Below are positions 1-64,000 of a stretch of 64,000 nucleotides of DNA, piece after piece. Source of the DNA: Dehalococcoidia bacterium. GTDB lineage: Bacteria; Chloroflexota; Dehalococcoidia; Lucifugimonadales; JAGWBF01. Each line of letters begins with the position of its first letter. Position 1 is the stretch's first letter. Where the stretch lies: contig OZ220675.1 of NCBI GenBank assembly GCA_965116325.1, forward strand, positions 513,457 through 577,456, read 5' to 3'. The position numbers were made by a program, and so were the translations under genes. The notes under the pieces were generated by a model that ran no database searches, had not been told where the DNA came from, and worked only from the letters and a program-made list of their open reading frames with translations.

Positions 1-1
1 C

Positions 2-259
2 GGGGAGAGCGTTGGCATCATCGGCTGGGCGGCCCTGGGCGACTATTTCGGGCGGCGCAAGTTCGCGACTCTAAGGGGCATCATCACCTTTTCTCAAAGT
101 GGTGTGCTTGTAGGTTCCCCCATGTTCGTGGGGTGGTGGGCTGACCACTCCGGAGGGAGCTACGACTTCCCCCTGCTGCTGTGCCTCATAGTCATGGGTA
201 CGGCGGCGGTCTCTTTTGCATTTATGAAGAAGCCCGTGAGGAGAAGCGATTCGGCCTAG
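2..259 (+). CDS. MFS-type transporter, C-terminal fragment (5' end lies outside the window)
   Basis: Frame is open from the window edge to TAG 257-259. Translation GESVGIIGWAALGDYFGRRKFATLRGI...FPLLLCLIVMGTAAVSFAFMKK has hydrophobic helices and a G-x3-D-x2-GRRK loop typical of MFS. It is absent from the ORF track because no start codon lies in the window. Confidence 0.5.
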   Translation, partial: GESVGIIGWAALGDYFGRRKFATLRGIITFSQSGVLVGSPMFVGWWADHSGGSYDFPLLLCLIVMGTAAVSFAFMKKPVRRSDSA

Positions 260-286
260 TTGACACCAAGGCCCCGGGAAAGCTGC

Positions 287-1471
287 CTAGAGGCCGAACT
301 TGCGGGCAGTCTGGCGGAAGCCCTCCAGGGAGCCTTCCAGCACCCGGTCCTCTACGCAGTAGGAGATACGGAAGAACCCAGGGGAACCGAAGGTGCGGCC
401 CGGTACGGCAAGCACGTTCCAGGACTGGAGCTCCTCGGTGAAGGCGTCATCGTCGTCCACCGGGGAATTTGGGAACAGGTAGAAGGCTCCCTGGGGCTTG
501 AAGCAGGTGTAGCCCATGCTCACCAGCTCTCCGTAGATGAAGTCCCGCTTGCGCTGGTAGTCAGCCACATCCACGCTGACCCCCTGCAGGTCCCGGACGG
601 CGTGCTGCATCAGGGCGGGAGCGTTGACGAAGCCCAGGATGCGGTTGCAGAACGTTAGACCATCCACCAGGTCCCGACGGTCCGCATAGGCTGGGTTGAC
701 GGCGATGTGTCCGATCCTCTCACCGGGCAGGGCAAGGTCCTTGGCGTGGGAATGGACGGCCATGGATGGGCCATAGTGGGGGAACACATGGGGATAGCTC
801 AGCCCATCGTACAGGAGCTGTCTGTATGGCTCGTCGCTGACCAGGAATATCTCGGTGCCGAAGGCGCTGCTCTTGCTCTCCAAAAGCGCACAGAGAGAGC
901 CTATCCGCTCGGCCGAGTACACAGCTCCCGAAGGATTGTTGGGGGAGTTTATGAGCACCGCCCGGGTCCTGGGCGTTATCAGGGACTCGAGGACAGCCAG
1001 ATCGGGCTGGAAGCTGTCGTCGGTGGGGGCCACTATGGCGACTCCGTCATGATTATCGACGTAGTACCGGTACTCGACGAAGTAGGGAGCGAAGAAGATG
1101 ATCTCATCGCCGGGGTCGATGAGGGCTTTCAACACGACGTTCAGGGCAGCCGCAGCACCGCAGGTCATTACCACATCTTCCATGGCGAAGGGGAGGCCCG
1201 TCTCCGCCTTCAGCCCCTCGGCCACCGCCCTTCGGGTCTCTGGATAGCCCGCATTGGGCATGTAGCGGTGCATTCCTGGGCGAGGCTCCTGGGCCAAGCC
1301 TTGCAGCACTTGCCGAAACTCGGTGGGGGGCTCGGCCACGGGGTTACCCAGTGAAAGGTCGAACACCTTGTCATCGCCGTGCTGGGCCTTGAGGGCGATA
1401 CCCGCTTCGAACATCTTGCGGATGGCGCTCCCCTCCTCCGCGAGCCCTCGGATCTTGGATGAAATTGCCAT
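287..1471 (-). CDS. PLP-dependent aminotransferase, class I/II (AspC/AlaT-like)
   Basis: Track ORF is 287..1498. I prefer ATG 1471 (MAISSKIRGL), preceded by AGAGGGA. Blocks LSLGNP, NSPNNPSG, the PLP-lysine region SHAKDLALPGERIG and FRISY are present. Confidence 0.9.
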   Translation of the reverse strand: MAISSKIRGLAEEGSAIRKMFEAGIALKAQHGDDKVFDLSLGNPVAEPPTEFRQVLQGLAQEPRPGMHRYMPNAGYPETRRAVAEGLKAETGLPFAMEDVVMTCGAAAALNVVLKALIDPGDEIIFFAPYFVEYRYYVDNHDGVAIVAPTDDSFQPDLAVLESLITPRTRAVLINSPNNPSGAVYSAERIGSLCALLESKSSAFGTEIFLVSDEPYRQLLYDGLSYPHVFPHYGPSMAVHSHAKDLALPGERIGHIAVNPAYADRRDLVDGLTFCNRILGFVNAPALMQHAVRDLQGVSVDVADYQRKRDFIYGELVSMGYTCFKPQGAFYLFPNSPVDDDDAFTEELQSWNVLAVPGRTFGSPGFFRISYCVEDRVLEGSLEGFRQTARKFGL

Positions 1472-1484
1472 ACGTCCCTCTGCT

Positions 1485-2075
1485 TTACGGGGATTCACCG
1501 CCGACAGTCATCAGGAGGTGATTTCGGGTTTCGACGGACACAGGGTGCACCAAGCTTCCCTGCTGGAAGAGGGCGGTCAACTCGCGTCCAAGGAAGTCCA
1601 GCACCGCCTTATCCAAGCTGCTTTCCGCCAGCTCGGCGAGCTGGGGCAGGTAGGGATAGCGGTCGATCTTCCTTGGGTCCAGCTTGTCGGACAGGAAGAC
1701 CACCTTGCCTGCCGCATCTAATCCGGGATGGGCGGTGCTGTGCCAGTAGACTGCTTCGTGGATCGTGTCGTCGTCCAGCCCCTCCTCCTGTCGCAGCATC
1801 TCGGCGGCCACCGGGCCGTGGAGGAGAATGGGCACCTGCTCTTCCACCGCATGAACAGGCACCTTGAGCTTCTTTGCCAGCTTGAGCAGGTCTTCGCCCT
1901 TCATGGCCCGGGCGAGGTCATGGGCCAAAGCTCCCAGCTTGGTCGTCTCTTCATCGATGCCATGGTGCCTTGACAGATGCTCGGCCACAGACACCACGCG
2001 GGATATGTGTTGCTGCAGGCCCCTGGGCAGAAGGCTCACCTTCTGCTCCAGCAGGTCCTGTAGGCCGGCCGTCAA
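1485..2075 (-). CDS. HD-domain phosphohydrolase, YqeK-like
   Basis: 196 aa. HD blocks HISRVVSVAEHL, ALAHDLARAM, LLHGPVAAEML and YWHSTAHPG are present. It overlaps the upstream HIT gene by 4 nt. Confidence 0.7.
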   Translation of the reverse strand: MTAGLQDLLEQKVSLLPRGLQQHISRVVSVAEHLSRHHGIDEETTKLGALAHDLARAMKGEDLLKLAKKLKVPVHAVEEQVPILLHGPVAAEMLRQEEGLDDDTIHEAVYWHSTAHPGLDAAGKVVFLSDKLDPRKIDRYPYLPQLAELAESSLDKAVLDFLGRELTALFQQGSLVHPVSVETRNHLLMTVGGESP

Positions 2076-2431
2076 TTCCGGTTGTTGCCCAGAGGAAGAA
2101 GCTGTTCGCCGCCAAGGAGGTGCACATGGGTGTGGTCAACCGTCTGGCCTGCGTCCGACCCTTGGTTGACCACCAGGCGGTAACCGCTGACTGTCACTTC
2201 CTCCCGCCGCGCCATCTCTTCCGCCACAAGGAATATGTGGCCCATCATCTGCTCCTGGCCAGGGCCGACGTAGGCCAGGGAGGCCATGTGGTGCAGGGGC
2301 AGGATAAGCAGGTGCACCGGGGCTTGGGGCTGAATATCCCTGATAACGAAGACGCGCTCGTCCCGGTAGAGGACCGCCCCCGGCGGCTCCTCCCTTGCTA
2401 TCCTGCAGAAGATGCAGTCTCTAGATGCCAT
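2072..2431 (-). CDS. HIT (histidine triad) family protein
   Basis: Histidine triad HTHVHLLGG and N-terminal CIFCRI are present. I moved the start to ATG 2431 (MASRDCIFC), which has GGAGGAGG just upstream; the track ORF is 2072..2476. Confidence 0.9.
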   Translation of the reverse strand: MASRDCIFCRIAREEPPGAVLYRDERVFVIRDIQPQAPVHLLILPLHHMASLAYVGPGQEQMMGHIFLVAEEMARREEVTVSGYRLVVNQGSDAGQTVDHTHVHLLGGEQLLPLGNNRN

Positions 2432-2439
2432 GCCTCCTC

Positions 2440-2898
2440 CTACGCTACCTCGACCACCATCTCCACTTCGATGCACGAGTTCCCGGCGGGGCAGGCAATC
2501 CCCACTGCCGAGCGGGCGTGCAGGCCCTTTTCCCCGTACAGCTCGACCAGGACATCGGATGCGCCGTTGGCTACGCTGGGGGCATCATAGAAGTCATCCG
2601 CTGTGTTCACCATGCACAGGAGCTTCACGATCTGAGTCACGTTGTCCAGGTCACCGATGCACTCCTTGACAGAGGCCAGCAGGTTAATGGCGGACTGGCG
2701 GGCGCCCTGGTAGCCCTCTTCCACGGTGACGTCCCGTCCCACCTTTCCTTCGATTCTCCGGCCATCCGGGAAAGTGGCGGTACTTCCCGAAACATAGACG
2801 ATGTTTCCGGTGCGTTTCGCGTACACCCGGTTGGAGCGCACAGGTCGGTTGGTGGGCATTTCCATGCCAAGCTCTTCCATCTTCTTTTCGATTTGCAT
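2440..2898 (-). CDS. RidA/YjgF family protein
   Basis: 152 aa. The layout is YjgF/RidA-like, with VYVSGSTA near the N-terminus and RSAVGIA...IEVEMVVEV at the C-terminus. Confidence 0.8.
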   Translation of the reverse strand: MQIEKKMEELGMEMPTNRPVRSNRVYAKRTGNIVYVSGSTATFPDGRRIEGKVGRDVTVEEGYQGARQSAINLLASVKECIGDLDNVTQIVKLLCMVNTADDFYDAPSVANGASDVLVELYGEKGLHARSAVGIACPAGNSCIEVEMVVEVA

Positions 2899-2920
2899 TT
2901 ACAATTTCCTTTCCTTGGAG

Positions 2921-4054
2921 CTAGAGGCCCAATGCCTGGCCAACCAGCTCCTCATGGTATCCCGGACCTCCGTAAAGGGACTCCTGGGCCTTTGCCCTAC
3001 GGGTGTACAGCTGCAGGTCGTGGTCCCAAGTGAAGCCGATGGCCCCGTGACACTGGTGGGCCAGGGAGCACACCCTTTGGTAGGAACGGCTGATCCAGGC
3101 CTTGGCCATGGAAACCTCCAGGTCCGAAGGCCCCTCCTCGGTGAGCTTCCAGGCAGCCTGGTGGGCAACGTAACGACAGCACTCGACCTCAGTAGCCATG
3201 TTGGCGCAGTGGTGCTGCACCGCCTGGAAGCTGCCCACGGGGCGTCCGAACTGCACCCGTTGCTTGGCGTACCCGACAGTCAGGTCCAGCACCGCCTCTG
3301 CGCCCCCCATCATCTCCAGGGACTTGGCTACCGTTGCTCTCTTCAAGGTGCGCTCCAGCAAGGGCCACCCCTTGCCTTCCTGACCCAAGAGCGCGGCCTC
3401 GGGCACGCTTACGCCCGTAAAGGTCACCTCGCATTGCTTGTCGCCCGCCAGGTTGCGCATGGGCCTGATCCCAATACCCGCTGCGCTGGACGGCACCAGG
3501 AAACAGCTTATGCCCTCGGCAGGGTCTGAGGCTTCCGACGTCCGAGCAGCAACCAGGAACAGGTCGGCGATCTGGCCGTCGGGTACGAACAGCTTGGTAC
3601 CGTCTATTACGAACCCATCGCCGGACCTGCGGGCTTGGGCTTCCACGCCCCAGGGCTCATAGGTTGCGCCGGCTTCCACCAAGGCCAAGGTCAGGGTGAT
3701 CTGGCCTTCGCATATGGACGGGATGTACTCGCGTTTCTGGTCCTCGGTACCCCCATCCAGAATGGTCAGGCCTCCCAGAACGACGGTGGAAAAGAAGGGA
3801 CCGGGCAGCAGCGCCCTCCCCATTTCCTCCAGCAGAACAGCCAGGTCCATGAAGTCCCCGCCCGTGCCTCCATGCCCCTCGGGAAAGGCGACGCCGCACC
3901 ATCCCAAGGCCGCCATCTGGCCCCATAGCTGCTCAGGATGGCCCCGCTCATCCTCTTCCATCTGGCGCACCAGGGCCGGGGGGCATTCACTCTCCAGGAA
4001 CTCCCGGGCGCTGCTCTTCAGCATCTGCTGGGTTTCGGTAAGTCCTAGGTCCAT
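2921..4054 (-). CDS. acyl-CoA dehydrogenase family protein
   Basis: 377 aa. Blocks GWCGVAFPEGHGG, CFLVP, QFGRPVGSFQAVQH and HGAIGFT are present. Confidence 0.9.
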   Translation of the reverse strand: MDLGLTETQQMLKSSAREFLESECPPALVRQMEEDERGHPEQLWGQMAALGWCGVAFPEGHGGTGGDFMDLAVLLEEMGRALLPGPFFSTVVLGGLTILDGGTEDQKREYIPSICEGQITLTLALVEAGATYEPWGVEAQARRSGDGFVIDGTKLFVPDGQIADLFLVAARTSEASDPAEGISCFLVPSSAAGIGIRPMRNLAGDKQCEVTFTGVSVPEAALLGQEGKGWPLLERTLKRATVAKSLEMMGGAEAVLDLTVGYAKQRVQFGRPVGSFQAVQHHCANMATEVECCRYVAHQAAWKLTEEGPSDLEVSMAKAWISRSYQRVCSLAHQCHGAIGFTWDHDLQLYTRRAKAQESLYGGPGYHEELVGQALGL

Positions 4055-4083
4055 GGATCTCTCCTCACCTGCTCAGCCGGCCT

Positions 4084-4446
4084 TTACCTTGCATCCTTGT
4101 CGTTTTGCCAAAGACCCAAGGGATTGCCCTCGGTGTCCACGCACTGGGCGTTGTAGCCAACGTAAGGGATGGCAGTCTTCCCTACGACAACCCTGCCCCC
4201 CAGCTCGCTCACCCTCGCCAGCGCTTCATCGATGGAGTCCACGGTGTAGTAATTGATATTGCCCTGGTGCGGGCCCGACCTTTGTATCAATCCCCCCAGA
4301 GCATCCCCTTCGGGGGCGCGGATCACCCAGTACTCCATGTCGGGCACCGGGACCTTCTTGAAAGACCAGCCGAATAGGCCTCCGTAGAAATTCTCGGCCC
4401 GTTCGGGCTCGCTAATGGCTATATCGAAGTGCACCTCTTGCGGCAT
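4084..4446 (-). CDS. VOC (glyoxalase/bleomycin-resistance fold) family protein
   Basis: 120 aa. The pattern is a single VOC module: FYGGLFGWSF...GGLIQ...YYTVDSIDEA...GGRVVVG...D.EGNPLGLWQ. Confidence 0.75.
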   Translation of the reverse strand: MPQEVHFDIAISEPERAENFYGGLFGWSFKKVPVPDMEYWVIRAPEGDALGGLIQRSGPHQGNINYYTVDSIDEALARVSELGGRVVVGKTAIPYVGYNAQCVDTEGNPLGLWQNDKDAR

Positions 4447-4572
4447 CGCTGTCCTCCCTGCGGGTCTATGCTTTTGAGTATCTTGGGGGGCTCCCGCCCT
4501 TCCGAGGGAATCTGCCCCGCCATACAGTAACGCTTGGGCTACCGGGAGCGGGATGGCCGAGACGCTTGCTTG

Positions 4573-5748
4573 TTATCCTCGAGGCAGGCCCAAGCCCCTG
4601 GATGCGATAATGTTGCGCTGAACCTCCGACGTACCCGCAGCCACGGTGTGGGAGAAGGAGTGCATCCAGTCCTCGGGCACACGGCCCTTGATGGGGGCCC
4701 ACGCCTCTCCGTCGCGGAGCTGTCCGTAAAGGCCCAGGATCTCCAGGCATGATGAAGTAACCCGCTGCAAGGTCTCGGAGCCGAACACCTTGCTCATGGA
4801 TGCCTCTTTGTTGGGCACCAGCCCCTCTCCCTGCATCCACGCCACGCCGTATGCAAGGAGCCTGGCTGTCTCCGATTCGATGTAACGGTCGATTAGCAGG
4901 TTGCGGACGCGGGGGTCCGACGCCAGCGTTCCCCCCTTGTTCCGGGTGTTCTTCACATGCTCGGTCACATCTGACAAGATGCGCCGGGATATGGCGGAGT
5001 AGTCGATCCCTGACCGCTCGAAGTCCAGGAGGGTAACGCCAACGTACCAGCCCCTGTTCTCCTCTCCGACCAGGTTACGCTTGGGGACGCGCACGTTGTC
5101 GAAGAACACCTGGTTGAAGTCATGACCGCCGGTCATGTTGTGGACGGGCTGCACGGTGACGCCGGGAGTCTTCATGTCAACCAGGATGAAGCTGATGCCC
5201 CGGTGCTTGGGAGCGTCGGTGTCGGTGCGGGCCAGGAGCATGATCCAATCGGCCCTGTGGGCCATGGTCGTCCAGATCTTGCTGCCGTTGATGACGTAGT
5301 CGTCGCCATCGGCCACCGCCCGCGTCTGCAGGGAGGCCAGGTCTGAGCCTGATCCCGGTTCGCTGTAGCCCTGGCACCACTGCACCTCTCCCTTTGCCAC
5401 GGGAAGGAGAAACTCCTTCTTCTGCTCTTCGGTGCCGTAGATCATCAGGGTAGGGGCGAGCATTCGCACGCCGAAGATGTCCCTTCCCGGCGCCCGGTTG
5501 TAGGACATCTCCTCGTTGAACAGGGCCGAACGAACGGGAGAGACCCCCTGCCCGCCGTACTCTTCGGGCCAGTGCATGGTCAGCCAGCCCTTGTCGGCCA
5601 TCTTCCCACGCAGAGTTTTGGTGAAGTCCCAATCATCGTCCTCCGCCCAACGCCCCCTTCCCTCCCATCCTGGAGGCAGTTCTTCACCTAGGAACTGCAG
5701 AAGCGAGGTTCGGAAGTCTTCGTCGGCGGCGGATAACCGGAAGTCCAT
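4573..5748 (-). CDS. acyl-CoA dehydrogenase family protein
   Basis: 391 aa. Blocks GWLTMHWPEEYGG, WCQGYSEPGSGSDLASL, GSKIWTT and AAGTSEVQRNIIA are present. Confidence 0.9.
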   Translation of the reverse strand: MDFRLSAADEDFRTSLLQFLGEELPPGWEGRGRWAEDDDWDFTKTLRGKMADKGWLTMHWPEEYGGQGVSPVRSALFNEEMSYNRAPGRDIFGVRMLAPTLMIYGTEEQKKEFLLPVAKGEVQWCQGYSEPGSGSDLASLQTRAVADGDDYVINGSKIWTTMAHRADWIMLLARTDTDAPKHRGISFILVDMKTPGVTVQPVHNMTGGHDFNQVFFDNVRVPKRNLVGEENRGWYVGVTLLDFERSGIDYSAISRRILSDVTEHVKNTRNKGGTLASDPRVRNLLIDRYIESETARLLAYGVAWMQGEGLVPNKEASMSKVFGSETLQRVTSSCLEILGLYGQLRDGEAWAPIKGRVPEDWMHSFSHTVAAGTSEVQRNIIASRGLGLPRG

Positions 5749-5809
5749 GGTGTTGCGCCTCCTGGAGTCGAAGGGAGGGGTGTAGCCGGCATAGGGCCGG
5801 CGATGCTAG

Positions 5810-6046
5810 CTAACTGCCGACTGCCACACAGGTGACAGTGCGCACCACACCGCTGATGGTGTGGATCTTTTCCGTAACCAGGGATCCCATCACATTTATA
5901 TCGGGCGTGTCTATCACAGCGATCACATCGTAAGGGCCGGTAACTACGTTGACCGACTGCATACCACCAACGCTGTTCAGCACATCGGCAACTTCACGGG
6001 TCTTGCCTACGGCGGTCTCGATCAAGATGAATGCCTTGGTTGCCAC
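5810..6046 (-). CDS. stand-alone Lrp/AsnC ligand-binding (RAM) domain protein, no HTH
   Basis: Core sequence AFILIETAVGKTREVADVLNSVGGMQSVNVVTGPYDVIAVIDTPD...TVTCVAV is RAM-like. I prefer GTG 6046, which has GGAGG at 6053-6057 and a 6-nt spacer; the track ORF extends to 6163. Confidence 0.7.
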   Translation of the reverse strand: MATKAFILIETAVGKTREVADVLNSVGGMQSVNVVTGPYDVIAVIDTPDINVMGSLVTEKIHTISGVVRTVTCVAVGS

Positions 6047-6180
6047 ACCTGACCTCCTTCGAAGAGCTGCCCCCAGGCATGTTGCCTTCTTTGCGCAGGA
6101 AGCCACGGCAGCAGGTTCGGGAAGATTTCCCAACATGATAAGGCGCGGGTAATAGGGTGTCAATCAGCTTGCCAGGGCGG

Positions 6181-6189
6181 TGATATAAT
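6181..6189 (+). promoter_or_regulatory. extended -10 element (TGaTATAAT) upstream of rsmG
   Basis: TGATATAAT lies at 6181-6189. GTG 6202 and ATG 6208 follow after 12 and 18 nt with no Shine-Dalgarno, implying a very short or absent leader. Confidence 0.4.
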
Positions 6190-6201
6190 GCCGACCGGAC
6201 G

Positions 6202-6924
6202 GTGCATATGGACCTGCTGCGAGATGGCGCCAGCCGCCTCGGACTCTCCCTTACTGCGAGACAGGAAGAGCAGTTCGCCCTCTATTGCCGGGAGCTGCTG
6301 GCCTGGAACCTCAAGGTGAACCTGACGGCCATCGTTGAGTACGAGGAGGTTCAGGTGAAGCACTTCCTCGATTCCCTGACTCCTTGTCTCGCGGTACATG
6401 ATCGCCTCTCCCAGGGCGGGTCCCTCCTGGATGTGGGCGCGGGAGGAGGCTTTCCCGGAATCCCCCTTAAGATTGCTTATCCCAGCATCAGCCTCACCTT
6501 GATGGATTCGGTCGGCAAGAAGGGCGCCTTCCTTGAGCACATCATCTCCGACCTTGGGCTGGATGACACCAGTATTTATATCGGGCGGGCAGAATACGGC
6601 GCCAAGAAACCCCACCTCCGGGAGGCCTTCGATGTGGTGGTGTCCAGGGGGGTTGCGCCGATGCGCGTCTTGATGGAGCTAACCCTGCCTTACTGCGCTC
6701 CAGGCGGAGTAGCGGCGGTGCAGAAAAAGGGCGACATCGAACCGGAGGTGAGCAGCTCCCAGCAAGCCATTGATGTGCTGGGAGGAAAGCTTCGCCAGGT
6801 TATTCCGGTGAAGGGGATCGAAGGCTTGGAAGACGACCGCGTTGTAGTAGCGGTGGACAAGGTATCCCCTACACCGCCCAAGTACCCCAGGCGTCCTGGG
6901 CTGCCCCAGAAGCACCCTCTTTAG
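6202..6924 (+). CDS. rsmG: 16S rRNA (guanine527-N7)-methyltransferase RsmG (GidB)
   Basis: 240 aa. It has the GidB layout (WNLKVNLTAI, HFLDSL) and the SAM motif LLDVGAGGGFPGIPLKI. The start is either GTG 6202 or ATG 6208. Confidence 0.9.
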   Translation: MHMDLLRDGASRLGLSLTARQEEQFALYCRELLAWNLKVNLTAIVEYEEVQVKHFLDSLTPCLAVHDRLSQGGSLLDVGAGGGFPGIPLKIAYPSISLTLMDSVGKKGAFLEHIISDLGLDDTSIYIGRAEYGAKKPHLREAFDVVVSRGVAPMRVLMELTLPYCAPGGVAAVQKKGDIEPEVSSSQQAIDVLGGKLRQVIPVKGIEGLEDDRVVVAVDKVSPTPPKYPRRPGLPQKHPL

Positions 6925-6954
6925 CCAGATCCCCTAAGGTAATCCAAGCACACT

Positions 6955-7332
6955 ATGCCGCTTTACACTGCCAGCTTCTACGACCCCCAGGACTGGGTCG
7001 GCCAGCCCTTCCGGATATCCCGCGGGCATCCCCGGGGCAGGAAAGTGCAATGGGGCACCCTCCCCTTCTTCTTTCCAGAACGGGCCTTGGTACGGGCATA
7101 TAGAGGCGGCGAGATCGACTTTACGGACTACACGCCAATTTACCTGGACCATTTGGACCGGACCTATGAAACCAGCGACGCCATGGGCCGATGGATTCAT
7201 GAGGACATGCCTAAACTGGAAGACTTTACCCTGCTGTGCTTCGAGAGGTTCGATGCCCCCTGCCACAGGAGGCTGCTGGCAGGTTGGCTGGCAGGGAAGT
7301 GCCCGGACCTGCAGATAGGCTGGGCCAGGTAG
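6955..7332 (+). CDS. DUF488 (YeaO-like) family protein
   Basis: 125 aa. The pattern RISRGHPRG...FFPERALVRAY...F.DYTPIYLDHL...LLCFER...CHRRLLAGWL parallels YeaO-type DUF488. Confidence 0.65.
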   Translation: MPLYTASFYDPQDWVGQPFRISRGHPRGRKVQWGTLPFFFPERALVRAYRGGEIDFTDYTPIYLDHLDRTYETSDAMGRWIHEDMPKLEDFTLLCFERFDAPCHRRLLAGWLAGKCPDLQIGWAR

Positions 7333-7385
7333 GCGTTGCATATTGCTGGCTGGGAATCACACTGTGGATATATCTAAGGAACTGC

Positions 7386-8420
7386 ATGTACCTACGCCAT
7401 AAGCTGTCGGGCTGGCTGGTCCTGGCTACGTTGGGACTGGCTATATTCGGGATTGCTTGCGACGGACAAGGCCAGCCTGCCATGCCTACCTCTACGGTAT
7501 CCGATGTCCCGTCCCCTACCTCAGGCAGAGCAGATGCCCTCCCTTCCCCTACGCCGACCTCAGTTCCTATTCCGGACCCGGAAGAAGGGCCCGCGACTCC
7601 CACGCCAACCAAGGGTCAGCCCACACCGATAACGCCCCCAACCGATACACCCATCCCGCCGCCAACCTCGGCCCCCACTCCAAGTCCAACAGCGGTGCCG
7701 AGTCCCACACCTAAACCCACCGAGTCCCCCACCGCCACACTCGAACTCCTTCTCACACCCACATCTCCACCGGACCCGACAGAGGCCCCTACGCCGGCAG
7801 CTGAGCCAACCCAACCGCCCACTTCTCCGTCCGATCCCACCGAGGCCCCTACTCCCGCACCTGGGCCTACAGATGCACCCACTGCCATACCTTCACCCAC
7901 CAAGGCAGCCACTCCAAAACCTGAGGTTACGAGGGCGCCCATTCCTGCACCCGAACCGACGGCGGCACCTACGCCCGCACCTGAGCCAACCCAAGCACCC
8001 ACTCTTGAACCCGAACCTACCGAGGAACCGACGCCAGAGCCAACGGAGGTGCCCAGCACATCCTCCGATGTCCGTATCGTGTGCATTCTGTTCGATGGGG
8101 AAGTTCCCCGGTCGGAGGCCGATGAGTACGTCGAAATCTCCAACCACGGCGGGGCCCAGGACCTGGCGGGGTGGGTCCTTAAGGATCGGGATGACCGTAG
8201 GCAGGAGTTCACCTTCCCTGCCTACTCTTTGGGACCGGGAGATACCATCCGTGTTTATACAAACCAGGTGCATCCCCGATGGGGAGGATTTAGTTTTGGG
8301 TCGGGCACCTCCCTGTGGAATAACTCTGACGCGGACGTGGCGGTCCTGATCGATGCAGAGGGAAGAGTTGTTTCCAGCGCTACCTACAACACAAGCAATC
8401 CCCCGGGGTGTGGAAGATAG
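7386..8420 (+). CDS. lipoprotein with a long Pro/Thr-rich linker and a C-terminal lamin-tail domain (LTD)
   Basis: ATG 7386 gives MYLRHKLSGWLVLATLGLAIFGIAC, a signal peptide plus lipobox. The C-terminus RIVCILFDGEVPRSEADEYVEISNHGGAQDLAGWVLKD...FTFPAYSLGPGDTIRVYT is LTD-like. The track ORF start at 7236 overlaps the DUF488 gene. Confidence 0.75.
   Translation: MYLRHKLSGWLVLATLGLAIFGIACDGQGQPAMPTSTVSDVPSPTSGRADALPSPTPTSVPIPDPEEGPATPTPTKGQPTPITPPTDTPIPPPTSAPTPSPTAVPSPTPKPTESPTATLELLLTPTSPPDPTEAPTPAAEPTQPPTSPSDPTEAPTPAPGPTDAPTAIPSPTKAATPKPEVTRAPIPAPEPTAAPTPAPEPTQAPTLEPEPTEEPTPEPTEVPSTSSDVRIVCILFDGEVPRSEADEYVEISNHGGAQDLAGWVLKDRDDRRQEFTFPAYSLGPGDTIRVYTNQVHPRWGGFSFGSGTSLWNNSDADVAVLIDAEGRVVSSATYNTSNPPGCGR
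7476..8065 (+). repeat. coding low-complexity Pro/Thr/Ala/Glu-rich repeat region
   Basis: Reiterated (E)APTPA(P)EPT(Q)PPTSPSDPT units lie inside the LTD lipoprotein gene. Shadow ORFs appear in several other frames. Confidence 0.85.
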
Positions 8421-8485
8421 ACAATGCTGGGAATCCAAAGCAACACAACTGGGGCGTCAGGCCGACCTGGTCCCCGCTCTCGTTG

Positions 8486-8514
8486 TTTACCTGCCATCCT
8501 GGCTAAGCTATAAT
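8486..8514 (+). promoter_or_regulatory. sigma70-like promoter TTTACC-N17-TATAAT
   Basis: The -35-like TTTACC lies at 8486-8491 and a consensus TATAAT at 8509-8514. GAGGAGG (8541-8547) and ATG 8554 follow. Confidence 0.45.
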
Positions 8515-8553
8515 GCAGCCTAGCAATTCCCCGACGCCAAGAGGAGGAATGTC

Positions 8554-9363
8554 ATGGACATAGCCGACACGAAGATAGAAGCTGGCGCTGTCTGTTTCGC
8601 CATCCAGTACCGGGACAACCGGGATGCCGCCAATTCCGACCAGGGCGTTTCCATTCAGGTCGTTGGTAACCAGAACGGGGACGAGGTGGAGATCCTTCGG
8701 TTCGACTGCTTCGACCAGAACCCCCACTACCACTACGGCCCCCAGAACAAGAACGAACGCATCTTCATGGACAAGACCACCGCAGGCAATCCCTTGGGCT
8801 GGACCCTGAAGCAGCTCAGGTCCCGCCTCCCCCAGATGATCCAACGGGCGGGCTACGACGATATCGCCGCAGGCCTGGATTCCGACCTGGTAGCTTCCAA
8901 GCTGGATGAGCTGGAAGCCTGTGGTCGCGAGCTGGCCGCCAAGCAGAGGAAGACCGTAGTTCACAACCGGGGCGATGAGGTGATCGAGGCCGGGAACGTA
9001 AAGTTCGGCCTGGAGTTCAGGGAGATCCCCAATATCAACGACCGCGGCCTCGCCATTCACGTCCTGAGCGACGTGGCTGGGCAGGAGATCGAGCTTCTTG
9101 CCTTCGACTGCTTCGAGAACCGCCCCCACTACCACTACGGGACCAGGAACAAGGACATCCGCTATACCTGGGACAAGACGGTGGCGCCGGACCCCCTGAA
9201 GTGGACGCTGGACCAGTTCAAAGACGGCAAGCTTCCTTCCATGGTGCGCCGGGCCGGCTATCCCGCCGTTGCCGACGCCATGGACGCCAACCTGGTTGTA
9301 AAGACCGTGACCGGCGAGGTGGAGCCCCGCGCCCTGGCAATCCGCGCTGCAAATGCCAAGTAA
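8554..9363 (+). CDS. hypothetical protein made of two tandem homologous ~134-aa halves (FDCF-x3-PHYHYG motif)
   Basis: Strong RBS. The halves align: IEAG...E(I/L)L.FDCF(D/E).(N/R)PHYHYG..NK......DKT.A..PL.WTL.Q......P.M..RAGY. I recognise no family. Confidence 0.7.
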   Translation: MDIADTKIEAGAVCFAIQYRDNRDAANSDQGVSIQVVGNQNGDEVEILRFDCFDQNPHYHYGPQNKNERIFMDKTTAGNPLGWTLKQLRSRLPQMIQRAGYDDIAAGLDSDLVASKLDELEACGRELAAKQRKTVVHNRGDEVIEAGNVKFGLEFREIPNINDRGLAIHVLSDVAGQEIELLAFDCFENRPHYHYGTRNKDIRYTWDKTVAPDPLKWTLDQFKDGKLPSMVRRAGYPAVADAMDANLVVKTVTGEVEPRALAIRAANAK

Positions 9364-9400
9364 CAGGCAGCCATAGCGTTGCATCGCATAAGGCGCCGAC

Positions 9401-9592
9401 TTGCAGGCCAATTTGCAAGATAAATTGCCCCTCCTGGGCTGGCTGGCATTCCTGGTTTCAGCGGGCTTCTTCAGCATAGGAAGCGCCATCGCCCGCGACA
9501 TCTGGTCGCTTACGGCCAGCATCGTGTTCTTCGTGGCGTGCCTGTTCTTCATTGCCCCCTATATCCTCGGCAGAGGTAAGCCCAAAGGCTGA
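9401..9592 (+). CDS. possible small two-helix membrane protein
   Basis: 63-aa ORF with a TTG start and two hydrophobic segments (LLGWLAFLVSAGFFSIGSAI and LTASIVFFVACLFFIAPYIL). No RBS is evident. Confidence 0.35.
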   Translation: MQANLQDKLPLLGWLAFLVSAGFFSIGSAIARDIWSLTASIVFFVACLFFIAPYILGRGKPKG

Positions 9593-9631
9593 CCCTCGGC
9601 TGCTCACATTTCAGAGAGGAAACTCCCTATC

Positions 9632-10435
9632 GTGACTGCAAGCGGCCTGACCGAATGGAGGGAGGACCGGGTCTTTGTAGCAGGCGCCGGAGTGCAGCTG
9701 CTGCGAATCGGCAGCGGCCGGCCCCTTCTTCTTCTCCACGGTTCCGGAGGAAACCGCGCCTACCTGTCGTACCAGGAGGAGCTTGCCGAGCACTACGAGG
9801 TGCTCGCCCCCTCCCACCCAGGATTTGGCACATCGGACCTCCCCCCATGGCTTGAAACCGTACCGGACACCGCATGCTTCTACCTGTGGATGCTGGAAGA
9901 GATGGGCTTGGAAGGCATCGATGTGATCGGCTTCTCCCTTGGAGGCTGGATCGCCGCCGAGATGTCCGTGATGTGCCCCAAGGTGTTCAACCGGCTGGTG
10001 CTTGTGGGGTCCGCCGGGCTCAAACCCTCCCTCGCCCAGATGACCGACATCTTTCTGATCTCAGGCCCGGAAGTGTTGGAGAAGATGTTCTACAACCCCA
10101 AGCAGGCCCCCGAGTACGACAAGTTCTTCGGGACCGAGCCCACCCCGGAGCACCGGGAGATGGCCGAGAGAAACCGGGAGATGGCGGCCCGCCTGACCTG
10201 GAAACCCTATATGCATGACCCACGATTAGTGGGCCTGCTGCCCCGGATCAAGTCCAAAGTACTATTGCTATGGGGTCGTCAGGATGCCCTCATACCCCTG
10301 GAGTGCGGAGAGCTGTACCAGGCAGCCTTACCCAATGCAGAGCTGCGTGTGATCGAGGAGTGCGGCCATTCGCCCCAGTATGAGAAGCCCCGGGAGTTCA
10401 ACAGCATAGTCCTGGACTTCCTGCGCGAGCCGTAG
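9632..10435 (+). CDS. alpha/beta-fold hydrolase
   Basis: 267 aa. It has the HG oxyanion block LLLLHGSGG, the nucleophile elbow GFSLGGW, and C-terminal CGHSPQYEKP. Confidence 0.85.
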   Translation: MTASGLTEWREDRVFVAGAGVQLLRIGSGRPLLLLHGSGGNRAYLSYQEELAEHYEVLAPSHPGFGTSDLPPWLETVPDTACFYLWMLEEMGLEGIDVIGFSLGGWIAAEMSVMCPKVFNRLVLVGSAGLKPSLAQMTDIFLISGPEVLEKMFYNPKQAPEYDKFFGTEPTPEHREMAERNREMAARLTWKPYMHDPRLVGLLPRIKSKVLLLWGRQDALIPLECGELYQAALPNAELRVIEECGHSPQYEKPREFNSIVLDFLREP

Positions 10436-10455
10436 CCGCTGGCCTATCCGCCGGG

Positions 10456-11880
10456 CTAGAACCCCGGTGGGCGCTTGTCCGCCCACGGGCGGACCGACTC
10501 GAAGGCCGCACAGGCCTTCAACACCTTGGCTTCATCTCCTCGTTTGCCCACAACGTGCAGTCCGATTGGCAGTCCGTCAGAAGAGAACCCGCAGGGAATG
10601 CTGGCCGCCGTCTGCCCGGTCATATTGATAGGGAAAGTGAAGGGGATGTATCCCCACCACGGGTCCACCTCCCGTCCTGCGATAACGGTGGGATGCTCCT
10701 CCACGGGAAAGGCGGGAACAGCCATGGTCGGGCTTAGGAGCACATCGTACTCCTCGAAAAAGTCCTCCATCTGGCTGCCCAGCTGGACCATCCTCTGAAG
10801 TGATCTGGAGTAGTCCGACGAAGTGCGACCCAAGCCGTGCTCGATGGTCATCACAGCGTAGTGGCTGAGCTCGTCCCTGTGGTCTTCCAGGAGGTGACCG
10901 TAAGATGTCGCCCCCGCGACGCTGAACATGTCCCAAAAGGCAGGGAAGGGATCATCCAGCGCCAAGCCCGGCTCATCCACGATACAGCCCAGCTCCTCGA
11001 AAGCCCTGGCCGCCTTGGAGGCCGCCGCAAGGACCTCTTCATCCACGGGCGCGTACCCGAAATCAGGGCTCCAGGCGATCTTCAGGCCTCGCACACCGTC
11101 ATTCAGACCGCCGACGAAGTCGGGCGGCTCCTGTCTTATGCAGCCCGGGTCCCGGCTGTCATGGCCGGCGAGAATCTGCAGTAGCTGGGCGCTCTCCAGC
11201 ACCGTGCGAGTCATAGGCCCCGACTGGGAATGGGTGTTGAAAGAGGGCCGACCTACTCCGCCGTAGCGAGGCACCCTCCCCTGGGTCGGCTTGATGCCGA
11301 AGGTGCCCGTGAAGCTGCACGGAATGCGGATGGATCCCCCGCCGTCGCTGCCCGTGGCAACGGCGCATAACCCAGCGGCCAATGCTGCCCCGGCCCCTCC
11401 ACTGGAACCTCCGGCTGTTCGCCCCAGGTTCCACGGGTTGCGACAGTGGTCTCCCAGCCGGTTTTCGGTGGTGCCCGACATCCCGAATTCAGGTGTGTTG
11501 GTCTTGCCCAGGATTATTGCCCCGGCCTCTTTCACCCGCTCTACAGCCACCGAGTCCTCTCCCGGAACGTTCTCCCGGTATATCAGGCTGCCCATGGTCG
11601 AGGTCACATCTCTGGTGATTTCCAGGTCTTTTATGGATATGGGGATACCATGGAGGACACCCCGGTGACGGCCCTGTGCTAACTCCTCCTGGGCTTCATT
11701 GGCGGAGCGCATCGCAAGGTCGCCCGTCACGGTCAGGTATGCGTTCAGCTTGGGGTTGTGGGCCTCTATCCGCCTGAGAAACATCTCGGTAAGCTCGGGA
11801 ACGGAGATGCTCCTGTCATCGATCAGTTTGCGGAGATGGGAAACCAGTGCATAGGCTAGATCTTGATCGGGCATGTGCAA
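10456..11880 (-). CDS. amidase (amidase-signature family)
   Basis: 474 aa. It has the AS signature GGSSGGAGAALAAG...GSDGGGSIRIPCSFTG and the catalytic-Lys block GIPISIKD. Confidence 0.9.
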   Translation of the reverse strand: MHMPDQDLAYALVSHLRKLIDDRSISVPELTEMFLRRIEAHNPKLNAYLTVTGDLAMRSANEAQEELAQGRHRGVLHGIPISIKDLEITRDVTSTMGSLIYRENVPGEDSVAVERVKEAGAIILGKTNTPEFGMSGTTENRLGDHCRNPWNLGRTAGGSSGGAGAALAAGLCAVATGSDGGGSIRIPCSFTGTFGIKPTQGRVPRYGGVGRPSFNTHSQSGPMTRTVLESAQLLQILAGHDSRDPGCIRQEPPDFVGGLNDGVRGLKIAWSPDFGYAPVDEEVLAAASKAARAFEELGCIVDEPGLALDDPFPAFWDMFSVAGATSYGHLLEDHRDELSHYAVMTIEHGLGRTSSDYSRSLQRMVQLGSQMEDFFEEYDVLLSPTMAVPAFPVEEHPTVIAGREVDPWWGYIPFTFPINMTGQTAASIPCGFSSDGLPIGLHVVGKRGDEAKVLKACAAFESVRPWADKRPPGF

Positions 11881-11958
11881 CTTCCACTTTCAAGATAGGC
11901 ATCCCGGGTGCCGGGTAAGCTAGACGAGACTCCTGCAGAAATGAGGTGTCCTGAGCCG

Positions 11959-11987
11959 ATGGTAGAGAAGCCCCCATGCAGTGTCAA
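11959..11987 (-). promoter_or_regulatory. promoter-like TTGACA-N17-TACCAT upstream of the amidase gene
   Basis: On the minus strand, TTGACA lies at 11987-11982 and TACCAT at 11964-11959. A 6-bp inverted repeat AGCCCC/GGGGCT overlaps the element. Confidence 0.3.
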
Positions 11988-12083
11988 GGAAGGGGCTCGG
12001 GGCATTCACTGGCGCAAAGACATGCTCTTCAGCGAATAGTGTAAGGACTCAGTCGGGGTGCCTGGTGGTCGGCGCAGGCAGCG

Positions 12084-12566
12084 CTAGCCTTCGACCGCTT
12101 CCCTTAGACCGGGAAGGCTTTCCAGGGGCAGGGCCTCGCCCGTCTGCTCGTAGTGCTGGATGATGTCCCGCAGATCCTGGGGCATGGGTCGCTTGGATGC
12201 CGTCGCCGCATCGTACCCCACATAGATGAGCTGGGTCGAAGCGACTAACCTGTCCGAGTCCTTCTGGTATATCTCGGTGTCGATGGTGAAGCTGGTGTTG
12301 CCGATGTGGGACACCCGGACGTACAGCTCCAGGATGTCTTCGATGTAGGCCGGGGTCTTGAACTCCATGGTGGCCTTCACCACCGCTGAGTCGAAGTACC
12401 CCTTTTGGGCGATGCCATAGATGCTGAACCCCAGGTTGCGGAAGTAGTCGGCCTGGCCCACCTCCAGGTAGTCCATGTAGGAGCCGTTATAGACGATACC
12501 CTGGGCGTCGCACTCAGGCCACCGCACCCTTAGCTCGGTCCTGAACCTGAAATCAGCTTTGGCCAT
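12084..12566 (-). CDS. acyl-CoA thioesterase, 4HBT/YbgC-like hotdog fold
   Basis: 160 aa. The N-terminal pattern VRWPECDAQGIVYNGSYMDYLEVG is typical of YbgC/4HBT thioesterases. Confidence 0.8.
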   Translation of the reverse strand: MAKADFRFRTELRVRWPECDAQGIVYNGSYMDYLEVGQADYFRNLGFSIYGIAQKGYFDSAVVKATMEFKTPAYIEDILELYVRVSHIGNTSFTIDTEIYQKDSDRLVASTQLIYVGYDAATASKRPMPQDLRDIIQHYEQTGEALPLESLPGLREAVEG

Positions 12567-12648
12567 AGTCTCTCCGGCAGGAGGTTATCCTGCGCATACA
12601 GATTCTACCCTCCCGTGCCCTGAGAAATCTCGTATCCCGACTTAGATG

Positions 12649-13836
12649 TCAGCGCCAGGCATCCCCCGGCATGATGCGCAGCATAAACTCGTCAAACTTG
12701 GGCACGGTAAATGCAGTGTCGCCATGGCTTGGGCTCCATATCATTCCTTTGGCGATCAGCTGATTTCGAGTTGGCGCCACAGCGGTAACGGGACGACCCA
12801 GTTCGCGAGCAATATCCCCGGAACGATGGGGACCCGGACCGAGCTCAGCCATCCCTCTGACATACTTCTTTTCCTGTGCCGTCAGCCGATCGAATCTGAC
12901 AAGGAAGAAGCTTGCATCCAGGGCCGCCACGGCCCGCTCCGACGCAGCTTCGACCTCGGCAGTGGTGATCGGTGATCTCTCGGCAACATCCCATACGTGC
13001 TTACCCCATTCCTGGAGAAAGTAAGGATAGCCATGGGTTTGTTCTACGATGGAATCCAGGGCATCGGGGTCTATCTCCACACCTTCATCGGCTGCGGGCT
13101 TGGCGATTGCCAGCCTCGCATCCTCGTCGGATAGTGGGCCGATCTCCGGAAACTCAAACAGCCTCTCGGCATAGGACTTCGCCTTCCCCATCAGCCCCCG
13201 CACCTGGGGCAGACCCGCCCCGACCATTACTATGGGTAATCGGCGCTGGGAAACCCGGTGCAGAGCAGTTATCAGCGCCGCCAGCTCATCTTCTTTGACG
13301 TATTGAAGCTCGTCGATGAAGATGCCCACGCAGCCATTGTCGGGCTTGGCTGCCTCCCCGACCGCTTCCAGCAACTCCTGCAAGTCTATTTCAAGGTCCC
13401 CGTTGTCCGCCAAACCCGGCTCAGGGTCTATATCCAGACCCAATTCAATGTCCTGGAACCTCACCTTCAGTCCTCTCACGAAGCCCGAGAGGCCTCTGAG
13501 GGCACGCTGGGCAAGCTCCTTGGCTGCCTCTCGTCTGGAGAGCCTCAGCAACGCGATACGAAGCTGCGGGGCGAGGATTGATGGAAGGGAGCGACCCTCG
13601 GGAGCCTCTATCCCCAGGGTACAGATGCCGTCTCCTTCTGCGTCTTCTCGGATCCGGTCCAAGAGCACTGTCTTACCAACACCTCGCAAGCCTACCATCA
13701 GGAGACTCTTGCTTGAGCGGCCGTTCCTGGTACGCCCAAGGGCGACTTGTGCTGACAAGATCATCTCTTGACGTCCCGCCAGCTCTGGGGGTGGAGTGCC
13801 CGCCCCCGGGGCATATGGGTTGCGTATCGGGTCCAT
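12649..13836 (-). CDS. AAA/STAND-like ATP-binding protein with a C-terminal winged-helix-like region
   Basis: 395 aa. Walker A is MVGLRGVGKTVLL and Walker B is IFIDELQYV. The C-terminal 80 aa (YVRGMAELGP...IARELGRPVTAVAPTRNQLIAKGMI) look wHTH-like. Confidence 0.8.
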   Translation of the reverse strand: MDPIRNPYAPGAGTPPPELAGRQEMILSAQVALGRTRNGRSSKSLLMVGLRGVGKTVLLDRIREDAEGDGICTLGIEAPEGRSLPSILAPQLRIALLRLSRREAAKELAQRALRGLSGFVRGLKVRFQDIELGLDIDPEPGLADNGDLEIDLQELLEAVGEAAKPDNGCVGIFIDELQYVKEDELAALITALHRVSQRRLPIVMVGAGLPQVRGLMGKAKSYAERLFEFPEIGPLSDEDARLAIAKPAADEGVEIDPDALDSIVEQTHGYPYFLQEWGKHVWDVAERSPITTAEVEAASERAVAALDASFFLVRFDRLTAQEKKYVRGMAELGPGPHRSGDIARELGRPVTAVAPTRNQLIAKGMIWSPSHGDTAFTVPKFDEFMLRIMPGDAWR

Positions 13837-13844
13837 GAAGCCAG

Positions 13845-13871
13845 TTTATAGTGAAATTAACTAAATTACAA
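13845..13871 (-). promoter_or_regulatory. AT-rich promoter-like element (TTGTAA-N15-TATAAA) 8 nt upstream of the ATPase ATG
   Basis: On the minus strand, TATAAA (13850-13845) is separated from ATG 13836 by only 8 nt with no SD, which suggests a leaderless mRNA. The -35-like TTGTAA lies at 13871-13866. Confidence 0.35.
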
Positions 13872-14134
13872 GTTTCTTATAAATACCCTAACTTCCTTAT
13901 AATTTGTCATCCACACCCAACCCGGAAGACCTTCATTACCTCGTTAGCTATACTACCGTGGGACTTCAGTGGGGAGTGACCTAGAACTTGGATGGGCTAT
14001 GGCAAACATCCAGGTTGGGCTCGAAAGGCGCTGAAGAACCGCTCATCAGGGTTGACTGCACCCTTGGCGGCCTATTAAGATGGAAGCTAAGAAGTGGCGG
14101 TAGTGGGCTGCTCTGTTGTCTTCAGGAGGTAGCT

Positions 14135-14491
14135 ATGACAGTCTATGCGGAAGATGGGACCATCTCGATCTCCATCACCGACAAAGCCAAGGACAAGCTC
14201 CGTTTCTTCGCCCGCAAGGAGGGCTTCGAGGATAACTTCGGAGTCCGCGTGGGTGTGAAGGGCGGCGGGTGTTCCGGCCTCTTGTACACCCTCAGCGTCG
14301 AGAAGGACTCCTCTCCCGATGACAAGATCGTCGATGACGGGGGCGTGAAGATATTTATCGACAAGAAGGCCTACATCTACCTGGCGGGGACGCAGCTTGA
14401 CTTCTCCGATGGGCTCAATGGCAAGGGGTTCGTCTTCGAGAACCCTAACGCCAAGAAAAGCTGCGGGTGCGGCAACTCCTTCGCCGTTTAA
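14135..14491 (+). CDS. iron-sulfur cluster insertion/assembly protein, IscA/ErpA/HesB family
   Basis: ATG 14135 follows CAGGAGG. The sequence has GGCSG and the C-terminal CGCGNSF signature. Confidence 0.9.
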   Translation: MTVYAEDGTISISITDKAKDKLRFFARKEGFEDNFGVRVGVKGGGCSGLLYTLSVEKDSSPDDKIVDDGGVKIFIDKKAYIYLAGTQLDFSDGLNGKGFVFENPNAKKSCGCGNSFAV

Positions 14492-14518
14492 CCATTCCAA
14501 AAAACTTGAACTACCCTA

Positions 14519-14548
14519 AACGCCGCCCTGTATCATCACGGCGGCGTT
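14519..14548 (+). terminator. stem-loop between the IscA-like gene and the ygfZ-like gene
   Basis: AACGCCGCC (14519-14527) and GGCGGCGTT (14540-14548) form 9 perfect bp around a 12-nt loop. No clear U-tract follows, so it may be an attenuator or stabiliser rather than a terminator. Confidence 0.35.
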
Positions 14549-14578
14549 GCTGTTACAGCAAGATCCCCGGGAGATGAC

Positions 14579-15679
14579 ATGGTAGCCACCAAGTCTCCGA
14601 TCCATGATGAAGCCTCCGCTTCAGGAGCCAGCTTTGTCGAGCACCAACCTTGGCCGCTGGTCAGCAGCTTCGGAGATGGGGCAGCCGAGTACGAAGCAGC
14701 CCGCAGCTCGGCCGTCCTCTACGACTCTTCCCATATGGGCCGTCTTTCGGCGACGGGATCAGATGTCCTGGACCTCCTGAACCGCCTTTCCACCAACCTG
14801 GTGGAGCACATAGAGCCGGGCTGCGGGGTCCGCACCGTGCTGACCGATGAGCGGGGGCGCATCCTAGACCATCTGCAGATTTTCAACATGGGTACCTGGA
14901 CCCTTCTCATCGTGGGGCCCCGGAACAGGGAGCGGGTCTTGGAATGGATCGACAAGTACACCATTGTCGATGATGTAGAGATCGAGGACATCACACTCTC
15001 CACCGCTATGTTCACCATCCTGGGGCCGCAGGCCAGGGACAAGCTCTCATCACTGGCTGGGACAAAAGTCGATGGTCTGGATCTATGCCAGTGGACGGAT
15101 GCGACCATCAAGGGGATCGAGGTGCAGGTGCTCCGCACCGACAGCGCCGGGAATCCATCCTATGAGGTGATAGCGCGGGCGGAAGATGCTCCCGCCCTTT
15201 GGAGGGCCATCAAGGACGCCGGCATCGTGCCCATCGGCCACGAGGCTTTCGAAGCCCTTCGCATAGAAGGATGCGTCCCGGGGCCGGAGGCCGAGCTGGT
15301 CGACGCCTACAACCCCCTGGAGGCCGGCCTGTGGGACTCCATCAGCTTCAACAAGGGCTGCTACATAGGCCAGGAGGTTATCGCTCGCCTGGACACCTAC
15401 GGCAAGGTGCAGCGCCACCTGGTGTCCATCGGCTTTCCTGAGGGCATCCAGGTGGAGAGAGGCTCCAAGATGAGCTATGAGGGGCGGGAAGTGGGTTCCG
15501 TGACCTCCGTGGCGCAGGTGCCTGGACAGCACGGCTTACTAGCCTTGGGCTACGTCCGGAAGGAAGCTTCAACTATCGGCACCAAGCTCGCCCTTGCAAA
15601 TGACCTAAACGCCTCGGCTGAGGTACTGGCTACCACGTCAGTCCCCCAGGAAGACATAGTTGGCCAAGGCGTGAACTAG
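14579..15679 (+). CDS. folate-binding YgfZ/GcvT-family protein
   Basis: 366 aa. It has the aminomethyltransferase-like fold and the family signature KGCYIGQE (NKGCYIGQEVIARL). Confidence 0.8.
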   Translation: MVATKSPIHDEASASGASFVEHQPWPLVSSFGDGAAEYEAARSSAVLYDSSHMGRLSATGSDVLDLLNRLSTNLVEHIEPGCGVRTVLTDERGRILDHLQIFNMGTWTLLIVGPRNRERVLEWIDKYTIVDDVEIEDITLSTAMFTILGPQARDKLSSLAGTKVDGLDLCQWTDATIKGIEVQVLRTDSAGNPSYEVIARAEDAPALWRAIKDAGIVPIGHEAFEALRIEGCVPGPEAELVDAYNPLEAGLWDSISFNKGCYIGQEVIARLDTYGKVQRHLVSIGFPEGIQVERGSKMSYEGREVGSVTSVAQVPGQHGLLALGYVRKEASTIGTKLALANDLNASAEVLATTSVPQEDIVGQGVN

Positions 15680-15799
15680 GCCGAGTCCAGGGTGGCCCTC
15701 TGCGGGCAAACCGGCTAAACCTCCCCGTACTCCGCTGCGCAGGTTCCCGGCTTCTTCCTATGCTATAATCAGCGTCGCTTGTCAAGGGAGGACCGGGGG

Positions 15800-16198
15800 A
15801 TGACGACAACGACCGGAGAGAGGCTCGACCTGGGAAGCCTCATGGTGGACCAAGGGCTGGTGGATGCCTACCTCCAGGCCGTAGGCGATAACAACCCCAT
15901 CTACTCAAGTCTTGACGCAGCTCCCCCTCTTGCATTGGCCTCCCACGTGCTGTCCGCTCTCATCGAAAAGCTTTCCCTGCCGCCAGGCACCATCCACGCG
16001 GCACAAGAGACCGAATGTCACGGCCTCGTGAGTTTGGGCCAGGAGGTTTCCTGTCAAGCTCAGCTTTCCCGGCCTGTGCGGCGCGGGGACTGGGCCATCA
16101 TGGCGGTCCAGTACCAGGTTCTCGGCTCGGCAGGTGATACCCTGCTGGGCGGCAAGACTACAGTAATGGTCCCAGACGGTAAGGCGCAGCATGACTGA
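15800..16198 (+). CDS. MaoC-like single-hotdog protein, non-catalytic type (HadA-like)
   Basis: ATG 15800 follows AGGGAGGA. The hydratase-2 region reads GDNNPIY, with Tyr in place of the catalytic His. Confidence 0.7.
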   Translation: MTTTTGERLDLGSLMVDQGLVDAYLQAVGDNNPIYSSLDAAPPLALASHVLSALIEKLSLPPGTIHAAQETECHGLVSLGQEVSCQAQLSRPVRRGDWAIMAVQYQVLGSAGDTLLGGKTTVMVPDGKAQHD

Positions 16199-16616
16199 AG
16201 AGAGGGTCGCTCTCCCCGTCATCCAAAGAACTGTCACTAATGACCAGATTGCCAGCTACGCCGATGCGTCGGGCGACCGCAACCCCCTGCACCTTGACCA
16301 GTCCTTTGCCTCTCAGAGCCAGTTCGGGGGCGTCGTGGCCCATGGGATGCTCACACTGGCCTTCGTTTCGGAGATGCTCACAAGCGCTTTTGGGCGTCAC
16401 TGGCTGGAATCAGGCCGGTTGAAGGTGAGGCTGAAGGCCCCCGCCTACCCTGGCGATGAGGTATGCACCTGGGGTGAAGTGGTCAGGGAGGATGAGCAAG
16501 ATGGGACCCGTAAGGTGGTATGCGCAGTGGGCCTCAAGGATGCCCGTGACAGGGAGCTGATCGCAGGTGATGCCGTGGTGCATCTGCCCGCCCAAGAAGG
16601 TTCCAGCGGGAACTAG
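16191..16616 (+). CDS. MaoC-like (R)-specific dehydratase/hydratase, catalytic type (HadB-like)
   Basis: The hydratase-2 motif SGDRNPLHLD...VAHGM is intact. It overlaps the previous gene by 8 nt (ATGACTGA). Confidence 0.8.
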   Translation: MTEERVALPVIQRTVTNDQIASYADASGDRNPLHLDQSFASQSQFGGVVAHGMLTLAFVSEMLTSAFGRHWLESGRLKVRLKAPAYPGDEVCTWGEVVREDEQDGTRKVVCAVGLKDARDRELIAGDAVVHLPAQEGSSGN

Positions 16617-16652
16617 CCAGGGAACCTAGAGGACTGAAAGGAATCCTGATCT

Positions 16653-17693
16653 ATGCCGGCAGCGGACACAAAGGATATAAAGCCGGGGGCAGCGCCCCGC
16701 ATTGCCCTTGATGCCATGGGCGGTGACTACGCTCCCGCGGCAACGGTGCAGGGCGCATTGCAGGCTGCGAGCGCCCTGAACTGCCATGTTCTGCTGGTCG
16801 GCGACCCTCCTGCCCTGGAAGCCGAGCTTGCGAAACACAACGGGGACGCTTCTCGCATCTCCGTAGTCCCGTCGGAAGGGAAGATCACCGAGGACGACCA
16901 CCCTGCTCAAGCCCTGCGCGCCAAGCCAAAGGCATCCATCCTGGTGACAAACCAGCTCGTCAAACAGGGCGAGGCCGATGCCGTGGTCTCCATGGGGTCC
17001 ACGGGAGCCACTATGGCCAGCGCAACCATGATCCTGGGCACCTTGCCGGGACTGGACCGTCCTTGCCTAGGGGGACCCTTCCTCGGCATTGCCCCCAACA
17101 CCGTTGTGGTGGACATGGGCAGCAACATCGATTGCCGCCCCAGTCTGATGCTGGGGTTCGGTGTCATGGGCAGCGTCTTTGCCCACCATTACCTGAAGAT
17201 AGAGCAACCCCGAGTTGGCCTCCTGAGTGTCGGAGAAGAGGAATCCAAGGGCAACCGACAGGTGCGGGAAGCCTTCCCCCTTTTCAAGGAGAGCAATCTG
17301 AACTTTGTGGGAAACCTGGAGGGCATGGACTTCTTCACTAACAAGGCCGACGTGATCGTGTGCGACGGGTTTGTCGGCAATGTCCTGATGAAATTCACAG
17401 AAGGTCTTGGGACTACCCTGGCCGGGTATCTCAAGAACATGCTGACGGGCAAACTTTCCCCGGGTGAGCTGGGGGACCTAGCTAAGGAGATGTGGGAAGT
17501 AAATAACCTTGCCAGGCGCATGGGCGGCCCTCTATTCGGGGTGCAGGCGCCCGTTGTGATCGGCCATGGCGCTTCCGGGCCTGAAAGCGTTGCCGGGGCC
17601 ATTGACACCGCGCGGAAATGCGTCGAGATCAGTTTGGTGGAGAACATGCGCGCCGAGCTTGAGGCGCTGGAGACCGCCGAGACCTCCCCCTAG
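16653..17693 (+). CDS. plsX: phosphate:acyl-ACP acyltransferase PlsX
   Basis: 346 aa. Blocks IALDAMGGD, AVVSMGSTGA, VGNLEG, VCDGFVGNV and GPLFGV...VIGHG are present. Confidence 0.92.
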   Translation: MPAADTKDIKPGAAPRIALDAMGGDYAPAATVQGALQAASALNCHVLLVGDPPALEAELAKHNGDASRISVVPSEGKITEDDHPAQALRAKPKASILVTNQLVKQGEADAVVSMGSTGATMASATMILGTLPGLDRPCLGGPFLGIAPNTVVVDMGSNIDCRPSLMLGFGVMGSVFAHHYLKIEQPRVGLLSVGEEESKGNRQVREAFPLFKESNLNFVGNLEGMDFFTNKADVIVCDGFVGNVLMKFTEGLGTTLAGYLKNMLTGKLSPGELGDLAKEMWEVNNLARRMGGPLFGVQAPVVIGHGASGPESVAGAIDTARKCVEISLVENMRAELEALETAETSP

Positions 17694-17716
17694 CCCACTC
17701 GAGTCCTTGATTAACC

Positions 17717-18481
17717 TTGTCTAATATACGACCTGCATCCAAGCTGGACGGGCAGATTGCCCTGGTCACCGGCGCTTCCCGGGGCATCGGAGAGGTCATT
17801 GCCCTGCGACTTGCTGAGGCAGGCGCGAACGTAGCCGTCAGCTACCACACCGGCGCCGAGTCAGCCCACCGAGTCGTGGCGAGAATCTCCGAAGAACACA
17901 AGGAAGCTATTGCCATAGGAGGCGACGTATCCCAGGAAGAGGACGCAAAGCACCTGGTGAGCCAGGTGGTGGACCACTGGGGCAGGATCGATATCCTGGT
18001 CAACAACGCGGGCATAACTCGGGACAAGCTCCTGATGCGAATGTCCGCCGAGGACTGGGATGAGGTGCTGAATATCAATCTGCGGGGCGCTTTTCTGTGC
18101 ACCCGCTACGCCATCCCCCACATGGTGAAGCAGCGGTATGGCAGGGTGGTCAACACATCTTCCATCGTCGGCTTGTCGGGCAATCCCGGCCAAGCCAACT
18201 ACGCAGCATCCAAGGCCGGACTCATCGGGTTCACCAAGGCAACAGCTCGCGAGGTCGCCTCACGCAACATCACCGTCAACGCGGTGGCGCCTGGCTACAT
18301 CACCACCAGCATGGTGGAGCACATGCCGCAAGACCTGCAGAAGAACATCCTGGAAAGGATTCCCATGGGACGCTTCGGCACCCCTGGGGATGTGGCCGAG
18401 ACGGTTGTGTTCCTGTGCACCGAAGCCGCCGGCTATATCACAGGCCAAGCCATCAGCATCGACGGAGGTCTGGCGGTCTAG
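17717..18481 (+). CDS. fabG: 3-oxoacyl-ACP reductase FabG (classical SDR)
   Basis: Blocks ALVTGASRGIG, NNAG and YAASKAG are present, with the C-terminal ITGQAISIDGG. The TTG start is uncertain. It lies directly downstream of plsX. Confidence 0.88.
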   Translation: MSNIRPASKLDGQIALVTGASRGIGEVIALRLAEAGANVAVSYHTGAESAHRVVARISEEHKEAIAIGGDVSQEEDAKHLVSQVVDHWGRIDILVNNAGITRDKLLMRMSAEDWDEVLNINLRGAFLCTRYAIPHMVKQRYGRVVNTSSIVGLSGNPGQANYAASKAGLIGFTKATAREVASRNITVNAVAPGYITTSMVEHMPQDLQKNILERIPMGRFGTPGDVAETVVFLCTEAAGYITGQAISIDGGLAV

Positions 18482-18502
18482 GCCCGCCGAGAGGAAAGAG
18501 CC

Positions 18503-19177
18503 ATGGAAGCTACCCGCCACGAGGGCGAGACTCTGCGGTACATCGAGATTCACCCCAACGGGTACGAACCGGGCGCGGAATATCCCCTGGTGGTCTTGCT
18601 GCACGGCTTCGGGGCCAACATGGCGGACCTGGCCAGCCTGGCTCCCGCCATCGACCAAGAGAACTACATCTACGTCTGCCCCAACGCGCCCATACCCTTC
18701 GATCTGGGCGGGGGTGCGGTCGGCTACGGCTGGATGCCCCCCAGGGGCACTGCCACGCCTGACGACATCCGGAAGGCCGAGGACGGTCTGGAAGCCTTTT
18801 TCGGGGAAGTGCTGGAGAAGTACCCCACGCCGCCGGGCAAGATCATCCTGGGTGGATTCTCCCAGGGAGGGGGCATGACCTACCGGTGCGGCTTGGCCAA
18901 GCCGGAAACTTTCGCTGGATTGGCGGTCCTCAGCGGCTTCTTGCCCAACCCTGAGGACCTGCGCCCCAAGCTCCCGACCGCCAGGACTCAGCCCATATTT
19001 ATCGCTCATGGTGTCTACGACGATCTGGCGCCTCTGGAGGCCGCCCAGAAGGCGCGAGACTTCCTGGAAGGCGCCGGCTATGCTCCCGCCTACAAGGAGT
19101 ACCCCATTCGGCACGAAATCAGCCCCGACGTTGTGGCAGACCTGACCTCATGGATGCGCGATACGTTGTCGGACTAG
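18503..19177 (+). CDS. phospholipase/carboxylesterase family alpha/beta hydrolase
   Basis: 224 aa. Blocks LLHGFGAN, the nucleophile elbow GFSQGG, and AHGVYDD...H are present. Confidence 0.85.
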   Translation: MEATRHEGETLRYIEIHPNGYEPGAEYPLVVLLHGFGANMADLASLAPAIDQENYIYVCPNAPIPFDLGGGAVGYGWMPPRGTATPDDIRKAEDGLEAFFGEVLEKYPTPPGKIILGGFSQGGGMTYRCGLAKPETFAGLAVLSGFLPNPEDLRPKLPTARTQPIFIAHGVYDDLAPLEAAQKARDFLEGAGYAPAYKEYPIRHEISPDVVADLTSWMRDTLSD

Positions 19178-19210
19178 GGACCGCCGCCATAAGGAGAGGG
19201 TCTCCCCTAT

Positions 19211-19633
19211 TTATGGACGTAAGGTCCAGGATATGACGCGGCTGGGGACCATTTCGATGATAACGCCGTCGTCGTTTCCCATCAGCTCTTCGGCAAAGGC
19301 CCTACCCCTTTCCTCACCCTTGTAACGAACGCATATGGAAGTGAGGGCTGCTTTTCGATTCGATGTGGTGACCTGGGCCTCGCCGTAGAACAGCACGTAG
19401 CTATAGGGTTCGCTGGGCGTTGCGATGGAGACACTTACTCGGGCGTCGCGCCGAATGTTGTGGACCTTGGCCGCCCTTTCGTTGGTGGTGATGAATAACT
19501 TGCTGTCCTTGTACTCATACCACACGGGGGCTACCTGGGGAGAGCCGTCCTTCCGCACAGTAGCAAGCGTAGCTAGCTGGGTGCCATCCAGCAGACTCTG
19601 AATCTCTTCAGGGGTCATCACACGATCAGCCAT
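19211..19633 (-). CDS. pyridoxamine 5'-phosphate oxidase-fold (split-barrel, FMN/F420-type) protein
   Basis: 140 aa. The pattern LATLATVRKDGSPQVAPVWYEY...LFITT....AKVHNIRRDARVSVSI is present. Confidence 0.8.
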   Translation of the reverse strand: MADRVMTPEEIQSLLDGTQLATLATVRKDGSPQVAPVWYEYKDSKLFITTNERAAKVHNIRRDARVSVSIATPSEPYSYVLFYGEAQVTTSNRKAALTSICVRYKGEERGRAFAEELMGNDDGVIIEMVPSRVISWTLRP

Positions 19634-19707
19634 CTATTTCACCACCTATCCGACGGGGAGTATCTGCAGCCAAGCATATTGACCCATTCACCAGCGAACA
19701 AGGCGGT

Positions 19708-20163
19708 CTACCCACCCTTCTTTGTCTTCTTGCGGGATTCTTCGTAGATTTCGATCCACTCGGCAGGCGTAGTCTTGGCGATGGCTTGCCCAATGACATC
19801 CATGGGCAGGTCGTCCAGCTTCTTGAAGCGCACGCACGACTTCCCCATGTTCAGCTTCTTGCCCCTCGCATTGAACTCCTCGGTGAACCATCTATGGGTT
19901 TCGGGGTCTCCATAGATGTTCATCAGGTACAGGGACATGTAGTTCTTCTGCAAGGCCAGGGCAGCGTACATCAGGGGATGGCCATTGTAGGTCTTGGGAT
20001 ACTTGTCCAGGGGCACCACGTAGGCGATCATGCCGAAGTCCATCTCCTCCGCGTACCCTTCAGGCAGATGGGCAAGGATAAGGTCCCGCAGGGAGGCGAT
20101 AGCACTGCGCCTCTCCTCGGGCATCCCCGCAATGTACTCCTCGACGCTCCCAGATTCCGCCAT
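19708..20163 (-). CDS. DUF1801 domain protein
   Basis: I prefer ATG 20163 (MAESGSVEEYIAGMPEERR...), a typical DUF1801 N-terminus. The track ORF extends to 20232. Confidence 0.7.
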   Translation of the reverse strand: MAESGSVEEYIAGMPEERRSAIASLRDLILAHLPEGYAEEMDFGMIAYVVPLDKYPKTYNGHPLMYAALALQKNYMSLYLMNIYGDPETHRWFTEEFNARGKKLNMGKSCVRFKKLDDLPMDVIGQAIAKTTPAEWIEIYEESRKKTKKGG

Positions 20164-20287
20164 ATCTATTCTCCCTTTCCCTTGGACCTGGTGCCCCGTC
20201 TGAAGAGCATGACCAGGCTGGTCGAACACCATTATATCTTGTGGGCGCAGTCTCCACGATGAATTTCAAGGTCGGCGCCCCCTTTGA

Positions 20288-22207
20288 ATGCGTCCCACCA
20301 GCAGCTTCGTTTGTGGTATGGTGTACTGCAAATCTGCGACGGAAGACTGCGCCACGGTTACAGCATCTCAAAACCCCAAATATGAGGGGCATGAGAAGGC
20401 CCCCATATTCACCTCCCTGGGTCTGGGCGCCCAATTCACCCTGATGGCTACGGCCACCCTCATGGTAACCCCGGTTATCGTAGCCAACGAGTCGGGTCAG
20501 GACGAGTCATACCTCACATGGATGGTCTTTGCATCTCTGCTGGTCGTGGGAGTTTCCACACTGCTCCAGGTGCGCCGCCTGGGCCCGGTGGGGGCTGGGG
20601 CTGTCCTCCCCATGTTCACCGCAGCCGTCTCCATTCCCTTCTGCATCACGGCCGTCGTCGACGGAGGGCCGGCCACGCTGACCACCCTTGTGCTGCTGGC
20701 GGCCATGGCCCAGCTGGTCATCTCCAAGTGGCTGGTGATCCTGCGTCGCATAGTGACGCCCACTGTCAGCGGCATAGTATTGATGATCCTATCCATCACC
20801 CTGGCCTCGGTGGTCTTCCAGCTCCTAGACGATTCATCCCAGGAGGAGCCGACCGTGGCGCCCCTGACGGCCCTTGTCACGCTGGTGGTTATAGCCGCCC
20901 TGACCCTTAGAGGAGCGCCTTTGCTGCGATTGTGGGGGCCGGTCATCGGAATAGTGATCGGAACGTCGGTTGCCGCCGGGCTAGGAATCTACGATGCCAA
21001 CAGGATTTTGGATGCACCCTGGATAGGAGTCCCCTCTTCCGCGCCCGGGTTGGGACTGGACTTCGGCATCGCTTTCTGGACCCTGGTGCCGTCCTTCCTG
21101 TTCCTTGGGGTGATCTTCTCCATCCAAGCTAACGGAGAGGCCATCGCCATCCAAAGAGCATCCCAGCGAGAGAACCGGGCCATCGATTTCCGCCAGGTGC
21201 AGGGCGCCCTGGCGGGCGGAGGGGCAAGTAATCTTATGGCCGGCCTTGCGGGCACAGTGCCCAACATCGTCAACTCCGGAATAGTGGCCTTCGTGCGCAC
21301 CACCGGCGTCGCCTCCCACCGGGTCGGGTACTGCGCCGCCCTCATCTTCATTGCCATGGCCTTCCTTCCCAAGGTCTCAGCTTTTTTCAGCACGATCCCG
21401 GGGCCCGTCATGACAGGGTACCTTCTGCTGGTCACGGGCATCCTGATCGTGGATGGCGCCAGGACCATCATCCAGAATGAACCCAACCGGGAAAAGGTCG
21501 TGGTGGCCGGGATATGCTTCTGGATCGGCGCCGCCTTCCAATTTAAGCTGTTCGCCCTTCCCGACCTGGGTCCGGTGGTTGACGGGCTCTTCAAGAGCGG
21601 GATCACCACCGGGGGCTTTGCAGCCGTCGCCATGATCCTGTACCTGGAGCTGACCAATCCCAGGCGGATGCGCTTCCAGTCCCGCCTGCACATAGATTCC
21701 CTGCCCGATCTCAACGAGTTCATCACCAAGTTCGCCAACAGCAGGGGGTGGGGCCAGCCCATGAAGGACAGGCTGAGCGCGGTGGCTGAGGAGACTCTGC
21801 TCACCCTGGCGCCCCTGGAACTGGAGGGTCTGTCCTTGGAGGACTTCACCCTGGAGCCGGAAGACCCGGAAAAGGAGCAGGAAGAGCAAGGGGAGCTGGA
21901 GGAACAGGAGGAAGGCAGCCCTGCAGCGCAGCTGGATGAAGGTGACGCTCCTCCCGCGGAGGAACGCCGGCTGGTGGTGATCGCATCCAGCGAGGGCCCG
22001 GCCGCCGACCTGGAGTTCATCGGCGGGGCCAGCAACGAGGGTAACATCGAGGACCGCATCCGGCAGATGCAGCAGCACGACTCGGATGCACCGGAGGAGA
22101 ACGAGATGTCCCTCAGGCTGCTGCGGGGCTATGCATCATCGGTGCGCCACCAGCAGTACCACGGCACCGACATCATTACCGTCCGGGTGCTTCCCCCAGA
22201 CAGCTAG
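20288..22207 (+). CDS. NCS2 (xanthine/uracil permease) family transporter with a ~190-aa acidic C-terminal cytoplasmic extension
   Basis: 639 aa with about 12-14 hydrophobic helices and NCS2-like blocks (FTLMATATLMVTP, GEAIAIQRA, NSGIVAFVRTTGVASHRVG). The start is either 20288 or 20318; neither has a clear RBS. Confidence 0.8.
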   Translation: MRPTSSFVCGMVYCKSATEDCATVTASQNPKYEGHEKAPIFTSLGLGAQFTLMATATLMVTPVIVANESGQDESYLTWMVFASLLVVGVSTLLQVRRLGPVGAGAVLPMFTAAVSIPFCITAVVDGGPATLTTLVLLAAMAQLVISKWLVILRRIVTPTVSGIVLMILSITLASVVFQLLDDSSQEEPTVAPLTALVTLVVIAALTLRGAPLLRLWGPVIGIVIGTSVAAGLGIYDANRILDAPWIGVPSSAPGLGLDFGIAFWTLVPSFLFLGVIFSIQANGEAIAIQRASQRENRAIDFRQVQGALAGGGASNLMAGLAGTVPNIVNSGIVAFVRTTGVASHRVGYCAALIFIAMAFLPKVSAFFSTIPGPVMTGYLLLVTGILIVDGARTIIQNEPNREKVVVAGICFWIGAAFQFKLFALPDLGPVVDGLFKSGITTGGFAAVAMILYLELTNPRRMRFQSRLHIDSLPDLNEFITKFANSRGWGQPMKDRLSAVAEETLLTLAPLELEGLSLEDFTLEPEDPEKEQEEQGELEEQEEGSPAAQLDEGDAPPAEERRLVVIASSEGPAADLEFIGGASNEGNIEDRIRQMQQHDSDAPEENEMSLRLLRGYASSVRHQQYHGTDIITVRVLPPDS

Positions 22208-22326
22208 GAATTCCCCAGGACGGAGCCCTGGGACAGACATTGCTCCAGACGATGCTCACACTAATTTACTCCAACGAGGACCATTAGATGACCCATCATC
22301 TCTAGCTTTCCGGTTTATCGTAGGAG

Positions 22327-25300
22327 GTGCAGATTAGGGCCGGAGTAGATTCGCCGGGGTGGCAATTTTCCTTCACGGCGGCGACCCATTTAAGGGCATC
22401 AGGGATAGTCACGTCGGGGGCGCTGTTGGTTTTCCTAGCCGCGCTATTATACGGAAGCGTTAAACCACCGCCTACGTCAGCGATACATGTCCAGACCCCC
22501 GCATTTCAGACCGCCTCCGGGGACCTCATTGACTACGACACTGATAATGACGGCCTCATCGAGGTGGCCAGCCTGACCATGCTCAACGCCATCCGCTGGG
22601 ACCTGGACGGCAACGGCGAATCGACCCACTCCGGCTACTCATCGGCTTTCCCCACACCCCAGTCGGGCATGGGCTGCCCAACCACCGGCTGCTCGGGCTA
22701 TGAGCTCACGACGGACCTGGACTTCGACACCAACGACGATGGCGTAGTCGATTCCAGCGATGACTGGTGGGACTCGGGCTCGGGATGGCTGCCCGTCGGG
22801 GACGGAAGCAGCGACACCGACTCCACCCGGTTCAATTCCACCTTCGACGGCAACGGGCACACTATATCCAACCTGCTAATCCAACGCAGTTCGTCCTTGG
22901 TTGGCCTTTTCGGTTCAGTAGGCTCATCATCTCATATCCGAGGGCTGGGCCTGACCGATGTATCTGTCTCGGGCCATTCCAGCGTGGGGGGCATTTCGGG
23001 CTACAGTGCTGGAAAGATAGAGGCCTGCTACTCCGCCGGCGCCGTAAGGGGCACAGGCAACCAGGTGGGCGGGTTGGTGGGGCACAGCGAGGGCAGCATC
23101 GTCGCTAGCTACAGCAGCACCGATGTGGTAGGGAATGGCAGAAGCAGCTCTATCGTAGGTGGCCTTGCGGGCGTAGCCAGCGCGGGAGCCGGGATCAAGG
23201 CCAGCTACTCCACAGGGAGTGTTTCGGCCTCTGGAAGGGAGAGCATCCAGGTCGGCGGGCTGGTGGGCGTCAGCCGGGTCGATGTTGTCGCTAGCTACTC
23301 AACTTCAGCAGTTTCCGCAGCGGCCTATGTTGGCGGCCTTGTCGGAGAAAAAGGCAGCGGCACGATCACCAACAGCTACTGGGATACTCAGACCTCAGGG
23401 CGTTCGGTGGGGGTCGGTTCCGACGATCTGGATTTCAACGGCACCCTCGACCCCGGGGAAACTGCGACATCGGGGGTCACCGGCAAGACGACAACGGAGA
23501 TGCGGTCCCCCACCGGCTACGCGGGCATCTACAGCGGCTGGAACATCAGCACCGACGACGACTCGACCACCGACGACCCTTGGGACTTCGGTGCGGACTA
23601 CAACTACCCTGTGTTGAGCGTGGACTTTGACGGCGATTCCGAGACCGCCGCCAACTGGCGGGACTTCGGTCTGCAGCGGGAGCCGGGCCCCGTGGGCGAA
23701 CTGGCGGAGACCCTGAACGATGATGGGACCATTAAGGTGACTTGGGAGGCGCCTACAGACCTGGGGAGCGCCAGCACGGTCACCTACCAGTACCGTTCCA
23801 GCGTCGACGGCGGCACATCCTGGGACCCGAACTGGACAGCCACTACGGAATCGAGCTACACCTTCACCCCCGATCTGAACGCGGCATACGTGGTGGAAGT
23901 CAGGACCGTCAGCGGAGCGGCGCATCCCTTGGGCAAAGCCTCCCGCTTCACGACAACTGCAGTGACCCAGCGCCCGGGCCCCACCGATGCCACGTTAGCC
24001 ATCGTGGGAGATAGCGCATCGGTCGCCGAAGGATTATCCATAGGCATAAGCGTTACGCTGAACCGGCCAGCCCCCTCAGGCGGGGCATCGGTGCGCTGGT
24101 ACGTCGCCGATGGGACGACCTCGCCAGCAGGCTCGGCCACCGGTGATCTAGCGATAACGGAATCACTGGACAGCGAAAGCAGGTACAGGGCAGCAATAGC
24201 GTCCGGCGACAGTACAGCTACCATCAACATCCCCGCCAGCGATGATGCGAGGGTAGAACCAGACACCGAGCACGTGCTCTTCATTGTGGACAAGGTGGTG
24301 ATCGGCGAGGATGAGACCAAGAGCTTCAACCCCTCCAGCAACTCCGTAGAGTTCGGCATAAACGATACAGACACAATCAACCTGGCAATATCCGCCCAGG
24401 CCCAGGTACGGGAGGGGACAACCGGGGGCCCGGAGCCCGGATCATCGCAGATCACGGTCACCGCGACCGCCAACCCCGCAGCTACGCTGGACCGCAGCGT
24501 GCAAGTCCGGGTGGTGAGCGACGGAGGCACGGCCACGACGGGGACCGACTACACCGCCATCGACGAAACGGTTACCTTCAACTCCGGCACAGTCGTCGGC
24601 ATCGGCACGGGGGACAGCCCATCAGCGAGCGTCACGACTACAAATCCTCTCAGGCCACTAGCAGATTCTGTCACCGAGTCAGATGAGACCGTAGTCCTGA
24701 AGCTAGCCTCTCTCAGCACTGCTGAGCGGGCCTACGACTTAGGGACCACTCCTCCGTCCACAACTGTCACCATTCTCGACGACGACGACGACGCCAGAGT
24801 GATTTCTTCCTTCTCAATAGACAACACCAATCCCATGCCCGAGGACGGCGGTTCCCGCACTTTCACGGTAATCCTGAAGGAGGCAGCTAACTCGGCCCTT
24901 CGCATACCCGTCAAAGTGACACTGGATGGAGGAAGCACTGCCGGCAAGCTCGCCCTGTCCTGCATCCAGGAACAAGAGGCGTGCGTAAACATCGCCACCG
25001 GCGACACCTCCGGTACCCTGGTCATTTCCTCCACGGGCGATGACCTAGTAACCGGCACCCAGCCGGTAAAGGCCACGCTGAAGCCCCCTGCCGAAGTATC
25101 TCTCAAGGACGGAGTTAGTGCGACCATCAGTGTGGACCGCTTGGACGACGACCACCTAACTGCCACTTTGGCTCGCTCGTCCTACTCAGTCGATGAAGGG
25201 AATAGCATCCAGGTCACTGTAGAGGTTACGGCCCAGGACAAAAATCTGGCTCGCGTAGCTTCGCTGCAGCTCCAGACCTCAGCCAGCAACCCTGAGTCTG

Positions 25301-28300
25301 CGGGCACGGGCGACTACACAGCCCTGGACCGCACCATTCAGCTTCAGACCGGCGACTACACCACTTCCGGAATGTCGTTCAATGTTTCCATCAATACAAA
25401 TGAGGACGATCTGGCGGAAATAGATGAAGCTTTTGAAGTTACCTTGCGCACCGGAGACAGCTTGGTGAGGCTATCGGGGCAGACCACCTCCGCCACGATC
25501 ACGATACTCGACGATGACAGGGCTACCTCAGTCAGCGGGCTTACCAGTAATACAGGAAGCCTGGATGAAGACGCCGAGGAGACTGCCACCATCACGATCG
25601 CCCTGGACGGCGACGCAGTGTCGGCAGCAACTTTCGGCTGGGTTGTGAGCGGACAGGGGATCGACACAGGCGACTTCACCCTGGCCGCTGGGACCGACAC
25701 CACACTGACTACAACCGGCGACGGGTTGCGCGGGACCGTCACTGTGGGTGCTGGAAGAAGCTCGGGTCTTCTAACAATCGACGCGATGGACGATTCAGCA
25801 GACCCTACACCGGAGTCCGAGACTCTGACCTTCACCCTCAGCAGTGTTCCAAACGGACTGGGTGTCCCGGACAACACATCGGTAAGCGTCTCTATCACCG
25901 ACAACGATCCGATAGCTATCTCCGGCAGCGCATCGCTGTCCCTACGGCATGGAGATCCTCAACGTGACGAACCCTCCTCCGTTGTATCGGAGGGGGACGT
26001 GGTACGGGCTCGGGTGTCCCTGAGCGAACGCCTGCCGGTGGACGTCCAGGTGCCTCTTACCCTGCCCGATGGCAACGACATCACGGGCGACCTTGCCGGC
26101 AAAACCCAGACTACGCCAATCGTTGTTATTGCTTCCGGAGATACTACCGGAACGGTCTCATTCCTGGCACAACTCGACCAAGTGGACGAAAACGACGAGA
26201 CGCTCACCATAGGCTTAGGCACTCCAACATACGACACCACAAGGCCGGTGTCCGGCAGCCTCGCAATCGAAGGAACGGGTGACCTGCAAATCAACGATGT
26301 GCTGGTGTCATTTCAGACTCGAAACGTGACAGCTGGGGGTGGGAGGCAGAAGCTGCGCACCATGACCATCGATACAGGTCGCAACCTCGCCAATGGGGAC
26401 GATAACGAGGTGGAGGTAACATTCATCGTTTCAAGCGGCGATTATGAAGTAGCCTGGCGCATACAAGGGCAGGCCGCCGACTTAACAGACAAACTTAGCA
26501 TGGACGGGACGCGGACGATAACCCTGACCACTGGGGACATATCCAGCAGGACGATACTCCTGGACCTGTACGTGACCCCCCAGCCTGGCGCCTCAGACCC
26601 CTTCGAGCCAGCCATTTCCATCACCAGCGTTAGGATCCATGAAGGCCAACGCTCAAAGGAGTTGGTCCCTACAGCAGTAGCCCCGAACCGGGCCCCCGGC
26701 ACCCCTTGGCTTTCAGCGCAAACGGCAACGGAGGACCAGCTCTTCACCTATCAGTTCGCCGAGGTCGTCGATCCCGATGGCGACATGGTCACATACACAG
26801 CCAGCTCAGGCGACATGAACAGCTTGCCAATCTGGCTGACCTTCGACACCGCCTCGCGGACCTTTTCCGGTACACCACTGGAAGCAGACACACCTGCCAG
26901 CCATACCATACGCGTTACGGTGCGGGACGCCTCCCTTTCGACATTCGCCACCTTTGCACTAAGCGTGCTAGAGGTGAACGATCCACCAAGCGCCCTTTCC
27001 CTGACTGACCAGTTCGCTGAAGCGGGCGAGATGTTCAGCTACACCTTTCCAGCCATGAGTGACCCAGAGGGAAGTGCGGTCACCTATTCGGCTGAGCTGG
27101 AAGACGGCAGCTCCCTTCCAACCTGGCTGACCTTCAACGCGTCAAGCCGTACATTCAGCGGCACTCCTGGGGAGTCCGACTCGGGCACACTGACCATCAA
27201 GGTTACAGCCAGCGACGGGGCTATGCCCACGCCGGGGTTGTCCAGCTCCACTTTCATGCTGACAGTGGGGACTCTTATTGACTATGACACCGATGATGAC
27301 GGCCTCATCGAGGTGGCCAGCCTTTCCATGCTGAGCGCTGTCCGATGGGACCTGGACGGCGACGGCGCCTCAGCAAACTCGGACTACTTGTCGGCTTTCC
27401 CCACACCCCAATCGGGCATGGGCTGTCCCGTGACCGGCTGTTCGGGGTACGAGCTGACCACAGACCTGGACTTCGACACCAACAAAGATGGGACCATCGG
27501 CTCCGGAGATGACTGGTGGGACTCGGGCTCCGGCTGGCTGCCTATCGGGGACGGAAGCAGCGACAGCGATGCAACCCGGTTCAACGCCACCTTCAACGGC
27601 AACGGCCACACCATATCCAACCTGTTCATCCAGCGTACCATCCCCCTGGTCGGGCTCTTCGGTTCCACCGGCTCCTTGGCCGACATACACAACCTCGCCT
27701 TGAAGGATGTCAATGTGAGCGGCCAGACCGGTGTTGGGGGACTCGTGGGCGAAAACCAGGGAAAGGTGTCCATTACGTACACCACGGGCCGGGTGTCCGC
27801 CTCCAGGAGCTATGCCGGGGGGCTGGTGGGCTGGAACAACGGAGGCAGCATCGCGGGGAGCTACTCCTCTTCCACCATGTCCGGCGACACCCAGGTAGGC
27901 GGGCTGGTCGGGCTACATGGCAGCGGCTCTATGGTCGCCTGCTATTCCACCGGAAGCGTTTCCAGCGCCGGGGGACAGGCTGGTGGGCTGGTCGGAGAGA
28001 ACCGGAGCAGCATCACCGCCTGCTACTCCACCGGCGCCGTTGCCGGCCCTGTCCTCGTAGGCGGCCTCATCGGGACCGACCAAGCCGGCACTATTTCCAA
28101 CAGCTATTGGAACGAGGAGACTTCGGGAATCAGTGTCGGCGTAGGTTCCGACGACACTGACGGCAGTGGGACCGTAGAGGCCACAGAACCGGCGACCTCA
28201 GGGGTGACGGGAAGAACGGATGCCTCGCTGCGGGCGCCTACAGCCTATGCCGGCCTGTACAGCGGCTGGAACGTCAGCATCGACGAAGATGCGGTCGCCG

Positions 28301-31300
28301 ATGGACCCTGGGATTTCGGCGCTCCCTATAACTACCCGGTGCTGAAAATGGACTTCGACGGTGACCCAGATACAACCCCAAGCTGGCAGGAGTTTGGAAG
28401 GCAACGGGAACCGGGGCCGGTGAGCAGCCTTTCTGCTTCCCTGGGGGAGTCGGGGAACATTGAGACGGCATGGAGCGAACCCGGCGACACGGGAAGCGGG
28501 ACCCTGGGCAGCTATCGGTACCGTGTGAGCTACGACGGTGCAAAGACCTGGGGAGCCTGGACCGAAACAGAGTCCAAGTCCTACACCATCGCTGTGGCGG
28601 ATAGCACGGCACACTCCTTTGAGGTGCGGGCCACCAGCGATGCTGTCCATCGACTGGGGGCAGCCTCTTTCCTGGGCCCGCCAGGTCCGCCGGTTAACCT
28701 CTCGCTGGCTCCCCGCGACATGCATCTGGTCGCCGCGTGGGACCCTCCAGAGGAGGACGGCGGCGCTGCAGTAACGGGCTACGTCTTGCAGTACCGCCAG
28801 GGTGATTCGGGAGCCTGGACGGAGATGACACTAACTGGGGACGCCAGCACACTGGACATCGGCTCCCTGGCAAACGACCAGGCATACCAGGTGAGGATTG
28901 GCGCCGAGAACATATTCGGCATTGGCGCCTTCTCTCCTGCGGAGACCGCCTCCGCCATAAACTCGCCTCCCCCCACATCGCCGGTGCAGAATCAAACTGC
29001 GACCGAGCTCCAGTCCTTCAGCTACTCCATTGACGATGTAACCGACCCTGACGGGCATCAAGTCAGCTATTCAGCCTCTCTCGATGATGGGACGCCTCTA
29101 CCGGCTTGGCTCGACTTCGACGAGGCTAACCGGACATTCAGCGGGACCCCTGAAGATGCCGATACGGGCAGCTTGGCTATAAGGATTACAGCTACCGACG
29201 ACGGTACTCCTCCAGCCTCTTCCGAGGTATCTTTCACCCTTACCGTTGAGGATGTAAATCAGGCCCCCGCTGCACTCTCTGTCGAAGACCAGAGAGCAGG
29301 GGCAGGCCTGTTCTTCAGCTACACGATTACCGAGACCACCGACCCGGACAGCCGCGACACCCTCAGCTATTCTGCAGCCCTTGCCGACGGCACCGACTTG
29401 CCTATCTGGCTGGGCTTCGAGATCAACACTCTAGTTTTCAGCGGCACAGCCACATCGGGAGATGCCGGCACGTTCAACATAGTGGTGAAAGCCATCGATG
29501 ACGGCACTCCACCGATGTCATCGGAGGCCGCCTTTACCCTGGAGGTCATATACAACTCCCCGCCCTCGGCGCCAGCCCTTTCGGACCAGACCGCAACCGA
29601 AGGTGAGGAGTACGTTTACACCTTTCCGGCATCCACCGATGAGGACAACCACAGCATCAGCTACTCCGCTCTCCAGTCCGACGGCTCCCCCCTGCCCGGC
29701 TGGCTGACATTCGACGGTGTGGAGCGCACCTTCCGAGGAACGCCCTTGGAGCTGGATTCGCCCAAGAGACACCGGATCAAGGTGAAGGCAATGGACGACG
29801 GCTGGCCGGATGCATCTTCAGAACGGGAATTTGAACTGTGGGTCCCCGAAGTGGATTCACCGCCGATAGCCGTCGCAACTGCCAAACTATGCCCACCGTC
29901 CGCTCAGACGTGGGATGACAATTCAGATGAACTATTGGTCCCCGAACCGGACTCGCCGCCGATTGCTGGCGTCATAGATCAGCTATGCCCCCCGTCCGTG
30001 CAGACGGGGGATGAAAATTCAGACCCGCTGCGGGTTAACCCGAAAGATATAGTGATCCTGGACGGCACCGGGAGCCATGATCCGGAGGGCGGGACGATAA
30101 GCTATCGGTGGACCCAGACCGACGGCCCGCCGGTCGAGCTGTTTCACCCAGAACCTACAGATCCGTGGAAATCTAGAGAAGCCTGGTTCATTGCTCGCAC
30201 ACAGGGCACTTTCGTATTCAAGCTGGAAGTAAGGGAAGTCGACGGCAAGACCTATACAAGCACCTCTGAGGCGGTCGTCATCGTAGTCGAACCAATCCCG
30301 CCAGGACCCCTTCCCATCACCTTCGATTCCGATACAACGCCGGATCAGAACTATGTGGTAGGCCGGGATGTCGGGATGGTACAGCTGCCAATTGCAACCG
30401 GAGGGACGGGCGACCTCACATACCAGCTTTCGCCTGCCTTGCCTCGAGGGCTGGCCTTTGACCCAGTTGCGCGCACCATAACCGGCACTCCTACGGAACT
30501 TCTGGAGCGAAGGCTCTTCACTTACACAGTCATTGACCAGGTCGGCAGCGAGGCGTCCCTGCACTTCTACGTGACAGTCAGTGCGCCAATCGCCGTGGCG
30601 AAAATCGATGCCCGGGGCGCCGTCACTATCATCGCCAAGGCTGCAGGGGAGTCCGATCTCACATTTGCGATAGAAGAAGAAACCCTGCATATAAGGGTGA
30701 AGGTGGACGGGAATAGCATAGGTTCTCGACTAACGCTACTAGCTGGCCCGGACTGGTCCAACCTTGCTCTAATCGAGTTCTCCAGCATACCAGCCGGCGA
30801 CCTGATCAACCCTGCCGCTCCTCCAGGTTTCCGCAGGCTTGGAGAACTGAGGTTTCTGAACATCACCCTGCGTGACCGCGATGGCCTAACCATAGACCGG
30901 TTGGACGCCCCGGCAACCATCTGCCTTGCACCTAGAACCGGCGACGGGGAGCTGATCATGCTCCGATATGACGGCGCCGAGAGTTGGTCAATCCTTGCCA
31001 ATGCTGTGGTGACGTCGCTGAATGGGGAGACCTTCATGTGTGCCGACAGCGCCAGGCTATCGACCTTCGCCGCTGGATATGCTGTGCCTCTGCCGCCGCC
31101 CTCCCCGAATCCGACACCTACTCCTGTTGGCAGTCAGAGTGACGATGGGGCTCCCAGTCCCACGCCCACACCTGCACCCACGGCGATACCCGTACTGACC
31201 CCTACTCCAACTCCGTCGGTTCCTGTGGAGCAGGTGGAGGCAACACCGATCCCCTCCCCGAATCCCACTCCTCCGGGGTCTACAGAATCTGTAGAACAGG

Positions 31301-31626
31301 CGGAGCCAACACCGACTCGTCCCATAGATCCAACTCCTACGACCCCAGCAGATCCTGCAGACCAGATGGATTCAACCTCGGCGCATCCACCAAGTCCGAC
31401 TCCCCCGAGTCTCACAGAATCCCCAACTCCGAGATCCACCACCGATCTCCTTCAGGAGCAAACTCCGCCTCCCATCGCGCCCACTACCCCGCCGACGCCT
31501 TTCCAGGTGGGGCACCTTGAGGATCCGAGGGGTGGCAATCGCGTCTGGACCCTGGTCGGGGTACCATTAGCCATAGCGTTGCTGGGGATGATCTTCTTGA
31601 TATACCGGCGCAGCCTGAGACCGTAG
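22327..31626 (+). CDS. giant (3,099 aa) modular cell-surface protein with GLUG-repeat beta-helix-like modules, FN3, Calx-beta-like, cadherin-like (He_PIG/dystroglycan-type) and PKD-like domains, a PT-rich stalk and a C-terminal TM anchor
   Basis: A single uninterrupted ORF. It has an N-terminal signal-anchor (IVTSGALLVFLAALLYGSV) and GNGHTISNL plus VGGLVG (GLUG) repeats. Calx-beta-like endings (TGTDYTAIDETVTF, ESDETVVLKL, EIDEAFEVTL) and He_PIG-like units (LP.WLTFD...RTFSGTP) are present. The C-terminus reads VWTLVGVPLAIALLGMIFLIYRRSLRP. Confidence 0.9.
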   Translation: MQIRAGVDSPGWQFSFTAATHLRASGIVTSGALLVFLAALLYGSVKPPPTSAIHVQTPAFQTASGDLIDYDTDNDGLIEVASLTMLNAIRWDLDGNGESTHSGYSSAFPTPQSGMGCPTTGCSGYELTTDLDFDTNDDGVVDSSDDWWDSGSGWLPVGDGSSDTDSTRFNSTFDGNGHTISNLLIQRSSSLVGLFGSVGSSSHIRGLGLTDVSVSGHSSVGGISGYSAGKIEACYSAGAVRGTGNQVGGLVGHSEGSIVASYSSTDVVGNGRSSSIVGGLAGVASAGAGIKASYSTGSVSASGRESIQVGGLVGVSRVDVVASYSTSAVSAAAYVGGLVGEKGSGTITNSYWDTQTSGRSVGVGSDDLDFNGTLDPGETATSGVTGKTTTEMRSPTGYAGIYSGWNISTDDDSTTDDPWDFGADYNYPVLSVDFDGDSETAANWRDFGLQREPGPVGELAETLNDDGTIKVTWEAPTDLGSASTVTYQYRSSVDGGTSWDPNWTATTESSYTFTPDLNAAYVVEVRTVSGAAHPLGKASRFTTTAVTQRPGPTDATLAIVGDSASVAEGLSIGISVTLNRPAPSGGASVRWYVADGTTSPAGSATGDLAITESLDSESRYRAAIASGDSTATINIPASDDARVEPDTEHVLFIVDKVVIGEDETKSFNPSSNSVEFGINDTDTINLAISAQAQVREGTTGGPEPGSSQITVTATANPAATLDRSVQVRVVSDGGTATTGTDYTAIDETVTFNSGTVVGIGTGDSPSASVTTTNPLRPLADSVTESDETVVLKLASLSTAERAYDLGTTPPSTTVTILDDDDDARVISSFSIDNTNPMPEDGGSRTFTVILKEAANSALRIPVKVTLDGGSTAGKLALSCIQEQEACVNIATGDTSGTLVISSTGDDLVTGTQPVKATLKPPAEVSLKDGVSATISVDRLDDDHLTATLARSSYSVDEGNSIQVTVEVTAQDKNLARVASLQLQTSASNPESAGTGDYTALDRTIQLQTGDYTTSGMSFNVSINTNEDDLAEIDEAFEVTLRTGDSLVRLSGQTTSATITILDDDRATSVSGLTSNTGSLDEDAEETATITIALDGDAVSAATFGWVVSGQGIDTGDFTLAAGTDTTLTTTGDGLRGTVTVGAGRSSGLLTIDAMDDSADPTPESETLTFTLSSVPNGLGVPDNTSVSVSITDNDPIAISGSASLSLRHGDPQRDEPSSVVSEGDVVRARVSLSERLPVDVQVPLTLPDGNDITGDLAGKTQTTPIVVIASGDTTGTVSFLAQLDQVDENDETLTIGLGTPTYDTTRPVSGSLAIEGTGDLQINDVLVSFQTRNVTAGGGRQKLRTMTIDTGRNLANGDDNEVEVTFIVSSGDYEVAWRIQGQAADLTDKLSMDGTRTITLTTGDISSRTILLDLYVTPQPGASDPFEPAISITSVRIHEGQRSKELVPTAVAPNRAPGTPWLSAQTATEDQLFTYQFAEVVDPDGDMVTYTASSGDMNSLPIWLTFDTASRTFSGTPLEADTPASHTIRVTVRDASLSTFATFALSVLEVNDPPSALSLTDQFAEAGEMFSYTFPAMSDPEGSAVTYSAELEDGSSLPTWLTFNASSRTFSGTPGESDSGTLTIKVTASDGAMPTPGLSSSTFMLTVGTLIDYDTDDDGLIEVASLSMLSAVRWDLDGDGASANSDYLSAFPTPQSGMGCPVTGCSGYELTTDLDFDTNKDGTIGSGDDWWDSGSGWLPIGDGSSDSDATRFNATFNGNGHTISNLFIQRTIPLVGLFGSTGSLADIHNLALKDVNVSGQTGVGGLVGENQGKVSITYTTGRVSASRSYAGGLVGWNNGGSIAGSYSSSTMSGDTQVGGLVGLHGSGSMVACYSTGSVSSAGGQAGGLVGENRSSITACYSTGAVAGPVLVGGLIGTDQAGTISNSYWNEETSGISVGVGSDDTDGSGTVEATEPATSGVTGRTDASLRAPTAYAGLYSGWNVSIDEDAVADGPWDFGAPYNYPVLKMDFDGDPDTTPSWQEFGRQREPGPVSSLSASLGESGNIETAWSEPGDTGSGTLGSYRYRVSYDGAKTWGAWTETESKSYTIAVADSTAHSFEVRATSDAVHRLGAASFLGPPGPPVNLSLAPRDMHLVAAWDPPEEDGGAAVTGYVLQYRQGDSGAWTEMTLTGDASTLDIGSLANDQAYQVRIGAENIFGIGAFSPAETASAINSPPPTSPVQNQTATELQSFSYSIDDVTDPDGHQVSYSASLDDGTPLPAWLDFDEANRTFSGTPEDADTGSLAIRITATDDGTPPASSEVSFTLTVEDVNQAPAALSVEDQRAGAGLFFSYTITETTDPDSRDTLSYSAALADGTDLPIWLGFEINTLVFSGTATSGDAGTFNIVVKAIDDGTPPMSSEAAFTLEVIYNSPPSAPALSDQTATEGEEYVYTFPASTDEDNHSISYSALQSDGSPLPGWLTFDGVERTFRGTPLELDSPKRHRIKVKAMDDGWPDASSEREFELWVPEVDSPPIAVATAKLCPPSAQTWDDNSDELLVPEPDSPPIAGVIDQLCPPSVQTGDENSDPLRVNPKDIVILDGTGSHDPEGGTISYRWTQTDGPPVELFHPEPTDPWKSREAWFIARTQGTFVFKLEVREVDGKTYTSTSEAVVIVVEPIPPGPLPITFDSDTTPDQNYVVGRDVGMVQLPIATGGTGDLTYQLSPALPRGLAFDPVARTITGTPTELLERRLFTYTVIDQVGSEASLHFYVTVSAPIAVAKIDARGAVTIIAKAAGESDLTFAIEEETLHIRVKVDGNSIGSRLTLLAGPDWSNLALIEFSSIPAGDLINPAAPPGFRRLGELRFLNITLRDRDGLTIDRLDAPATICLAPRTGDGELIMLRYDGAESWSILANAVVTSLNGETFMCADSARLSTFAAGYAVPLPPPSPNPTPTPVGSQSDDGAPSPTPTPAPTAIPVLTPTPTPSVPVEQVEATPIPSPNPTPPGSTESVEQAEPTPTRPIDPTPTTPADPADQMDSTSAHPPSPTPPSLTESPTPRSTTDLLQEQTPPPIAPTTPPTPFQVGHLEDPRGGNRVWTLVGVPLAIALLGMIFLIYRRSLRP
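22525..23691 (+). repeat. copy 1 of a ~1.15-kb intragenic duplication (Ca-binding-like DxDxDG loops plus GLUG module)
   Basis: Protein segment LIDYDTDNDGLIEVASL...DGNGHTISNL...GLQREPGP. Long runs of nucleotide identity with copy 2 are seen in the first ~350 nt. Confidence 0.9.
27274..28419 (+). repeat. copy 2 of the intragenic duplication
   Basis: Protein segment LIDYDTDDDGLIEVASL...NGNGHTISNL...GRQREPGP, lying 4,749 nt downstream of copy 1 in the same frame. Confidence 0.9.
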
Positions 31627-31691
31627 CCGGTCTTCCCGTCTAATACGGACCGCCCCGGCCTTATACTAGTCTCAATTTCTCCAAGGACATC

Positions 31692-31720
31692 TTGACACGC
31701 CCAATTCCTACTGCTAGCAT
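31692..31720 (+). promoter_or_regulatory. sigma70-like promoter TTGACA-N17-TAGCAT upstream of zur
   Basis: TTGACA lies at 31692-31697 and TAGCAT at 31715-31720, with an exact 17-nt spacer. Confidence 0.45.
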
Positions 31721-31737
31721 ACCGTAGCGCTGTTTTA

Positions 31738-32187
31738 GTGATACAGAGTACCATGACTACCGAGCACGTTGTCCGGCCCAATATCATGGCGGTCCTCGAA
31801 GACCGCGGTTATCGCTCCACCAACTCAAGACGCAATATCGTTCATATTCTTGAGGAAAAGGGAAGCGGCTTCACCGCCGAGGAGATCGGCAGAGAGTTGC
31901 CGTCGGTGGGAAGGGCAACCGTTTTCAGGACCTTGAAACTCCTGCTGGAAATCGGCGTCATATGTCGCCTGAACCTGCCCGATGGTGCGCCCCGGTACAC
32001 CCTCTCCCGGGTGGAGCACCACCACCATACGGTCTGCGTCGTATGCGGCAATGTGGGCGAGTTCCGCGCTGCCACCATCGAACGCCTCATGAGGTCCCTG
32101 AGCAACGAGATTCCGGGTGATGTCGTCGGACACCGCATCGAGCTCTACATCACCTGCGACCTTTGTGCTAAGGAAAACACCAACTAG
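31738..32187 (+). CDS. zur: Fur-family metalloregulator, probably zinc uptake regulator Zur
   Basis: It has a wHTH N-domain (RRNIVHILEE...FTAEEI) and metal sites HHHHTVCVVCG and CDLC. It sits immediately upstream of a ZnuA-type ABC system. The start is GTG 31738 or ATG 31753. Confidence 0.8.
   Translation: MIQSTMTTEHVVRPNIMAVLEDRGYRSTNSRRNIVHILEEKGSGFTAEEIGRELPSVGRATVFRTLKLLLEIGVICRLNLPDGAPRYTLSRVEHHHHTVCVVCGNVGEFRAATIERLMRSLSNEIPGDVVGHRIELYITCDLCAKENTN
31739..31753 (+). promoter_or_regulatory. candidate Fur-family (Zur) operator, copy 1: TGATACAGAGTACCA
   Basis: It matches the two znuA copies at 12 of 15 positions. It lies just downstream of the predicted zur promoter and spans the GTG/ATG start region. 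Confidence 0.35.
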
Positions 32188-32228
32188 AGCCCCTCTAGAC
32201 TGCGCTTTAATTCTATATGCGATTGAAA

Positions 32229-32243
32229 TGATACTGAATCCCA
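32229..32243 (+). promoter_or_regulatory. candidate Zur operator, copy 2: TGATACTGAATCCCA
   Basis: It is part of the 19-nt direct repeat ATGATACTGAATCCCATTA (32228-32246). The left half TGATACT matches the Fur-family half-site TGATAAT at 6 of 7 positions. Confidence 0.35.
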
Positions 32244-32315
32244 TTACAGCATTCCCTGATTAAGCTTGGCATTTTCTAGCCCATAAGTTCCTCAAGGAAA
32301 GGAGACAGAGAGTAT

Positions 32316-33566
32316 ATGATACTCAATCCCATTAAGGGCATACCTGGTCTCTTGAGCGCCAGCCTCATGGCCATAGGCCTACTCTTTGCCACCGCGGCAT
32401 GCGCTGGCGGCGACCCCACCTCTACGCCAACTACGGCTCCAGACCCAACCCCAACATCGACGGCCACTCCCATACCCCCAACGCCACTGAACGTGGTCAC
32501 CACAACCAACATAGTGGCGCACTGGGTGGAGAACATCGGCGGCGATCATGTTAACGTGTTCAGCCTGCTGCCCATTGGCGCCGACCCCCACGCTTTCCAG
32601 CCCGGCGCCCAGGATGTTACCAAGATTGCTGATGCAGACCTTGTACTCTCAATAGGGCTGGGACTCGAGGAAGGCTGGATGACGAGCCTTCTGCAGAGCG
32701 CCGCCCGGGACCCCTCCAGCATCACTGAGCTGGGCGAGCTCATCGACCCCATCGAATTCGCCGAGGGGCACATCGAAGAGGTCGAGTTTCTTGAGCATGT
32801 CGGCGAGGTCATTCACGAGGTGGAAGACGGCGACATGACCGCCGAGGATGCCCTCGCGGAGATCAAGATGATCCTCGCAGAAGTAGAGATCCACGAGGAC
32901 GAGGAAGACGAACCTCCGGCGATGACCCTGGATATCCTTGCCCAGATTGACAGCGGCGAGCTGGACATCGGAGAGGGGCTTGAGGAGATCGAACACATAA
33001 TCGGTGGCGGCCATGAAGAGCACGAGGGCCACGGACACGGGACCGAGGACCCCCACTTCTGGTTTGACCCGATACGAGTCAAGGTAGCCGTAGATGAGAT
33101 TGTCGCCTTGCTCTCAAACCTGGATCCCGACCTGGCGAACACCTACGAGGCGAACGCCTCCGCTTTCAAGTCTGACCTTGACGAGTTGCACACTTGGACC
33201 GAAGAGCAGGTCAGCGCAGTGCCAGAGGAGAACAGGCTGCTGGTCACTTCCCACGACAGCCTCGGCTACTTCGCAAATCTTTATCACTTCGAGGTAGTGG
33301 GCGTGATCCTGTCCACCACCACCGAGGCCGAGCCATCGGCCGAGGACCTGGCGGAACTGGTCCACGAAATCGAAGAGACCGGCGCCAAGGCCGTGTTCGG
33401 CGAGACCACCGTCAGCGAGCGCCTCGCCATCGCAGTAGCCACCGAGTCCGGTGTCGAGCTGTACAGGCTATACTCCGGCTCCCTCGGAATCGACGGCAGC
33501 GGAGCGGAGACCTACATTACGATGGTGCAGACCAACGTTAACCGGATAGTCGAAGCCCTGCGATAA
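32316..33566 (+). CDS. znuA: metal ABC transporter substrate-binding lipoprotein, ZnuA/TroA family, with a His/Asp/Glu-rich loop
   Basis: It has a signal peptide plus lipobox (LLFATAAC) and a PT linker. The acidic His-rich loop (HEDEEDEPP...GGGHEEHEGHGHGTEDPH) is characteristic of Zn-specific ZnuA. Blocks DPHFWFDP and LVTSHDSLGYF are present. Confidence 0.85.
   Translation: MILNPIKGIPGLLSASLMAIGLLFATAACAGGDPTSTPTTAPDPTPTSTATPIPPTPLNVVTTTNIVAHWVENIGGDHVNVFSLLPIGADPHAFQPGAQDVTKIADADLVLSIGLGLEEGWMTSLLQSAARDPSSITELGELIDPIEFAEGHIEEVEFLEHVGEVIHEVEDGDMTAEDALAEIKMILAEVEIHEDEEDEPPAMTLDILAQIDSGELDIGEGLEEIEHIIGGGHEEHEGHGHGTEDPHFWFDPIRVKVAVDEIVALLSNLDPDLANTYEANASAFKSDLDELHTWTEEQVSAVPEENRLLVTSHDSLGYFANLYHFEVVGVILSTTTEAEPSAEDLAELVHEIEETGAKAVFGETTVSERLAIAVATESGVELYRLYSGSLGIDGSGAETYITMVQTNVNRIVEALR
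32317..32331 (+). promoter_or_regulatory. candidate Zur operator, copy 3: TGATACTCAATCCCA (overlaps the znuA start codon)
   Basis: This is the second copy of the 19-nt repeat (32316-32334), with 18 of 19 positions identical to copy 2. Confidence 0.3.
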
Positions 33567-33581
33567 CGCAGGAAGCGATCT

Positions 33582-33622
33582 ACCGGAAGTGGGCCGCCCA
33601 ATGCAGGCGGCCCACTTCCGGT
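33582..33622 (+). promoter_or_regulatory. perfect 17-bp stem-loop between znuA and znuC
   Basis: ACCGGAAGTGGGCCGCC (33582-33598) pairs perfectly with GGCGGCCCACTTCCGGT (33606-33622) around the 7-nt loop CAATGCA. No U-tract follows. Confidence 0.6.
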
Positions 33623-33656
33623 GACAATTCATAACCATTTCAGGGGAAGCGCCAAG

Positions 33657-34412
33657 ATGGCAACCGATGCGGCTATAGCAGTCAGGGATGTGACCGTCGT
33701 GCGTGGCGGACACACCGCCCTCACCGATGTGACTTTCGATGTAAGCCAGGGCACCCTCATGGGAGTGCTGGGCCCCAACGGAGCGGGGAAAAGCACTCTA
33801 TTTGACGCCATCGCCGGCGTGCTGCCCCTGGCCCGGGGCTCGGTGGACCTTTATGGCGACGCGTCCCGCGCAGGGGCCTTGGCCTACGTCCCCCAGCGGG
33901 ACAGCATCAACTGGCGCTTTCCCGCCAATGTACATGACGTGGTGATGATGGGTTGCTGCCGCACTGGGTGGTCCAGGCAGACCGTCAAAAAGCACCGCGA
34001 GCTGGTCAAGCTCTGCCTGTGCCGGGTTGGCTTGTGGGAGCAGCGCTCAGCACGTATTACCGAGCTTTCTGGAGGCCAGCGTCAAAGGGTCTTCATCGCC
34101 CGCGCCCTGGCCCAGGAGGCGAGCGTGGTCTTGCTGGATGAGGCTTTCAGCGGCGTTGATGTTGGAGCGCAGGAAGGCATCATAGAGGTGCTACAGTCCC
34201 TCCGCGACGAGGGAATAATCGTGCTACTGGCTACCCACGATCTCACCAACCTGGCACAACGGTTCGACCAGGTGCTGTGCATAAACCATCATGTGTGTGC
34301 CTGCGGCCCCCCCGACCAAGCCTTCACCCCCGCCGTGCTGGAGGAGCTGTACGGCTCCCACGGCTTTGAGTTCTCCCACAACCACTACAGCCCTGACAGG
34401 CGCGGACCGTGA
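33657..34412 (+). CDS. znuC: metal ABC transporter ATP-binding protein
   Basis: ATG 33657 gives MATDAAIAVRDV. Walker A is GPNGAGKST, the signature is LSGGQRQRV and Walker B is VVLLDEA. Confidence 0.88.
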   Translation: MATDAAIAVRDVTVVRGGHTALTDVTFDVSQGTLMGVLGPNGAGKSTLFDAIAGVLPLARGSVDLYGDASRAGALAYVPQRDSINWRFPANVHDVVMMGCCRTGWSRQTVKKHRELVKLCLCRVGLWEQRSARITELSGGQRQRVFIARALAQEASVVLLDEAFSGVDVGAQEGIIEVLQSLRDEGIIVLLATHDLTNLAQRFDQVLCINHHVCACGPPDQAFTPAVLEELYGSHGFEFSHNHYSPDRRGP

Positions 34413-35242
34413 TCGACTACATAGTCGGCCCCTTTCAGTACACCTTCATGGTCAGGGCGCTGATCGTCTCCGTGTTGGTCGGCGTTATGTGCCCGGTGCT
34501 TGGGGCATACGTCATTACCCGGGGGCGCGCATTCATGGGGGATGCCCTGGCCCACTCGGTGCTTCCCGGCATGGTGGTTGCCTTCCTTCTGGGAATCAGC
34601 CCCTTCATCGCCGCCGTTCCGGCGGGCATAGCCATCGCCCTGTTGATGGGCAGCATCGCTCGGCGCACTGGGGTAAGCGAAGACACATCCATAGGCATCA
34701 TCTTTGCGGGCATGTTTGCCCTGGGCCTCGTGATGCTCTCCAAGGCCTCGAACATCACCGTTAACATCGAAGACCTGCTCCTTGGGCAGGTGCTGGGCGT
34801 TTCCCGGAACGACGTTTACACATCCCTGGGCCTGACCATTCTGGTGCTGATAGGCCTGTTCATCTTTCACCGTCAGCTGATATACACCACCTTCGACCCC
34901 GTGGGCGCCAAGGTGGTGGGGATACGAACGGGGCTCATCGAGTACGTGCTCCTAGCACTGCTGGCCTTGGTCATAGTCATAGGCATTCAGGCCGCGGGTA
35001 TCGTTCTTGTAATGGCCATGCTCATCACACCTGCCGCGACTGCCTACCTTCTGGTCCGGCGCTTCGTGGAGGTCATGGTATTGGGGGCTTTCCTGGGAGG
35101 GGTCTCAGCAGTGACCGGGCTGTACCTTTCATTCCACGTGGACCTGCCCTCAGGCCCGGCCATGGCCCTGGTCGCTACCGTAATGTTTGGAGTGGCCGCC
35201 TTGGCGAAGCAGCAGTGGAGGGTCAAAGAGGCAACAGCTTAA
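34409..35242 (+). CDS. znuB: metal ABC transporter permease (ABC-3 family)
   Basis: 277 aa with 8-9 TM helices. It overlaps znuC by 4 nt (GTGA). ABC-3-type blocks such as AFMGDALAHSVLPG are present. Confidence 0.88.
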   Translation: MIDYIVGPFQYTFMVRALIVSVLVGVMCPVLGAYVITRGRAFMGDALAHSVLPGMVVAFLLGISPFIAAVPAGIAIALLMGSIARRTGVSEDTSIGIIFAGMFALGLVMLSKASNITVNIEDLLLGQVLGVSRNDVYTSLGLTILVLIGLFIFHRQLIYTTFDPVGAKVVGIRTGLIEYVLLALLALVIVIGIQAAGIVLVMAMLITPAATAYLLVRRFVEVMVLGAFLGGVSAVTGLYLSFHVDLPSGPAMALVATVMFGVAALAKQQWRVKEATA

Positions 35243-35248
35243 TAGCCG

Positions 35249-35273
35249 GCCTTCCATCTAGGTTTTGGAAGGC
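35249..35273. terminator. stem-loop between the convergent znuB and yihY-like genes
   Basis: GCCTTCCA (35249-35256) and TGGAAGGC (35266-35273) form 8 bp around a 9-nt loop containing TTT. It sits between two convergent stop codons. Confidence 0.4.
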
Positions 35274-35292
35274 GGCTTCAAGGGAAGCAGGG

Positions 35293-36237
35293 TTACCTTC
35301 CTATCAGGGTGCCCCTTTTCACTCCCTTCCGCATACGTTCGTACTCGGAGCAGAATTCGGCCCCCAGTATGAGGATGAAGGAAGAGATGTAGGTCCACAC
35401 CAGTAACGAGATGACCGCCCCCAGGGAACCGTACACCCTGGCGTAGTTCGCAAAGTTGTCCAGGTAGAACAAAAACGCCGTCTTCCCAAGCTCGAAGCAC
35501 AGGGCGGCCAGGAGCGCCCCGGGCCAGATGTACCTCCAATGGGTGGTTGTATTGGGGACCAGCTTGTAAATCAGCAAGAAAATCGCCAGGGTGAATACGA
35601 AAGGCAGAGCGCGGGCAAACAGGCCGGCCAAAGCGTCTTCCAGAAAATGGTAACGGTCCAAACCCAAGCCGCCTGCAAACTGGATAGAAGAGGTGGCCCC
35701 CAGGGATAGCAAGAAGAGGAGGCCCACCGCCATGGCCATCACCAAGTGGTGGAATTTGGCGACGTAAAACGGCCGGTCTTCGTGGACATCCCAAGCCCTA
35801 TCCACAGCCCGGCTGATGGCGCCAAAGAGGGCGCTGGCGCTCCAGAAAAGGCCAAGAATGCCCGCGACCCCCAGGAACCCCCTTACGCCCTTCACCGAGC
35901 CCACGTTGTCGGTCAGGATATCTTCGGTGCCGGGAAGGTAGGTCTGAAAGAAGTGGAGCATCTCCCTCTCCACGGTCTCCGATTCGAGGATGAAGCTAAA
36001 GATGAAGATCAGCCCGAGGATAAGGGGGAATAGGGAGATTATGGCGTAGTAAGCCACCCCTGCGGCCATGTGGGTGGCATCGTCGTTGCCCATCTCCCGG
36101 ACTACCCGGACCAACAGCCTGATTAGGGGAATGCCCAGCATCGCCCACCAGATGGGCTCCGCGATGCTGGCAACTCCCTGCGTCAGAGCCCGGGCTTTGT
36201 TAAGGACAGGCAATGTGAATTCCTCGAATTGGCGCAT
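35293..36237 (-). CDS. YihY/BrkB family membrane protein
   Basis: 314 aa with 6 TM helices. It has the typical N-terminal block HMAAGVAYYAIISLFPLIL and the C-terminal block YGSLGAVISLLVWTYISSFILILGAEF. Confidence 0.85.
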   Translation of the reverse strand: MRQFEEFTLPVLNKARALTQGVASIAEPIWWAMLGIPLIRLLVRVVREMGNDDATHMAAGVAYYAIISLFPLILGLIFIFSFILESETVEREMLHFFQTYLPGTEDILTDNVGSVKGVRGFLGVAGILGLFWSASALFGAISRAVDRAWDVHEDRPFYVAKFHHLVMAMAVGLLFLLSLGATSSIQFAGGLGLDRYHFLEDALAGLFARALPFVFTLAIFLLIYKLVPNTTTHWRYIWPGALLAALCFELGKTAFLFYLDNFANYARVYGSLGAVISLLVWTYISSFILILGAEFCSEYERMRKGVKRGTLIGR

Positions 36238-36399
36238 CGCGCCGCCAGCTGCTGCCGAGCATCTTCGACTTCACTGGAGATGTCTCTGTCTCCGCATACT
36301 ATGGGGGCCGGGACATCGGTCACCACCCAGTGAGGTCGAAGCCGGGACCAAGGAACAGGCCCGGAGGCATGCAGCCACCCAGCCCGCTTTAGCTAAAGA

Positions 36400-37497
36400 C
36401 TAGCTGTTTTCTTCTTTCTTGAAGGGTGCTCTCAGAATAACTCGAACGCCACCGATTGTGCCGGATACAGCATTGGTTACCGCCGTTGCCGTAGCCTCCC
36501 CGAAGGACCCGGCCGCGCTGACAGCCCCATTGGCCGTAGCCGAGGCGGCATCCTCAGCGCGAACACCGATCCGCTTCGCATTCTCTATGGCCGATTCCAC
36601 CGCGTTGCGCGCCACATTTGCCACATCGCCGCCGACCTCTGCTGTGCCTTTCACAAGACCTCTGGCGCTGTCTTCGAGGGCTCCTATGACATTGCCTCCC
36701 ACCTGCTGGGTACCCGTCACAGTTCCACTGATGGTGTCCCTGGCGGTGGCTCCCAAGTCTCCTCCAACGTCCCTGGCGCCATGAACGGCGCCCCTGGCTG
36801 CGCTGAATGCCACATCCTGCAGCTTGACGGCAACGCTTCCTGTAGCCTCGATCGCACCCTCCACTGCACCTCGGGTCACCAAAGCCACATCACCTCCCAC
36901 TTCGGAAGCCCCACTGACCAACCCCCGGGCGCTGTCTTCGACAGCCTCGATGACGCTGCCTCCAACCTCCTGGGTGCCGGTGATAGTTCCCTTGATCGTA
37001 TCCTTTGCGGCGGAGGCCAGGTCTCCTCCCACTTCCCTTGTGCCTTGAATGGCTCCCTGGGCTACGCTGAAAGCCATATCCTCAGCCCGCAGCCCCAGGC
37101 TCTTGGTCGTTTCCATGGCGCCTTCGGCGGCGCTCCGGGCCACGGTGGCAACATCGCCGCCCACCTCACCGGTGCCCTTTATGGCGGCCCGCACAGTATC
37201 CCTGAGCACGCCCACTGTGACAGTGCTCACTTCGCCGGCGCCGCGAATTATCCCTATGACGCTCCCCTTAACTGTGGACGCCAACTCGGTACCGACTTCG
37301 TTGGTTGCCTGGATGGCGCCTTTGATCACATCTCCAACCAGCTCTTCTATGCTTGTTATCGTGTCCCGAGAGCTGCGAAGGGCGTTAGTTGTGGCATTGC
37401 GCGCAGCATCAATGGTGCTTTCGACCACGCTGCCTGCTCCACTGATGGTACCCGCTATAGAGTCCCTGATACCTCTTCCTATATTTCCCAAGGTCAT
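36400..37497 (-). CDS. repeat protein of unknown function (Ala/Gly/Val/Thr/Glu-rich; 22-aa x-G-T-x-E-V-G-G-D units nested in ~88-aa super-repeats)
   Basis: 365 aa with its own RBS (AAGGAG) and promoter-like element. There is no signal peptide, TM segment, Cys, Trp or Tyr. The G(T/A)xEVGGD core occurs 7 times plus 2 degenerate copies. Confidence 0.75.
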   Translation of the reverse strand: MTLGNIGRGIRDSIAGTISGAGSVVESTIDAARNATTNALRSSRDTITSIEELVGDVIKGAIQATNEVGTELASTVKGSVIGIIRGAGEVSTVTVGVLRDTVRAAIKGTGEVGGDVATVARSAAEGAMETTKSLGLRAEDMAFSVAQGAIQGTREVGGDLASAAKDTIKGTITGTQEVGGSVIEAVEDSARGLVSGASEVGGDVALVTRGAVEGAIEATGSVAVKLQDVAFSAARGAVHGARDVGGDLGATARDTISGTVTGTQQVGGNVIGALEDSARGLVKGTAEVGGDVANVARNAVESAIENAKRIGVRAEDAASATANGAVSAAGSFGEATATAVTNAVSGTIGGVRVILRAPFKKEENS

Positions 37498-37602
37498 CTG
37501 CGCATCTCCTTATCGTTATGGGCCCGATGGTGCAGTTATGTAAAGCGCCTATATGTGCAAATCCACTGCAGTCAGAATGTGGGCATCGAAAGCCTGGATA
37601 CG

Positions 37603-37632
37603 ATTATAGGTCGCCCAAACTTGGATTGTCCA
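37603..37632 (-). promoter_or_regulatory. promoter-like TGGACA-N18-TATAAT upstream of the repeat-protein gene
   Basis: On the minus strand, TGGACA lies at 37632-37627 and a consensus TATAAT at 37608-37603, about 100 nt upstream of ATG 37497. Confidence 0.4.
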
Positions 37633-37668
37633 TCGACTCGGGGAACAGTGGACGGTCACATGGACCGA

Positions 37669-39036
37669 CTAGAGAGAAGCGAGGAGCTTCAGCTCATCGG
37701 CCATAAGACGGGGGGTCAGGTAGTGGCTGCGGATGTACCGGTGACCCCAAGCCCCCATCGACTTGGCTTGGTCGGGATTCTCCAGCAAATGAAGCACCTT
37801 GTCGGCGCACTCTTCGATGCTGTCAACGAGGTAGCCGCCTTTGCTGTCCTTAAGCTGCATGGGGATTCCGCCGACCCTGCCACCCACCACTGCCGTGAAC
37901 TTCCACTGGGCTTCCGCGACTACCAAGCCGAACCCTTCCCGGATGGACTTCTGGATAACGACGTCCGACGAGCGCTGGAAGGCGTTAACCTCGATGCTGC
38001 TGGCGGCGGTGAAGTTTGTGTACATGTGCACGTCGGGGTCACTGCCAGCTGCCCTTCTGGTCGCTTCGTACATCTCCGCGCCCTGGGGGTCATCCATGGC
38101 CAGGTGGCCCAGCATAGCCAGCTGGACCTCTGGGATCTTCCGCTTCACCCGGCGGTACACTTCCACAACTCCCAGCGGGTCCTTCCAGGGATCGAAGCGG
38201 GACACCTGGGTCACCAGGGGCCTGCGGGTGTCGATGCCCGCAAAGGAGAGGATGTTCTCACACAGGCCGGGGGGAAGATAGGTGTTCTTGGGGGTTGTGG
38301 GGTCTATGGCCGGCGGGATCAGGCGAACCTTCTCCGACGGCAGGTCCTTCATGGCGTAGTCGGCCATGGTGAAGACCACGGCATCGTAGGCATCCACATA
38401 GGGACGCAGGAAACGCCACACCTGGAGATTTGGCTCGGACACGTCGATGTGACACCGCCATACCCACTTGGCCTTGGTTGAGCCATGCATGGAGCGAATG
38501 GCTGCCGGCTGGGGGTCGTGCACGATGATGTAGTCGTAGTCGTCGTAGGAGAAGGCTGTGTTGCGGGAGTTGGTGTCCAGGTAGGCCCGCTTCCCGGCGC
38601 CGGTCAGATGGTAATCGCCTCCCTGAAGGGCGTTGTGGAAAGCCTTGGTGACGCGAAAGAAGGGGTCGTCCCCTGCGATGGTCATCCAATCGGCATGGAT
38701 GCCTATGTCCCGCATCAGGGGGATGTAAGAGCGGAGGATTTCCGCAACCCCGCCTCCGTAGGCGGTGGAGTTGAGGTGCAGCACCTTGGCGCCCACCAGC
38801 GGGGCTGCCAATCTCCTGACCTCCTCCAGGGCCTTCCTGCCAACGGGTTTTCGGTAGGCCTCCAGGGAGGCATTGCCAACGGACACTTCTTGCAGCGGGC
38901 CTGTGTACCTCTCTGCCAATGGGGCTGATCTCGCAAGGCGCTCATGGCCGTTTCGTCCGGCCCCCGCCCCATTGCGGTTGGTGCTTTCAATCTTATTTGC
39001 CGTCAGCGTCCGTTGCGCCAATTCTCCCCCCATCAC
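37669..39036 (-). CDS. treT: trehalose synthase, TreT-type (GT4 trehalose glycosyltransferring synthase)
   Basis: 455 aa. It has the conserved TreT-family blocks as I recall them: HLNSTAYGGGVAEIL, FFRVTKAFHNALQG, VHDPQPAA, WRCHIDVSEPN, VTQVSRFDPWKD and EVNAFQRSSDVVIQKSIREGFGLVVAEAQWK. The N-terminal ~50 aa are an extension, so the start is uncertain. Confidence 0.85.
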   Translation of the reverse strand: MMGGELAQRTLTANKIESTNRNGAGAGRNGHERLARSAPLAERYTGPLQEVSVGNASLEAYRKPVGRKALEEVRRLAAPLVGAKVLHLNSTAYGGGVAEILRSYIPLMRDIGIHADWMTIAGDDPFFRVTKAFHNALQGGDYHLTGAGKRAYLDTNSRNTAFSYDDYDYIIVHDPQPAAIRSMHGSTKAKWVWRCHIDVSEPNLQVWRFLRPYVDAYDAVVFTMADYAMKDLPSEKVRLIPPAIDPTTPKNTYLPPGLCENILSFAGIDTRRPLVTQVSRFDPWKDPLGVVEVYRRVKRKIPEVQLAMLGHLAMDDPQGAEMYEATRRAAGSDPDVHMYTNFTAASSIEVNAFQRSSDVVIQKSIREGFGLVVAEAQWKFTAVVGGRVGGIPMQLKDSKGGYLVDSIEECADKVLHLLENPDQAKSMGAWGHRYIRSHYLTPRLMADELKLLASL

Positions 39037-39188
39037 CTTCTAATCTGCCACCCACTTTACAAGTTAACAACAATACCATAAATGCCAAGGCCAATTTCAA
39101 TAGCTACCTCGCTTGATTGGCGACGTTTTCGATATAAAGGGAGGCGATGTTACACTGCAAGTAACGAAGAACCGGGTAAGGAGTCAAT

Positions 39189-40169
39189 ATGGCAACCTTG
39201 GTTACCGGGGGCACCGGATTTGTAGGGAGCAACATCATCAAAGCCCTGGCCCAGCGGGGACACGAAGTCGTGTCCCTGGATTTGTCAGCGCCCGACGAGA
39301 TGGTTATGAAGTACCTGGAACCCTGGGCCTCCCAGGTCAGTTTTTCGACGGGAAGCATCCTGGAACCAAGCGACCTGAGGAAAGCGGTGGAAGGACGGGC
39401 CATCGACAAGGTCGTACACGCCGCAGTATTCACAGCGACCCGGGAAGATATAGAGAAGGAGAGCAGCGCATCCATCGTCAACATTAACGTCGTGGGCACG
39501 ACCAATGTGCTAGAGCTGGCCTCCACCCTGCCCTTGCGTCGATTCCTGTACGTCAGCTCGGGGGCTGTGTACGGCGAAGCCCGCGGGTCTGAAGAGCTGC
39601 TGGAAGAGGATGTAAAGCTGTACCCGCGCACCCTCTACGCATCCACCAAGTACGCCAGCGAGCTCCTGACCCGGCGCTACGGGGAGATGCACGGCTTCCC
39701 TTCCGTCAGCGTACGCCTGGCTTCGCCCTACGGACCTATGGAACGCGTTACCGGCCACAGGGCGGTTATGTCGGTGCTGTACGAATGCACAGGCAAGGCG
39801 GCCCGAGGGGAGGCCATACCCGTCGGTGACCGGAGCCTCGGCAGGGACTACACCTACGTCAGCGACACTGCTGCCGGTATTTGCCACGTGTTGGATGCGC
39901 CAGCCCTGTCCCATGATGTGTACAACATCACCACGGGCAGGAAGATAACCTTGGGGGATGTCGTGGATGCCCTCCAGGAGGTCCGCCCCGGCCTGTCCGT
40001 GTACGACGACCCGGCCAAGGTGTACGGCAACCTGTATCCCGGCTATGTCCGGGGCATCTTGGACGGCTCTCGCCTTTGGCAGGACACAGGCTGGGCGCCC
40101 GTCTTCGATCTTTCGATGGGACTCGCAGATTACATGGGCTGGCGAGATACGGCCCCCTTCCGGGACTAG
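39189..40169 (+). CDS. NAD-dependent epimerase/dehydratase (extended SDR)
   Basis: 326 aa. It has the Rossmann motif VTGGTGFVGSN and the catalytic YASTKYASE (YxxxK). Confidence 0.85.
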   Translation: MATLVTGGTGFVGSNIIKALAQRGHEVVSLDLSAPDEMVMKYLEPWASQVSFSTGSILEPSDLRKAVEGRAIDKVVHAAVFTATREDIEKESSASIVNINVVGTTNVLELASTLPLRRFLYVSSGAVYGEARGSEELLEEDVKLYPRTLYASTKYASELLTRRYGEMHGFPSVSVRLASPYGPMERVTGHRAVMSVLYECTGKAARGEAIPVGDRSLGRDYTYVSDTAAGICHVLDAPALSHDVYNITTGRKITLGDVVDALQEVRPGLSVYDDPAKVYGNLYPGYVRGILDGSRLWQDTGWAPVFDLSMGLADYMGWRDTAPFRD

Positions 40170-40372
40170 CAAACTCGCAAATTGACAAACATTCGGCCCT
40201 ATGCTAACCTGCGCATAGGCGTTAGTGAAATTTTTAACGAACTTTTTCAGGTACGGCCAACCGAGTTTTTTCGAGCGCAATCGGCTGGTTGTTCCCATAG
40301 ACGTAAGTTCACTGACGTGGCCAACGAGAGTGTATTGCATCCCATAGAAGCTGGAGTGCAGGCGGCGGGCGT

Positions 40373-41299
40373 ATGGTTGGGCCCAAGCTACAGGTTCTCA
40401 CCGTTTTCACCGTTGTTTGCATCTTTGCGCTGATAACCTTGGGAGGAGTGGTGAGGCTCACAGACTCGGGTCTGGGATGTCCGGATTGGCCTCTTTGCCA
40501 CGGCCAGCTTTTTCCACCCATCGAATATCATGCCCTCATCGAATACTCCCATCGTATGCTGGCTGCCCTGGTGGGTGTGCTGGTAGCAGCGCAGGCCTTC
40601 GTGGTCTGGCGTTGCCACAGGAATTATCGCTTACTGCTGACCCTTAGCTTGCTGGGGGTGGTGCTGGTCCTGTTTCAGGGCGCATTGGGCGGGATTACCG
40701 TCCTCACCGAACTGGCCGACGGCCTCGTCCTGGCTCATCTCGCAACCGCTGAAGCGCTGATTGCCTGCATGGTGCTGGCCAGCGCCCTGGCGCTGCAAGG
40801 CTCGCGCGGAGCGCAAGGAACGGATAGAGGCAGCGCGCGCCTGGCCGGCCTGCGGCGGATAACCCTGATCACCACAAGTATGGTGTACCTGCTGCTGATC
40901 TCCGGGTCCTACGTAACAGTGTCGGATGCAGCCATAGCTTGTGGAGAATCCTGGCCCCTTTGTGCCGGTAGTTTGGTCCCCGAGGGACACCTTGCATCGG
41001 TACACATGCTTCATCGACTGGTTACCCTGGTCGTCTCGGCCCTCGTGGCCGTCGTGCTGGTGAAGGCTTGGCGTCAGGGCAGGGAATGGGCCCACCTGAG
41101 GTGGACTGCCATGGCCCTGGCCGGATTGCTGGTGCTGCAAGTGGGCTTGGGCGCTGCCGTAGTTACGGGCGGGTTCGACACCGTTCTGCGGGCGACCCAC
41201 CTCTCCCTGGGGACACTGATGTGGGTATCCCTGGTTGTCTTGGCCATCATCGTGGTGATGGGAAGGCCAAGGGGAATGAAGGGGAGCGCCTATGCTTAG
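40373..41299 (+). CDS. ctaA: heme A synthase (COX15/CtaA)
   Basis: 308 aa with 8 TM helices. Blocks GGVVRLTDSGLGCPDWPLC, IEYSHRMLA and HMLHRL are present. Confidence 0.88.
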   Translation: MVGPKLQVLTVFTVVCIFALITLGGVVRLTDSGLGCPDWPLCHGQLFPPIEYHALIEYSHRMLAALVGVLVAAQAFVVWRCHRNYRLLLTLSLLGVVLVLFQGALGGITVLTELADGLVLAHLATAEALIACMVLASALALQGSRGAQGTDRGSARLAGLRRITLITTSMVYLLLISGSYVTVSDAAIACGESWPLCAGSLVPEGHLASVHMLHRLVTLVVSALVAVVLVKAWRQGREWAHLRWTAMALAGLLVLQVGLGAAVVTGGFDTVLRATHLSLGTLMWVSLVVLAIIVVMGRPRGMKGSAYA

Positions 41300-42233
41300 G
41301 CTGGGTCCCGACACCTCAACGCGAGCGTCTGCGCCGGCACAAGTGCTGTCCGTCCTCTCCGACTATGTGGCCCTGACCAAGCCTCCCATCGTAGCCCTGC
41401 TGCTGGTGACCGCCCTTGGAGGCATGTTCCTGGCGGCCCAGGGAGTACCGCCCTTGTCGGTGGCCGCCCTGTTGCTGCTGGGAGGAGCTAGCGCCGCAGC
41501 AGGGGCCAGCTCCATAAACCACTACCTGGACAGGGATGTCGATGGCATGATGCTCCGAACCAACCGCCGTCCCATTCCCGGCCGAAGGGTAAGTCCCGCA
41601 TCAGCCTTGGTTTTCGGTATCCTGCTGAACGTTTTCGCCTTTGCCCTCCTGGCATCCACGGTCAATGTGCTGAGCGCCTTAATCACTCTCGGCGGGACCC
41701 TGTTTTACGTGCTGGTTTACACCCTGTGGCTTAAGAGAATGACCCCGCAGAACATTGTCATAGGCGGTGCGGCAGGGGCCGTTCCACCCCTGGCGGGATG
41801 GGCAGCGGTTACCGGCGGTGTGGAGCTGCCAGCCCTGTACCTGTTCGGAATCATCTTCTTCTGGACGCCTCCCCATTTCTGGGCCTTGTCCCTGCTTATG
41901 AAGGACGACTACGCCAGGGCGGGTATCCCCATGCTCCCGGTGGTCTATGGCGACGCCGAGACCCGCCGGAACATATTTCTGTACACGATCATCCTGGTGG
42001 CCCTGACACTACTGCCCTTCAGCGTCCAGCAGGTAGGATGGATATACTTCACCTCTGCCGTTACCCTGGGAATCGTGTTCCTGTTATATACCGGGCACCT
42101 TGTCCGCATGGGGGAAGGCACATCCCGCAGAGATGCCACCCAGCGGGAGCGCCGGGTGTACCTGTTCTCATTGCTCTACCTGGCCCTTCTGTTTGCAGCC
42201 ATCATGATCGACACCACGGTAAACCTGGCATGA
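41292..42233 (+). CDS. ctaB: protoheme IX farnesyltransferase (heme O synthase)
   Basis: 313 aa. It has the UbiA-family motif NHYLDRDVDGMMLRTNRRP and the block FFWTPPHFWAL. It overlaps ctaA by 8 nt. Confidence 0.9.
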   Translation: MLRLGPDTSTRASAPAQVLSVLSDYVALTKPPIVALLLVTALGGMFLAAQGVPPLSVAALLLLGGASAAAGASSINHYLDRDVDGMMLRTNRRPIPGRRVSPASALVFGILLNVFAFALLASTVNVLSALITLGGTLFYVLVYTLWLKRMTPQNIVIGGAAGAVPPLAGWAAVTGGVELPALYLFGIIFFWTPPHFWALSLLMKDDYARAGIPMLPVVYGDAETRRNIFLYTIILVALTLLPFSVQQVGWIYFTSAVTLGIVFLLYTGHLVRMGEGTSRRDATQRERRVYLFSLLYLALLFAAIMIDTTVNLA

Positions 42234-42268
42234 AGACAACCGCTTTGAGAAATCCTGGAATATTGCCC

Positions 42269-42297
42269 TTGAAAGGGAAAGACTCCCTTGGTAAACT
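42269..42297 (+). promoter_or_regulatory. promoter-like TTGAAA-N17-TAAACT upstream of ctaC
   Basis: TTGAAA lies at 42269-42274 and TAAACT at 42292-42297, in the 153-nt ctaB-ctaC gap. Confidence 0.3.
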
Positions 42298-42386
42298 CTT
42301 AGCCGCAATGCGGCCCCATGACAGCACCTGCATTTACTCACGCCCGGCATCCACAACGGGAAGGGTAATCGATAAAGGAGACCCTG

Positions 42387-43493
42387 GTGATACCCAGACC
42401 GCTTAAGAGCAGGGGCATCCTTGCCCTCATAGCGCTGGCGGCCTTCCTGGTGCTGCTGAGCTGCAACCCGGCGGACAACCAGTCCACCTTTGAAGCGGCA
42501 TCCCCCGAAGCACAGAAACTGCTGGACCTATTGGCTATCATCGGCTGGGCGGCGGTAGCGGTCTTCGTGGTCGTTGAAGGAATCCTGATCTATGCGGTCA
42601 TTCGCTACGCCCGCCGGCGCAACGACAACACCATGCCGGCCCAGACCCACGGCAACACTCCCCTGGAGATCGGCTGGACCATCGCCCCTGCCATCGTCCT
42701 GGCGGTGATTGCCGTTCCCACCGTCATATACATATTCGACCTGGAATCCGAACCTCCTGCCGACTCCCTGAACGTGATAGTCACCGGCCACCAGTGGTGG
42801 TGGGAGTTCGAGTACCCCGAAGAGGATGTGATCACCGCCAACGAGCTTCGGCTGCCCGTCGAAAGGCCTGTACGCCTGCTGCTCCGGTCCGACGACGTCA
42901 TTCACAGCTTCTGGATACCGAAACTGGCCGGCAAGGTCGATGTGATACCTAACAACGAAAACAGGTTGAAGTTCACCCCCATAGAAACCGGCGAGTTCTA
43001 TGCTCAGTGTGCCGAGTTTTGCGGGGTAGCCCACTCCCACATGAGGTTCCGGGTGATCGTGGAAGAGCCCGAGGAGTTCGACGCCTGGGTGGCTAACTAC
43101 CATGAGCTGGCTTCCCGGCCGGCGCCCACCGGTGACTCTGATGAAGCCCAGGGCGCCCAGCTCTTTGCCAGCAGGGGATGCCTTCTCTGTCACGCCATCA
43201 ACGGCCCAGCCTCCGCAGAGGCCCGGCTCGCGCTGAAAGAGGGTTTCGAGAGGGGAGAGCTTCGATTCCCAGCCCCCAACCTCACCAACTTTGGGACTAG
43301 GGGAACCCTGGCGGCTGGGCTCCTGGACAACGACCTGGGTGGAGAGAACCTGAGGGCTTGGCTAACCGATCCCGACGATGTCAAGGAAGGGAATCGCATG
43401 GCCGAGCTGGCCACGGTCTACATCGACCCAGACTCCGAGTTGACGGCCCTGGAGATTTCCCAGTTGGCCTCCTACCTATTGAGCTTGAAGTAA
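42387..43493 (+). CDS. ctaC: cytochrome c oxidase subunit II with a fused C-terminal cytochrome c domain (caa3 type)
   Basis: The CuA site HSFWIP...CAEFCGVAHSHM and the C-terminal heme-c motif CLLCHAI are present. It has a GTG start after AAAGGAG and an N-terminal lipoprotein-like signal (LVLLSC). Confidence 0.9.
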   Translation: MIPRPLKSRGILALIALAAFLVLLSCNPADNQSTFEAASPEAQKLLDLLAIIGWAAVAVFVVVEGILIYAVIRYARRRNDNTMPAQTHGNTPLEIGWTIAPAIVLAVIAVPTVIYIFDLESEPPADSLNVIVTGHQWWWEFEYPEEDVITANELRLPVERPVRLLLRSDDVIHSFWIPKLAGKVDVIPNNENRLKFTPIETGEFYAQCAEFCGVAHSHMRFRVIVEEPEEFDAWVANYHELASRPAPTGDSDEAQGAQLFASRGCLLCHAINGPASAEARLALKEGFERGELRFPAPNLTNFGTRGTLAAGLLDNDLGGENLRAWLTDPDDVKEGNRMAELATVYIDPDSELTALEISQLASYLLSLK

Positions 43494-43572
43494 CGATGAG
43501 CCTTGAATCGAAACAGCGCAGACCTGCGGTGTTGAGCACGCAGAAAGAGGGAGGGTACTTCGGAGGTGAGCC

Positions 43573-45486
43573 ATGGTAACCCTTGGTAACGCCCTTAGTG
43601 GGGCATTGCGCCGTCCCACCAGCTACCACGGTGTGTGGAGCTGGATCACCACCGTCGACCACAAGCGCATTGGCATCCTTTACGGCGTCACGGCTTTCAT
43701 TTTCTTCCTGATTGCCGGCGTGGAAGCCCTGCTGATGCGCACCCAGCTAGCAAGGCCTGAGCAGGACATCGTCAGCCCCGAGGTGTTCAGCCAACTCTTC
43801 ACCATGCATGCGCTGACCATGATCTTCCTGGCCATCATGCCCCTCACAGCCGCCTTCTTTAACTTCATGATTCCCCTGATGATTGGGGCAAGGGATGTGG
43901 CCTTCCCCCGCCTGAACGCGCTGAGCTACTGGATATTTCTGTTCGGGGGCATCCTGCTGAACAGCGGATGGATCTTCGGAGGCTCCCCGAACACAGGGTG
44001 GTTCAACTACGCCAACCTGTCCGAGCAACCCTTCAATACGGGCACCGGCGTGGACTTCTACGTGGTCGGCTTGCTGGTCCTTGGAACAGCTTCCATGGCT
44101 GCAGCCTTCAACTTCATCGTCACCATTCTGAACATGCGCGCTCCCGGGATGACCCTGATGCGCATGCCGGTGTTCGTCTGGATGACCTTGGTGACCTCCT
44201 TCCTGATAATCCTGGCCTTTCCGGTGATCACCGTGGGCCTGATCGAGCTGCTGTTCGACCGGCAGTTCGGCACCGGCTTCTTCAATCCGGCGCTTGGCGG
44301 AGACCCGGTGCTCTGGCAGCACCTGTTCTGGGTGTTCGGCCATCCCGAGGTGTACATCTTGATCCTACCGGCAATGGGCATCATCTCGGAGATACTGCCG
44401 ACCTTCTCCCGCAAGCCCCTTTTTGGGTACACGGTTGTGGTCCTGTCGGGAATAATCATCGGCTTCATGGGTTGGGGTGTGTGGAGCCATCACATGTTCA
44501 CCGTCGGTCTGGGAGCTTGGTCTAACTCGGTTTTCAGCATCGCCACCATGGCCATCGCGATTCCGACAGGTATCAAGATATTCAACTGGATCGGCACCCT
44601 GTGGGGCGGGTCCATCAACATCAAAACTCCCTTGCTCTTTGCCGTGGGGTTTGTGTCCCTGTTCATCATCGGAGGCCTGAGCGGCGTGATGCACGCCTCG
44701 GCGCCCGCCGACGCCCAGCAGCAGGACACCTACTTCGTGGTCGCCCACATCCACTATGTGCTCTTCGGCGGAAGCATCTTTGCCATCTTCGCGGGCCTCT
44801 ACTACTGGTGGCCCAAGATGACCGGCAGGATGATGGACGACAACCTGGGCAAGCTGCACTTTTGGGCGATGATGATCGGGTTCAACGTGACCTTCTTCCC
44901 CATGCACTTCCTGGGCCTGCAGGGAATGCCCCGCCGGATACACACCTTCGATTCGGCCATGGGATGGGACCTGTGGAACATCGTTGCGACGGTAGGCGCC
45001 TTCTTCATGGCGGCTTCCATACTGATCTTCATACACAATGCGGTACGGAGCTTGAAGAAGGGCGAAATCGCCTCCAGCGATCCTTGGGATGGCAGGACCC
45101 TGGAGTGGTCCATACCGTCGCCTCCTCCCGTATACAACTTCGCCGAGATTCCCCAGGTGCATGGCTTGGATGCCCACTGGAGCAACAAGTACGGGGACGA
45201 TGGCCACTCAGCTCCGGTCCCGGTAGGGGGCGGGGCAGCGGGAGAAGAAGCGGTGGGCCATGAACACGCTGACGAGCACGGTGATGCGGGGCATGGGATT
45301 CATCTCCCGGGATTGTCTTACTACCCTGTGATGCTCGCCTTCGGGCTTGGAGTTGCCGGCTATGGACTGGTTTTCCACCAGACCCTTACCTGGGCTATGG
45401 CCATCGTCGGCCTGGGAATCGGGGTAGTCGCGGCCTACCTGTGGTCCTTCGAGCCTGCCGAGGAAGAGCATGATTCCGATGATTGA
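43573..45486 (+). CDS. ctaD: cytochrome c oxidase subunit I
   Basis: 637 aa. Blocks WFFGHPEVY-type (FWVFGHPEVYILILP), HHMFTVG and VAHIHYVLFGG are present, plus a C-terminal two-helix extension. Confidence 0.93.
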   Translation: MVTLGNALSGALRRPTSYHGVWSWITTVDHKRIGILYGVTAFIFFLIAGVEALLMRTQLARPEQDIVSPEVFSQLFTMHALTMIFLAIMPLTAAFFNFMIPLMIGARDVAFPRLNALSYWIFLFGGILLNSGWIFGGSPNTGWFNYANLSEQPFNTGTGVDFYVVGLLVLGTASMAAAFNFIVTILNMRAPGMTLMRMPVFVWMTLVTSFLIILAFPVITVGLIELLFDRQFGTGFFNPALGGDPVLWQHLFWVFGHPEVYILILPAMGIISEILPTFSRKPLFGYTVVVLSGIIIGFMGWGVWSHHMFTVGLGAWSNSVFSIATMAIAIPTGIKIFNWIGTLWGGSINIKTPLLFAVGFVSLFIIGGLSGVMHASAPADAQQQDTYFVVAHIHYVLFGGSIFAIFAGLYYWWPKMTGRMMDDNLGKLHFWAMMIGFNVTFFPMHFLGLQGMPRRIHTFDSAMGWDLWNIVATVGAFFMAASILIFIHNAVRSLKKGEIASSDPWDGRTLEWSIPSPPPVYNFAEIPQVHGLDAHWSNKYGDDGHSAPVPVGGGAAGEEAVGHEHADEHGDAGHGIHLPGLSYYPVMLAFGLGVAGYGLVFHQTLTWAMAIVGLGIGVVAAYLWSFEPAEEEHDSDD

Positions 45487-45569
45487 CGTCCCCAATTCCG
45501 CCAGGAAGGCCCAAGCCTAGTCATGGAGAAAGGTTAGAGTTGGAACATCCGACTGGACAAGGCCACTCT

Positions 45570-46247
45570 ATGGTCGAACAGACGACTACGGGGCTGAACC
45601 ATCGCAAGATGCTGATGTGGCTGTTCCTGGGGTCGGACTGCCTGTTCTTCGGCTCCCTGATAGCCACCTATCTCATCTACCGGGGAGAAAGCCTCGTTGG
45701 TCCCTTCCCCGAGGATGTGTTCAGCATTCCGGTCACCACAGTGAGCACCTTTGTGCTCCTGATGAGCAGCATGTCCATGGTGCTGGCCTACTCGGCCATC
45801 AACCGGGGCAACATGCGGGCTTTCCGCGTATGGCTGTTGTCCACCTGTTTGCTGGGCGCCACCTTCCTGGGCTTTCAGACCTTCGAGTTCTACGAGTTTG
45901 CCAACCATGAGAGGACCGTCGAGTGCCAGCCCGGCTCCCAGGTGCCCGAATGCCTGGCAGGAGCAGAGAAGTACAAGGAAGATTACGGTCTGACTCCCCA
46001 GACGAACCTGTTCGGCACCACCTTCTTCACCCTGACCGGCTTCCACGGCGCCCACGTGACCGTTGGTGTGATCTGGCTGCTGTCCATCGTCGGCTACTCC
46101 TTCATAGGGGGCAGGAGAGCCCAGCGGGTGCTCACCGACAGGCAGGCCCTGAGCGTCGACCTTGCAGCCCTGTACTGGCACTTCGTGGATATCGTCTGGA
46201 TCGTCATCTTTGCAGTCGTCTATCTGATTGGAGTCGGAGTTAACTAG
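45570..46247 (+). CDS. ctaE: cytochrome c oxidase subunit III
   Basis: Blocks FFTLTGFHGAHVTVGVIWL and YWHFVDIVWIVIF are present. I prefer the start ATG 45570 (MVEQTT...); the track ORF begins at TTG 45483. Confidence 0.88.
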   Translation: MVEQTTTGLNHRKMLMWLFLGSDCLFFGSLIATYLIYRGESLVGPFPEDVFSIPVTTVSTFVLLMSSMSMVLAYSAINRGNMRAFRVWLLSTCLLGATFLGFQTFEFYEFANHERTVECQPGSQVPECLAGAEKYKEDYGLTPQTNLFGTTFFTLTGFHGAHVTVGVIWLLSIVGYSFIGGRRAQRVLTDRQALSVDLAALYWHFVDIVWIVIFAVVYLIGVGVN

Positions 46248-46290
46248 CGCACCGTGATGGGAAACGTGATAACTGACCAGAGGAACACAA

Positions 46291-47436
46291 ATGGCGCATA
46301 GCCAAGGGCACAGTGAGGGAGCGCACCCGACGGCCGCTACCTACATCAAGGTAGCCCTCACGCTGGCGGTGCTGACAGCCATAGAATTTGGTGTCTTCTA
46401 CCTGGAGATGCCGAACCTGGTGCTGATTACCGTCTTCCTCCTCCTTTCCCTGGTCAAGTTCGCCCTTGTGATCCTCTTCTACATGCACCTGAAGTTCGAC
46501 AGCCGCCTGTTCTCAGGGGTGTTCATCGGAGGCTTGGTACTGGCGATTGCCGTGTCCATAGCCCTCATGGCCATATTCCAGGTGCTGGACACCCTGGCCA
46601 ATCCTTCCGAGCCGGATGGGACAAATGGTGTAGTTGTTGGACCTACGCCCACCCCGACGGAGCCGCCAGATGGCCCGGAGTGCGCACCCGACGACCGGAT
46701 TTGCCAGGGTCAGCAGCTCTTCCTCAACGTCCCAGCCAGTGCTGCTCCCCAGGCCCTGTGGTGCAGCCAGTGTCATGCCCTCGGCGACATCGCCAACGGG
46801 GCGATTGGTCCCGACCTGACCAATATCGCCGTCGATGCTGAAACCCGTAGGCCAGGGATGTCCGCCGAGGAGTACATCCGGGAGTCCATCAGGGAGCCGG
46901 AAGCCTTCCTGTGCGAAGTTGAGCTCTGCACCCAGGGGCTGATGACAGCCTCCGTTACCGGCGGCCTGACCGACGAGGAGGTAGACCTTCTGGTCGAGTT
47001 CCTGATGAGCGCTACGGCCGCCGACGCGACGCAGGCTCCCGTTGTGGACGTCATGGTCCCCACTACCCCCGTAGATACCCCCACCGACTCGCCTGCGCCG
47101 GCAGGAGGCCTCGTGGCCGAAGGCCAAGCCCTGTTCATGAGCGCACCTCCCAACGTGGGTCCTCAAGCCCTCTGGTGCTCCGAGTGCCACGCCATAGAGG
47201 GGCTCGCCAACGGACTCATTGGCCCAGACCTGACCAACATCGGCTCCCTTGCTGCGTCCCGAAAGCCGGGCACCTCAGCCGAAGATTACCTGGTTGAGTC
47301 CCTGCGTAATCCCGACGGGTTCATTCCCGACGGCGTGGAGCGCGCAACACCCGGCCTCATGACTCTTGCCATCGTCCAGGACCTGACCGACGAGCAGGTG
47401 GAGGCGCTGGTGGCCTTCCTGCTAGCCCAGCAGTAG
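46291..47436 (+). CDS. caa3-type oxidase subunit IV fused to two c-type cytochrome domains
   Basis: The N-terminal ~105 aa match prokaryotic COX4 (YIKVALTLAVLTAIEF...LVKFALVILFYMHLKFD). A PT linker follows, then two homologous domains, each with CxxCH (CSQCH, CSECH) and the pattern GPDLTNI...PGLM. Confidence 0.85.
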   Translation: MAHSQGHSEGAHPTAATYIKVALTLAVLTAIEFGVFYLEMPNLVLITVFLLLSLVKFALVILFYMHLKFDSRLFSGVFIGGLVLAIAVSIALMAIFQVLDTLANPSEPDGTNGVVVGPTPTPTEPPDGPECAPDDRICQGQQLFLNVPASAAPQALWCSQCHALGDIANGAIGPDLTNIAVDAETRRPGMSAEEYIRESIREPEAFLCEVELCTQGLMTASVTGGLTDEEVDLLVEFLMSATAADATQAPVVDVMVPTTPVDTPTDSPAPAGGLVAEGQALFMSAPPNVGPQALWCSECHAIEGLANGLIGPDLTNIGSLAASRKPGTSAEDYLVESLRNPDGFIPDGVERATPGLMTLAIVQDLTDEQVEALVAFLLAQQ

Positions 47437-47505
47437 GAGCGGTGGAGGGTTCCCGGTGCCCGTTAATGAACTGCTCCGCCCATGCATCTCTGTAGCTGAG
47501 CTACG

Positions 47506-48444
47506 ATGATACTTCTCCAGGTAGCAGACTTTTCCTGGACCCAGTGGCATGCCCACCCCAGCATAATCCTGGGCCTGCTTGCCTTCGGGGGAGCCTACCT
47601 CCTTGGTGTGGGGCCGCTGCGCCAGCGCTACCGCTTGGGCCCTCCAGCGGAAGGGTGGCGGGTCTCGTTGTTCCTGCTGGGCGTGCTGGTGCTGATGGCA
47701 GCCCTGCTCTCCCCCATCCACGATCTGGGCGAGCGATACCTCTTCAGCTTTCACATGCTCCAGCACATGCTGCTCATGCTGGTCTTTCCGCCCCTGGTGC
47801 TCATCAGCACCCCGCCGTGGCTGCTCCGACCCTTGCTGAGGAATCCCACGGTGAGGAACGCAGCTTCCTTCGTTACCAGGCCGGTAGCGGCCTTCCTGAT
47901 ATTCAATGCGGTCCTGGTGTTCTGGCACGTCCCTGGGCTGTACGACCTGGCCTTGCGGGAACGAAACATTCACATACTCGAGCACATCACCTTTATGGGA
48001 GCGGCGGTGCTGATGTGGTGGCCGGTCCTCAGCCCCATGCCAGAGCTGCCCAGGGCGCCGTACATCGGCCAAATGGCCTACCTGTTCATGGTTCCAACCG
48101 TCTCAGCTATTTTGGGAGCATTCATCACCTTCTCCGAGTCGGTGTGGTACGATTGGTACGCTGAAGCTCCCCGCATATGGGAGATATCAGCCAAGACAGA
48201 CCAGGAGATCGGGGGTCTGCTCATGTGGGTCCCCGGGGGCGCTGTGTTTATGGCATCCCTGATCATCGTGTTCCTGGTCTGGGCAAGCAGGTCCGAATCC
48301 GATGACAGCGCCCGCGTTAGCATCGAAGCAGGGGACACCCCTACAGGAGGCCAAGGAGCGTCCTACATACAGGCTTCCGGTCCGGAGCCGGGGAGCCAAA
48401 TTGGAACCGATCTTGGGTCGAGTACGACCAGGGAGGCTTATTGA
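47506..48444 (+). CDS. ctaG: cytochrome c oxidase assembly factor CtaG (Caa3_CtaG family)
   Basis: 312 aa and polytopic. Blocks HMLQHMLLMLVFPPL, FWHVPGLYD and HILEHITFMGAAVLMWWPV are present. Confidence 0.85.
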   Translation: MILLQVADFSWTQWHAHPSIILGLLAFGGAYLLGVGPLRQRYRLGPPAEGWRVSLFLLGVLVLMAALLSPIHDLGERYLFSFHMLQHMLLMLVFPPLVLISTPPWLLRPLLRNPTVRNAASFVTRPVAAFLIFNAVLVFWHVPGLYDLALRERNIHILEHITFMGAAVLMWWPVLSPMPELPRAPYIGQMAYLFMVPTVSAILGAFITFSESVWYDWYAEAPRIWEISAKTDQEIGGLLMWVPGGAVFMASLIIVFLVWASRSESDDSARVSIEAGDTPTGGQGASYIQASGPEPGSQIGTDLGSSTTREAY

Positions 48445-48641
48445 TGAAACCAACAACCATGGCCGCGCTGCTCCCTATCATGGCAGCTATTTTCATAGTC
48501 CTCTGGGGCGGCGCCTTGGGCGTCGTATTCATTCTGTTGTACAAGACCCCACTGCATGAGTGGGGCCCGGTGATCCTCGGCATGGCCCTGGTTATCGGGA
48601 TACCGGCTGTCGCCGGGCTGCTCGCCAAGGACCGCGGCTAG
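48444..48641 (+). CDS. small two-helix membrane protein translationally coupled to ctaG
   Basis: ATG 48444 overlaps the ctaG stop (TGATG), and GGGAGG lies 8 nt upstream. The 65-aa product has two hydrophobic helices. Confidence 0.55.
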   Translation: MKPTTMAALLPIMAAIFIVLWGGALGVVFILLYKTPLHEWGPVILGMALVIGIPAVAGLLAKDRG

Positions 48642-48673
48642 ACTGGGCCCGAAGTGTTCTCTCCTACAGGCCT

Positions 48674-49354
48674 ATGCTTCTGAAGGCTACGCTCCTTGCC
48701 GCCGCGCTCATCCTCACCGTGGCGGCATGCGGCGAAGACCCTTCCTTCCAGGGAAACACTCTCAACGTTGAGCAGGCGCCCGACTTCCGCCTCAGGGACC
48801 AAAACAACACCGAGGTTGCCCTGTCCGACTTCCGGGGAAAGGTTGTGGCCCTGACCTTCCTGTACACCTACTGCCCAGAGATCTGCCCGGGCATCGCCGA
48901 GACCATCAGAAAGGCGTCTGAGCTCCTGGACGCCGAAGCAGAGCAGGTGCAGTTCCTGGCCGTCAGCGTGGACCCTGAGCGAGACACGGTGGATTCGGCA
49001 CTCAACTACAGCAGGGACACCGGCCTGCACGACCAGTGGAGATTCCTGGTAGGCACCCAGGAGGAGCTGGAGCCAGTGTGGAAGGCCTACTGGCTGGACC
49101 CGTCGGTGGACACTTCGGTGGGGTACCAGATCGTGCACCTCCACGAGGACGGAGAGCTGCACTTGCACGAGGTGGATGGCGGGAGCGGCGTCAGTACCGG
49201 CGACCTGAAGGTTGTACGCGAAGGTCCGCTGATCTCTCACTCAGCCCCGGTGTTTTTGATCGATAGGGACGGCAACCGGCGGGTGCTGTTGAACGACATT
49301 ACGCTGGACCCGGCGCCCCTGGTCCACGACCTGCGCCTTCTGCTGGACGACTAG
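48674..49354 (+). CDS. SCO1/SenC family copper chaperone / thiol-disulfide oxidoreductase lipoprotein
   Basis: ATG 48674 gives MLLKATLLAAALILTVAAC (lipobox). It has the Trx fold with the CxxxC copper motif YTYCPEICP and a downstream His. Confidence 0.85.
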   Translation: MLLKATLLAAALILTVAACGEDPSFQGNTLNVEQAPDFRLRDQNNTEVALSDFRGKVVALTFLYTYCPEICPGIAETIRKASELLDAEAEQVQFLAVSVDPERDTVDSALNYSRDTGLHDQWRFLVGTQEELEPVWKAYWLDPSVDTSVGYQIVHLHEDGELHLHEVDGGSGVSTGDLKVVREGPLISHSAPVFLIDRDGNRRVLLNDITLDPAPLVHDLRLLLDD

Positions 49355-49376
49355 TCCAGCCTGGGAGACGCGCTGG

Positions 49377-49736
49377 CTAAGCGGCCTGGTTGGCTTGGGC
49401 TATTTCCACCAGCTTGTCGAAGGCTGGCCGGTCGTTGACTGCCATCTCAGCCAGCATCTTGCGGTCAATCTCGACATTTGCCACTTTCAGGCCGTGGATC
49501 ATGCGGCTGTAGGTCAGCCCCGACTGGCGGGCTGCGGCCCCGATGCGAATGATCCACAGACGCCGGAAATCGCCCTTGCGCTCTCTCCTATGCCTGTAGG
49601 CGTGGCTCCAAGCATGGATGAGAGCTTCCTTGGCCCACCTGTAGTTCCGGTGGGAGGACCCCCGGAATCCCCTGGCTGCCAGTAGTACTTTCTTGTGTCG
49701 GCGGCGCCTGGTTACGCCGCTCCTTGCCCTTGTCAT
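49377..49736 (-). CDS. rplT: 50S ribosomal protein L20
   Basis: 119 aa. MTRARSGVTRRRRHKKVLLAARGFRG is a typical L20 N-terminus. Confidence 0.95.
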   Translation of the reverse strand: MTRARSGVTRRRRHKKVLLAARGFRGSSHRNYRWAKEALIHAWSHAYRHRRERKGDFRRLWIIRIGAAARQSGLTYSRMIHGLKVANVEIDRKMLAEMAVNDRPAFDKLVEIAQANQAA

Positions 49737-49765
49737 TCTTTGACTACCTGTCTATCTCCGTTGGA

Positions 49766-49963
49766 TTACCCGTAGGGGACCAGCTTTGCCAGCCTCTTGA
49801 CGTCCGCGGCATCCACCAAGCGCTTGCCCTCGTACTGGCGTCGTACCTTCTTGGGCTTCTTGCGTCGCAGGTGGCTGCTCATTCTCTTGCGGCGCATGAG
49901 CTTGCCCGCTCCCGTGATGTGGATACGGGCTTTAGCTCCCTTGTGGGTCTTCATTTTGGGCAT
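49766..49963 (-). CDS. rpmI: 50S ribosomal protein L35
   Basis: 65 aa, beginning MPKMKTHKGAKARI. GGGAG lies upstream. It overlaps the infC 3' end by 32 nt. Confidence 0.95.
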   Translation of the reverse strand: MPKMKTHKGAKARIHITGAGKLMRRKRMSSHLRRKKPKKVRRQYEGKRLVDAADVKRLAKLVPYG

Positions 49964-50507
49964 CCGCTACTCCCGCCAACTCCGTTTTGGCTTTCCGGGC
50001 ACTGGGGACCAGTATGATGGACATCGCCCGGCCTTCCATCCCCGGCGGCTTCTCCAGCCTAGCCTCATCCTGGAGCTCGTCCGCCACCTTTTTCAGCAGG
50101 GTCATGCCAAGCTGGGCGTGGGACTGCTCTCTGCCCCGGAAGACGACGGCCACCTTTACCTTGGAGCCGTCCTGGATGAGCTCTTTGACCTTGCGCACCT
50201 TGGATGAAAAGTCGTGGGTGCCGATGTTGGGTCGGAAGCGCACTTCTCGCAGGGCTGTGTTTTTCTGGGACTTCTTGGCTTCCCGTTCCTTCTTGGAGTA
50301 CAGGTACCTCAGCTTACCGTAGTCCAGCAGACGGCACACCGGGGGGCTTCCGTTCGGGGCCACCTCTACCAGATCGACCCCTCGCTCCCTGGCTGCTTCC
50401 AGGGCTTCGGCAAGGGACAGCACCCCAAGCTGCTCGCCGCCTTCAGCGATGACGAGCACCTCGGATGCTCGGATTCTTTGGTTTACTCTGTATTCCTTAG
50501 TAGGGAT
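49932..50507 (-). CDS. infC: translation initiation factor IF-3, probably initiated at a non-canonical ATC codon
   Basis: The track ORF starts at GTG 50459, but the conserved IF-3 N-terminus (PTKEYRVNQRIRASEV-LVIAEGGEQLGV) continues in frame upstream. There is no ATG, GTG or TTG before the in-frame TAG at 50516-50514. ATC 50507-50505 has GGAGG (50521-50517) 9 nt upstream. Confidence 0.8.
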   Translation of the reverse strand: MPTKEYRVNQRIRASEVLVIAEGGEQLGVLSLAEALEAARERGVDLVEVAPNGSPPVCRLLDYGKLRYLYSKKEREAKKSQKNTALREVRFRPNIGTHDFSSKVRKVKELIQDGSKVKVAVVFRGREQSHAQLGMTLLKKVADELQDEARLEKPPGMEGRAMSIILVPSARKAKTELAGVADAQNEDPQGS

Positions 50508-50563
50508 GCCCGGCTACCTCCAGGATGTGATGGATACTCTGCCCGTATTTTAGCTTGCGCAAG

Positions 50564-50592
50564 AATATAGCATAGGCGCATATGCAAGTCAA
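50564..50592 (-). promoter_or_regulatory. sigma70-like promoter TTGACT-N17-TATATT upstream of infC
   Basis: On the minus strand, TTGACT lies at 50592-50587 and TATATT at 50569-50564, with an exact 17-nt spacer, just downstream of the thrS stop. Confidence 0.5.
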
Positions 50593-50608
50593 ACGTACTG
50601 CCGTTGGC

Positions 50609-52366
50609 CTACGCTTTGCGGATAATTTCGTCGCTCATCCGTGCGACGAGGGTGTCAATGCTGACGGGACCCAGGTTCTCGCCCGTGCGTAGGCGCACCG
50701 ACGCGGTATCGCTGCCCATTTCCGAGTCTCCGACCACCAGCATGTAGGGCACCTTGTCCATCTGGGCTTCCCGTATCTTCAGGTTCATCCGTTCGCTGCG
50801 GGCGTCCACTTGGCCGCGGATGTGGCTGCCCCTCAGCCGGCCCTTCACCTCGTTGGCATACTCCAGGTGACGGTCTGCAATTGGTATCACCAGGGCCTGG
50901 ACGGGGGCAAGCCAGAGGGGAAAGGCGCCTCCGTAGTGCTCCATGAGCACCCCGACGAAGCGCTCCACCGAACCCATGATCGCCCGGTGCACCATATAAG
51001 GCCGGTGCTGGCCGCCGTCGGCTCCCTGGAAGGTCAGGTCAAAGCGTTCGGGCAGGTTGAAATCGAACTGGACGGTGGTGCATTGCCACTCGCGCCCCAG
51101 GGCGTCCTTGATCTTGATGTCGATCTTTGGGCCATAGAAAGCGCCACCGCCCTCGTCGATGCCGTACTGCAAGCCGCGCCTGTTCAGTGCGCTGGCCAGG
51201 GAGTCGGTGGCGTGCTGCCACATCTCCTCATCTCCAACGTGCTTCTCCGGCTTGGTGGACAAAGAGATGCTGAAGTCGGAGAAACCGAAGGTGCCGAGCA
51301 GCTCGAAGGTCAAGTCCAGAACCCCGAGCACCTCGTCTTCGACCTGCTCGGGCAGGCAGAAAATATGGGCATCATCCTGGGTGAACCCCCGGACCCGCAT
51401 CAGCCCGTGGAGCACCCCACTTCTCTCGTAGCGATACACCGTTCCCAGCTCTGCGAACCTGAGGGGCAGCTCCCGGTAGCTTCTCAGGTCCGACCTGTAG
51501 ATCATGATGTGGAAGGGGCAGTTCATCGGCTTCAGGTAGTACTCGTTTCCGTCCACATCGTTAGGAGAGAACATACTCTCCCGGTAGAAGTCCAGGTGAC
51601 CGCTGGTCTCCCACAAGCGCGCCTTACCCACGTGGGGAGAATAGACCACATCGTAGTTGTGCTTGTCGTGAAGCTCCTGCCAGTAGGCCTGGATGATGCT
51701 GCGAACCCGCCCCCCTTTGGGGTGCCACGTGATCAGTCCGGGCCCTATATCTTCGTGGATTCCAAAGAGGTCCAACTGCTTGCCTAAGCGACGATGGTCC
51801 CGCTTCTCAGCTTCCTCCAGCATGTGGAGGAATTCGTCCAGGGCATCCTGGCTTTCGAAGGCGGTCCCGTAGATGCGCTGGAGCATGGGGCGCTTCTCGT
51901 CGCCCCTCCAGTAGGCCCCCGCCACGTTCAGCAGCTTGACCGCGCCTATCTTGCCCGTGGACTCCACGTGGGGTCCCTGGCACAGGTCTACGAAGCCGCC
52001 ATGGGTGTAGGTGCTCAGCTCCTCATCCTCGGGGATGTCGTGGATTATCTCCAGCTTGAACTGCTGGTCCTGGAACATGTCGTTGGCTTGGTCACGGCTG
52101 ATGACCTCCCTCTCGAAGGGATGGTCCTGGGCGATGGCATCCATCATGCGGGACTGTATGCTTTCCAGGTCTTCCGGCGTGAAAGGCCGAGACACTTGGA
52201 AATCGTAGTAGAAGCCCTCATCGGTGGAAGGCCCGATGCCGATCTGGGCCTCAGGGAAGAGCCGTATGACGGCATCGGCCATCACATGGGCCGCTGAGTG
52301 GCGCATACGATGGCGCAGGGCCATCAACTCCCCATCGGGATGGCTACCGGTAGCTGTCATTTCCAT
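50609..52366 (-). CDS. thrS: threonyl-tRNA synthetase (no N-terminal TGS domain)
   Basis: 585 aa. The protein begins only 17 aa before the editing-domain block HSAAHVMADAV. Class II blocks YRELPLRFAELGTVYRYE, GFTQDDAHIF and GGAFYGPKID are present, with an anticodon-binding domain at the C-terminus. Confidence 0.93.
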   Translation of the reverse strand: MEMTATGSHPDGELMALRHRMRHSAAHVMADAVIRLFPEAQIGIGPSTDEGFYYDFQVSRPFTPEDLESIQSRMMDAIAQDHPFEREVISRDQANDMFQDQQFKLEIIHDIPEDEELSTYTHGGFVDLCQGPHVESTGKIGAVKLLNVAGAYWRGDEKRPMLQRIYGTAFESQDALDEFLHMLEEAEKRDHRRLGKQLDLFGIHEDIGPGLITWHPKGGRVRSIIQAYWQELHDKHNYDVVYSPHVGKARLWETSGHLDFYRESMFSPNDVDGNEYYLKPMNCPFHIMIYRSDLRSYRELPLRFAELGTVYRYERSGVLHGLMRVRGFTQDDAHIFCLPEQVEDEVLGVLDLTFELLGTFGFSDFSISLSTKPEKHVGDEEMWQHATDSLASALNRRGLQYGIDEGGGAFYGPKIDIKIKDALGREWQCTTVQFDFNLPERFDLTFQGADGGQHRPYMVHRAIMGSVERFVGVLMEHYGGAFPLWLAPVQALVIPIADRHLEYANEVKGRLRGSHIRGQVDARSERMNLKIREAQMDKVPYMLVVGDSEMGSDTASVRLRTGENLGPVSIDTLVARMSDEIIRKA

Positions 52367-52449
52367 TCAATTACCCATCCACTGGAATTAGCAATTCAAT
52401 ATAGCATACGGCCCGCTCAGCTTGTAACCAGCCTCATATTGCAGCTTTG

Positions 52450-53847
52450 CTACCCTCTGCCCAGGACGTGCTTCAGGGCAGTCTCGATGTCCGGGTGGCG
52501 AAAGGCATAGCCGGAGTCCAGGAGCTTCCGGGGGACCGCCCGCGTGCTCCCAAGAAGGGACTCGTCGGCCATCTTCCCAAGGGCGGCTTTGAGAGCAGTG
52601 CCGGGTACCTTAAGCAGCGTTGGCCTGCCCAACGTCTTTCCCAGGGCCCGGGTAAGCTCTCCGTTGGTAGCGGGCTCGGGGGCTGTGATGTTCACCGGGC
52701 CCTCCAGCTCGTGTGTCATCATGCAGTGTTCTACAGCCCCAAGGGTGTCGTCCAGGGATACCCAGCTAACATACTGGCGACCGCTGCCCACCGGTCCCCC
52801 CACCCCCGCCTTGAAGGGAGGCAGCATGGTCTTGAGCATCCCTCCCATGGGGGTCACCACGGGTCCAAGCCGGAGGTGCACCACCCTGATTCCTGCCGAT
52901 GCGGCCGCTTCGCTGGCCTCCTCCCACTCCCGGGCCAGCTCACCCAGGAAGCCCTCTCCCGCAGGGCTGTCCTCATCCATGACTGCGTCTCCACGCGCCG
53001 AGCCGTATATGCCCACTGCCGAGGCGGACAGGAACACCTTCGGAAGTTGCCTCAGCCGGGAAAGGGTATCTGCAAGCAGGCGGGCAGTACCAACCCTGCT
53101 GTCTCTCATCCGCTGCTTCTTGGCAGGGGTCCATCTTCCCATGATGGTCTCGCCGGACAGGTGCACCAGGGCGTCCAACCCTTCCAGGTCGGCCCCGTCC
53201 AGCACACCCCTCGCGGGATCCCAGGGAATGACCGAGCTATCCCCTACCGGTCCCTGCCTTGCACTGGTGGTCCTGACCAGGCGTTTCACCTGGTGGCCGG
53301 CGGTCGTCAGGTAGTGCGCCAGGTTCGAGCCGATGGTGCCCGATGCTCCGCTTATGGCCACCTTGTACCGGGGCATGGGTGCGTAGCGCCGGTGAGCCTT
53401 CAGGTCCTGGTCCAGGGTGTTGTTCCTGTACCGGAAGGCCTCCTCCATCCTGCGAAGCACCAAGCCTCCAACCATGGCGCGGCCAGCCAAGCCTAGGGGC
53501 AGGGAGTACGCGACCCGGTTGTCCAGGTAACACGCGTCGGGGCCGTCAGGCTCGGCGCTGGTAAGGTGACTCCAGTGAGCAAAGGGGCCCTTTAGCTGCA
53601 CCTCCCGAAACTGGCGGCCTTCCAGGAAGTCCCGGTGCTCTAGCGTCCAGCGCAGGTGGAACATCCCCAGGGGGATAAGGACCGTGGCCTCTCCGCCCGT
53701 CTCGATGCTACCTGTGCGCGTGAGTCCACGGAACGGCTGCCAGGGAGGATTCAGGCGTTCGAAGGCGCCGGGGCGACCCAGCCACTGGAACACCTCTTCT
53801 GCAGATGCATCAAGGCGCGCCCGATTGACGTACTCAAGGATTTTCAT
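52450..53847 (-). CDS. fusion protein: N-terminal SRPBCC (START/cyclase-like) domain plus YfcH-type (TIGR01777-like) NAD-binding epimerase-family domain
   Basis: 465 aa. The N-terminal ~150 aa have no Rossmann motif. The motif ISGASGTIGSNL follows, and the C-terminal block is typical of YfcH/DUF1731 proteins. Confidence 0.75.
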   Translation of the reverse strand: MKILEYVNRARLDASAEEVFQWLGRPGAFERLNPPWQPFRGLTRTGSIETGGEATVLIPLGMFHLRWTLEHRDFLEGRQFREVQLKGPFAHWSHLTSAEPDGPDACYLDNRVAYSLPLGLAGRAMVGGLVLRRMEEAFRYRNNTLDQDLKAHRRYAPMPRYKVAISGASGTIGSNLAHYLTTAGHQVKRLVRTTSARQGPVGDSSVIPWDPARGVLDGADLEGLDALVHLSGETIMGRWTPAKKQRMRDSRVGTARLLADTLSRLRQLPKVFLSASAVGIYGSARGDAVMDEDSPAGEGFLGELAREWEEASEAAASAGIRVVHLRLGPVVTPMGGMLKTMLPPFKAGVGGPVGSGRQYVSWVSLDDTLGAVEHCMMTHELEGPVNITAPEPATNGELTRALGKTLGRPTLLKVPGTALKAALGKMADESLLGSTRAVPRKLLDSGYAFRHPDIETALKHVLGRG

Positions 53848-53942
53848 TATTGGAGCGAATGCCCGCCCTTAAGTAGAATGTATTCACTCTTGCGATGAAT
53901 AGCCCGACCTTAGGATAGACTTTTCGCGAAACCGGTAGCAAG

Positions 53943-54521
53943 ATGAAGGGTCGCCATTGTGCGACAGGTTGGAGTTCCATTCTGTTCATGCGAAGAACGA
54001 GCGAAGACAGCACGCCACCCATAGGCCCTGTCCAGGCCGGGCTTACCGGCGGAGCATTTGCCGGGATCGTAGGTGTGCTAGCCAACCTGCCCCTGGTTTC
54101 GCCCAGCGACTCCTTCTTCAACAGCGCCACGGTCATGGTTGGATCTCTTGCGACGGGACTGGCTGTGGGCATTTGGGGCTGGGTGCTTGGCGATGGCCAT
54201 GTCCGCCGGGCGCCCTTCTGGTCTGGCATAGTATTTGTCATAGGGGTCGCCACGATCATAGCAGTAGTTGGCGAGTCCCAGCTTGAACGCTCGGTATCGT
54301 ACATTGCGCCCCTGGCAGCTATCGTCGTGGGCACGACGGCTGGTATCTTCCTGGTCCTCTCCCAGTCGCCGCGCTCCCTACCTTGGAGGTTGACCCTGGC
54401 ATTGGTGGCCCTTGTGATCGGCTTGGGCATCGGGCTGGCTGGATTTGGGGACCAGGAAAGCGGCCGGCTGGAGCTACCGCCAAGAGCGAGCATACCGCAC
54501 ATAACCGTACCTCATCTGTAG
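53943..54521 (+). CDS. hypothetical polytopic membrane protein
   Basis: 192-aa ORF with 5 hydrophobic helices (for example GAFAGIVGVLANL and SGIVFVIGVATIIAVV). The start is uncertain (53943 or ATG 53988). I recognise no family. Confidence 0.55.
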   Translation: MKGRHCATGWSSILFMRRTSEDSTPPIGPVQAGLTGGAFAGIVGVLANLPLVSPSDSFFNSATVMVGSLATGLAVGIWGWVLGDGHVRRAPFWSGIVFVIGVATIIAVVGESQLERSVSYIAPLAAIVVGTTAGIFLVLSQSPRSLPWRLTLALVALVIGLGIGLAGFGDQESGRLELPPRASIPHITVPHL

Positions 54522-54561
54522 TGGCAAAATCTCCCCGGAGAAGAATAGTTTGAGCAAGATC

Positions 54562-55269
54562 ATGCATATTTCCCGGCTTTCCATCCTGGCGGCGGCTCTC
54601 GCATTCTCGCTTGTGCTGTGGGGCTGCGGAGGTTCAGGGGGTGTAGAGATGCAACCGACCTCCACCATGACTGAACCCCCGACAGCGCCAGCCGCAACTC
54701 CAGTTCCCACCCAGGAACCGCTGGATCCTGGACCAGACGAGGATAATTACGAAGGCGTTACCTACGTTGTTACCGAAGGAACGGAAGCCACCTTCACCGT
54801 CGAGGAGCAGCTGGTGAGGCTGCCCCTTCCCAACGATGCGGTGATGCGCACCACGGAACTCTCTGGGGAGATCCACCTGGACGGCAGGCCTTCGGTGGTC
54901 AGCATCGACCTGCAGACCCTGGAAAGCGACCAGCCATTCAGGGACCGCTACGTACGGACCAGGATGTTTGGGGAGCATCCCACGGGGACCTTCACGGTGC
55001 CGGATATCGGACCCGTCCCCGATGGTCTGGCCGGCGGCGATGAGGTGATGACCCAGGTGTCCGGCTCCCTTGAAATGCGTGGGGAAACCTTCCCCCTGGA
55101 GTTTGAGATCGAAGCCAGAGATGATGGCGAGGTGCTGTACGTCCTGGGCCGCACCACCTTCACTTGGGACCAGCTGAACATTCCCCGACCCACAGCCCCC
55201 TCCGTCGCCAGCGTCGAAGATGAGGTGCGGGTGGAGATACTCCTGGCCCTCGTTCCCGACGAGGGCTGA
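54562..55269 (+). CDS. YceI-like domain lipoprotein
   Basis: ATG 54562 gives MHISRLSILAAALAFSLVLWGC (lipobox), followed by a PT linker. The YceI-like pattern is ATFTVEEQL...GEIHLD...SIDLQTLESD...RD.... Confidence 0.75.
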   Translation: MHISRLSILAAALAFSLVLWGCGGSGGVEMQPTSTMTEPPTAPAATPVPTQEPLDPGPDEDNYEGVTYVVTEGTEATFTVEEQLVRLPLPNDAVMRTTELSGEIHLDGRPSVVSIDLQTLESDQPFRDRYVRTRMFGEHPTGTFTVPDIGPVPDGLAGGDEVMTQVSGSLEMRGETFPLEFEIEARDDGEVLYVLGRTTFTWDQLNIPRPTAPSVASVEDEVRVEILLALVPDEG

Positions 55270-55308
55270 CCCCACATCTTGGGGCACTCGGAGGACCGGT
55301 GGCAATGC

Positions 55309-55863
55309 TTAGTTCGATCGATCCCGGCTGAATCTCCGGCGCCACAGAAACTGGGCCCCTCTGATGCTAGCAAGCATCAGGAGTACGGCAGCTTCCACCA
55401 GGAGCCGGGCCAGCCCTAACGCTGCCTCAGCTAGAAGGAAATAGATGTTCCAGCGGCCCCATCGGTATGCGGTAAACCGCTCCCGATAGATGGCACGCAC
55501 CTGGCGGGACGCCCTAGTGCGCTGTGTCTCATCACTGAAGCGGGACTGGTGAATAGGGGACGACGGAATGCTGCCGTCGGGCGGTAGAAGCCTCCAGTAA
55601 CGGCTTCGAAACTCTTCGTCGGACTGAATCCCTTTGCGCATGTTGCACTGGGTGCATAGAAGCTGAAGGTTTCCGATATCGTCCCCACCACCCCCGGAAG
55701 CCGGATACATGTGATCAATCTCCAGGTACTTCATACGATGGGTGTACCCACAATAGAAACACTTTCCCTTCTGGGCCATAAAGAGCTTGTTCTTCACGCT
55801 CCAGGGAATGACGGGCCTGCCCGAATCTTCGTGGTATTTCTGGAGCTCTTCTTCCTGCGCCAT
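55309..55863 (-). CDS. HNH endonuclease domain protein with a C-terminal hydrophobic/amphipathic helix
   Basis: 184 aa. The HNH core is KCFYCGYTHRMKYLEIDHMYPASGGGGDDIGNLQLLCTQCNMRKG. The C-terminal sequence is IYFLLAEAALGLARLLVEAAVLLMLASI. Confidence 0.8.
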   Translation of the reverse strand: MAQEEELQKYHEDSGRPVIPWSVKNKLFMAQKGKCFYCGYTHRMKYLEIDHMYPASGGGGDDIGNLQLLCTQCNMRKGIQSDEEFRSRYWRLLPPDGSIPSSPIHQSRFSDETQRTRASRQVRAIYRERFTAYRWGRWNIYFLLAEAALGLARLLVEAAVLLMLASIRGAQFLWRRRFSRDRSN

Positions 55864-56087
55864 CCCGATTCTCGGACATAGGGCTTACTACTGAATTGTT
55901 GGGCTGTCCTCCCAACCTAGTGGTTCACCTATGCTTTAGGAAGATTATATTGCTGATGGCTTGGCCTCCTCCAGCCCGGTGGGCAGAGAGCGGAAGGGCG
56001 TTTGATTAGTTCGGGCGGGCCATGCTACCATCGCCCAGAGCAGGCAGCGCCTTCCTCAGGTTGACTTGCGAAAGACAGGAGCCCGAC

Positions 56088-56300
56088 ATGCAGCTCCCCA
56101 TCGTATATACGCTCATCAATTGAGAAGCCAGCGACAAGCTGCGCCAGTCGTGGATTGGGCAGGGAATGGCATTCGAGGAACGCAGGGTGGACCAGAGCCA
56201 GGAATGGCTGGATGAGCTGCTCAACTACTCGGATGCATCGCCAACCGTAATCTACCCCGACGGACGGGTTGAGATCGGCTTCGAGGGTCACGTCGGGTGA
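56088..56300 (+). CDS. glutaredoxin/NrdH-like small redox protein with an in-frame TGA (56121-56123) at the catalytic-Cys position: candidate selenoprotein, alternatively a pseudogene
   Basis: It is not in the ORF track because the TGA splits the frame. AGGAG (56077-56081) lies 6 nt upstream of ATG 56088. The translation is MQLPIVYTLIN-U/stop-EASDKLRQSWIGQGMAFEERRVDQSQEWLDELLNYSDASPTVIYPDGRVEIGFEGHVG. The third-position G/C bias is maintained on both sides of the TGA. Confidence 0.5.
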
Positions 56301-56373
56301 GCGCTGGCCTAGGTCGGCGGTGCCGGCCCCAGGACGAGACCAACCCTCAAGTTCCACCACAGAAGGAGGAAAC

Positions 56374-56967
56374 ATGACCAGCGAGACCAGCGTGGTAACA
56401 CCCGAAAGGTTCGCCCAAGGTTTCACCTATCCTAACTACATCGCCCAGATCAACATCAACAAGAACTGGTTTGAGAAGTTGTACGACTCCTTTCAAGTGG
56501 AGTCCGACGATGCCGAGTTTTTCCGAATGGCGGTCAGCCTTCCCAACGGCCCGGCCAAGATGATGGTCGTCGGCGAAGACTGGTGCCCCGATGTTTACCG
56601 CGGAATGCCCGTCATGGCCCGTATAGCAGAGGCTGCCGGGATGGAGATGCGGGTGTTCCCCCGGGACGCCAACATGGACATCATGAACGAGTTCTTGAAG
56701 GAGGGGAAGTGGGCTTCGATCCCCGCGGTCGTTTTCTACTCGGCCGACCACGAGTACCTGTGCCACTGGATAGAGCGGCCGTCCCTGGCCGAGAAAGAGA
56801 TGGAGTCCATTTCCGCCCAGGTCAAGAGCGAGATGCCCAACGCATCGGAGCAGGAGATACGGGCGGCGGCCAGGCCCCGTAACCAGGAGCGTTTCCCCGC
56901 TTGGCAGCAGGAGTCGGTTAAGGAGATACGCCGGCTGCTGGCGGAATCTCTAAACATCCAGGGCTGA
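56374..56967 (+). CDS. thioredoxin-fold protein (Thioredoxin_9-like) with a single-Cys WCPDV motif
   Basis: ATG 56374 follows GAAGGAGGA. The block MMVVGEDWCPDVYRGMPVMARIAE resembles thioredoxin-family proteins, but the second active-site Cys is Val. Confidence 0.75.
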   Translation: MTSETSVVTPERFAQGFTYPNYIAQININKNWFEKLYDSFQVESDDAEFFRMAVSLPNGPAKMMVVGEDWCPDVYRGMPVMARIAEAAGMEMRVFPRDANMDIMNEFLKEGKWASIPAVVFYSADHEYLCHWIERPSLAEKEMESISAQVKSEMPNASEQEIRAAARPRNQERFPAWQQESVKEIRRLLAESLNIQG

Positions 56968-56990
56968 ATCGGGCGGCCTGGGACCCTTCC

Positions 56991-59093
56991 TTAAGAAGGC
57001 CCGCCGCTGGAGTACTCGTTTACCGAGATGTTCCCACCCTCCCAGATGGACAGGTGGTACGGAGCTTCCTGCAGGGTGTCAGGTGACAGGGCAGCCACGA
57101 TCACGTATACCTTCTCAAGGCCACGGCTTGCCGGAACTATGACCTGACCCTCATTGTCGGAATTGAGCCTCAGCTCGCGCACAACGATGAAACTCCCTGC
57201 CTCGACAACCTGCACGATGTATTCTTGAGGGGCCCGGTTGTCTATCCTGCGGAAACCCCGGGGCACCCATGTACCATCGAAGCTGGCATCGGGGCCGATA
57301 CCGATCTCCGGCACGGCGATGTGGTCCAGGCAGATGCCCGTCTCATGCAGGGCATCGTCGGTGACATAGTGGAAACGGACCATCACCTCTTCGCCCACGT
57401 ATCCCGCTAAGCTGGCTTCAAACACCTGCCATCCATCGCTGGAGCCTGTATAGCCCGGCCCGAAGCTGACACCCAGAGAGTTCTCGTCGGAGGTGCCCTC
57501 AGCTTCCAGGATGTCCCACGTGGACCCGCCGTCCACCGACACCTCCACGTAGGTATAGTCCCATCCCTCCTCGATCTCGTACCACAAGCGGTAACTGAGA
57601 GTCGCATCTTCCACTTCCGTCAGGTCCAGCTCCCTGGTGAGGGTGGTGCTTATGGAATCTCCGCGGTTTCCCCACCAACAGTGGCCCTCAACCAAGTCAA
57701 CGGGGATGACCGGGGTGTGGGACTGGCCCTGGAACTGGATGATCACTCCTTCGTCCACATCTTCTATAGAGTAGTACCGGGCGGAGTACTGGGGGATGGA
57801 AGAGCTAACTCTGTCGCTGGAGCCCAGCTCTTCGATGTCTCGGACCCTTAGTTCAGCATCGGGATAGCTGTAGGGTCCGTCACCCGGTTCATCCAGAAGG
57901 TTTGCAACGGTCCAGTCCTTGAACACATCCCTGAAGGTGCGCCCTGCACCTATTTCACTCAGATAGGAATCGACTCCTGCGACCCCGTCAAGGGAATTCT
58001 GCACAAGCCGGAGGGGTGAGCCAAACCGGTCGTACAGGTAGCGGAAGAACAGATAGTCCCCTCCATAGTGGGCCGGCCCGGGATTGGAGGGCCAGTTGAC
58101 CAGGGAGGTGGTGGGGTCCACCAAGAATGAGCGCACGCTGGCCGGTTCGTAGCCGGCCTTATGGGACGCCAGCTCCGAGAGTCCCTCTCCTACCCATGCC
58201 TCCTCAGTTGGGTCCGCGTTCCAATGAACGAGGTGCTGAAGCTCGTGGGCCAAGACCGAAAGGTACATGGATGTCCCAAAGAACCTTTCGTTGGCATCCA
58301 TATAGATCATCTCTCTCTCGTTGCTGAACGGGAAGGCTGAAGCCGGGTGCTCATCCATGGAGCTGAAGTATCCCGCCAAGCCCGTCAACCTGACGTGCAG
58401 GATGGTGGTCCTGGGGTCGCCGTCTATGCCGGGGGACCATTCAGAGCCGAAATCGGACGTCACCCGGGGATATATCTCTCCTTCGAACAATGTTGCGGTC
58501 CTTACAACGTCTTCGTCGGAGACGCCGACACCATCTTCCACATACCAGTAGGCGTGAGGGCTGACAGCTCTTAGAACTGCGGGGACAGACTGCAAGCGCA
58601 TGTTCGGCAGGTCGAGAGCAAAGAACTCTTCTGTGTCTCCCGTAGCCTTGGGCATAGCGAACTCTGAAACAACGCGAGGTATGGGCTCATGTTGTTTGAG
58701 TATGAGAGAGCGGGCCAGCTCCAGGGGGTCCCGGTCGGGCGGGTCCATGCCCTGCGCCTTCTCGTCAAGGTCCGGCTCCTCGCCGGGCATGGGCGCCGTT
58801 GGCTCAGCAGAGCTGTCCGGCGGATGGCTGGGGCCGCTGGCAGAGCCGGTAGGCGTATTGGCCGTGTCCCTATCTTCGGGTATCTCGACCGTCGGTTCGA
58901 GGACCGGCGTGGATGTTTCAGTGACAGGGTCCTCTGCGGGTGCGGTCTCGACGGCAGCAAGGCTGGGAGGGGGAGTTACCCGGGTTCCAGCGGGGTCGTT
59001 TCCCACGCCGTGCCTGCAAGCAATGATGGCAACCAGGACAGTCGCCAGCACAACAAGGCAGGCGGCTTTCCTGACCAACCTGTTACTGCTCAT
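56991..59093 (-). CDS. secreted zinc metalloprotease lipoprotein (HExxH; immune-inhibitor-A/M6-like or related)
   Basis: 700 aa. It has a signal plus lipobox (VLVAIIAC), a PT/acidic linker, the zinc motif LAHELQHLVHW...EGLSE, and the C-terminal block WDYTYVEVSVDGGSTWDILE seen in M6-type enzymes. Confidence 0.75.
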   Translation of the reverse strand: MSSNRLVRKAACLVVLATVLVAIIACRHGVGNDPAGTRVTPPPSLAAVETAPAEDPVTETSTPVLEPTVEIPEDRDTANTPTGSASGPSHPPDSSAEPTAPMPGEEPDLDEKAQGMDPPDRDPLELARSLILKQHEPIPRVVSEFAMPKATGDTEEFFALDLPNMRLQSVPAVLRAVSPHAYWYVEDGVGVSDEDVVRTATLFEGEIYPRVTSDFGSEWSPGIDGDPRTTILHVRLTGLAGYFSSMDEHPASAFPFSNEREMIYMDANERFFGTSMYLSVLAHELQHLVHWNADPTEEAWVGEGLSELASHKAGYEPASVRSFLVDPTTSLVNWPSNPGPAHYGGDYLFFRYLYDRFGSPLRLVQNSLDGVAGVDSYLSEIGAGRTFRDVFKDWTVANLLDEPGDGPYSYPDAELRVRDIEELGSSDRVSSSIPQYSARYYSIEDVDEGVIIQFQGQSHTPVIPVDLVEGHCWWGNRGDSISTTLTRELDLTEVEDATLSYRLWYEIEEGWDYTYVEVSVDGGSTWDILEAEGTSDENSLGVSFGPGYTGSSDGWQVFEASLAGYVGEEVMVRFHYVTDDALHETGICLDHIAVPEIGIGPDASFDGTWVPRGFRRIDNRAPQEYIVQVVEAGSFIVVRELRLNSDNEGQVIVPASRGLEKVYVIVAALSPDTLQEAPYHLSIWEGGNISVNEYSSGGPS

Positions 59094-59655
59094 CTGCCCT
59101 GTTGAACAGGTTCATGGTGGCTTCTATGTCGTTCTCGAGCAGATGCACAAGGGCATCTGCAGCCCTGTCGCTGGCAGCCTCGATCAGGGGTTTCTCATCA
59201 GCCGAGAAGGCGCCCAAGACATGGGCCACTTCGCCGGCGTTGTGCGAGGGTCTTCCGATACCGATGCGGACCCGGGGGACATCGGTGGTGTGCAGAACTT
59301 GAATAATGGATGTCATCCCGTTGTGACCGGCGTCGCTGCCCCCGCGCCTCACCCGGATCCGCCCCGCCGGCAGCGCCATCTCGTCATATACCACAACCAG
59401 GTCCCGGTGACCGCCGCCGAATCGCGCAAGCAGGTACTGCACCGCATCTCCGCTGTGGTTCATGAAGGTGCGAGGCTTGGCCAGCACCACCTTGTGCTCC
59501 CCATGGCTCCCCTGGCCCAGCACTGCCTTGGCGCGGCGGTCCGACACAGGGATCTCCAGCCGTTTCGCCAGCAGATCAATGCAGCGGAAGCCGACGTTAT
59601 GCCTGCTGCCAGCGTACTTGCGCCCCGGATTTCCCAGCCCGACGATAATCTTCAC
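59083..59655 (-). CDS. pth: peptidyl-tRNA hydrolase
   Basis: 190 aa. It has MKIIVGLGNPGRKYAGSRHNVGF and the blocks VVYDEMALPAGRIRVR.GGS.GHNG. Confidence 0.93.
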   Translation of the reverse strand: MKIIVGLGNPGRKYAGSRHNVGFRCIDLLAKRLEIPVSDRRAKAVLGQGSHGEHKVVLAKPRTFMNHSGDAVQYLLARFGGGHRDLVVVYDEMALPAGRIRVRRGGSDAGHNGMTSIIQVLHTTDVPRVRIGIGRPSHNAGEVAHVLGAFSADEKPLIEAASDRAADALVHLLENDIEATMNLFNRADEQ

Positions 59656-59714
59656 GGCTTACCGGCCACCTGGGTGGGGAAGCAGGGCGCGCAGGCGATG
59701 GCGCCGGGCAGGGT

Positions 59715-62444
<2,730 letters not shown>

Positions 62445-62472
62445 CAACCCGCCCTGGGAGGATGTGTAAGGA

Positions 62473-63171
62473 TTGAGCTCCGTCCAGGATACCCGCAGGT
62501 TGCTGCTGGAAGGGGAGATCAGCGACGCCAGCCTCACCCTCTGGGGCTCCAACTACACCTTCCTCGTCAATGTTAACGACGGCGCCGAAGGCTGCCAGGC
62601 TGTTTACAAGCCAAGGGACGGCGAAGCGCCCCTCTGGGACTTCCCCGGCGGCACCCTGTACAAACGGGAGTACGGCGCCTACCTCTTGAGCCAGATTCTC
62701 GGCTGGGACCTGGTGCCCTTAACCGTGGTAAGGGACGGCCCTTACGGCGTAGGCTCCTTGCAGTTCTTTGTGGAACATGACCCCCAGATCCACTACTACT
62801 CCCTGCGGGACGACCACAGCGAAGAGTTGAAAAAGATCGCCTGCTTCGACCTTGTCAGCAACAACGCCGACCGCAAGGGCATCCACTGCATCCAGGGGAA
62901 CGACGGCCACATCTGGGGTATCGACCACGGGCTGACCTTTCACGCCCAACTCAAGGTACGGACGGTGATCTGGGACTTTGCCGGAGAACCGATACCCCGG
63001 GAGTTCCTGGCCGACCTGGAGTCCTTCGCCGCCACACTGGAGGAACCTGAGGGCACTGCCAAGGAGCTTATGGGGCTGCTGCATCCCACCGAGGCCGACG
63101 CCCTGAAGCAGCGCGTCCAGTGGATAACCGAGATCAAGGAGTTTCCGGGCACCACCCGCCGCCGGGCATAA
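62473..63171 (+). CDS. SCO1664-family protein (PI3/PI4-kinase-like fold)
   Basis: 232 aa. Blocks VYKPRDGEAPLWDFPGGTLYKREYGAYLLSQILGW..VP.TVVRDGPYGVGSLQ are present, with kinase-like NNADRKGIH and GIDHGLTFH. The TTG start is uncertain. Confidence 0.75.
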   Translation: MSSVQDTRRLLLEGEISDASLTLWGSNYTFLVNVNDGAEGCQAVYKPRDGEAPLWDFPGGTLYKREYGAYLLSQILGWDLVPLTVVRDGPYGVGSLQFFVEHDPQIHYYSLRDDHSEELKKIACFDLVSNNADRKGIHCIQGNDGHIWGIDHGLTFHAQLKVRTVIWDFAGEPIPREFLADLESFAATLEEPEGTAKELMGLLHPTEADALKQRVQWITEIKEFPGTTRRRA

Positions 63172-63178
63172 CCGAAGT

Positions 63179-63589
63179 CTAGGTCCGGAAACCGTGGTTT
63201 GCCTGGTAGGCCTCCACGTCAGATTGGAGCCTGCGCCTGAACTCTACCGAGTTCGTGGGCTGGATCATCAATCTACCCGATGTCTTCAGCCGGATGATCA
63301 GGCGGTTCCCCAATGGAAGAGGCAGGGCATCGACCCACTCGATGTGGTCGAAGAGCACGTGCCGGGTCCTCGGTCGGCCGTAGAAGATCACCATCCTGTC
63401 TTCAAAGATAGAGTAGTACTTGGGGGTGGTGAAATATGCTAGGAGGGCAAAGGCCAGACCCACGAGGATTAGAGGGTAGGCCTGGAACATAACTCCCAGG
63501 ATCATGGAGAGGAAAGCGACGATGTATCGCAGGTTGGCCGAACCTGCATGCCTCTCGAACCACCGTTCCTTAGGCTGAATCGATTCCAA
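63179..63589 (-). CDS. membrane protein with two TM helices and a bacterial PH-like (DUF304/bPH_2-type) domain
   Basis: 136 aa. Two TM helices are followed by YYSIFEDRMVIFYGRPRTRHVLFDHIEWV...GNRLIIRLKTSGRLMIQP. It is a paralogue of the next gene. Confidence 0.65.
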   Translation of the reverse strand: MESIQPKERWFERHAGSANLRYIVAFLSMILGVMFQAYPLILVGLAFALLAYFTTPKYYSIFEDRMVIFYGRPRTRHVLFDHIEWVDALPLPLGNRLIIRLKTSGRLMIQPTNSVEFRRRLQSDVEAYQANHGFRT

Positions 63590-63594
63590 GGCCC

Positions 63595-64000
63595 TTAGAC
63601 CTCTTCTGCAGGAGGCTCTTGGGGAGGCTGTTGCTCCGGGGTCTGACCTGTGTAGGATTGAACGGCTGCCTTGAACTTGTCCTGGAAGTCGCCCAAGGCT
63701 TTGGGCTGGATGATGACTCTCCTGCCGCTACGCAGCCTGATCCACAAACGGTTGCCGAAGTTGAACTGCGGCACCTCGATTTCATCGATCTCGTTGAACA
63801 AGACGTGCCTTAACCGGGGCCTGCCGTAAAAAACAACCAAGCGGTCTTCATACAGGCTGTACGACAATGGAGTCGTAAGCCAAGCGTATGCCGTCGCAGC
63901 AATGCCTATGACAACAAAATCTCCGGGGACGAAGAGACCGGCCTGCACAACCACGCCCATGACCACGAAGGCGATGCCCATGATGAGGGTTATGTTGATG
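63595..64000 (-). CDS. paralogous PH-like domain membrane protein (5' end probably beyond the window)
   Basis: It has the same architecture, with SYSLYEDRLVVFYGRPRLRHVLFNEIDEI...GNRLWIRLRSGRRVIIQP. The frame stays open upstream of ATG 63981 to the window edge. Confidence 0.6.
   Translation of the reverse strand, partial: INITLIMGIAFVVMGVVVQAGLFVPGDFVVIGIAATAYAWLTTPLSYSLYEDRLVVFYGRPRLRHVLFNEIDEIEVPQFNFGNRLWIRLRSGRRVIIQPKALGDFQDKFKAAVQSYTGQTPEQQPPQEPPAEEV

Follow-up and report, generated by a model that had tools for sequence, protein, structure and literature searches.

A 22-residue repeat protein encoded beside YihY/BrkB: member of a large bacterial family, with a possible role in scaffolding or regulating membrane transporters

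RCK/TrkA and CBS modules regulate membrane transporters from the cytoplasmic side, as domains or as subunits. The protein considered here, REP, resembles them in being a soluble module fused to, or encoded beside, a membrane protein, in serving several transporter families (YihY, P2A-type ATPases), and in being combined with signalling domains. It differs in its unrelated fold, in having no recognisable ligand site, and in growing by whole modules, and its regulatory role is putative.

Proteins built on 11-residue repeats offer a second comparison. The hydrophilin criterion for one such group, the LEA proteins, is a GRAVY value well below 0. REP shares with LEA group 3 (LEA_4), alpha-synuclein, apolipophorin-III, and perilipin 4 an 11/3 periodicity, a repeat length that is a multiple of 11, and a nonpolar face of small or beta-branched residues with few aromatics; in REP this face is composed of V, I, A, T, and G and aromatics are almost absent, as has been described for perilipin 4 (PMC5889406, PMC8064757). 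It differs from them in belonging to none of their HMM families, in not being hydrophilic, in the GG turn that breaks its helices every 22 residues, in its predicted compact packing, and in its fusion to membrane and signalling domains. Like REP, phasins and the chlorosome envelope protein CsmC are bacterial proteins of small size, wholly helical and rich in Ala. Theirs are the best Pfam scores (23.8 bits for CsmC, 14-17 bits for Phasin_2), but these lie below the gathering cut-offs and come from only 1-2 of 88 family members.

The closest structural likeness is to designed proteins. DHR4 (PDB 5cwb) and O43_dn18 (6vfi) are two-layer alpha/alpha solenoids of helix-loop-helix-loop repeats with short loops, as REP is predicted to be. 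They are artificial, with 12-19% identity to REP, so the likeness is one of analogy, not descent. In contrast to the designs, REP has exactly 22 residues per helix and turn, a core of small residues (Gly/Ala/Val), a terminal beta-hairpin, and a length that grows in 88-aa steps.

REP is encoded within a stretch of 64,000 nucleotides from a Dehalococcoidia bacterium (contig OZ220675.1), here called the window. Its gene and those adjoining it are given in Table 1.

Table 1. Features of the REP locus, in window coordinates
Feature	Position	Strand	Remarks
TreT-type trehalose glycosyltransferring synthase	37669..39036	-	co-directional, upstream of REP
Sigma-70-like promoter candidate TGGACA-N18-TATAAT	37603..37632	-	upstream of REP; 11/12 matches
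Shine-Dalgarno AAGGAG	37506..37511	-	8 nt ahead of ATG at 37497; read off sequence
REP gene	36400..37497	-	ATG start; 365 aa; 16 units x 22 aa + 13-aa tail
Block A, residues 23-110	37168..37431	-	four degenerate N-terminal 22-aa units; common to 190-aa base form
Block B, residues 111-198	36904..37167	-	first inserted 88-aa module, 4 helix-turn units
Block C, residues 199-286	36640..36903	-	second 88-aa module
Block D, residues 287-365	36403..36639	-	conserved C-terminal core of the family
C-terminal tail G-V-R-V-I-L-R-A-P-F-K-K, residues 350-361	36415..36450	-
REP stop codon	36400..36402	-
REP-YihY intergenic spacer, 162 nt	36238..36399	-	G+C-rich, strongly structured RNA
YihY/BrkB-family inner-membrane protein, 314 aa	35293..36237	-	co-directional, downstream of REP

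Repeat anatomy and predicted fold

REP contains no Cys, Trp, or Tyr (A 16.4%, G 15.3%, V 12.1%) and no transmembrane-like stretch, the maximum Kyte-Doolittle mean over 19 residues being 1.49. The first-pass annotation had likewise described the 365-aa reading frame as free of Cys, Trp, Tyr, and transmembrane segments. The protein is not hydrophilic (GRAVY +0.12, against 0.006 to 0.154 in six relatives) and net acidic (43 acidic and 33 basic residues; pI 4.9).

Laid out in rows of 22 residues, the whole of REP keeps its register with zero indels. BLOSUM autocorrelation, judged against 200 shuffles, peaks at a lag of 88 (42% identity, z = 19.3) and also at lags of 176 (z = 12.9), 44 (z = 13.8), and 22 (z = 12.4), and super-repeat blocks are found at residues 111-198, 199-286, and 287-352. 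Rows, autocorrelation, and blocks all agree with the anatomy previously annotated, in which 22-aa units form a super-repeat from residue 105, present in 2.5 copies. The amphipathic-helix periodicity that had been noted also holds: hydrophobicity has a single spectral peak, at 98 degrees or a period of 3.67 residues (11/3; z = 49.5), and the same peak appears in six distant members of the family.

The lengths of family members are quantised. Most are of 180-200 aa, and the longer forms rise by exact 88-aa modules (191, 279, 365, and 453 aa). An alignment of these forms shows that block B is missing from those of 191 and 279 aa. Between blocks B and C, protein identity is 62% and DNA identity 67%. 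Tandem Repeats Finder detects no repeats in the DNA, which marks the duplication as old and not a slippage artefact. Within the unit, Gly is conserved at positions 3, 4, 16, and 20, position 5 is D, S, or N (the classical helix N-cap residues), and 7 of the 16 units start with a GG turn flanked by acidic residues. Unit types are each conserved position by position across phyla. Block D (consensus EVGGDVAxVARxAVExAIExAK / xIGxxAEDAASAxAxGAxxAAG / ...SGTIGGV) has invariant and near-invariant columns in a near-gapless alignment of 53 homologues across phyla. The C-terminal tail is kept as GV(K/R)VV(L/V)(K/R)(E/A)PF(K/R) in stand-alone and receiver-fused members, while three sequences fused to YihY (P0031, P0052, P0028) are without it.

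AlphaFold2 predicts one helix and one tight (E)VGG(D) turn per unit, with pLDDT of 91-97 for residues 230-350 (95-97 in block D) and block C helices at residues 203-219, 226-243, 248-266, and 270-287; pLDDT is below 50 at residues 72-117, and pTM is 0.56. The canonical 200-aa member P0069 is modelled as eight helices and a terminal beta-hairpin, formed by the tail (strands 178-180 and 183-185), with pLDDT of 91.7 and pTM of 0.87, figures to be read in the light of possible overconfidence of AlphaFold2 on idealised repeats such as these. The conservation of unit types and the near-gapless alignment across phyla argue in their own right for a specific tertiary fold. With the P0069 model as query, Foldseek gives TM scores of 0.65-0.70 to 5cwb, 7mwr_B, and 6vfi (rmsd 3.0-3.2 A over about 185 residues), whereas natural proteins reach only about 0.2. 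The REP profile also matches the sequences of designed proteins (5cwg, E = 4.6e-6; 5cwd, E = 1.9e-5). REP is thereby predicted to belong to the DHR-like alpha/alpha solenoids, a fold class and not a homologous family. A protein whose predicted structure has its only matches among computational designs of repeat proteins, and which lengthens by exact four-helix modules, is relevant both to protein design and to the evolution of repeats.

Each 22-residue unit may thus be pictured as two hendecads, an amphipathic helix of 18-19 residues that leads into a tight turn, (E)-V-G-G-(D/S/N); the Gly pair would form this turn and the D/S/N residue would cap the next helix. Two units would make a helical hairpin and four the module by which the family lengthens, so that the REP of the window would correspond to a base form of about 190 aa that has gained two modules in its middle.

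The first-pass annotation had likened REP to LEA proteins and phasins. LEA group 3 does share the 11-residue amphipathic periodicity, but MitMem_reg and Phasin_2, each short of its cut-off, were the sole results of a Pfam scan of REP at E <= 1, and LEA_4 (PF02987) matches none of 88 family members. REP also lacks the hydrophilicity of the group. A further trait of LEA group 3 is disorder in solution with folding on drying; for P0069 and for residues 230-350 of REP, a compact fold is predicted. For Phasin_2 the score is 14.0 bits (cut-off 24.9), with only 2 of the 88 members at E <= 0.01; no phasin profile (PF09361 / PF05597) matches above its gathering score. The GRAVY value, these profile results, and the compact predicted fold tell against the LEA-like or phasin-like reading. 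CsmC (PF11098) was likewise set aside, its best score (23.8 bits against a cut-off of 26.3) being that of P0069 alone, as was apolipophorin-III, for which the family profile gives E = 0.21 against 1eq1, a structure outside the top Foldseek matches. None of the REP neighbourhoods inspected contains PHA or chlorosome genes.

In a refinement of the first-pass idea, one might nonetheless suppose that REP is an abundant stress protectant of lipid surfaces or membranes, in the style of LEA group 3, apolipophorin-III, perilipin, or phasin, whose 11/3 helices with their small-residue core open onto membranes when the cell dries out or meets osmotic stress, alongside the trehalose made by TreT. This seems to us distinctly unlikely. 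The exactness of the 11/3 periodicity throughout REP would be explained, as would a hydrophobic face composed like that of perilipin 4, and the scattered sub-threshold HMM matches are only to lipid-surface families (Phasin_2, Chlorosome_CsmC, Senescence, Perilipin, Synuclein, besides the apolipophorin-III match already mentioned). From a strong ribosome binding site, its own promoter-like site, and the terminator-like hairpins of relatives, one might expect high and independent expression, and an association with trehalose genes recurs (see below). However, the protein is not hydrophilic, its net acidity is unfavourable for anionic bacterial membranes, and each lipid family is matched by only one or two of the 88 members, LEA_4 by none. 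Unit-type conservation and the compact model argue for a specific fold, and protection of lipid surfaces would leave unexplained why REP is fused to the N-terminus of YihY and to receiver domains.

The REP family and its partner YihY/BrkB

REP is a member of a large bacterial family without a name. The 61 homologues of a first search expand, in clusters at 50% identity, to at least 1451 at E <= 1e-3, 724 at 1e-10, and 119 at 1e-30. No relative of the family was found in Pfam, NCBIfam, or the PDB, in agreement with the earlier statement that no family could be assigned. Seventy genome loci, all from MAGs or assemblies of uncultured organisms, cover Chloroflexota, Acidobacteriota, Gemmatimonadota, Rokubacteria, Desulfobacterota-like MAGs, CPR, Actinomycetota, and others.

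The gene downstream of REP, overlooked in the first-pass annotation, encodes a clear YihY/BrkB protein (PF03631, 209.4 bits against a cut-off of 33.7, E = 9.5e-62; TIGR00765, 146 bits against 73.15). In 23 of the 70 genome loci, and also in the window and L001, the gene directly downstream of REP is a co-directional yihY, with REP identities of 45-85% across these loci. Moreover, REP and YihY form a single polypeptide in about 13 clusters (P0028/30/31/32/36/39/45/52/53/56 and P0134/154/185), one of which has 130 member sequences. The conserved partner of REP is YihY/BrkB. An exception is L029, a locus for a 365-aa REP also from Dehalococcoidia, where a gene with a CCG domain stands in place of yihY.

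The spacer between the two genes has a minimum free energy of -83.5 kcal/mol (z = -3.0) and no Rfam match, and its primary sequence is not conserved among relatives. In six of these (L023, L024, L026, L030, L037, L041), a terminator-like hairpin and T-run separate REP from yihY. The annotation had credited REP with its own promoter and a strong ribosome binding site, and both elements are present. The promoter candidate, however, is the sole match found where chance would give 1.4 in that region, so it is by position only that it recommends itself, and its assignment to REP is suggestive only. This promoter-like site, together with the hairpins of relatives, raises the prospect that REP far exceeds YihY in amount, and a large excess may be less typical of a stoichiometric subunit.

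Trehalose genes and other neighbours

The upstream, co-directional TreT gene that had been annotated is genuine: its product carries the N-terminal GT domain of TreT (PF21269, E = 6.9e-55) and a GT4 C-terminal domain (PF00534, E = 1.5e-19) and matches PDB 2x6q at full length (E = 2.4e-116 over residues 48-454). Its NF041139 score of 427 bits lies under the equivalog cut-off of 775, so the substrate specificity is only predicted. Apart from the window, TreT is upstream of REP in only one of the 23 REP-YihY genome loci, L013, and since that locus is fully syntenic with the window, the adjacency represents a single lineage. The link between REP and TreT, as originally put forward, is therefore weak.

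The broader notion of a trehalose or osmotic-stress module fares better. In a Vicinamibacterales MAG (Acidobacteriota), the gene order is glgX-treY-REP-yihY (L047). A paralogue of REP fused to a receiver domain is found between glgE and treS-mak wherever the flanking sequence is long enough, in the arrangement glgE-[REP-receiver]-treS/mak-(malQ)-glgB (L005, L007/8, L011, L025, L042, and the short contigs L006, L009, L010). An MscS-type channel adjoins REP in L039 and L051. REP thus offers a lead on osmotic adaptation and would not be an LEA-type desiccation protein.

Perhaps, then, REP is a scaffold for enzymes of trehalose or alpha-glucan metabolism (TreT, TreY, or TreS-Mak/GlgE), possibly held at the membrane through YihY, the link to YihY being secondary. 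Open-ended solenoids typically serve as scaffolds that bind proteins, the paralogue's constant place between glgE and treS-mak would be accounted for, and in two unrelated phyla the gene just ahead of REP encodes TreT or TreY. We nevertheless think it very unlikely: none of the trehalose genes used as queries (TreT, TreY, GlgX, GlgE, TreS-Mak, GlgB, and MalQ) lies within 10 kb at 21 of the 23 REP-YihY genome loci, and most family members have no carbohydrate-related neighbours at all. In 11 genome loci (and in L083), REP is paired instead with a P2A-type ATPase.

These Ca-ATPase-like pumps are joined by other cation transporters. Around the fusion P0028 lie a K+ channel, CorA, CNNM, and MgtE, and elsewhere a YbaL/Kef-like K+ efflux protein and ZnuABC adjoin family members. 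Such company, with the acidic residues that flank GG turns at nearly half the unit starts, could suggest a cytoplasmic buffer or sensor of divalent cations, in which regularly spaced E-x-G-G-D loops bind Ca2+ or Mg2+. We regard this as highly improbable, since the D/S/N of position 5 is the set of helix N-caps and not a conserved metal ligand, the structural role of the turn accounts fully for the motif, and profile searches of Pfam and the PDB found no metal-binding family that resembles REP.

A possible role at the membrane

The reading we prefer, though with as much doubt as belief, gives REP a part in osmotic or ionic homeostasis, as a soluble scaffold or regulatory subunit for membrane transport proteins. 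REP would be a folded cytoplasmic alpha/alpha solenoid that works, in this lineage, with the YihY whose gene follows after 162 nt; in other lineages this domain would be the cytoplasmic N-terminal domain of YihY itself. It may dock on YihY here and on P2A-type ATPases elsewhere, probably by way of the conserved C-terminal GV(K/R)VVL(K/R)xPFK tail. The physiological setting is suggested by the recurrence of trehalose genes (TreT, TreY, GlgE/TreS), MscS, cation pumps, and K+/Mg2+ transporters near members of the family. Against this reading, some 30 of the 70 genome loci have none of the partners tested and offer mixed contexts (GT87, DUF748, histidine kinase, PAP2), and the REP-YihY fusions stand in variable neighbourhoods, mostly free of trehalose genes.

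YihY/BrkB (PF03631) is a widespread family of bacterial inner-membrane proteins, for whose mechanism a full-text literature search gave annotation-level mentions and nothing mechanistic. A partner domain that is sometimes fused to YihY and sometimes wired to trehalose enzymes, MscS channels, or P2A pumps gives testable leads on its role. A bolder version of our proposal, which we consider rather unlikely, is that REP and YihY/BrkB make up a previously unrecognised two-part device for osmoadaptation, in which YihY is a conduit for ions or for a compatible solute (trehalose or similar) and its gating or activity is set by a solenoid of adjustable length that senses the state of the cytoplasm. 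That state might be ionic strength, crowding, or a phospho-signal arriving through fused receiver or STAS domains. If true, this would be the first mechanistic function for the YihY/BrkB family, and it would explain the repeated placement of REP beside TreT, TreY, GlgE/TreS, MscS, and cation pumps.

Fusion to receiver domains (P0002-P0021) or to a SpoIIAA-like, STAS-type domain (P0023) could place REP under signal control. The REP-receiver paralogues have no DNA-binding domain, and the NCBI name given to those of the GlgE operons, 'response regulator transcription factor', appears wrong. Nor do they qualify as full response regulators: the acidic pocket is incomplete, which makes them atypical or pseudo-receivers. 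A full receiver has the pocket D12, D13, and D57 together with T87 and K109; aligned with E. coli CheY, the paralogues retain D57 and K109 but have N or S in place of D13 and S in place of T87.

Repeat architecture and predicted fold of REP

When the 365-residue helical-repeat protein (REP) is laid out in rows of 22 residues, the register is kept from end to end with 0 indels. The autocorrelation of the sequence peaks at a lag of 88 (42% identity, z = 19), with further peaks at 44 (z = 14) and 22 (z = 12), which bears out the first-pass annotation in its description of 22-aa units nested in super-repeats of about 88. Residues 111-198 and 199-286 are 62% identical in protein and 67% in DNA, and TRF finds no DNA-level tandem repeat in the gene, so the block duplication is evidently old, its repeats visible only in the protein. 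In the hydrophobicity spectrum a single sharp peak stands at 98 degrees (z = 49.5), and six distant relatives share it. This corresponds to 3.67 residues per turn, or 11/3, so that each 22-aa unit amounts to two hendecads. REP ORFs fall into size classes of about 191, 275-279, 364-373, and 453 aa, and alignment shows the longer forms to be the base form extended mid-protein by exact modules of 88 aa (one, two, or three). The REP of the window is the form with two added modules.

Within the unit, Gly is conserved at positions 3, 4, 16, and 20, and position 5 is taken by D, S, or N, residues that classically cap helix N-termini. That the acidic loops bind cations is very improbable, given this variation at position 5; metal binding by the EVGGD loops was rejected, the variation agreeing with N-capping instead. 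The ORF, its want of Cys, Trp, and Tyr, and the absence of any TM-like stretch agree with what was first read from the gene. The protein is 16% Ala, 15% Gly, and 12% Val, with a GRAVY of +0.12 and a pI of 4.9.

Structures were predicted by AF2 from an alignment of 47 sequences for the REP of the window and 88 sequences for P0069, a canonical member of 200 aa. In the former, turns of 3-4 residues at the VGG motif link helices of 17-19 residues; pLDDT is 91-97 over residues 230-350 and below 50 over residues 72-117, with an overall pTM of 0.56. The latter (pLDDT 91.7, pTM 0.87) is predicted to have eight helices, with GVKVVLKEPF forming a small beta-hairpin at the C-terminus. Foldseek matches the P0069 model to de novo designed helical repeat proteins in PDB (5cwb, 7mwr_B, and 6vfi; TM 0.65-0.70, rmsd 3.0-3.2 A) and to natural proteins at best at a TM of ~0.2. 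Idealised repeats can make AF2 overconfident. The distinct unit types, kept position by position in alignments that are almost gapless across phyla, provide an independent argument for a specific fold. The data as a whole fit a folded, cytoplasmic, modular solenoid.

A large family without a name

A word-indexed search returned 61 homologues of REP, and an HMM scan covering all 1.84 billion representatives returned 1451 clusters at E <= 1e-3, 724 at 1e-10, and 119 at 1e-30, the commonest length being 180-200 aa. The family is large, unnamed, and of unusually ideal architecture. In line with the first reading, which could assign it to no family, it lies outside every named family tested: no Pfam or NCBIfam model covers it, and among PDB sequences the family profile finds designed repeats alone, apolipophorin-III scoring E 0.21. 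Searched with a single REP sequence, PDB yields nothing but a phage tape-measure protein (E 0.74).

The first-pass annotation likened REP to amphipathic LEA and phasin proteins. The 11/3 periodicity and a small-residue face are indeed shared, but it is unlikely that REP is an LEA-, perilipin-, or phasin-like surface binder, a reading contradicted by the hydropathy, by HMM membership, and by the predicted compact fold, and one that leaves unexplained the fusions described below. When 88 members were compared with HMMs, Phasin_2, CsmC, Senescence, Perilipin, and Synuclein each appeared only as single sub-threshold matches; on HMM scores and hydropathy, membership in the LEA, phasin, CsmC, perilipin, and synuclein families was rejected.

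A scan of GTDB species representatives gave 70 loci, all 70 in MAGs or assemblies of uncultured organisms and 0 in cultured isolates, an absence that rests on narrow search patterns and is not proof that isolates lack REP. Occurrence confined to uncultured organisms may explain the missing family name. About half of the 70 loci are from Dehalococcoidia, others including Acidobacteriota, Gemmatimonadota, Rokubacteria, 'delta proteobacterium' MAGs, CPR, and Actinomycetota. The scan used an alignment of 12 sequences, and its two search patterns favour close relatives, enriching the sample in Dehalococcoidia, so the taxonomic spread is a lower bound.

Adjacency and fusion to YihY/BrkB

The gene 3' of REP in the window, passed over in the first reading, encodes a YihY/BrkB inner-membrane protein (PF03631, 209 bits; TIGR00765, 146 bits). 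In 23 of the 70 genome loci, as well as in the window and L001, YihY comes directly 3' of REP in the same orientation, with gaps mostly of 42-433 nt and REP identities of 45-85%; L029 is an exception. REP and YihY also occur as single polypeptides, in at least 13 clusters (P0028, P0030, P0031, P0032, P0036, P0039, P0045, P0052, P0053, P0056, P0134, P0154, and P0185), one of them with 130 member sequences. Gene fusion and conserved adjacency are the strongest evidence here for a partnership of REP with YihY. These clean fusions, of 560-580 aa, are distinct from P0001, P0044, and P0086, called proteins from metagenome assemblies that run from REP into YihY or a P-type ATPase. Sequence across those junctions looks frameshifted or low in coverage (e.g., a contig at 3x), and the joins are probably artefacts of assembly or gene calling.

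REP would then serve membrane transport proteins as a soluble partner, with YihY/BrkB the partner in the lineage of the window. Since a C-terminal tail motif is conserved in stand-alone forms and absent from the fusions, docking on the partner may be by the tail or by one face of the solenoid. REP resembles designed DHR proteins in fold, 11-mer amphipathic proteins in periodicity, and cytoplasmic regulatory modules of transporters in genomic logic, and is regarded here as a helical-repeat adaptor that is new in its unit, its family, and its partners. The literature yielded nothing mechanistic on the function of YihY/BrkB, nor on a link to trehalose; REP, whose function we infer, is a first handle on these proteins.

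Both expression signals first proposed for REP were located: AAGGAG, a strong RBS, 8 nt 5' of the ATG, and TGGACA-N18-TATAAT, the sole match in 4.4 kb where 1.4 are expected by chance, so that only its position speaks for it as a candidate promoter. The 162-nt spacer before yihY has strong predicted RNA folding (-83.5 kcal/mol, z = -3.0). Its primary sequence is not conserved among relatives, where only generic terminator-like hairpins recur (with T-runs in L023, L024, L026, L030, L037, and L041), and Rfam has 0 matches across the whole window. The spacer may attenuate read-through into yihY. Given the promoter-like site, the RBS, and the hairpins in relatives, REP may be expressed separately from yihY and in excess of it, which leaves room for a role as an abundant protein.

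Trehalose genes and other neighbours

The gene 5' of REP, on the same strand, encodes a genuine TreT, as first annotated (PF21269, E 6.9e-55; PDB 2x6q, E 2.4e-116). The expected co-occurrence with treT across genomes did not hold up: TreT precedes REP only in the window and in its sister OZ244824.1 (L013; 75-90% aa identity), hence in one lineage. The two share the order CtaB, CtaA, epimerase, TreT, REP, YihY, ZnuBCA. The proposed trehalose or osmotic module thus loses its TreT link beyond this lineage but gains from other trehalose genes that recur independently. In L047, a Vicinamibacterales MAG (Acidobacteriota), glgX, treY (TIGR02401, 951 bits), a REP of 293 aa, and a YihY-family gene, apparently split, run in one direction; this is an independent recurrence of the trehalose-REP-YihY triad through a different trehalose pathway. 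In GlgE-pathway operons of Dehalococcoidia type, a paralogue of 303 aa has glgE on one side and treS-mak on the other, with malQ and/or glgB next in line, at every locus with flank (L005, L007/8, L011, L025, L042, and, on short contigs, L006, L009, and L010). It consists of a REP domain and a C-terminal atypical receiver that keeps D57 and K109 and is missing D13. NCBI labels it 'response regulator transcription factor', though it has no DNA-binding domain. Such a paralogue agrees with REP as a scaffold for trehalose or glucan enzymes, which we nonetheless regard as quite improbable, trehalose genes (queries TreT, TreY, GlgX, GlgE, TreS-Mak, GlgB, and MalQ, within 10 kb) being absent from 21 of the 23 YihY-linked loci.

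In 11 genome loci, and in L083, short REPs (about 220-250 aa) directly adjoin P2A-type (Ca-ATPase-like) P-type ATPases that are extended at the N-terminus by an HMA_2-like region. In 'delta proteobacterium' MAGs, the pair is followed by a MetK-like gene, a YtaF/MntP-like membrane protein, an OmpR-type regulator, and a DedA/UptA-like protein. REP also directly adjoins MscS/MscK-type mechanosensitive channel genes, in one MAG of Dehalococcoidia and one of Binatia. The fusion P0028 neighbours a K+ channel, CorA, CNNM, MgtE, and Asp23; the contexts of the remaining fusions are unremarkable. With trehalose enzymes of three pathways, MscS, cation pumps, and K+/Mg2+ transporters nearby, the repertoire points to osmotic or ionic homeostasis as the putative setting of the proposed REP-membrane protein partnership, as judged from gene co-location.

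P0002 (442 aa) joins an N-terminal atypical receiver to REP. Its start lies 2 nt past the stop codon of a KaiC-like gene with two ATPase domains, a spacing suggestive of translational coupling with a KaiC-type system. P0023 joins REP to a SpoIIAA-like domain. Beside the fusion P0052, in L089, are genes for inositol-1-phosphate synthase, a CDP-alcohol phosphatidyltransferase, and a GT4 glycosyltransferase, with two Band_7 genes near; inositol-based compatible solutes or phosphatidylinositol glycolipids could be the products of this trio.

Coordinates of REP genes and associated features
Feature	Locus	Position	Strand	Remark
REP ORF	window	36400-37497	-	365 aa, ATG start
TGGACA-N18-TATAAT	window	37632..37603	-	upstream of REP
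REP-yihY spacer	window	36238-36399	-	
YihY/BrkB gene	window	35293-36237	-	
TreT gene	window	37669-39036	-	
Antisense ORF	window	36781-38481	+	566 aa, rejected
Metal ABC importer	window	32316-35242	+	ZnuA/ZnuC/ZnuB type
Giant ORF	window	22327-31626	+	3099 aa
REP + P2A-type ATPase	L048, L049, L053, L054, L056, L063, L064, L075, L081	mostly about 10400-15400		
REP + P2A-type ATPase	L073, L076			
REP + P2A-type ATPase	L083	4047-7747		
MscS/MscK-type gene	L039	1378-2782		
MscS/MscK-type gene	L051	8086-10243		
P0002 + KaiC-like gene	L002/L003	6476-9329		
P0002 + KaiC-like gene	L004	3134-5987		
REP-receiver paralogue	L005	8001-8912		
REP-receiver paralogue	L007	2230-3141		
REP-receiver paralogue	L011	8001-8912		
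REP-receiver paralogue	L025	9440-10651		
REP-receiver paralogue	L042	2086-2997		
glgX, treY, REP, YihY	L047	241-7709		
Split YihY ORFs	L047	6455-6862, 6972-7709		
P0001 join	L001	1175-2434		
Inositol trio	L089	9836-12384		

Length-greedy ORF calling preferred antisense ORFs over REP in some related loci, and neighbour genes were scored by targeted tblastn in place of length-greedy ORF clusters. The 566-aa ORF antisense to REP and TreT is likewise spurious, an artefact of a G+C-rich antisense frame. Convergent with yihY in the window is a metal ABC importer whose ZnuA has a long acidic, His-rich insert (…HEDEEDE…GGGHEEHEGHGHG…). The giant ORF of the window, with He_PIG (putative Ig), Calx-beta, GLUG, and PKD domains, probably encodes a large surface or adhesin-type protein.

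What the first reader, a model, noticed from the sequence alone, without database searches (positions are those of the whole stretch)
56077..56300. Unannotated glutaredoxin-like ORF broken by TGA exactly at the catalytic-cysteine position: candidate selenoprotein
The six-frame track shows nothing on the + strand here because an internal stop splits the frame. Reading from ATG 56088 (AGGAG at 56077-56081, 6-nt spacer) gives MQLPIVYTLIN-[TGA 56121-56123]-EASDKLRQSWIGQGMAFEERRVDQSQEWLDELLNYSDASPTVIYPDGRVEIGFEGHVG-stop (56298-56300). The G/C-rich third-position bias of this genome continues on both sides of the TGA. The layout is that of a small glutaredoxin/NrdH-type thioredoxin fold. It runs beta1 (IVYT), three residues, the redox residue at the N-cap of helix 1, a basic helix, G-x-x-F-E-E-x-x-V-D, then P-T-V...DG..I.GF. 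The TGA falls where the first Cys of CxxC sits, which would give a U-E-A-S motif. TGA is one substitution from TGC or TGT, so the alternatives are Sec recoding or a nonsense mutation (pseudogene). Two mutually exclusive stem-loops lie where bacterial SECIS elements are normally found. One is 56128-56153 (CCAGCGAC/GTCGTGG, 7 bp with one bulged G, 11-nt loop). The other is 56144-56158 (CCAGUC/GAUUGG, 6 bp including one G-U, GUG loop). I cannot score either without tools.
Basis: partly seen in the sequence, partly recalled or inferred. Interest (0 to 1): 0.78.

Follow-up and report, generated by a model that had tools for sequence, protein, structure and literature searches.

The report
Glutaredoxin-like gene with two selenocysteines
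The "broken" small redox-protein gene is very probably intact: it appears to encode selenocysteine at two TGA codons (one was mistaken for its stop), and it belongs to a lineage of a known selenoprotein group that databases mis-annotate.

Summary
ATG 56088 opens a glutaredoxin-like frame with an in-frame TGA (56121-56123) at the first Cys of the CxxC motif.

The Sec reading is strongly supported. In 80 Dehalococcoidia/Chloroflexota species representatives, 40 carry TGA at this column (38 UxxS, 2 UxxC) and 40 carry Cys (all CxxC). None has TAA or TAG. Codons on both sides are under purifying selection. A covarying hairpin follows the TGA only in TGA-bearing genes.

The "stop" at 56298-56300 is TGA in 81/81 sequences, always after Gly. 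Three conserved codons (A-L-A or E-I-G) follow, then a variable true stop (window TAG 56310-56312). A second covarying hairpin (56312-56328) comes next. The product is therefore 74 residues with Sec12 and Sec71.

NCBIfam places the protein nearest the UXX-star glutaredoxin-like selenoproteins, but below every cutoff and with a three-residue tail. A single-Cys Thioredoxin_9 gene lies on the same strand in all 81 genomes, directly downstream in 80. Related genomes contain tRNA-Sec and Sec-containing SelD. Two of them are among the ten most selenoprotein-rich bacteria in BSepDB. The window itself holds no Sec machinery.

Verdict: a real selenoprotein gene and a new member of a known kind.

The parts
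56077..56081 (+). Shine-Dalgarno-like AGGAG, 6 nt before the start codon
   Evidence: Read directly from the sequence.
56088..56312 (+). Full coding sequence of the glutaredoxin-like double selenoprotein (74 aa): MQLPIVYTLIN-U-EAS...GFEGHVG-U-ALA-stop
   Evidence: Translation. The N-terminus matches homologues (M-x-x-[IL]-P-[IV]-V-Y-T). Pfam Glutaredoxin and NCBIfam Uxx_star are the best hits.
56121..56123 (+). First in-frame UGA = Sec12, at the first Cys position of CxxC (U-E-A-S)
   Evidence: TGA in 40/80 species representatives and TGC/TGT in the other 40, never TAA/TAG. It aligns with the catalytic Cys of solved Grx/NrdH-like proteins.
56144..56158 (+). SECIS-like hairpin 1 (CCAGUC / GUG loop / GAUUGG). 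In the window RNAfold extends it by CUGC 56139-56142 paired with GCAG 56159-62, with G56143 bulged
   Evidence: On 32 Sec-type sequences: 91.1% of cells paired, 4/7 pairs with compensatory changes, covariation 0.469 versus <=0.094 for slid controls. The same columns in 32 Cys-type genes: 46% paired, 0.095. Window fold.
56298..56300 (+). Second in-frame UGA = Sec71 (G-U-A-L-A-stop), previously read as the stop codon
   Evidence: TGA in 81/81 sequences and always preceded by Gly. With U written as C, it aligns to profile position 68/70 of NCBIfam Uxx_star. That should be the U of U-X-X-stop if the model ends at the last residue.
56301..56309 (+). Three-codon C-terminal tail A-L-A
   Evidence: Always exactly three codons. 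EIG class: 3100 synonymous versus 0 non-synonymous pairwise codon differences. A-class: 240 versus 32.
56310..56312 (+). True stop codon (TAG)
   Evidence: An in-frame stop at this position in 81/81 sequences. Its identity varies (TGA 59, TAG 19, TAA 11 among 89 distinct sequences).
56312..56328 (+). SECIS-like hairpin 2 (GGUCGGC / GGU loop / GCCGGCC), starting at the last base of the stop and lying in the 3' UTR
   Evidence: RNAalifold on 36 sequences gives 7 pairs, all with compensatory double changes. The loop starts at nt 21-23 after the U of UGA in 82/89 sequences. Only 4/89 have a T-tract after it.
56374..56967 (+). Thioredoxin_9-family gene with a single-Cys W-C-P-D-V motif; conserved downstream partner
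   Evidence: Pfam PF14595, E=1.5e-26. Same strand in 81/81 genomes and directly downstream (26-224 nt) in 80/81, always with motif W-C-[GP]-D-[VA].

Best explanation
Window 56088-56312 encodes a 74-residue glutaredoxin-like protein with two selenocysteines. Sec12 replaces the nucleophilic Cys of the CxxC active site (U-E-A-S). Sec71 sits on a short C-terminal tail (G-U-A-L-A-stop).

Each UGA is followed by its own stem-loop. One lies inside the coding region with its loop 26 nt after UGA-1. The other spans the true stop and the 3' UTR with its loop 18 nt after UGA-2. By analogy with the bacterial SECIS mechanism, each hairpin would recruit SelB-GTP-Sec-tRNA(Sec) to the ribosome so that UGA is decoded as Sec instead of terminating. 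This step is inferred.

The protein is a divergent relative of the UXX-star glutaredoxin-like selenoproteins. It is very probably co-expressed with the single-Cys Thioredoxin_9 protein encoded downstream.

Proposed chemistry (inferred, not shown): the tail Sec acts as a mobile redox centre that exchanges with the N-terminal site. That would be a Sec12-Sec71 diselenide in U-x-x-S forms and a selenenylsulfide with the CxxC pair in Cys forms, much as the GCUG tail of thioredoxin reductase works. It would pass reducing equivalents to or from the lone Cys of the Thioredoxin_9 partner or its substrate.
For: Shown:
- Cys/Sec pairing at the active-site column in 80 species, with TGA only.
- The terminal TGA is invariant in 81/81, with a fixed three-codon tail under purifying selection and a true stop of variable identity.
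- Purifying selection acts upstream of UGA-1: 1898 synonymous versus 403 non-synonymous differences at codons -8 to -3.
- Hairpin 1 covaries and is specific to TGA-type genes. Hairpin 2 covaries at 7/7 pairs and occurs in both gene types.
- TGA terminates 11/44 long ORFs in the window, so there is no genome-wide reassignment.
- The fold is Grx-like.
- NCBIfam Uxx_star is the best hit, and the tail Cys (standing in for Sec) aligns to profile position 68/70.

Sec trait in relatives:
- tRNA-Sec scores 68.9 bits, next to the homologous gene in L077.
- L038 and L044 are the two Dehalococcoidia genomes listed with 46 and 49 selenoprotein genes in BSepDB Table 2 (PMC13326102).

Partner gene: conserved in 81/81 genomes.
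Against: - No selA, selB, selD or tRNA-Sec lies in the 64-kb window. The rest of this genome could not be read, and selA and selB were not seen in any relative.
- Neither hairpin matches an Rfam model.
- Hairpin 1 in the window is only 6 bp with one G-U pair.
- NCBIfam scores are below every curated cutoff (33.8 versus 66).
- Pfam Glutaredoxin is marginally below its gathering score for the window protein.
- The structural model is of a Cys-type proxy with mean pLDDT 66 and lacks the tail, so proximity of the two Sec residues is untested.
- There are no expression or protein data.
Confidence: 0.88

Rival explanations
1. The gene is a pseudogene, or the TGA is an assembly error: a nonsense mutation of TGC/TGT in a glutaredoxin gene.
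For: TGA is one substitution from TGC/TGT. Gene callers split or truncate the gene in every public record.
Against: The same TGA occurs in 40 species-level genomes spanning 57-96% protein identity, including independent long-read chromosomes. No TAA or TAG, and no other disabling lesion, is seen apart from one 2x-coverage contig. Both sides of the TGA are under purifying selection. A covarying hairpin accompanies the TGA.
Confidence: 0.01
2. The first TGA is a genuine stop. Only the C-terminal 44-58 residues are made, from an internal start, as current gene calls assume.
For: An ATG (Met26) exists downstream in the window. Public gene calls start there or at nearby TTG/CTG codons.
Against: Met26 is Ile in most homologues, and the called starts differ between lineages. 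The upstream PIVYTL strand, the SD site and the ATG are conserved at the protein level with mostly synonymous change. A fragment lacking strand beta1 and the active site would not form the fold.
Confidence: 0.03
3. UGA is read through by something other than Sec, such as near-cognate Trp or Cys insertion or a lineage-wide UGA reassignment.
For: The window contains no Sec machinery. The identity of the inserted residue was not measured.
Against: TGA ends 11/44 long ORFs in the window and is the true stop of most homologues of this gene. The UGA column pairs specifically with Cys. Position-specific hairpins accompany the UGAs. tRNA-Sec and Sec-type SelD occur in relatives. Published selenoproteomes exist for L038 and L044.
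Confidence: 0.03
4. Only the first TGA encodes Sec. The TGA at 56298-56300 is the real stop, and the downstream hairpin is a terminator or regulatory element between the two genes.
For: The hairpin lies in an intergenic region, where terminators or attenuators are common. The tail is only three codons long.
Against: The codon is TGA in 81/81 sequences, while the next in-frame stop varies among TGA, TAG and TAA. There are always exactly three codons between them. The EIG tail shows 3100 synonymous and 0 non-synonymous differences. Only 4/89 sequences have a T-tract. The position aligns to profile position 68/70 of the UXX-star models, where the U of U-X-X-stop is expected. The hairpin sits at SECIS-like spacing.
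Confidence: 0.05

Closest known systems
UXX-star glutaredoxin-like (seleno)proteins (NCBIfam NF041212; families 1-3: NF041114, NF041211, NF047338). Family 1 is 'Distant Grx-like protein 1', listed with UxxT and 2 Sec in the review PMC13188914, citing Zhang & Gladyshev 2008 and Haft & Tolstoy 2025
   Same: A roughly 70-residue glutaredoxin-like domain. Sec lies a few residues before the true stop, so its SECIS must lie beyond the stop. Family 1 also has a second Sec in an N-terminal U-x-x-T/S-type motif. These are the best NCBIfam hits, and the tail Sec aligns to profile position 68/70, where the U of U-X-X-stop is expected.
   Different: Scores are below every curated cutoff (33.8-47.5 versus 66, and <=34.9 versus 72-100). 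The tail is U-x-x-x-stop (three residues) in 81/81 sequences rather than U-x-x-stop. The N-terminal site is U-x-x-S or C-x-x-C, not U-x-x-T. The lineage is Dehalococcoidia, with an obligate Thioredoxin_9 neighbour. The primary UXX-star paper was not available to me, so finer comparison was not possible.
Selenoprotein glutaredoxin Grx1 of Clostridium/Alkaliphilus oremlandii OhILAs (Kim et al. 2011, cited in PMC13188914). PDB 7c10/7c13 'cGrx1' are the best sequence and fold matches; that these entries are the same protein is my recollection
   Same: A small Grx fold with Sec at the active-site U/CxxC/S motif. Closest solved structures by profile (E=1.2e-4) and by Foldseek.
   Different: Only about 20% identity. 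That protein has a single Sec, no C-terminal Sec tail, and a C-terminal helix that the model here lacks.
C-terminal Gly-Cys-Sec-Gly tail of animal thioredoxin reductase (from general knowledge; an analogy only)
   Same: Sec lies on a short flexible C-terminal tail preceded by Gly. It is thought to shuttle electrons between a buried dithiol site and an external thioredoxin-fold partner.
   Different: It is an unrelated flavoenzyme that uses a eukaryotic SECIS. No homology is implied, and the analogy is untested here.
NrdH-redoxin / YruB-type / mycoredoxin small glutaredoxin-like proteins (TIGR02194, TIGR02196, TIGR02200)
   Same: Similar size, beta-alpha-beta-alpha-beta-beta core and CxxC position.
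   Different: All scores are far below cutoff (<=32 versus 85-90 bits). Those families contain no Sec and no tail.

Membership tests
Bacterial selenoprotein gene (SelB/SECIS-dependent UGA recoding) | In-frame UGA aligned with Cys in homologues (Sec/Cys pair) | tested here: met
   UGA-1: 40 TGA versus 40 TGC/TGT among 80 species. UGA-2 is invariant TGA, so it has no Cys pair within this family, but it aligns to profile position 68/70 of the UXX-star models.
Bacterial selenoprotein gene (SelB/SECIS-dependent UGA recoding) | Stem-loop shortly downstream of the UGA, with the apical loop about 16-37 nt away and containing G (bSECIS criteria as I recall them from Zhang & Gladyshev 2005) | tested here: met
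   Hairpin 1 has loop GUG 26 nt after the UGA, covaries and is specific to TGA-type genes. Hairpin 2 has its loop 17-19 nt after the UGA, mostly GUU/GGU/GGC/GGA, with 7/7 pairs covarying. No Rfam model matches. bSECISearch itself was not run.
Bacterial selenoprotein gene (SelB/SECIS-dependent UGA recoding) | selA, selB, selC (tRNA-Sec) and selD present in the same genome | not testable with these tools
In relatives carrying the same gene: tRNA-Sec in L077; Sec-containing selD in L035 and in L105, on a contig of the same length as L028's chromosome; L038 and L044 are classed as Sec-utilising, with 46 and 49 selenoprotein genes, in PMC13326102. selA and selB were not seen directly.
Bacterial selenoprotein gene (SelB/SECIS-dependent UGA recoding) | Selenium actually incorporated into the product | not testable with these tools
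   Requires 75Se labelling or mass spectrometry.
Glutaredoxin (Pfam PF00462) | HMM score at or above the gathering threshold | tested here: not met
   The window protein (U written as C) scores 21.4 bits against a cutoff of 22.9. Most full-length Cys-type homologues carry a precomputed PF00462 hit.
Glutaredoxin (Pfam PF00462) | C/U-x-x-C/S active site at the N-terminus of helix 1 in a thioredoxin fold, plus a cis-Pro loop (TVP) | tested here: met
   The profile aligns tvCpaC with CPHC of 7c10. The model gives beta1(6-9)-alpha1(14-26)-beta2-alpha2-beta3-beta4 with the motif at residues 13-16 (pLDDT 66). A TVP/SP-T-V loop is conserved. Foldseek returns only Grx, NrdH and mycoredoxin structures, though weakly (best E=2.8e-3).
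Glutaredoxin (Pfam PF00462) | Glutathione-dependent activity | not tested
   No test was possible. The nearest relatives (NrdH, mycoredoxin, BC3987) are not glutathione-dependent, so this should not be assumed.
UXX-star glutaredoxin-like (seleno)proteins (NF041212, NF041114, NF041211, NF047338) | HMM score at or above the curated cutoff | tested here: not met
   Window full-length product: 33.8/66, 22.5/72, 30.3/100 and 23.0/97 bits. The best homologue scores 47.5/66.
UXX-star glutaredoxin-like (seleno)proteins (NF041212, NF041114, NF041211, NF047338) | Sec followed by exactly two residues and the stop (U-X-X-*) | tested here: not met
   Here the pattern is U-x-x-x-* in 81/81 sequences. The Sec itself aligns to profile position 68/70, where the U of U-X-X-stop is expected.
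UXX-star glutaredoxin-like (seleno)proteins (NF041212, NF041114, NF041211, NF047338) | A roughly 70-residue glutaredoxin-like domain, optionally with a second N-terminal Sec (family 1: UxxT, 2 Sec) | tested here: met
   The alignment covers profile positions 2-68/70. The window protein has an N-terminal U-x-x-S. The review table lists family 1 with UxxT and 2 Sec.

The most novel reading that the evidence does not exclude
This may be a distinct 'U-x-x-x-stop' family of glutaredoxin-like selenoproteins confined to Dehalococcoidia (including SAR202-type genomes) and not yet described or modelled. It would form an obligate two-gene module with a single-Cys Thioredoxin_9 protein. Its active-site Cys has been converted to Sec at least four separate times. 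Each conversion gained a new in-frame SECIS, and each was accompanied by loss of the resolving Cys (C-x-x-C to U-x-x-S). That pattern would point to an intramolecular diselenide between the active-site Sec and the tail Sec as the working redox couple.
Probability: 0.4. Interest if true: 0.6.

Novelty: new member of a known kind. Interest (0 to 1): 0.5.

Why it matters
- **Annotation.** Every public gene call for this family is wrong. The 43-57-aa 'hypothetical proteins' and the 71-aa 'glutaredoxins' all miss one or both Sec codons, and current NCBIfam models do not capture the family.
- **Evolution.** The family offers a natural experiment. Closely related genes differ only in Cys versus Sec at the active site. 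A SECIS hairpin appears inside the coding sequence, and the resolving Cys is lost, each time Sec is adopted. This bears on why organisms pay for Sec and how SECIS elements arise within coding sequence.
- **SECIS position.** The second element is a clear bacterial example of a SECIS lying beyond the stop codon.
- **Ecology.** Two genomes that carry this gene are in BSepDB's top ten for selenoprotein gene count. The window's caa3 oxidase cluster suggests an aerobic lifestyle.

Tried and rejected
- **Rfam.** Gathering thresholds on the whole window and E<=10 on 55900-56500 gave no SECIS or other RNA family hit.
- **tRNAs.** ARAGORN found none in the window.
- **Window genes.** Pfam on 30 long ORFs found no selA, selB or selD.
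It is 76% paired, but only through conserved bases, with no compensatory change. Rejected.
- **Other TGA-interrupted ORFs.** A scan of the window's intergenic gaps found nothing convincing.
- **selA probe.** tblastn with E. coli SelA written from memory, against 1.74 Mb of related flanks, gave no hit. The SelD probe hit L035.
- **L077 neighbourhood.** No selA or selB lies beside its tRNA-Sec.
- **Structure prediction.** I modelled a Cys-type homologue instead, at moderate confidence and without the tail. The distance between the two Sec residues could therefore not be assessed.
- **Literature.** Haft & Tolstoy 2025, the primary UXX-star paper, is not held. BSepDB supplements are not held. No paper combines 'selenoprotein' with 'SAR202'.
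- **Genome-wide UGA reassignment.** Rejected from stop-codon usage.

Full report
**1. The observation**

AGGAG lies at 56077-56081 and ATG at 56088. TGA lies at 56121-56123, followed in frame by EASDKLRQSW...GFEGHVG and a second TGA at 56298-56300. With U written as C, the protein gives a borderline Pfam Glutaredoxin match (E=2.9e-4, 21.4 bits against a cutoff of 22.9). A profile of the family aligns its tvCpaC with the CPHC/CPPC active sites of small solved glutaredoxin and NrdH-like proteins (7c10, 3zij). The TGA therefore sits exactly at the nucleophilic Cys position.

An AlphaFold model of the closest full-length Cys-type homologue (P0001, 68% identical in the BLASTP local alignment) has modest confidence (pLDDT 66). 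It shows beta-alpha-beta-alpha-beta-beta with the motif at the N-cap of helix 1. Foldseek returns only Grx, NrdH and mycoredoxin structures, weakly (best E=2.8e-3).

**2. The first TGA is conserved and paired with Cys**

A search of 5.8 billion proteins found two groups. There were 53 near-full-length homologues of 70-75 aa; all that I aligned carry C-P-A-C or C-x-x-C. Eleven shorter gene calls of 43-57 aa cover only the C-terminal part. I fetched the DNA for six of the shorter calls. In each case the truncation is caused by an in-frame TGA at the same column, and the upstream PIVYTL peptide is intact.

A scan of one genome per species returned 80 loci, all Dehalococcoidia or Chloroflexota MAGs, one of them labelled SAR202. 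The tally is 40 TGA (38 U-x-x-S, 2 U-x-x-C) and 40 Cys (all C-x-x-C). TAA and TAG never occur.

Codons upstream of the TGA are under purifying selection: 1898 synonymous versus 403 non-synonymous pairwise differences at codons -8 to -3. This rules out a pseudogene, an assembly error and an internal-start product.

The window is collinear with L025 and L027 at about 86% DNA identity. It therefore comes from a related but distinct Dehalococcoidia species that carries the identical arrangement.

**3. The hairpin after the first TGA**

Counting from the U of UGA as position 1, columns 23-29 pair with columns 33-39 around a GUG loop.

| Set | Cells paired | Pairs with compensatory change | Covariation score |
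|---|---|---|---|
| 32 distinct Sec-type sequences | 91.1% | 4 of 7 | 0.469 (slid controls <=0.094) |
| 32 Cys-type sequences, same columns | 46% | 3 of 7 | 0.095 (same as slid controls) |

Best-hairpin energies also differ between the two types (-9.3 versus -6.2 kcal/mol, Mann-Whitney p=1.4e-6). One Sec subclade (L019, L020, L038, L044) instead uses a shifted UCCUGG-GGUCR-CCAGGG hairpin.

**4. The "stop" is a second Sec codon**

NCBIfam's best hits, all below cutoff, are to the 'Uxx-star family glutaredoxin-like (seleno)proteins'. That prompted a check of the gene's end.

- The TGA at 56298-56300 is TGA in 81/81 species-level sequences, Cys-type and Sec-type alike, and is always preceded by Gly.
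- It is always followed by exactly three sense codons and then a stop.
- The tail peptide is conserved (E-I-G or A-L-A), with 3100 synonymous and 0 non-synonymous pairwise differences in the EIG class and 240 versus 32 in the A class.
- The following stop varies (59 TGA, 19 TAG, 11 TAA).
- Only 4 of 89 sequences have a T-tract after the hairpin.
- A 5-9 bp hairpin starts 13-16 nt after this UGA in most sequences. RNAalifold finds 7 pairs, all with compensatory double changes. In the window it is 56312-56318 paired with 56322-56328 with loop GGU, and it begins at the last base of the true stop TAG 56310-56312.
- With the tail included, the second Sec aligns to profile position 68 of 70 of the Uxx_star model. 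That is where the U of U-X-X-stop should lie if the model ends at the last residue.

The product is therefore 74 residues: MQLPIVYTLIN-U-EAS...GHVG-U-ALA.

**5. Is UGA recoded specifically, and is the machinery there?**

TGA terminates 11 of the 44 long ORFs in the window, and it is the true stop of most homologues of this gene. There is therefore no genome-wide reassignment.

The window has no tRNA, no Rfam hit and no selA, selB or selD. I could not read the rest of the genome. In relatives that carry the same gene I found the following:

- L077 has a tRNA-Sec (RF01852, 68.9 bits against a gathering score of 47) 68 nt upstream of its homologue.
- L035 has selD (TIGR00476, 380 bits) about 2 kb away, with an in-frame TGA at its catalytic Cys position.
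- SelD homologues sit on contigs whose lengths equal those carrying L028, L034 and L009. For L028 I fetched the locus (L105).
- L038 and L044 are, by name, the two Dehalococcoidia genomes in BSepDB's top-ten table, with 46 and 49 selenoprotein genes. [quoted passage not shown]

selA and selB were not seen directly.

**6. Context and evolution**

A Thioredoxin_9 (PF14595) gene lies on the same strand in 81/81 genomes and directly downstream (26-224 nt) in 80/81. It always has a single-Cys W-C-[GP]-D-[VA] motif, whatever the Sec/Cys state of the Grx-like gene.

On a neighbour-joining tree, the N-terminal site switched between Cys and Sec at least four times. Sec is always accompanied by Ser at +3, except in L034 and L037 (U-x-x-C).

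**7. Mechanism**

- Shown: two conserved, position-specific UGA codons, each with a covarying downstream stem-loop, in a Grx-like frame.
- Inferred from the established bacterial mechanism: each hairpin serves as a SECIS that recruits SelB with Sec-tRNA(Sec).
- Inferred chemistry: the tail Sec is a mobile redox centre that exchanges with the N-terminal site. This would be a diselenide in U-x-x-S forms and a selenenylsulfide with C-x-x-C in Cys forms. It would also exchange with the lone Cys of the Thioredoxin_9 partner, in analogy with the GCUG tail of thioredoxin reductase (an analogy from general knowledge). The repeated loss of the resolving Cys when Sec is gained fits this model but does not prove it.

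**8. Comparison with what is known**

Sec-containing glutaredoxins and 'Grx-like' selenoproteins have been known since 2005-2011. The UXX-star glutaredoxin-like families are listed in the 2026 review PMC13188914, including a two-Sec family 1 with UxxT.

The present family shares the design. It nevertheless fails every curated NCBIfam cutoff, has a three-residue rather than two-residue tail, and has U-x-x-S or C-x-x-C at the N-terminal site. I therefore class it as a new, unmodelled member of a known kind.

**9. Verdict**

The finding is extended to a double selenoprotein with two SECIS-like elements and a conserved partner gene. Interest is moderate. It is a solid correction to annotation and a good evolutionary system, but not a new principle.

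Noticed in passing
L077:7818-7910 (+): A tRNA-Sec gene (Rfam RF01852, 68.9 bits; ARAGORN anticodon tca) lies 68 nt upstream of the Grx-like gene of this SAR202-labelled MAG. That is an unusual direct adjacency of selC to a selenoprotein gene. No selA or selB lies nearby.
   Followed up: partly
L035:12003-13061 (-) and L105:7881-8951 (+): SelD in these Dehalococcoidia genomes is itself a selenoprotein, with an in-frame TGA at the catalytic Cys position (SHCAG*AAKFSP and LANCAG*AAKFS). Public gene calls truncate it to about 316 aa. In L035 it lies only about 2 kb from the Grx-like/Thioredoxin_9 cassette.
   Followed up: partly
window 56374-56967 (+): The Thioredoxin_9-family gene has a single-Cys W-C-P-D-V motif. 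It is a same-strand neighbour of the Grx-like gene in 81/81 genomes and lies directly downstream in 80. NCBIfam has no model that hits it.
   Followed up: partly
window 55276-55962 (HNH ORF 55309-55863, - strand): A roughly 690-bp segment encoding an HNH endonuclease (PF14279/PF01844) is inserted about 125 bp upstream of the selenoprotein gene. It is absent from the otherwise collinear L025 and L027 (about 86% DNA identity). It is probably a mobile HNH element.
   Followed up: partly
window 22327-31626 (+): A single 3099-aa ORF ending in TAG. I did not examine it.
   Followed up: no
window 40373-49354 (+): A complete caa3-type cytochrome c oxidase cluster (CtaA, CtaB/UbiA, COX2, COX1, COX3, COX4 with cytochrome c, CtaG, SCO1/SenC). 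It indicates an aerobic lifestyle for this Dehalococcoidia genome.
   Followed up: no
L034 and L037 (redox codon near 10034): These are the only two species with U-x-x-C at the N-terminal site (Sec with the resolving Cys retained). They may be intermediates between C-x-x-C and U-x-x-S.
   Followed up: no
L019, L020, L038, L044 (nt 28-45 after UGA-1): This Sec subclade lacks the GUG-loop hairpin. It has instead a UCCUGG-GGUCR-CCAGGG (in L020, GUC-loop) hairpin a few nt downstream, consistent with an independently evolved SECIS.
   Followed up: partly
L018:2900-2940: A 2x-coverage long-read contig has a 1-nt insertion just upstream of the TGA that shifts the PIVYT frame. This looks like a sequencing error rather than biology.
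   Followed up: no
window 15779-16240 (+): A 139-aa ORF in an otherwise unassigned gap ends in TGA, with a 13-codon extension to the next stop. It shows no evidence of recoding and I did not pursue it.
   Followed up: no
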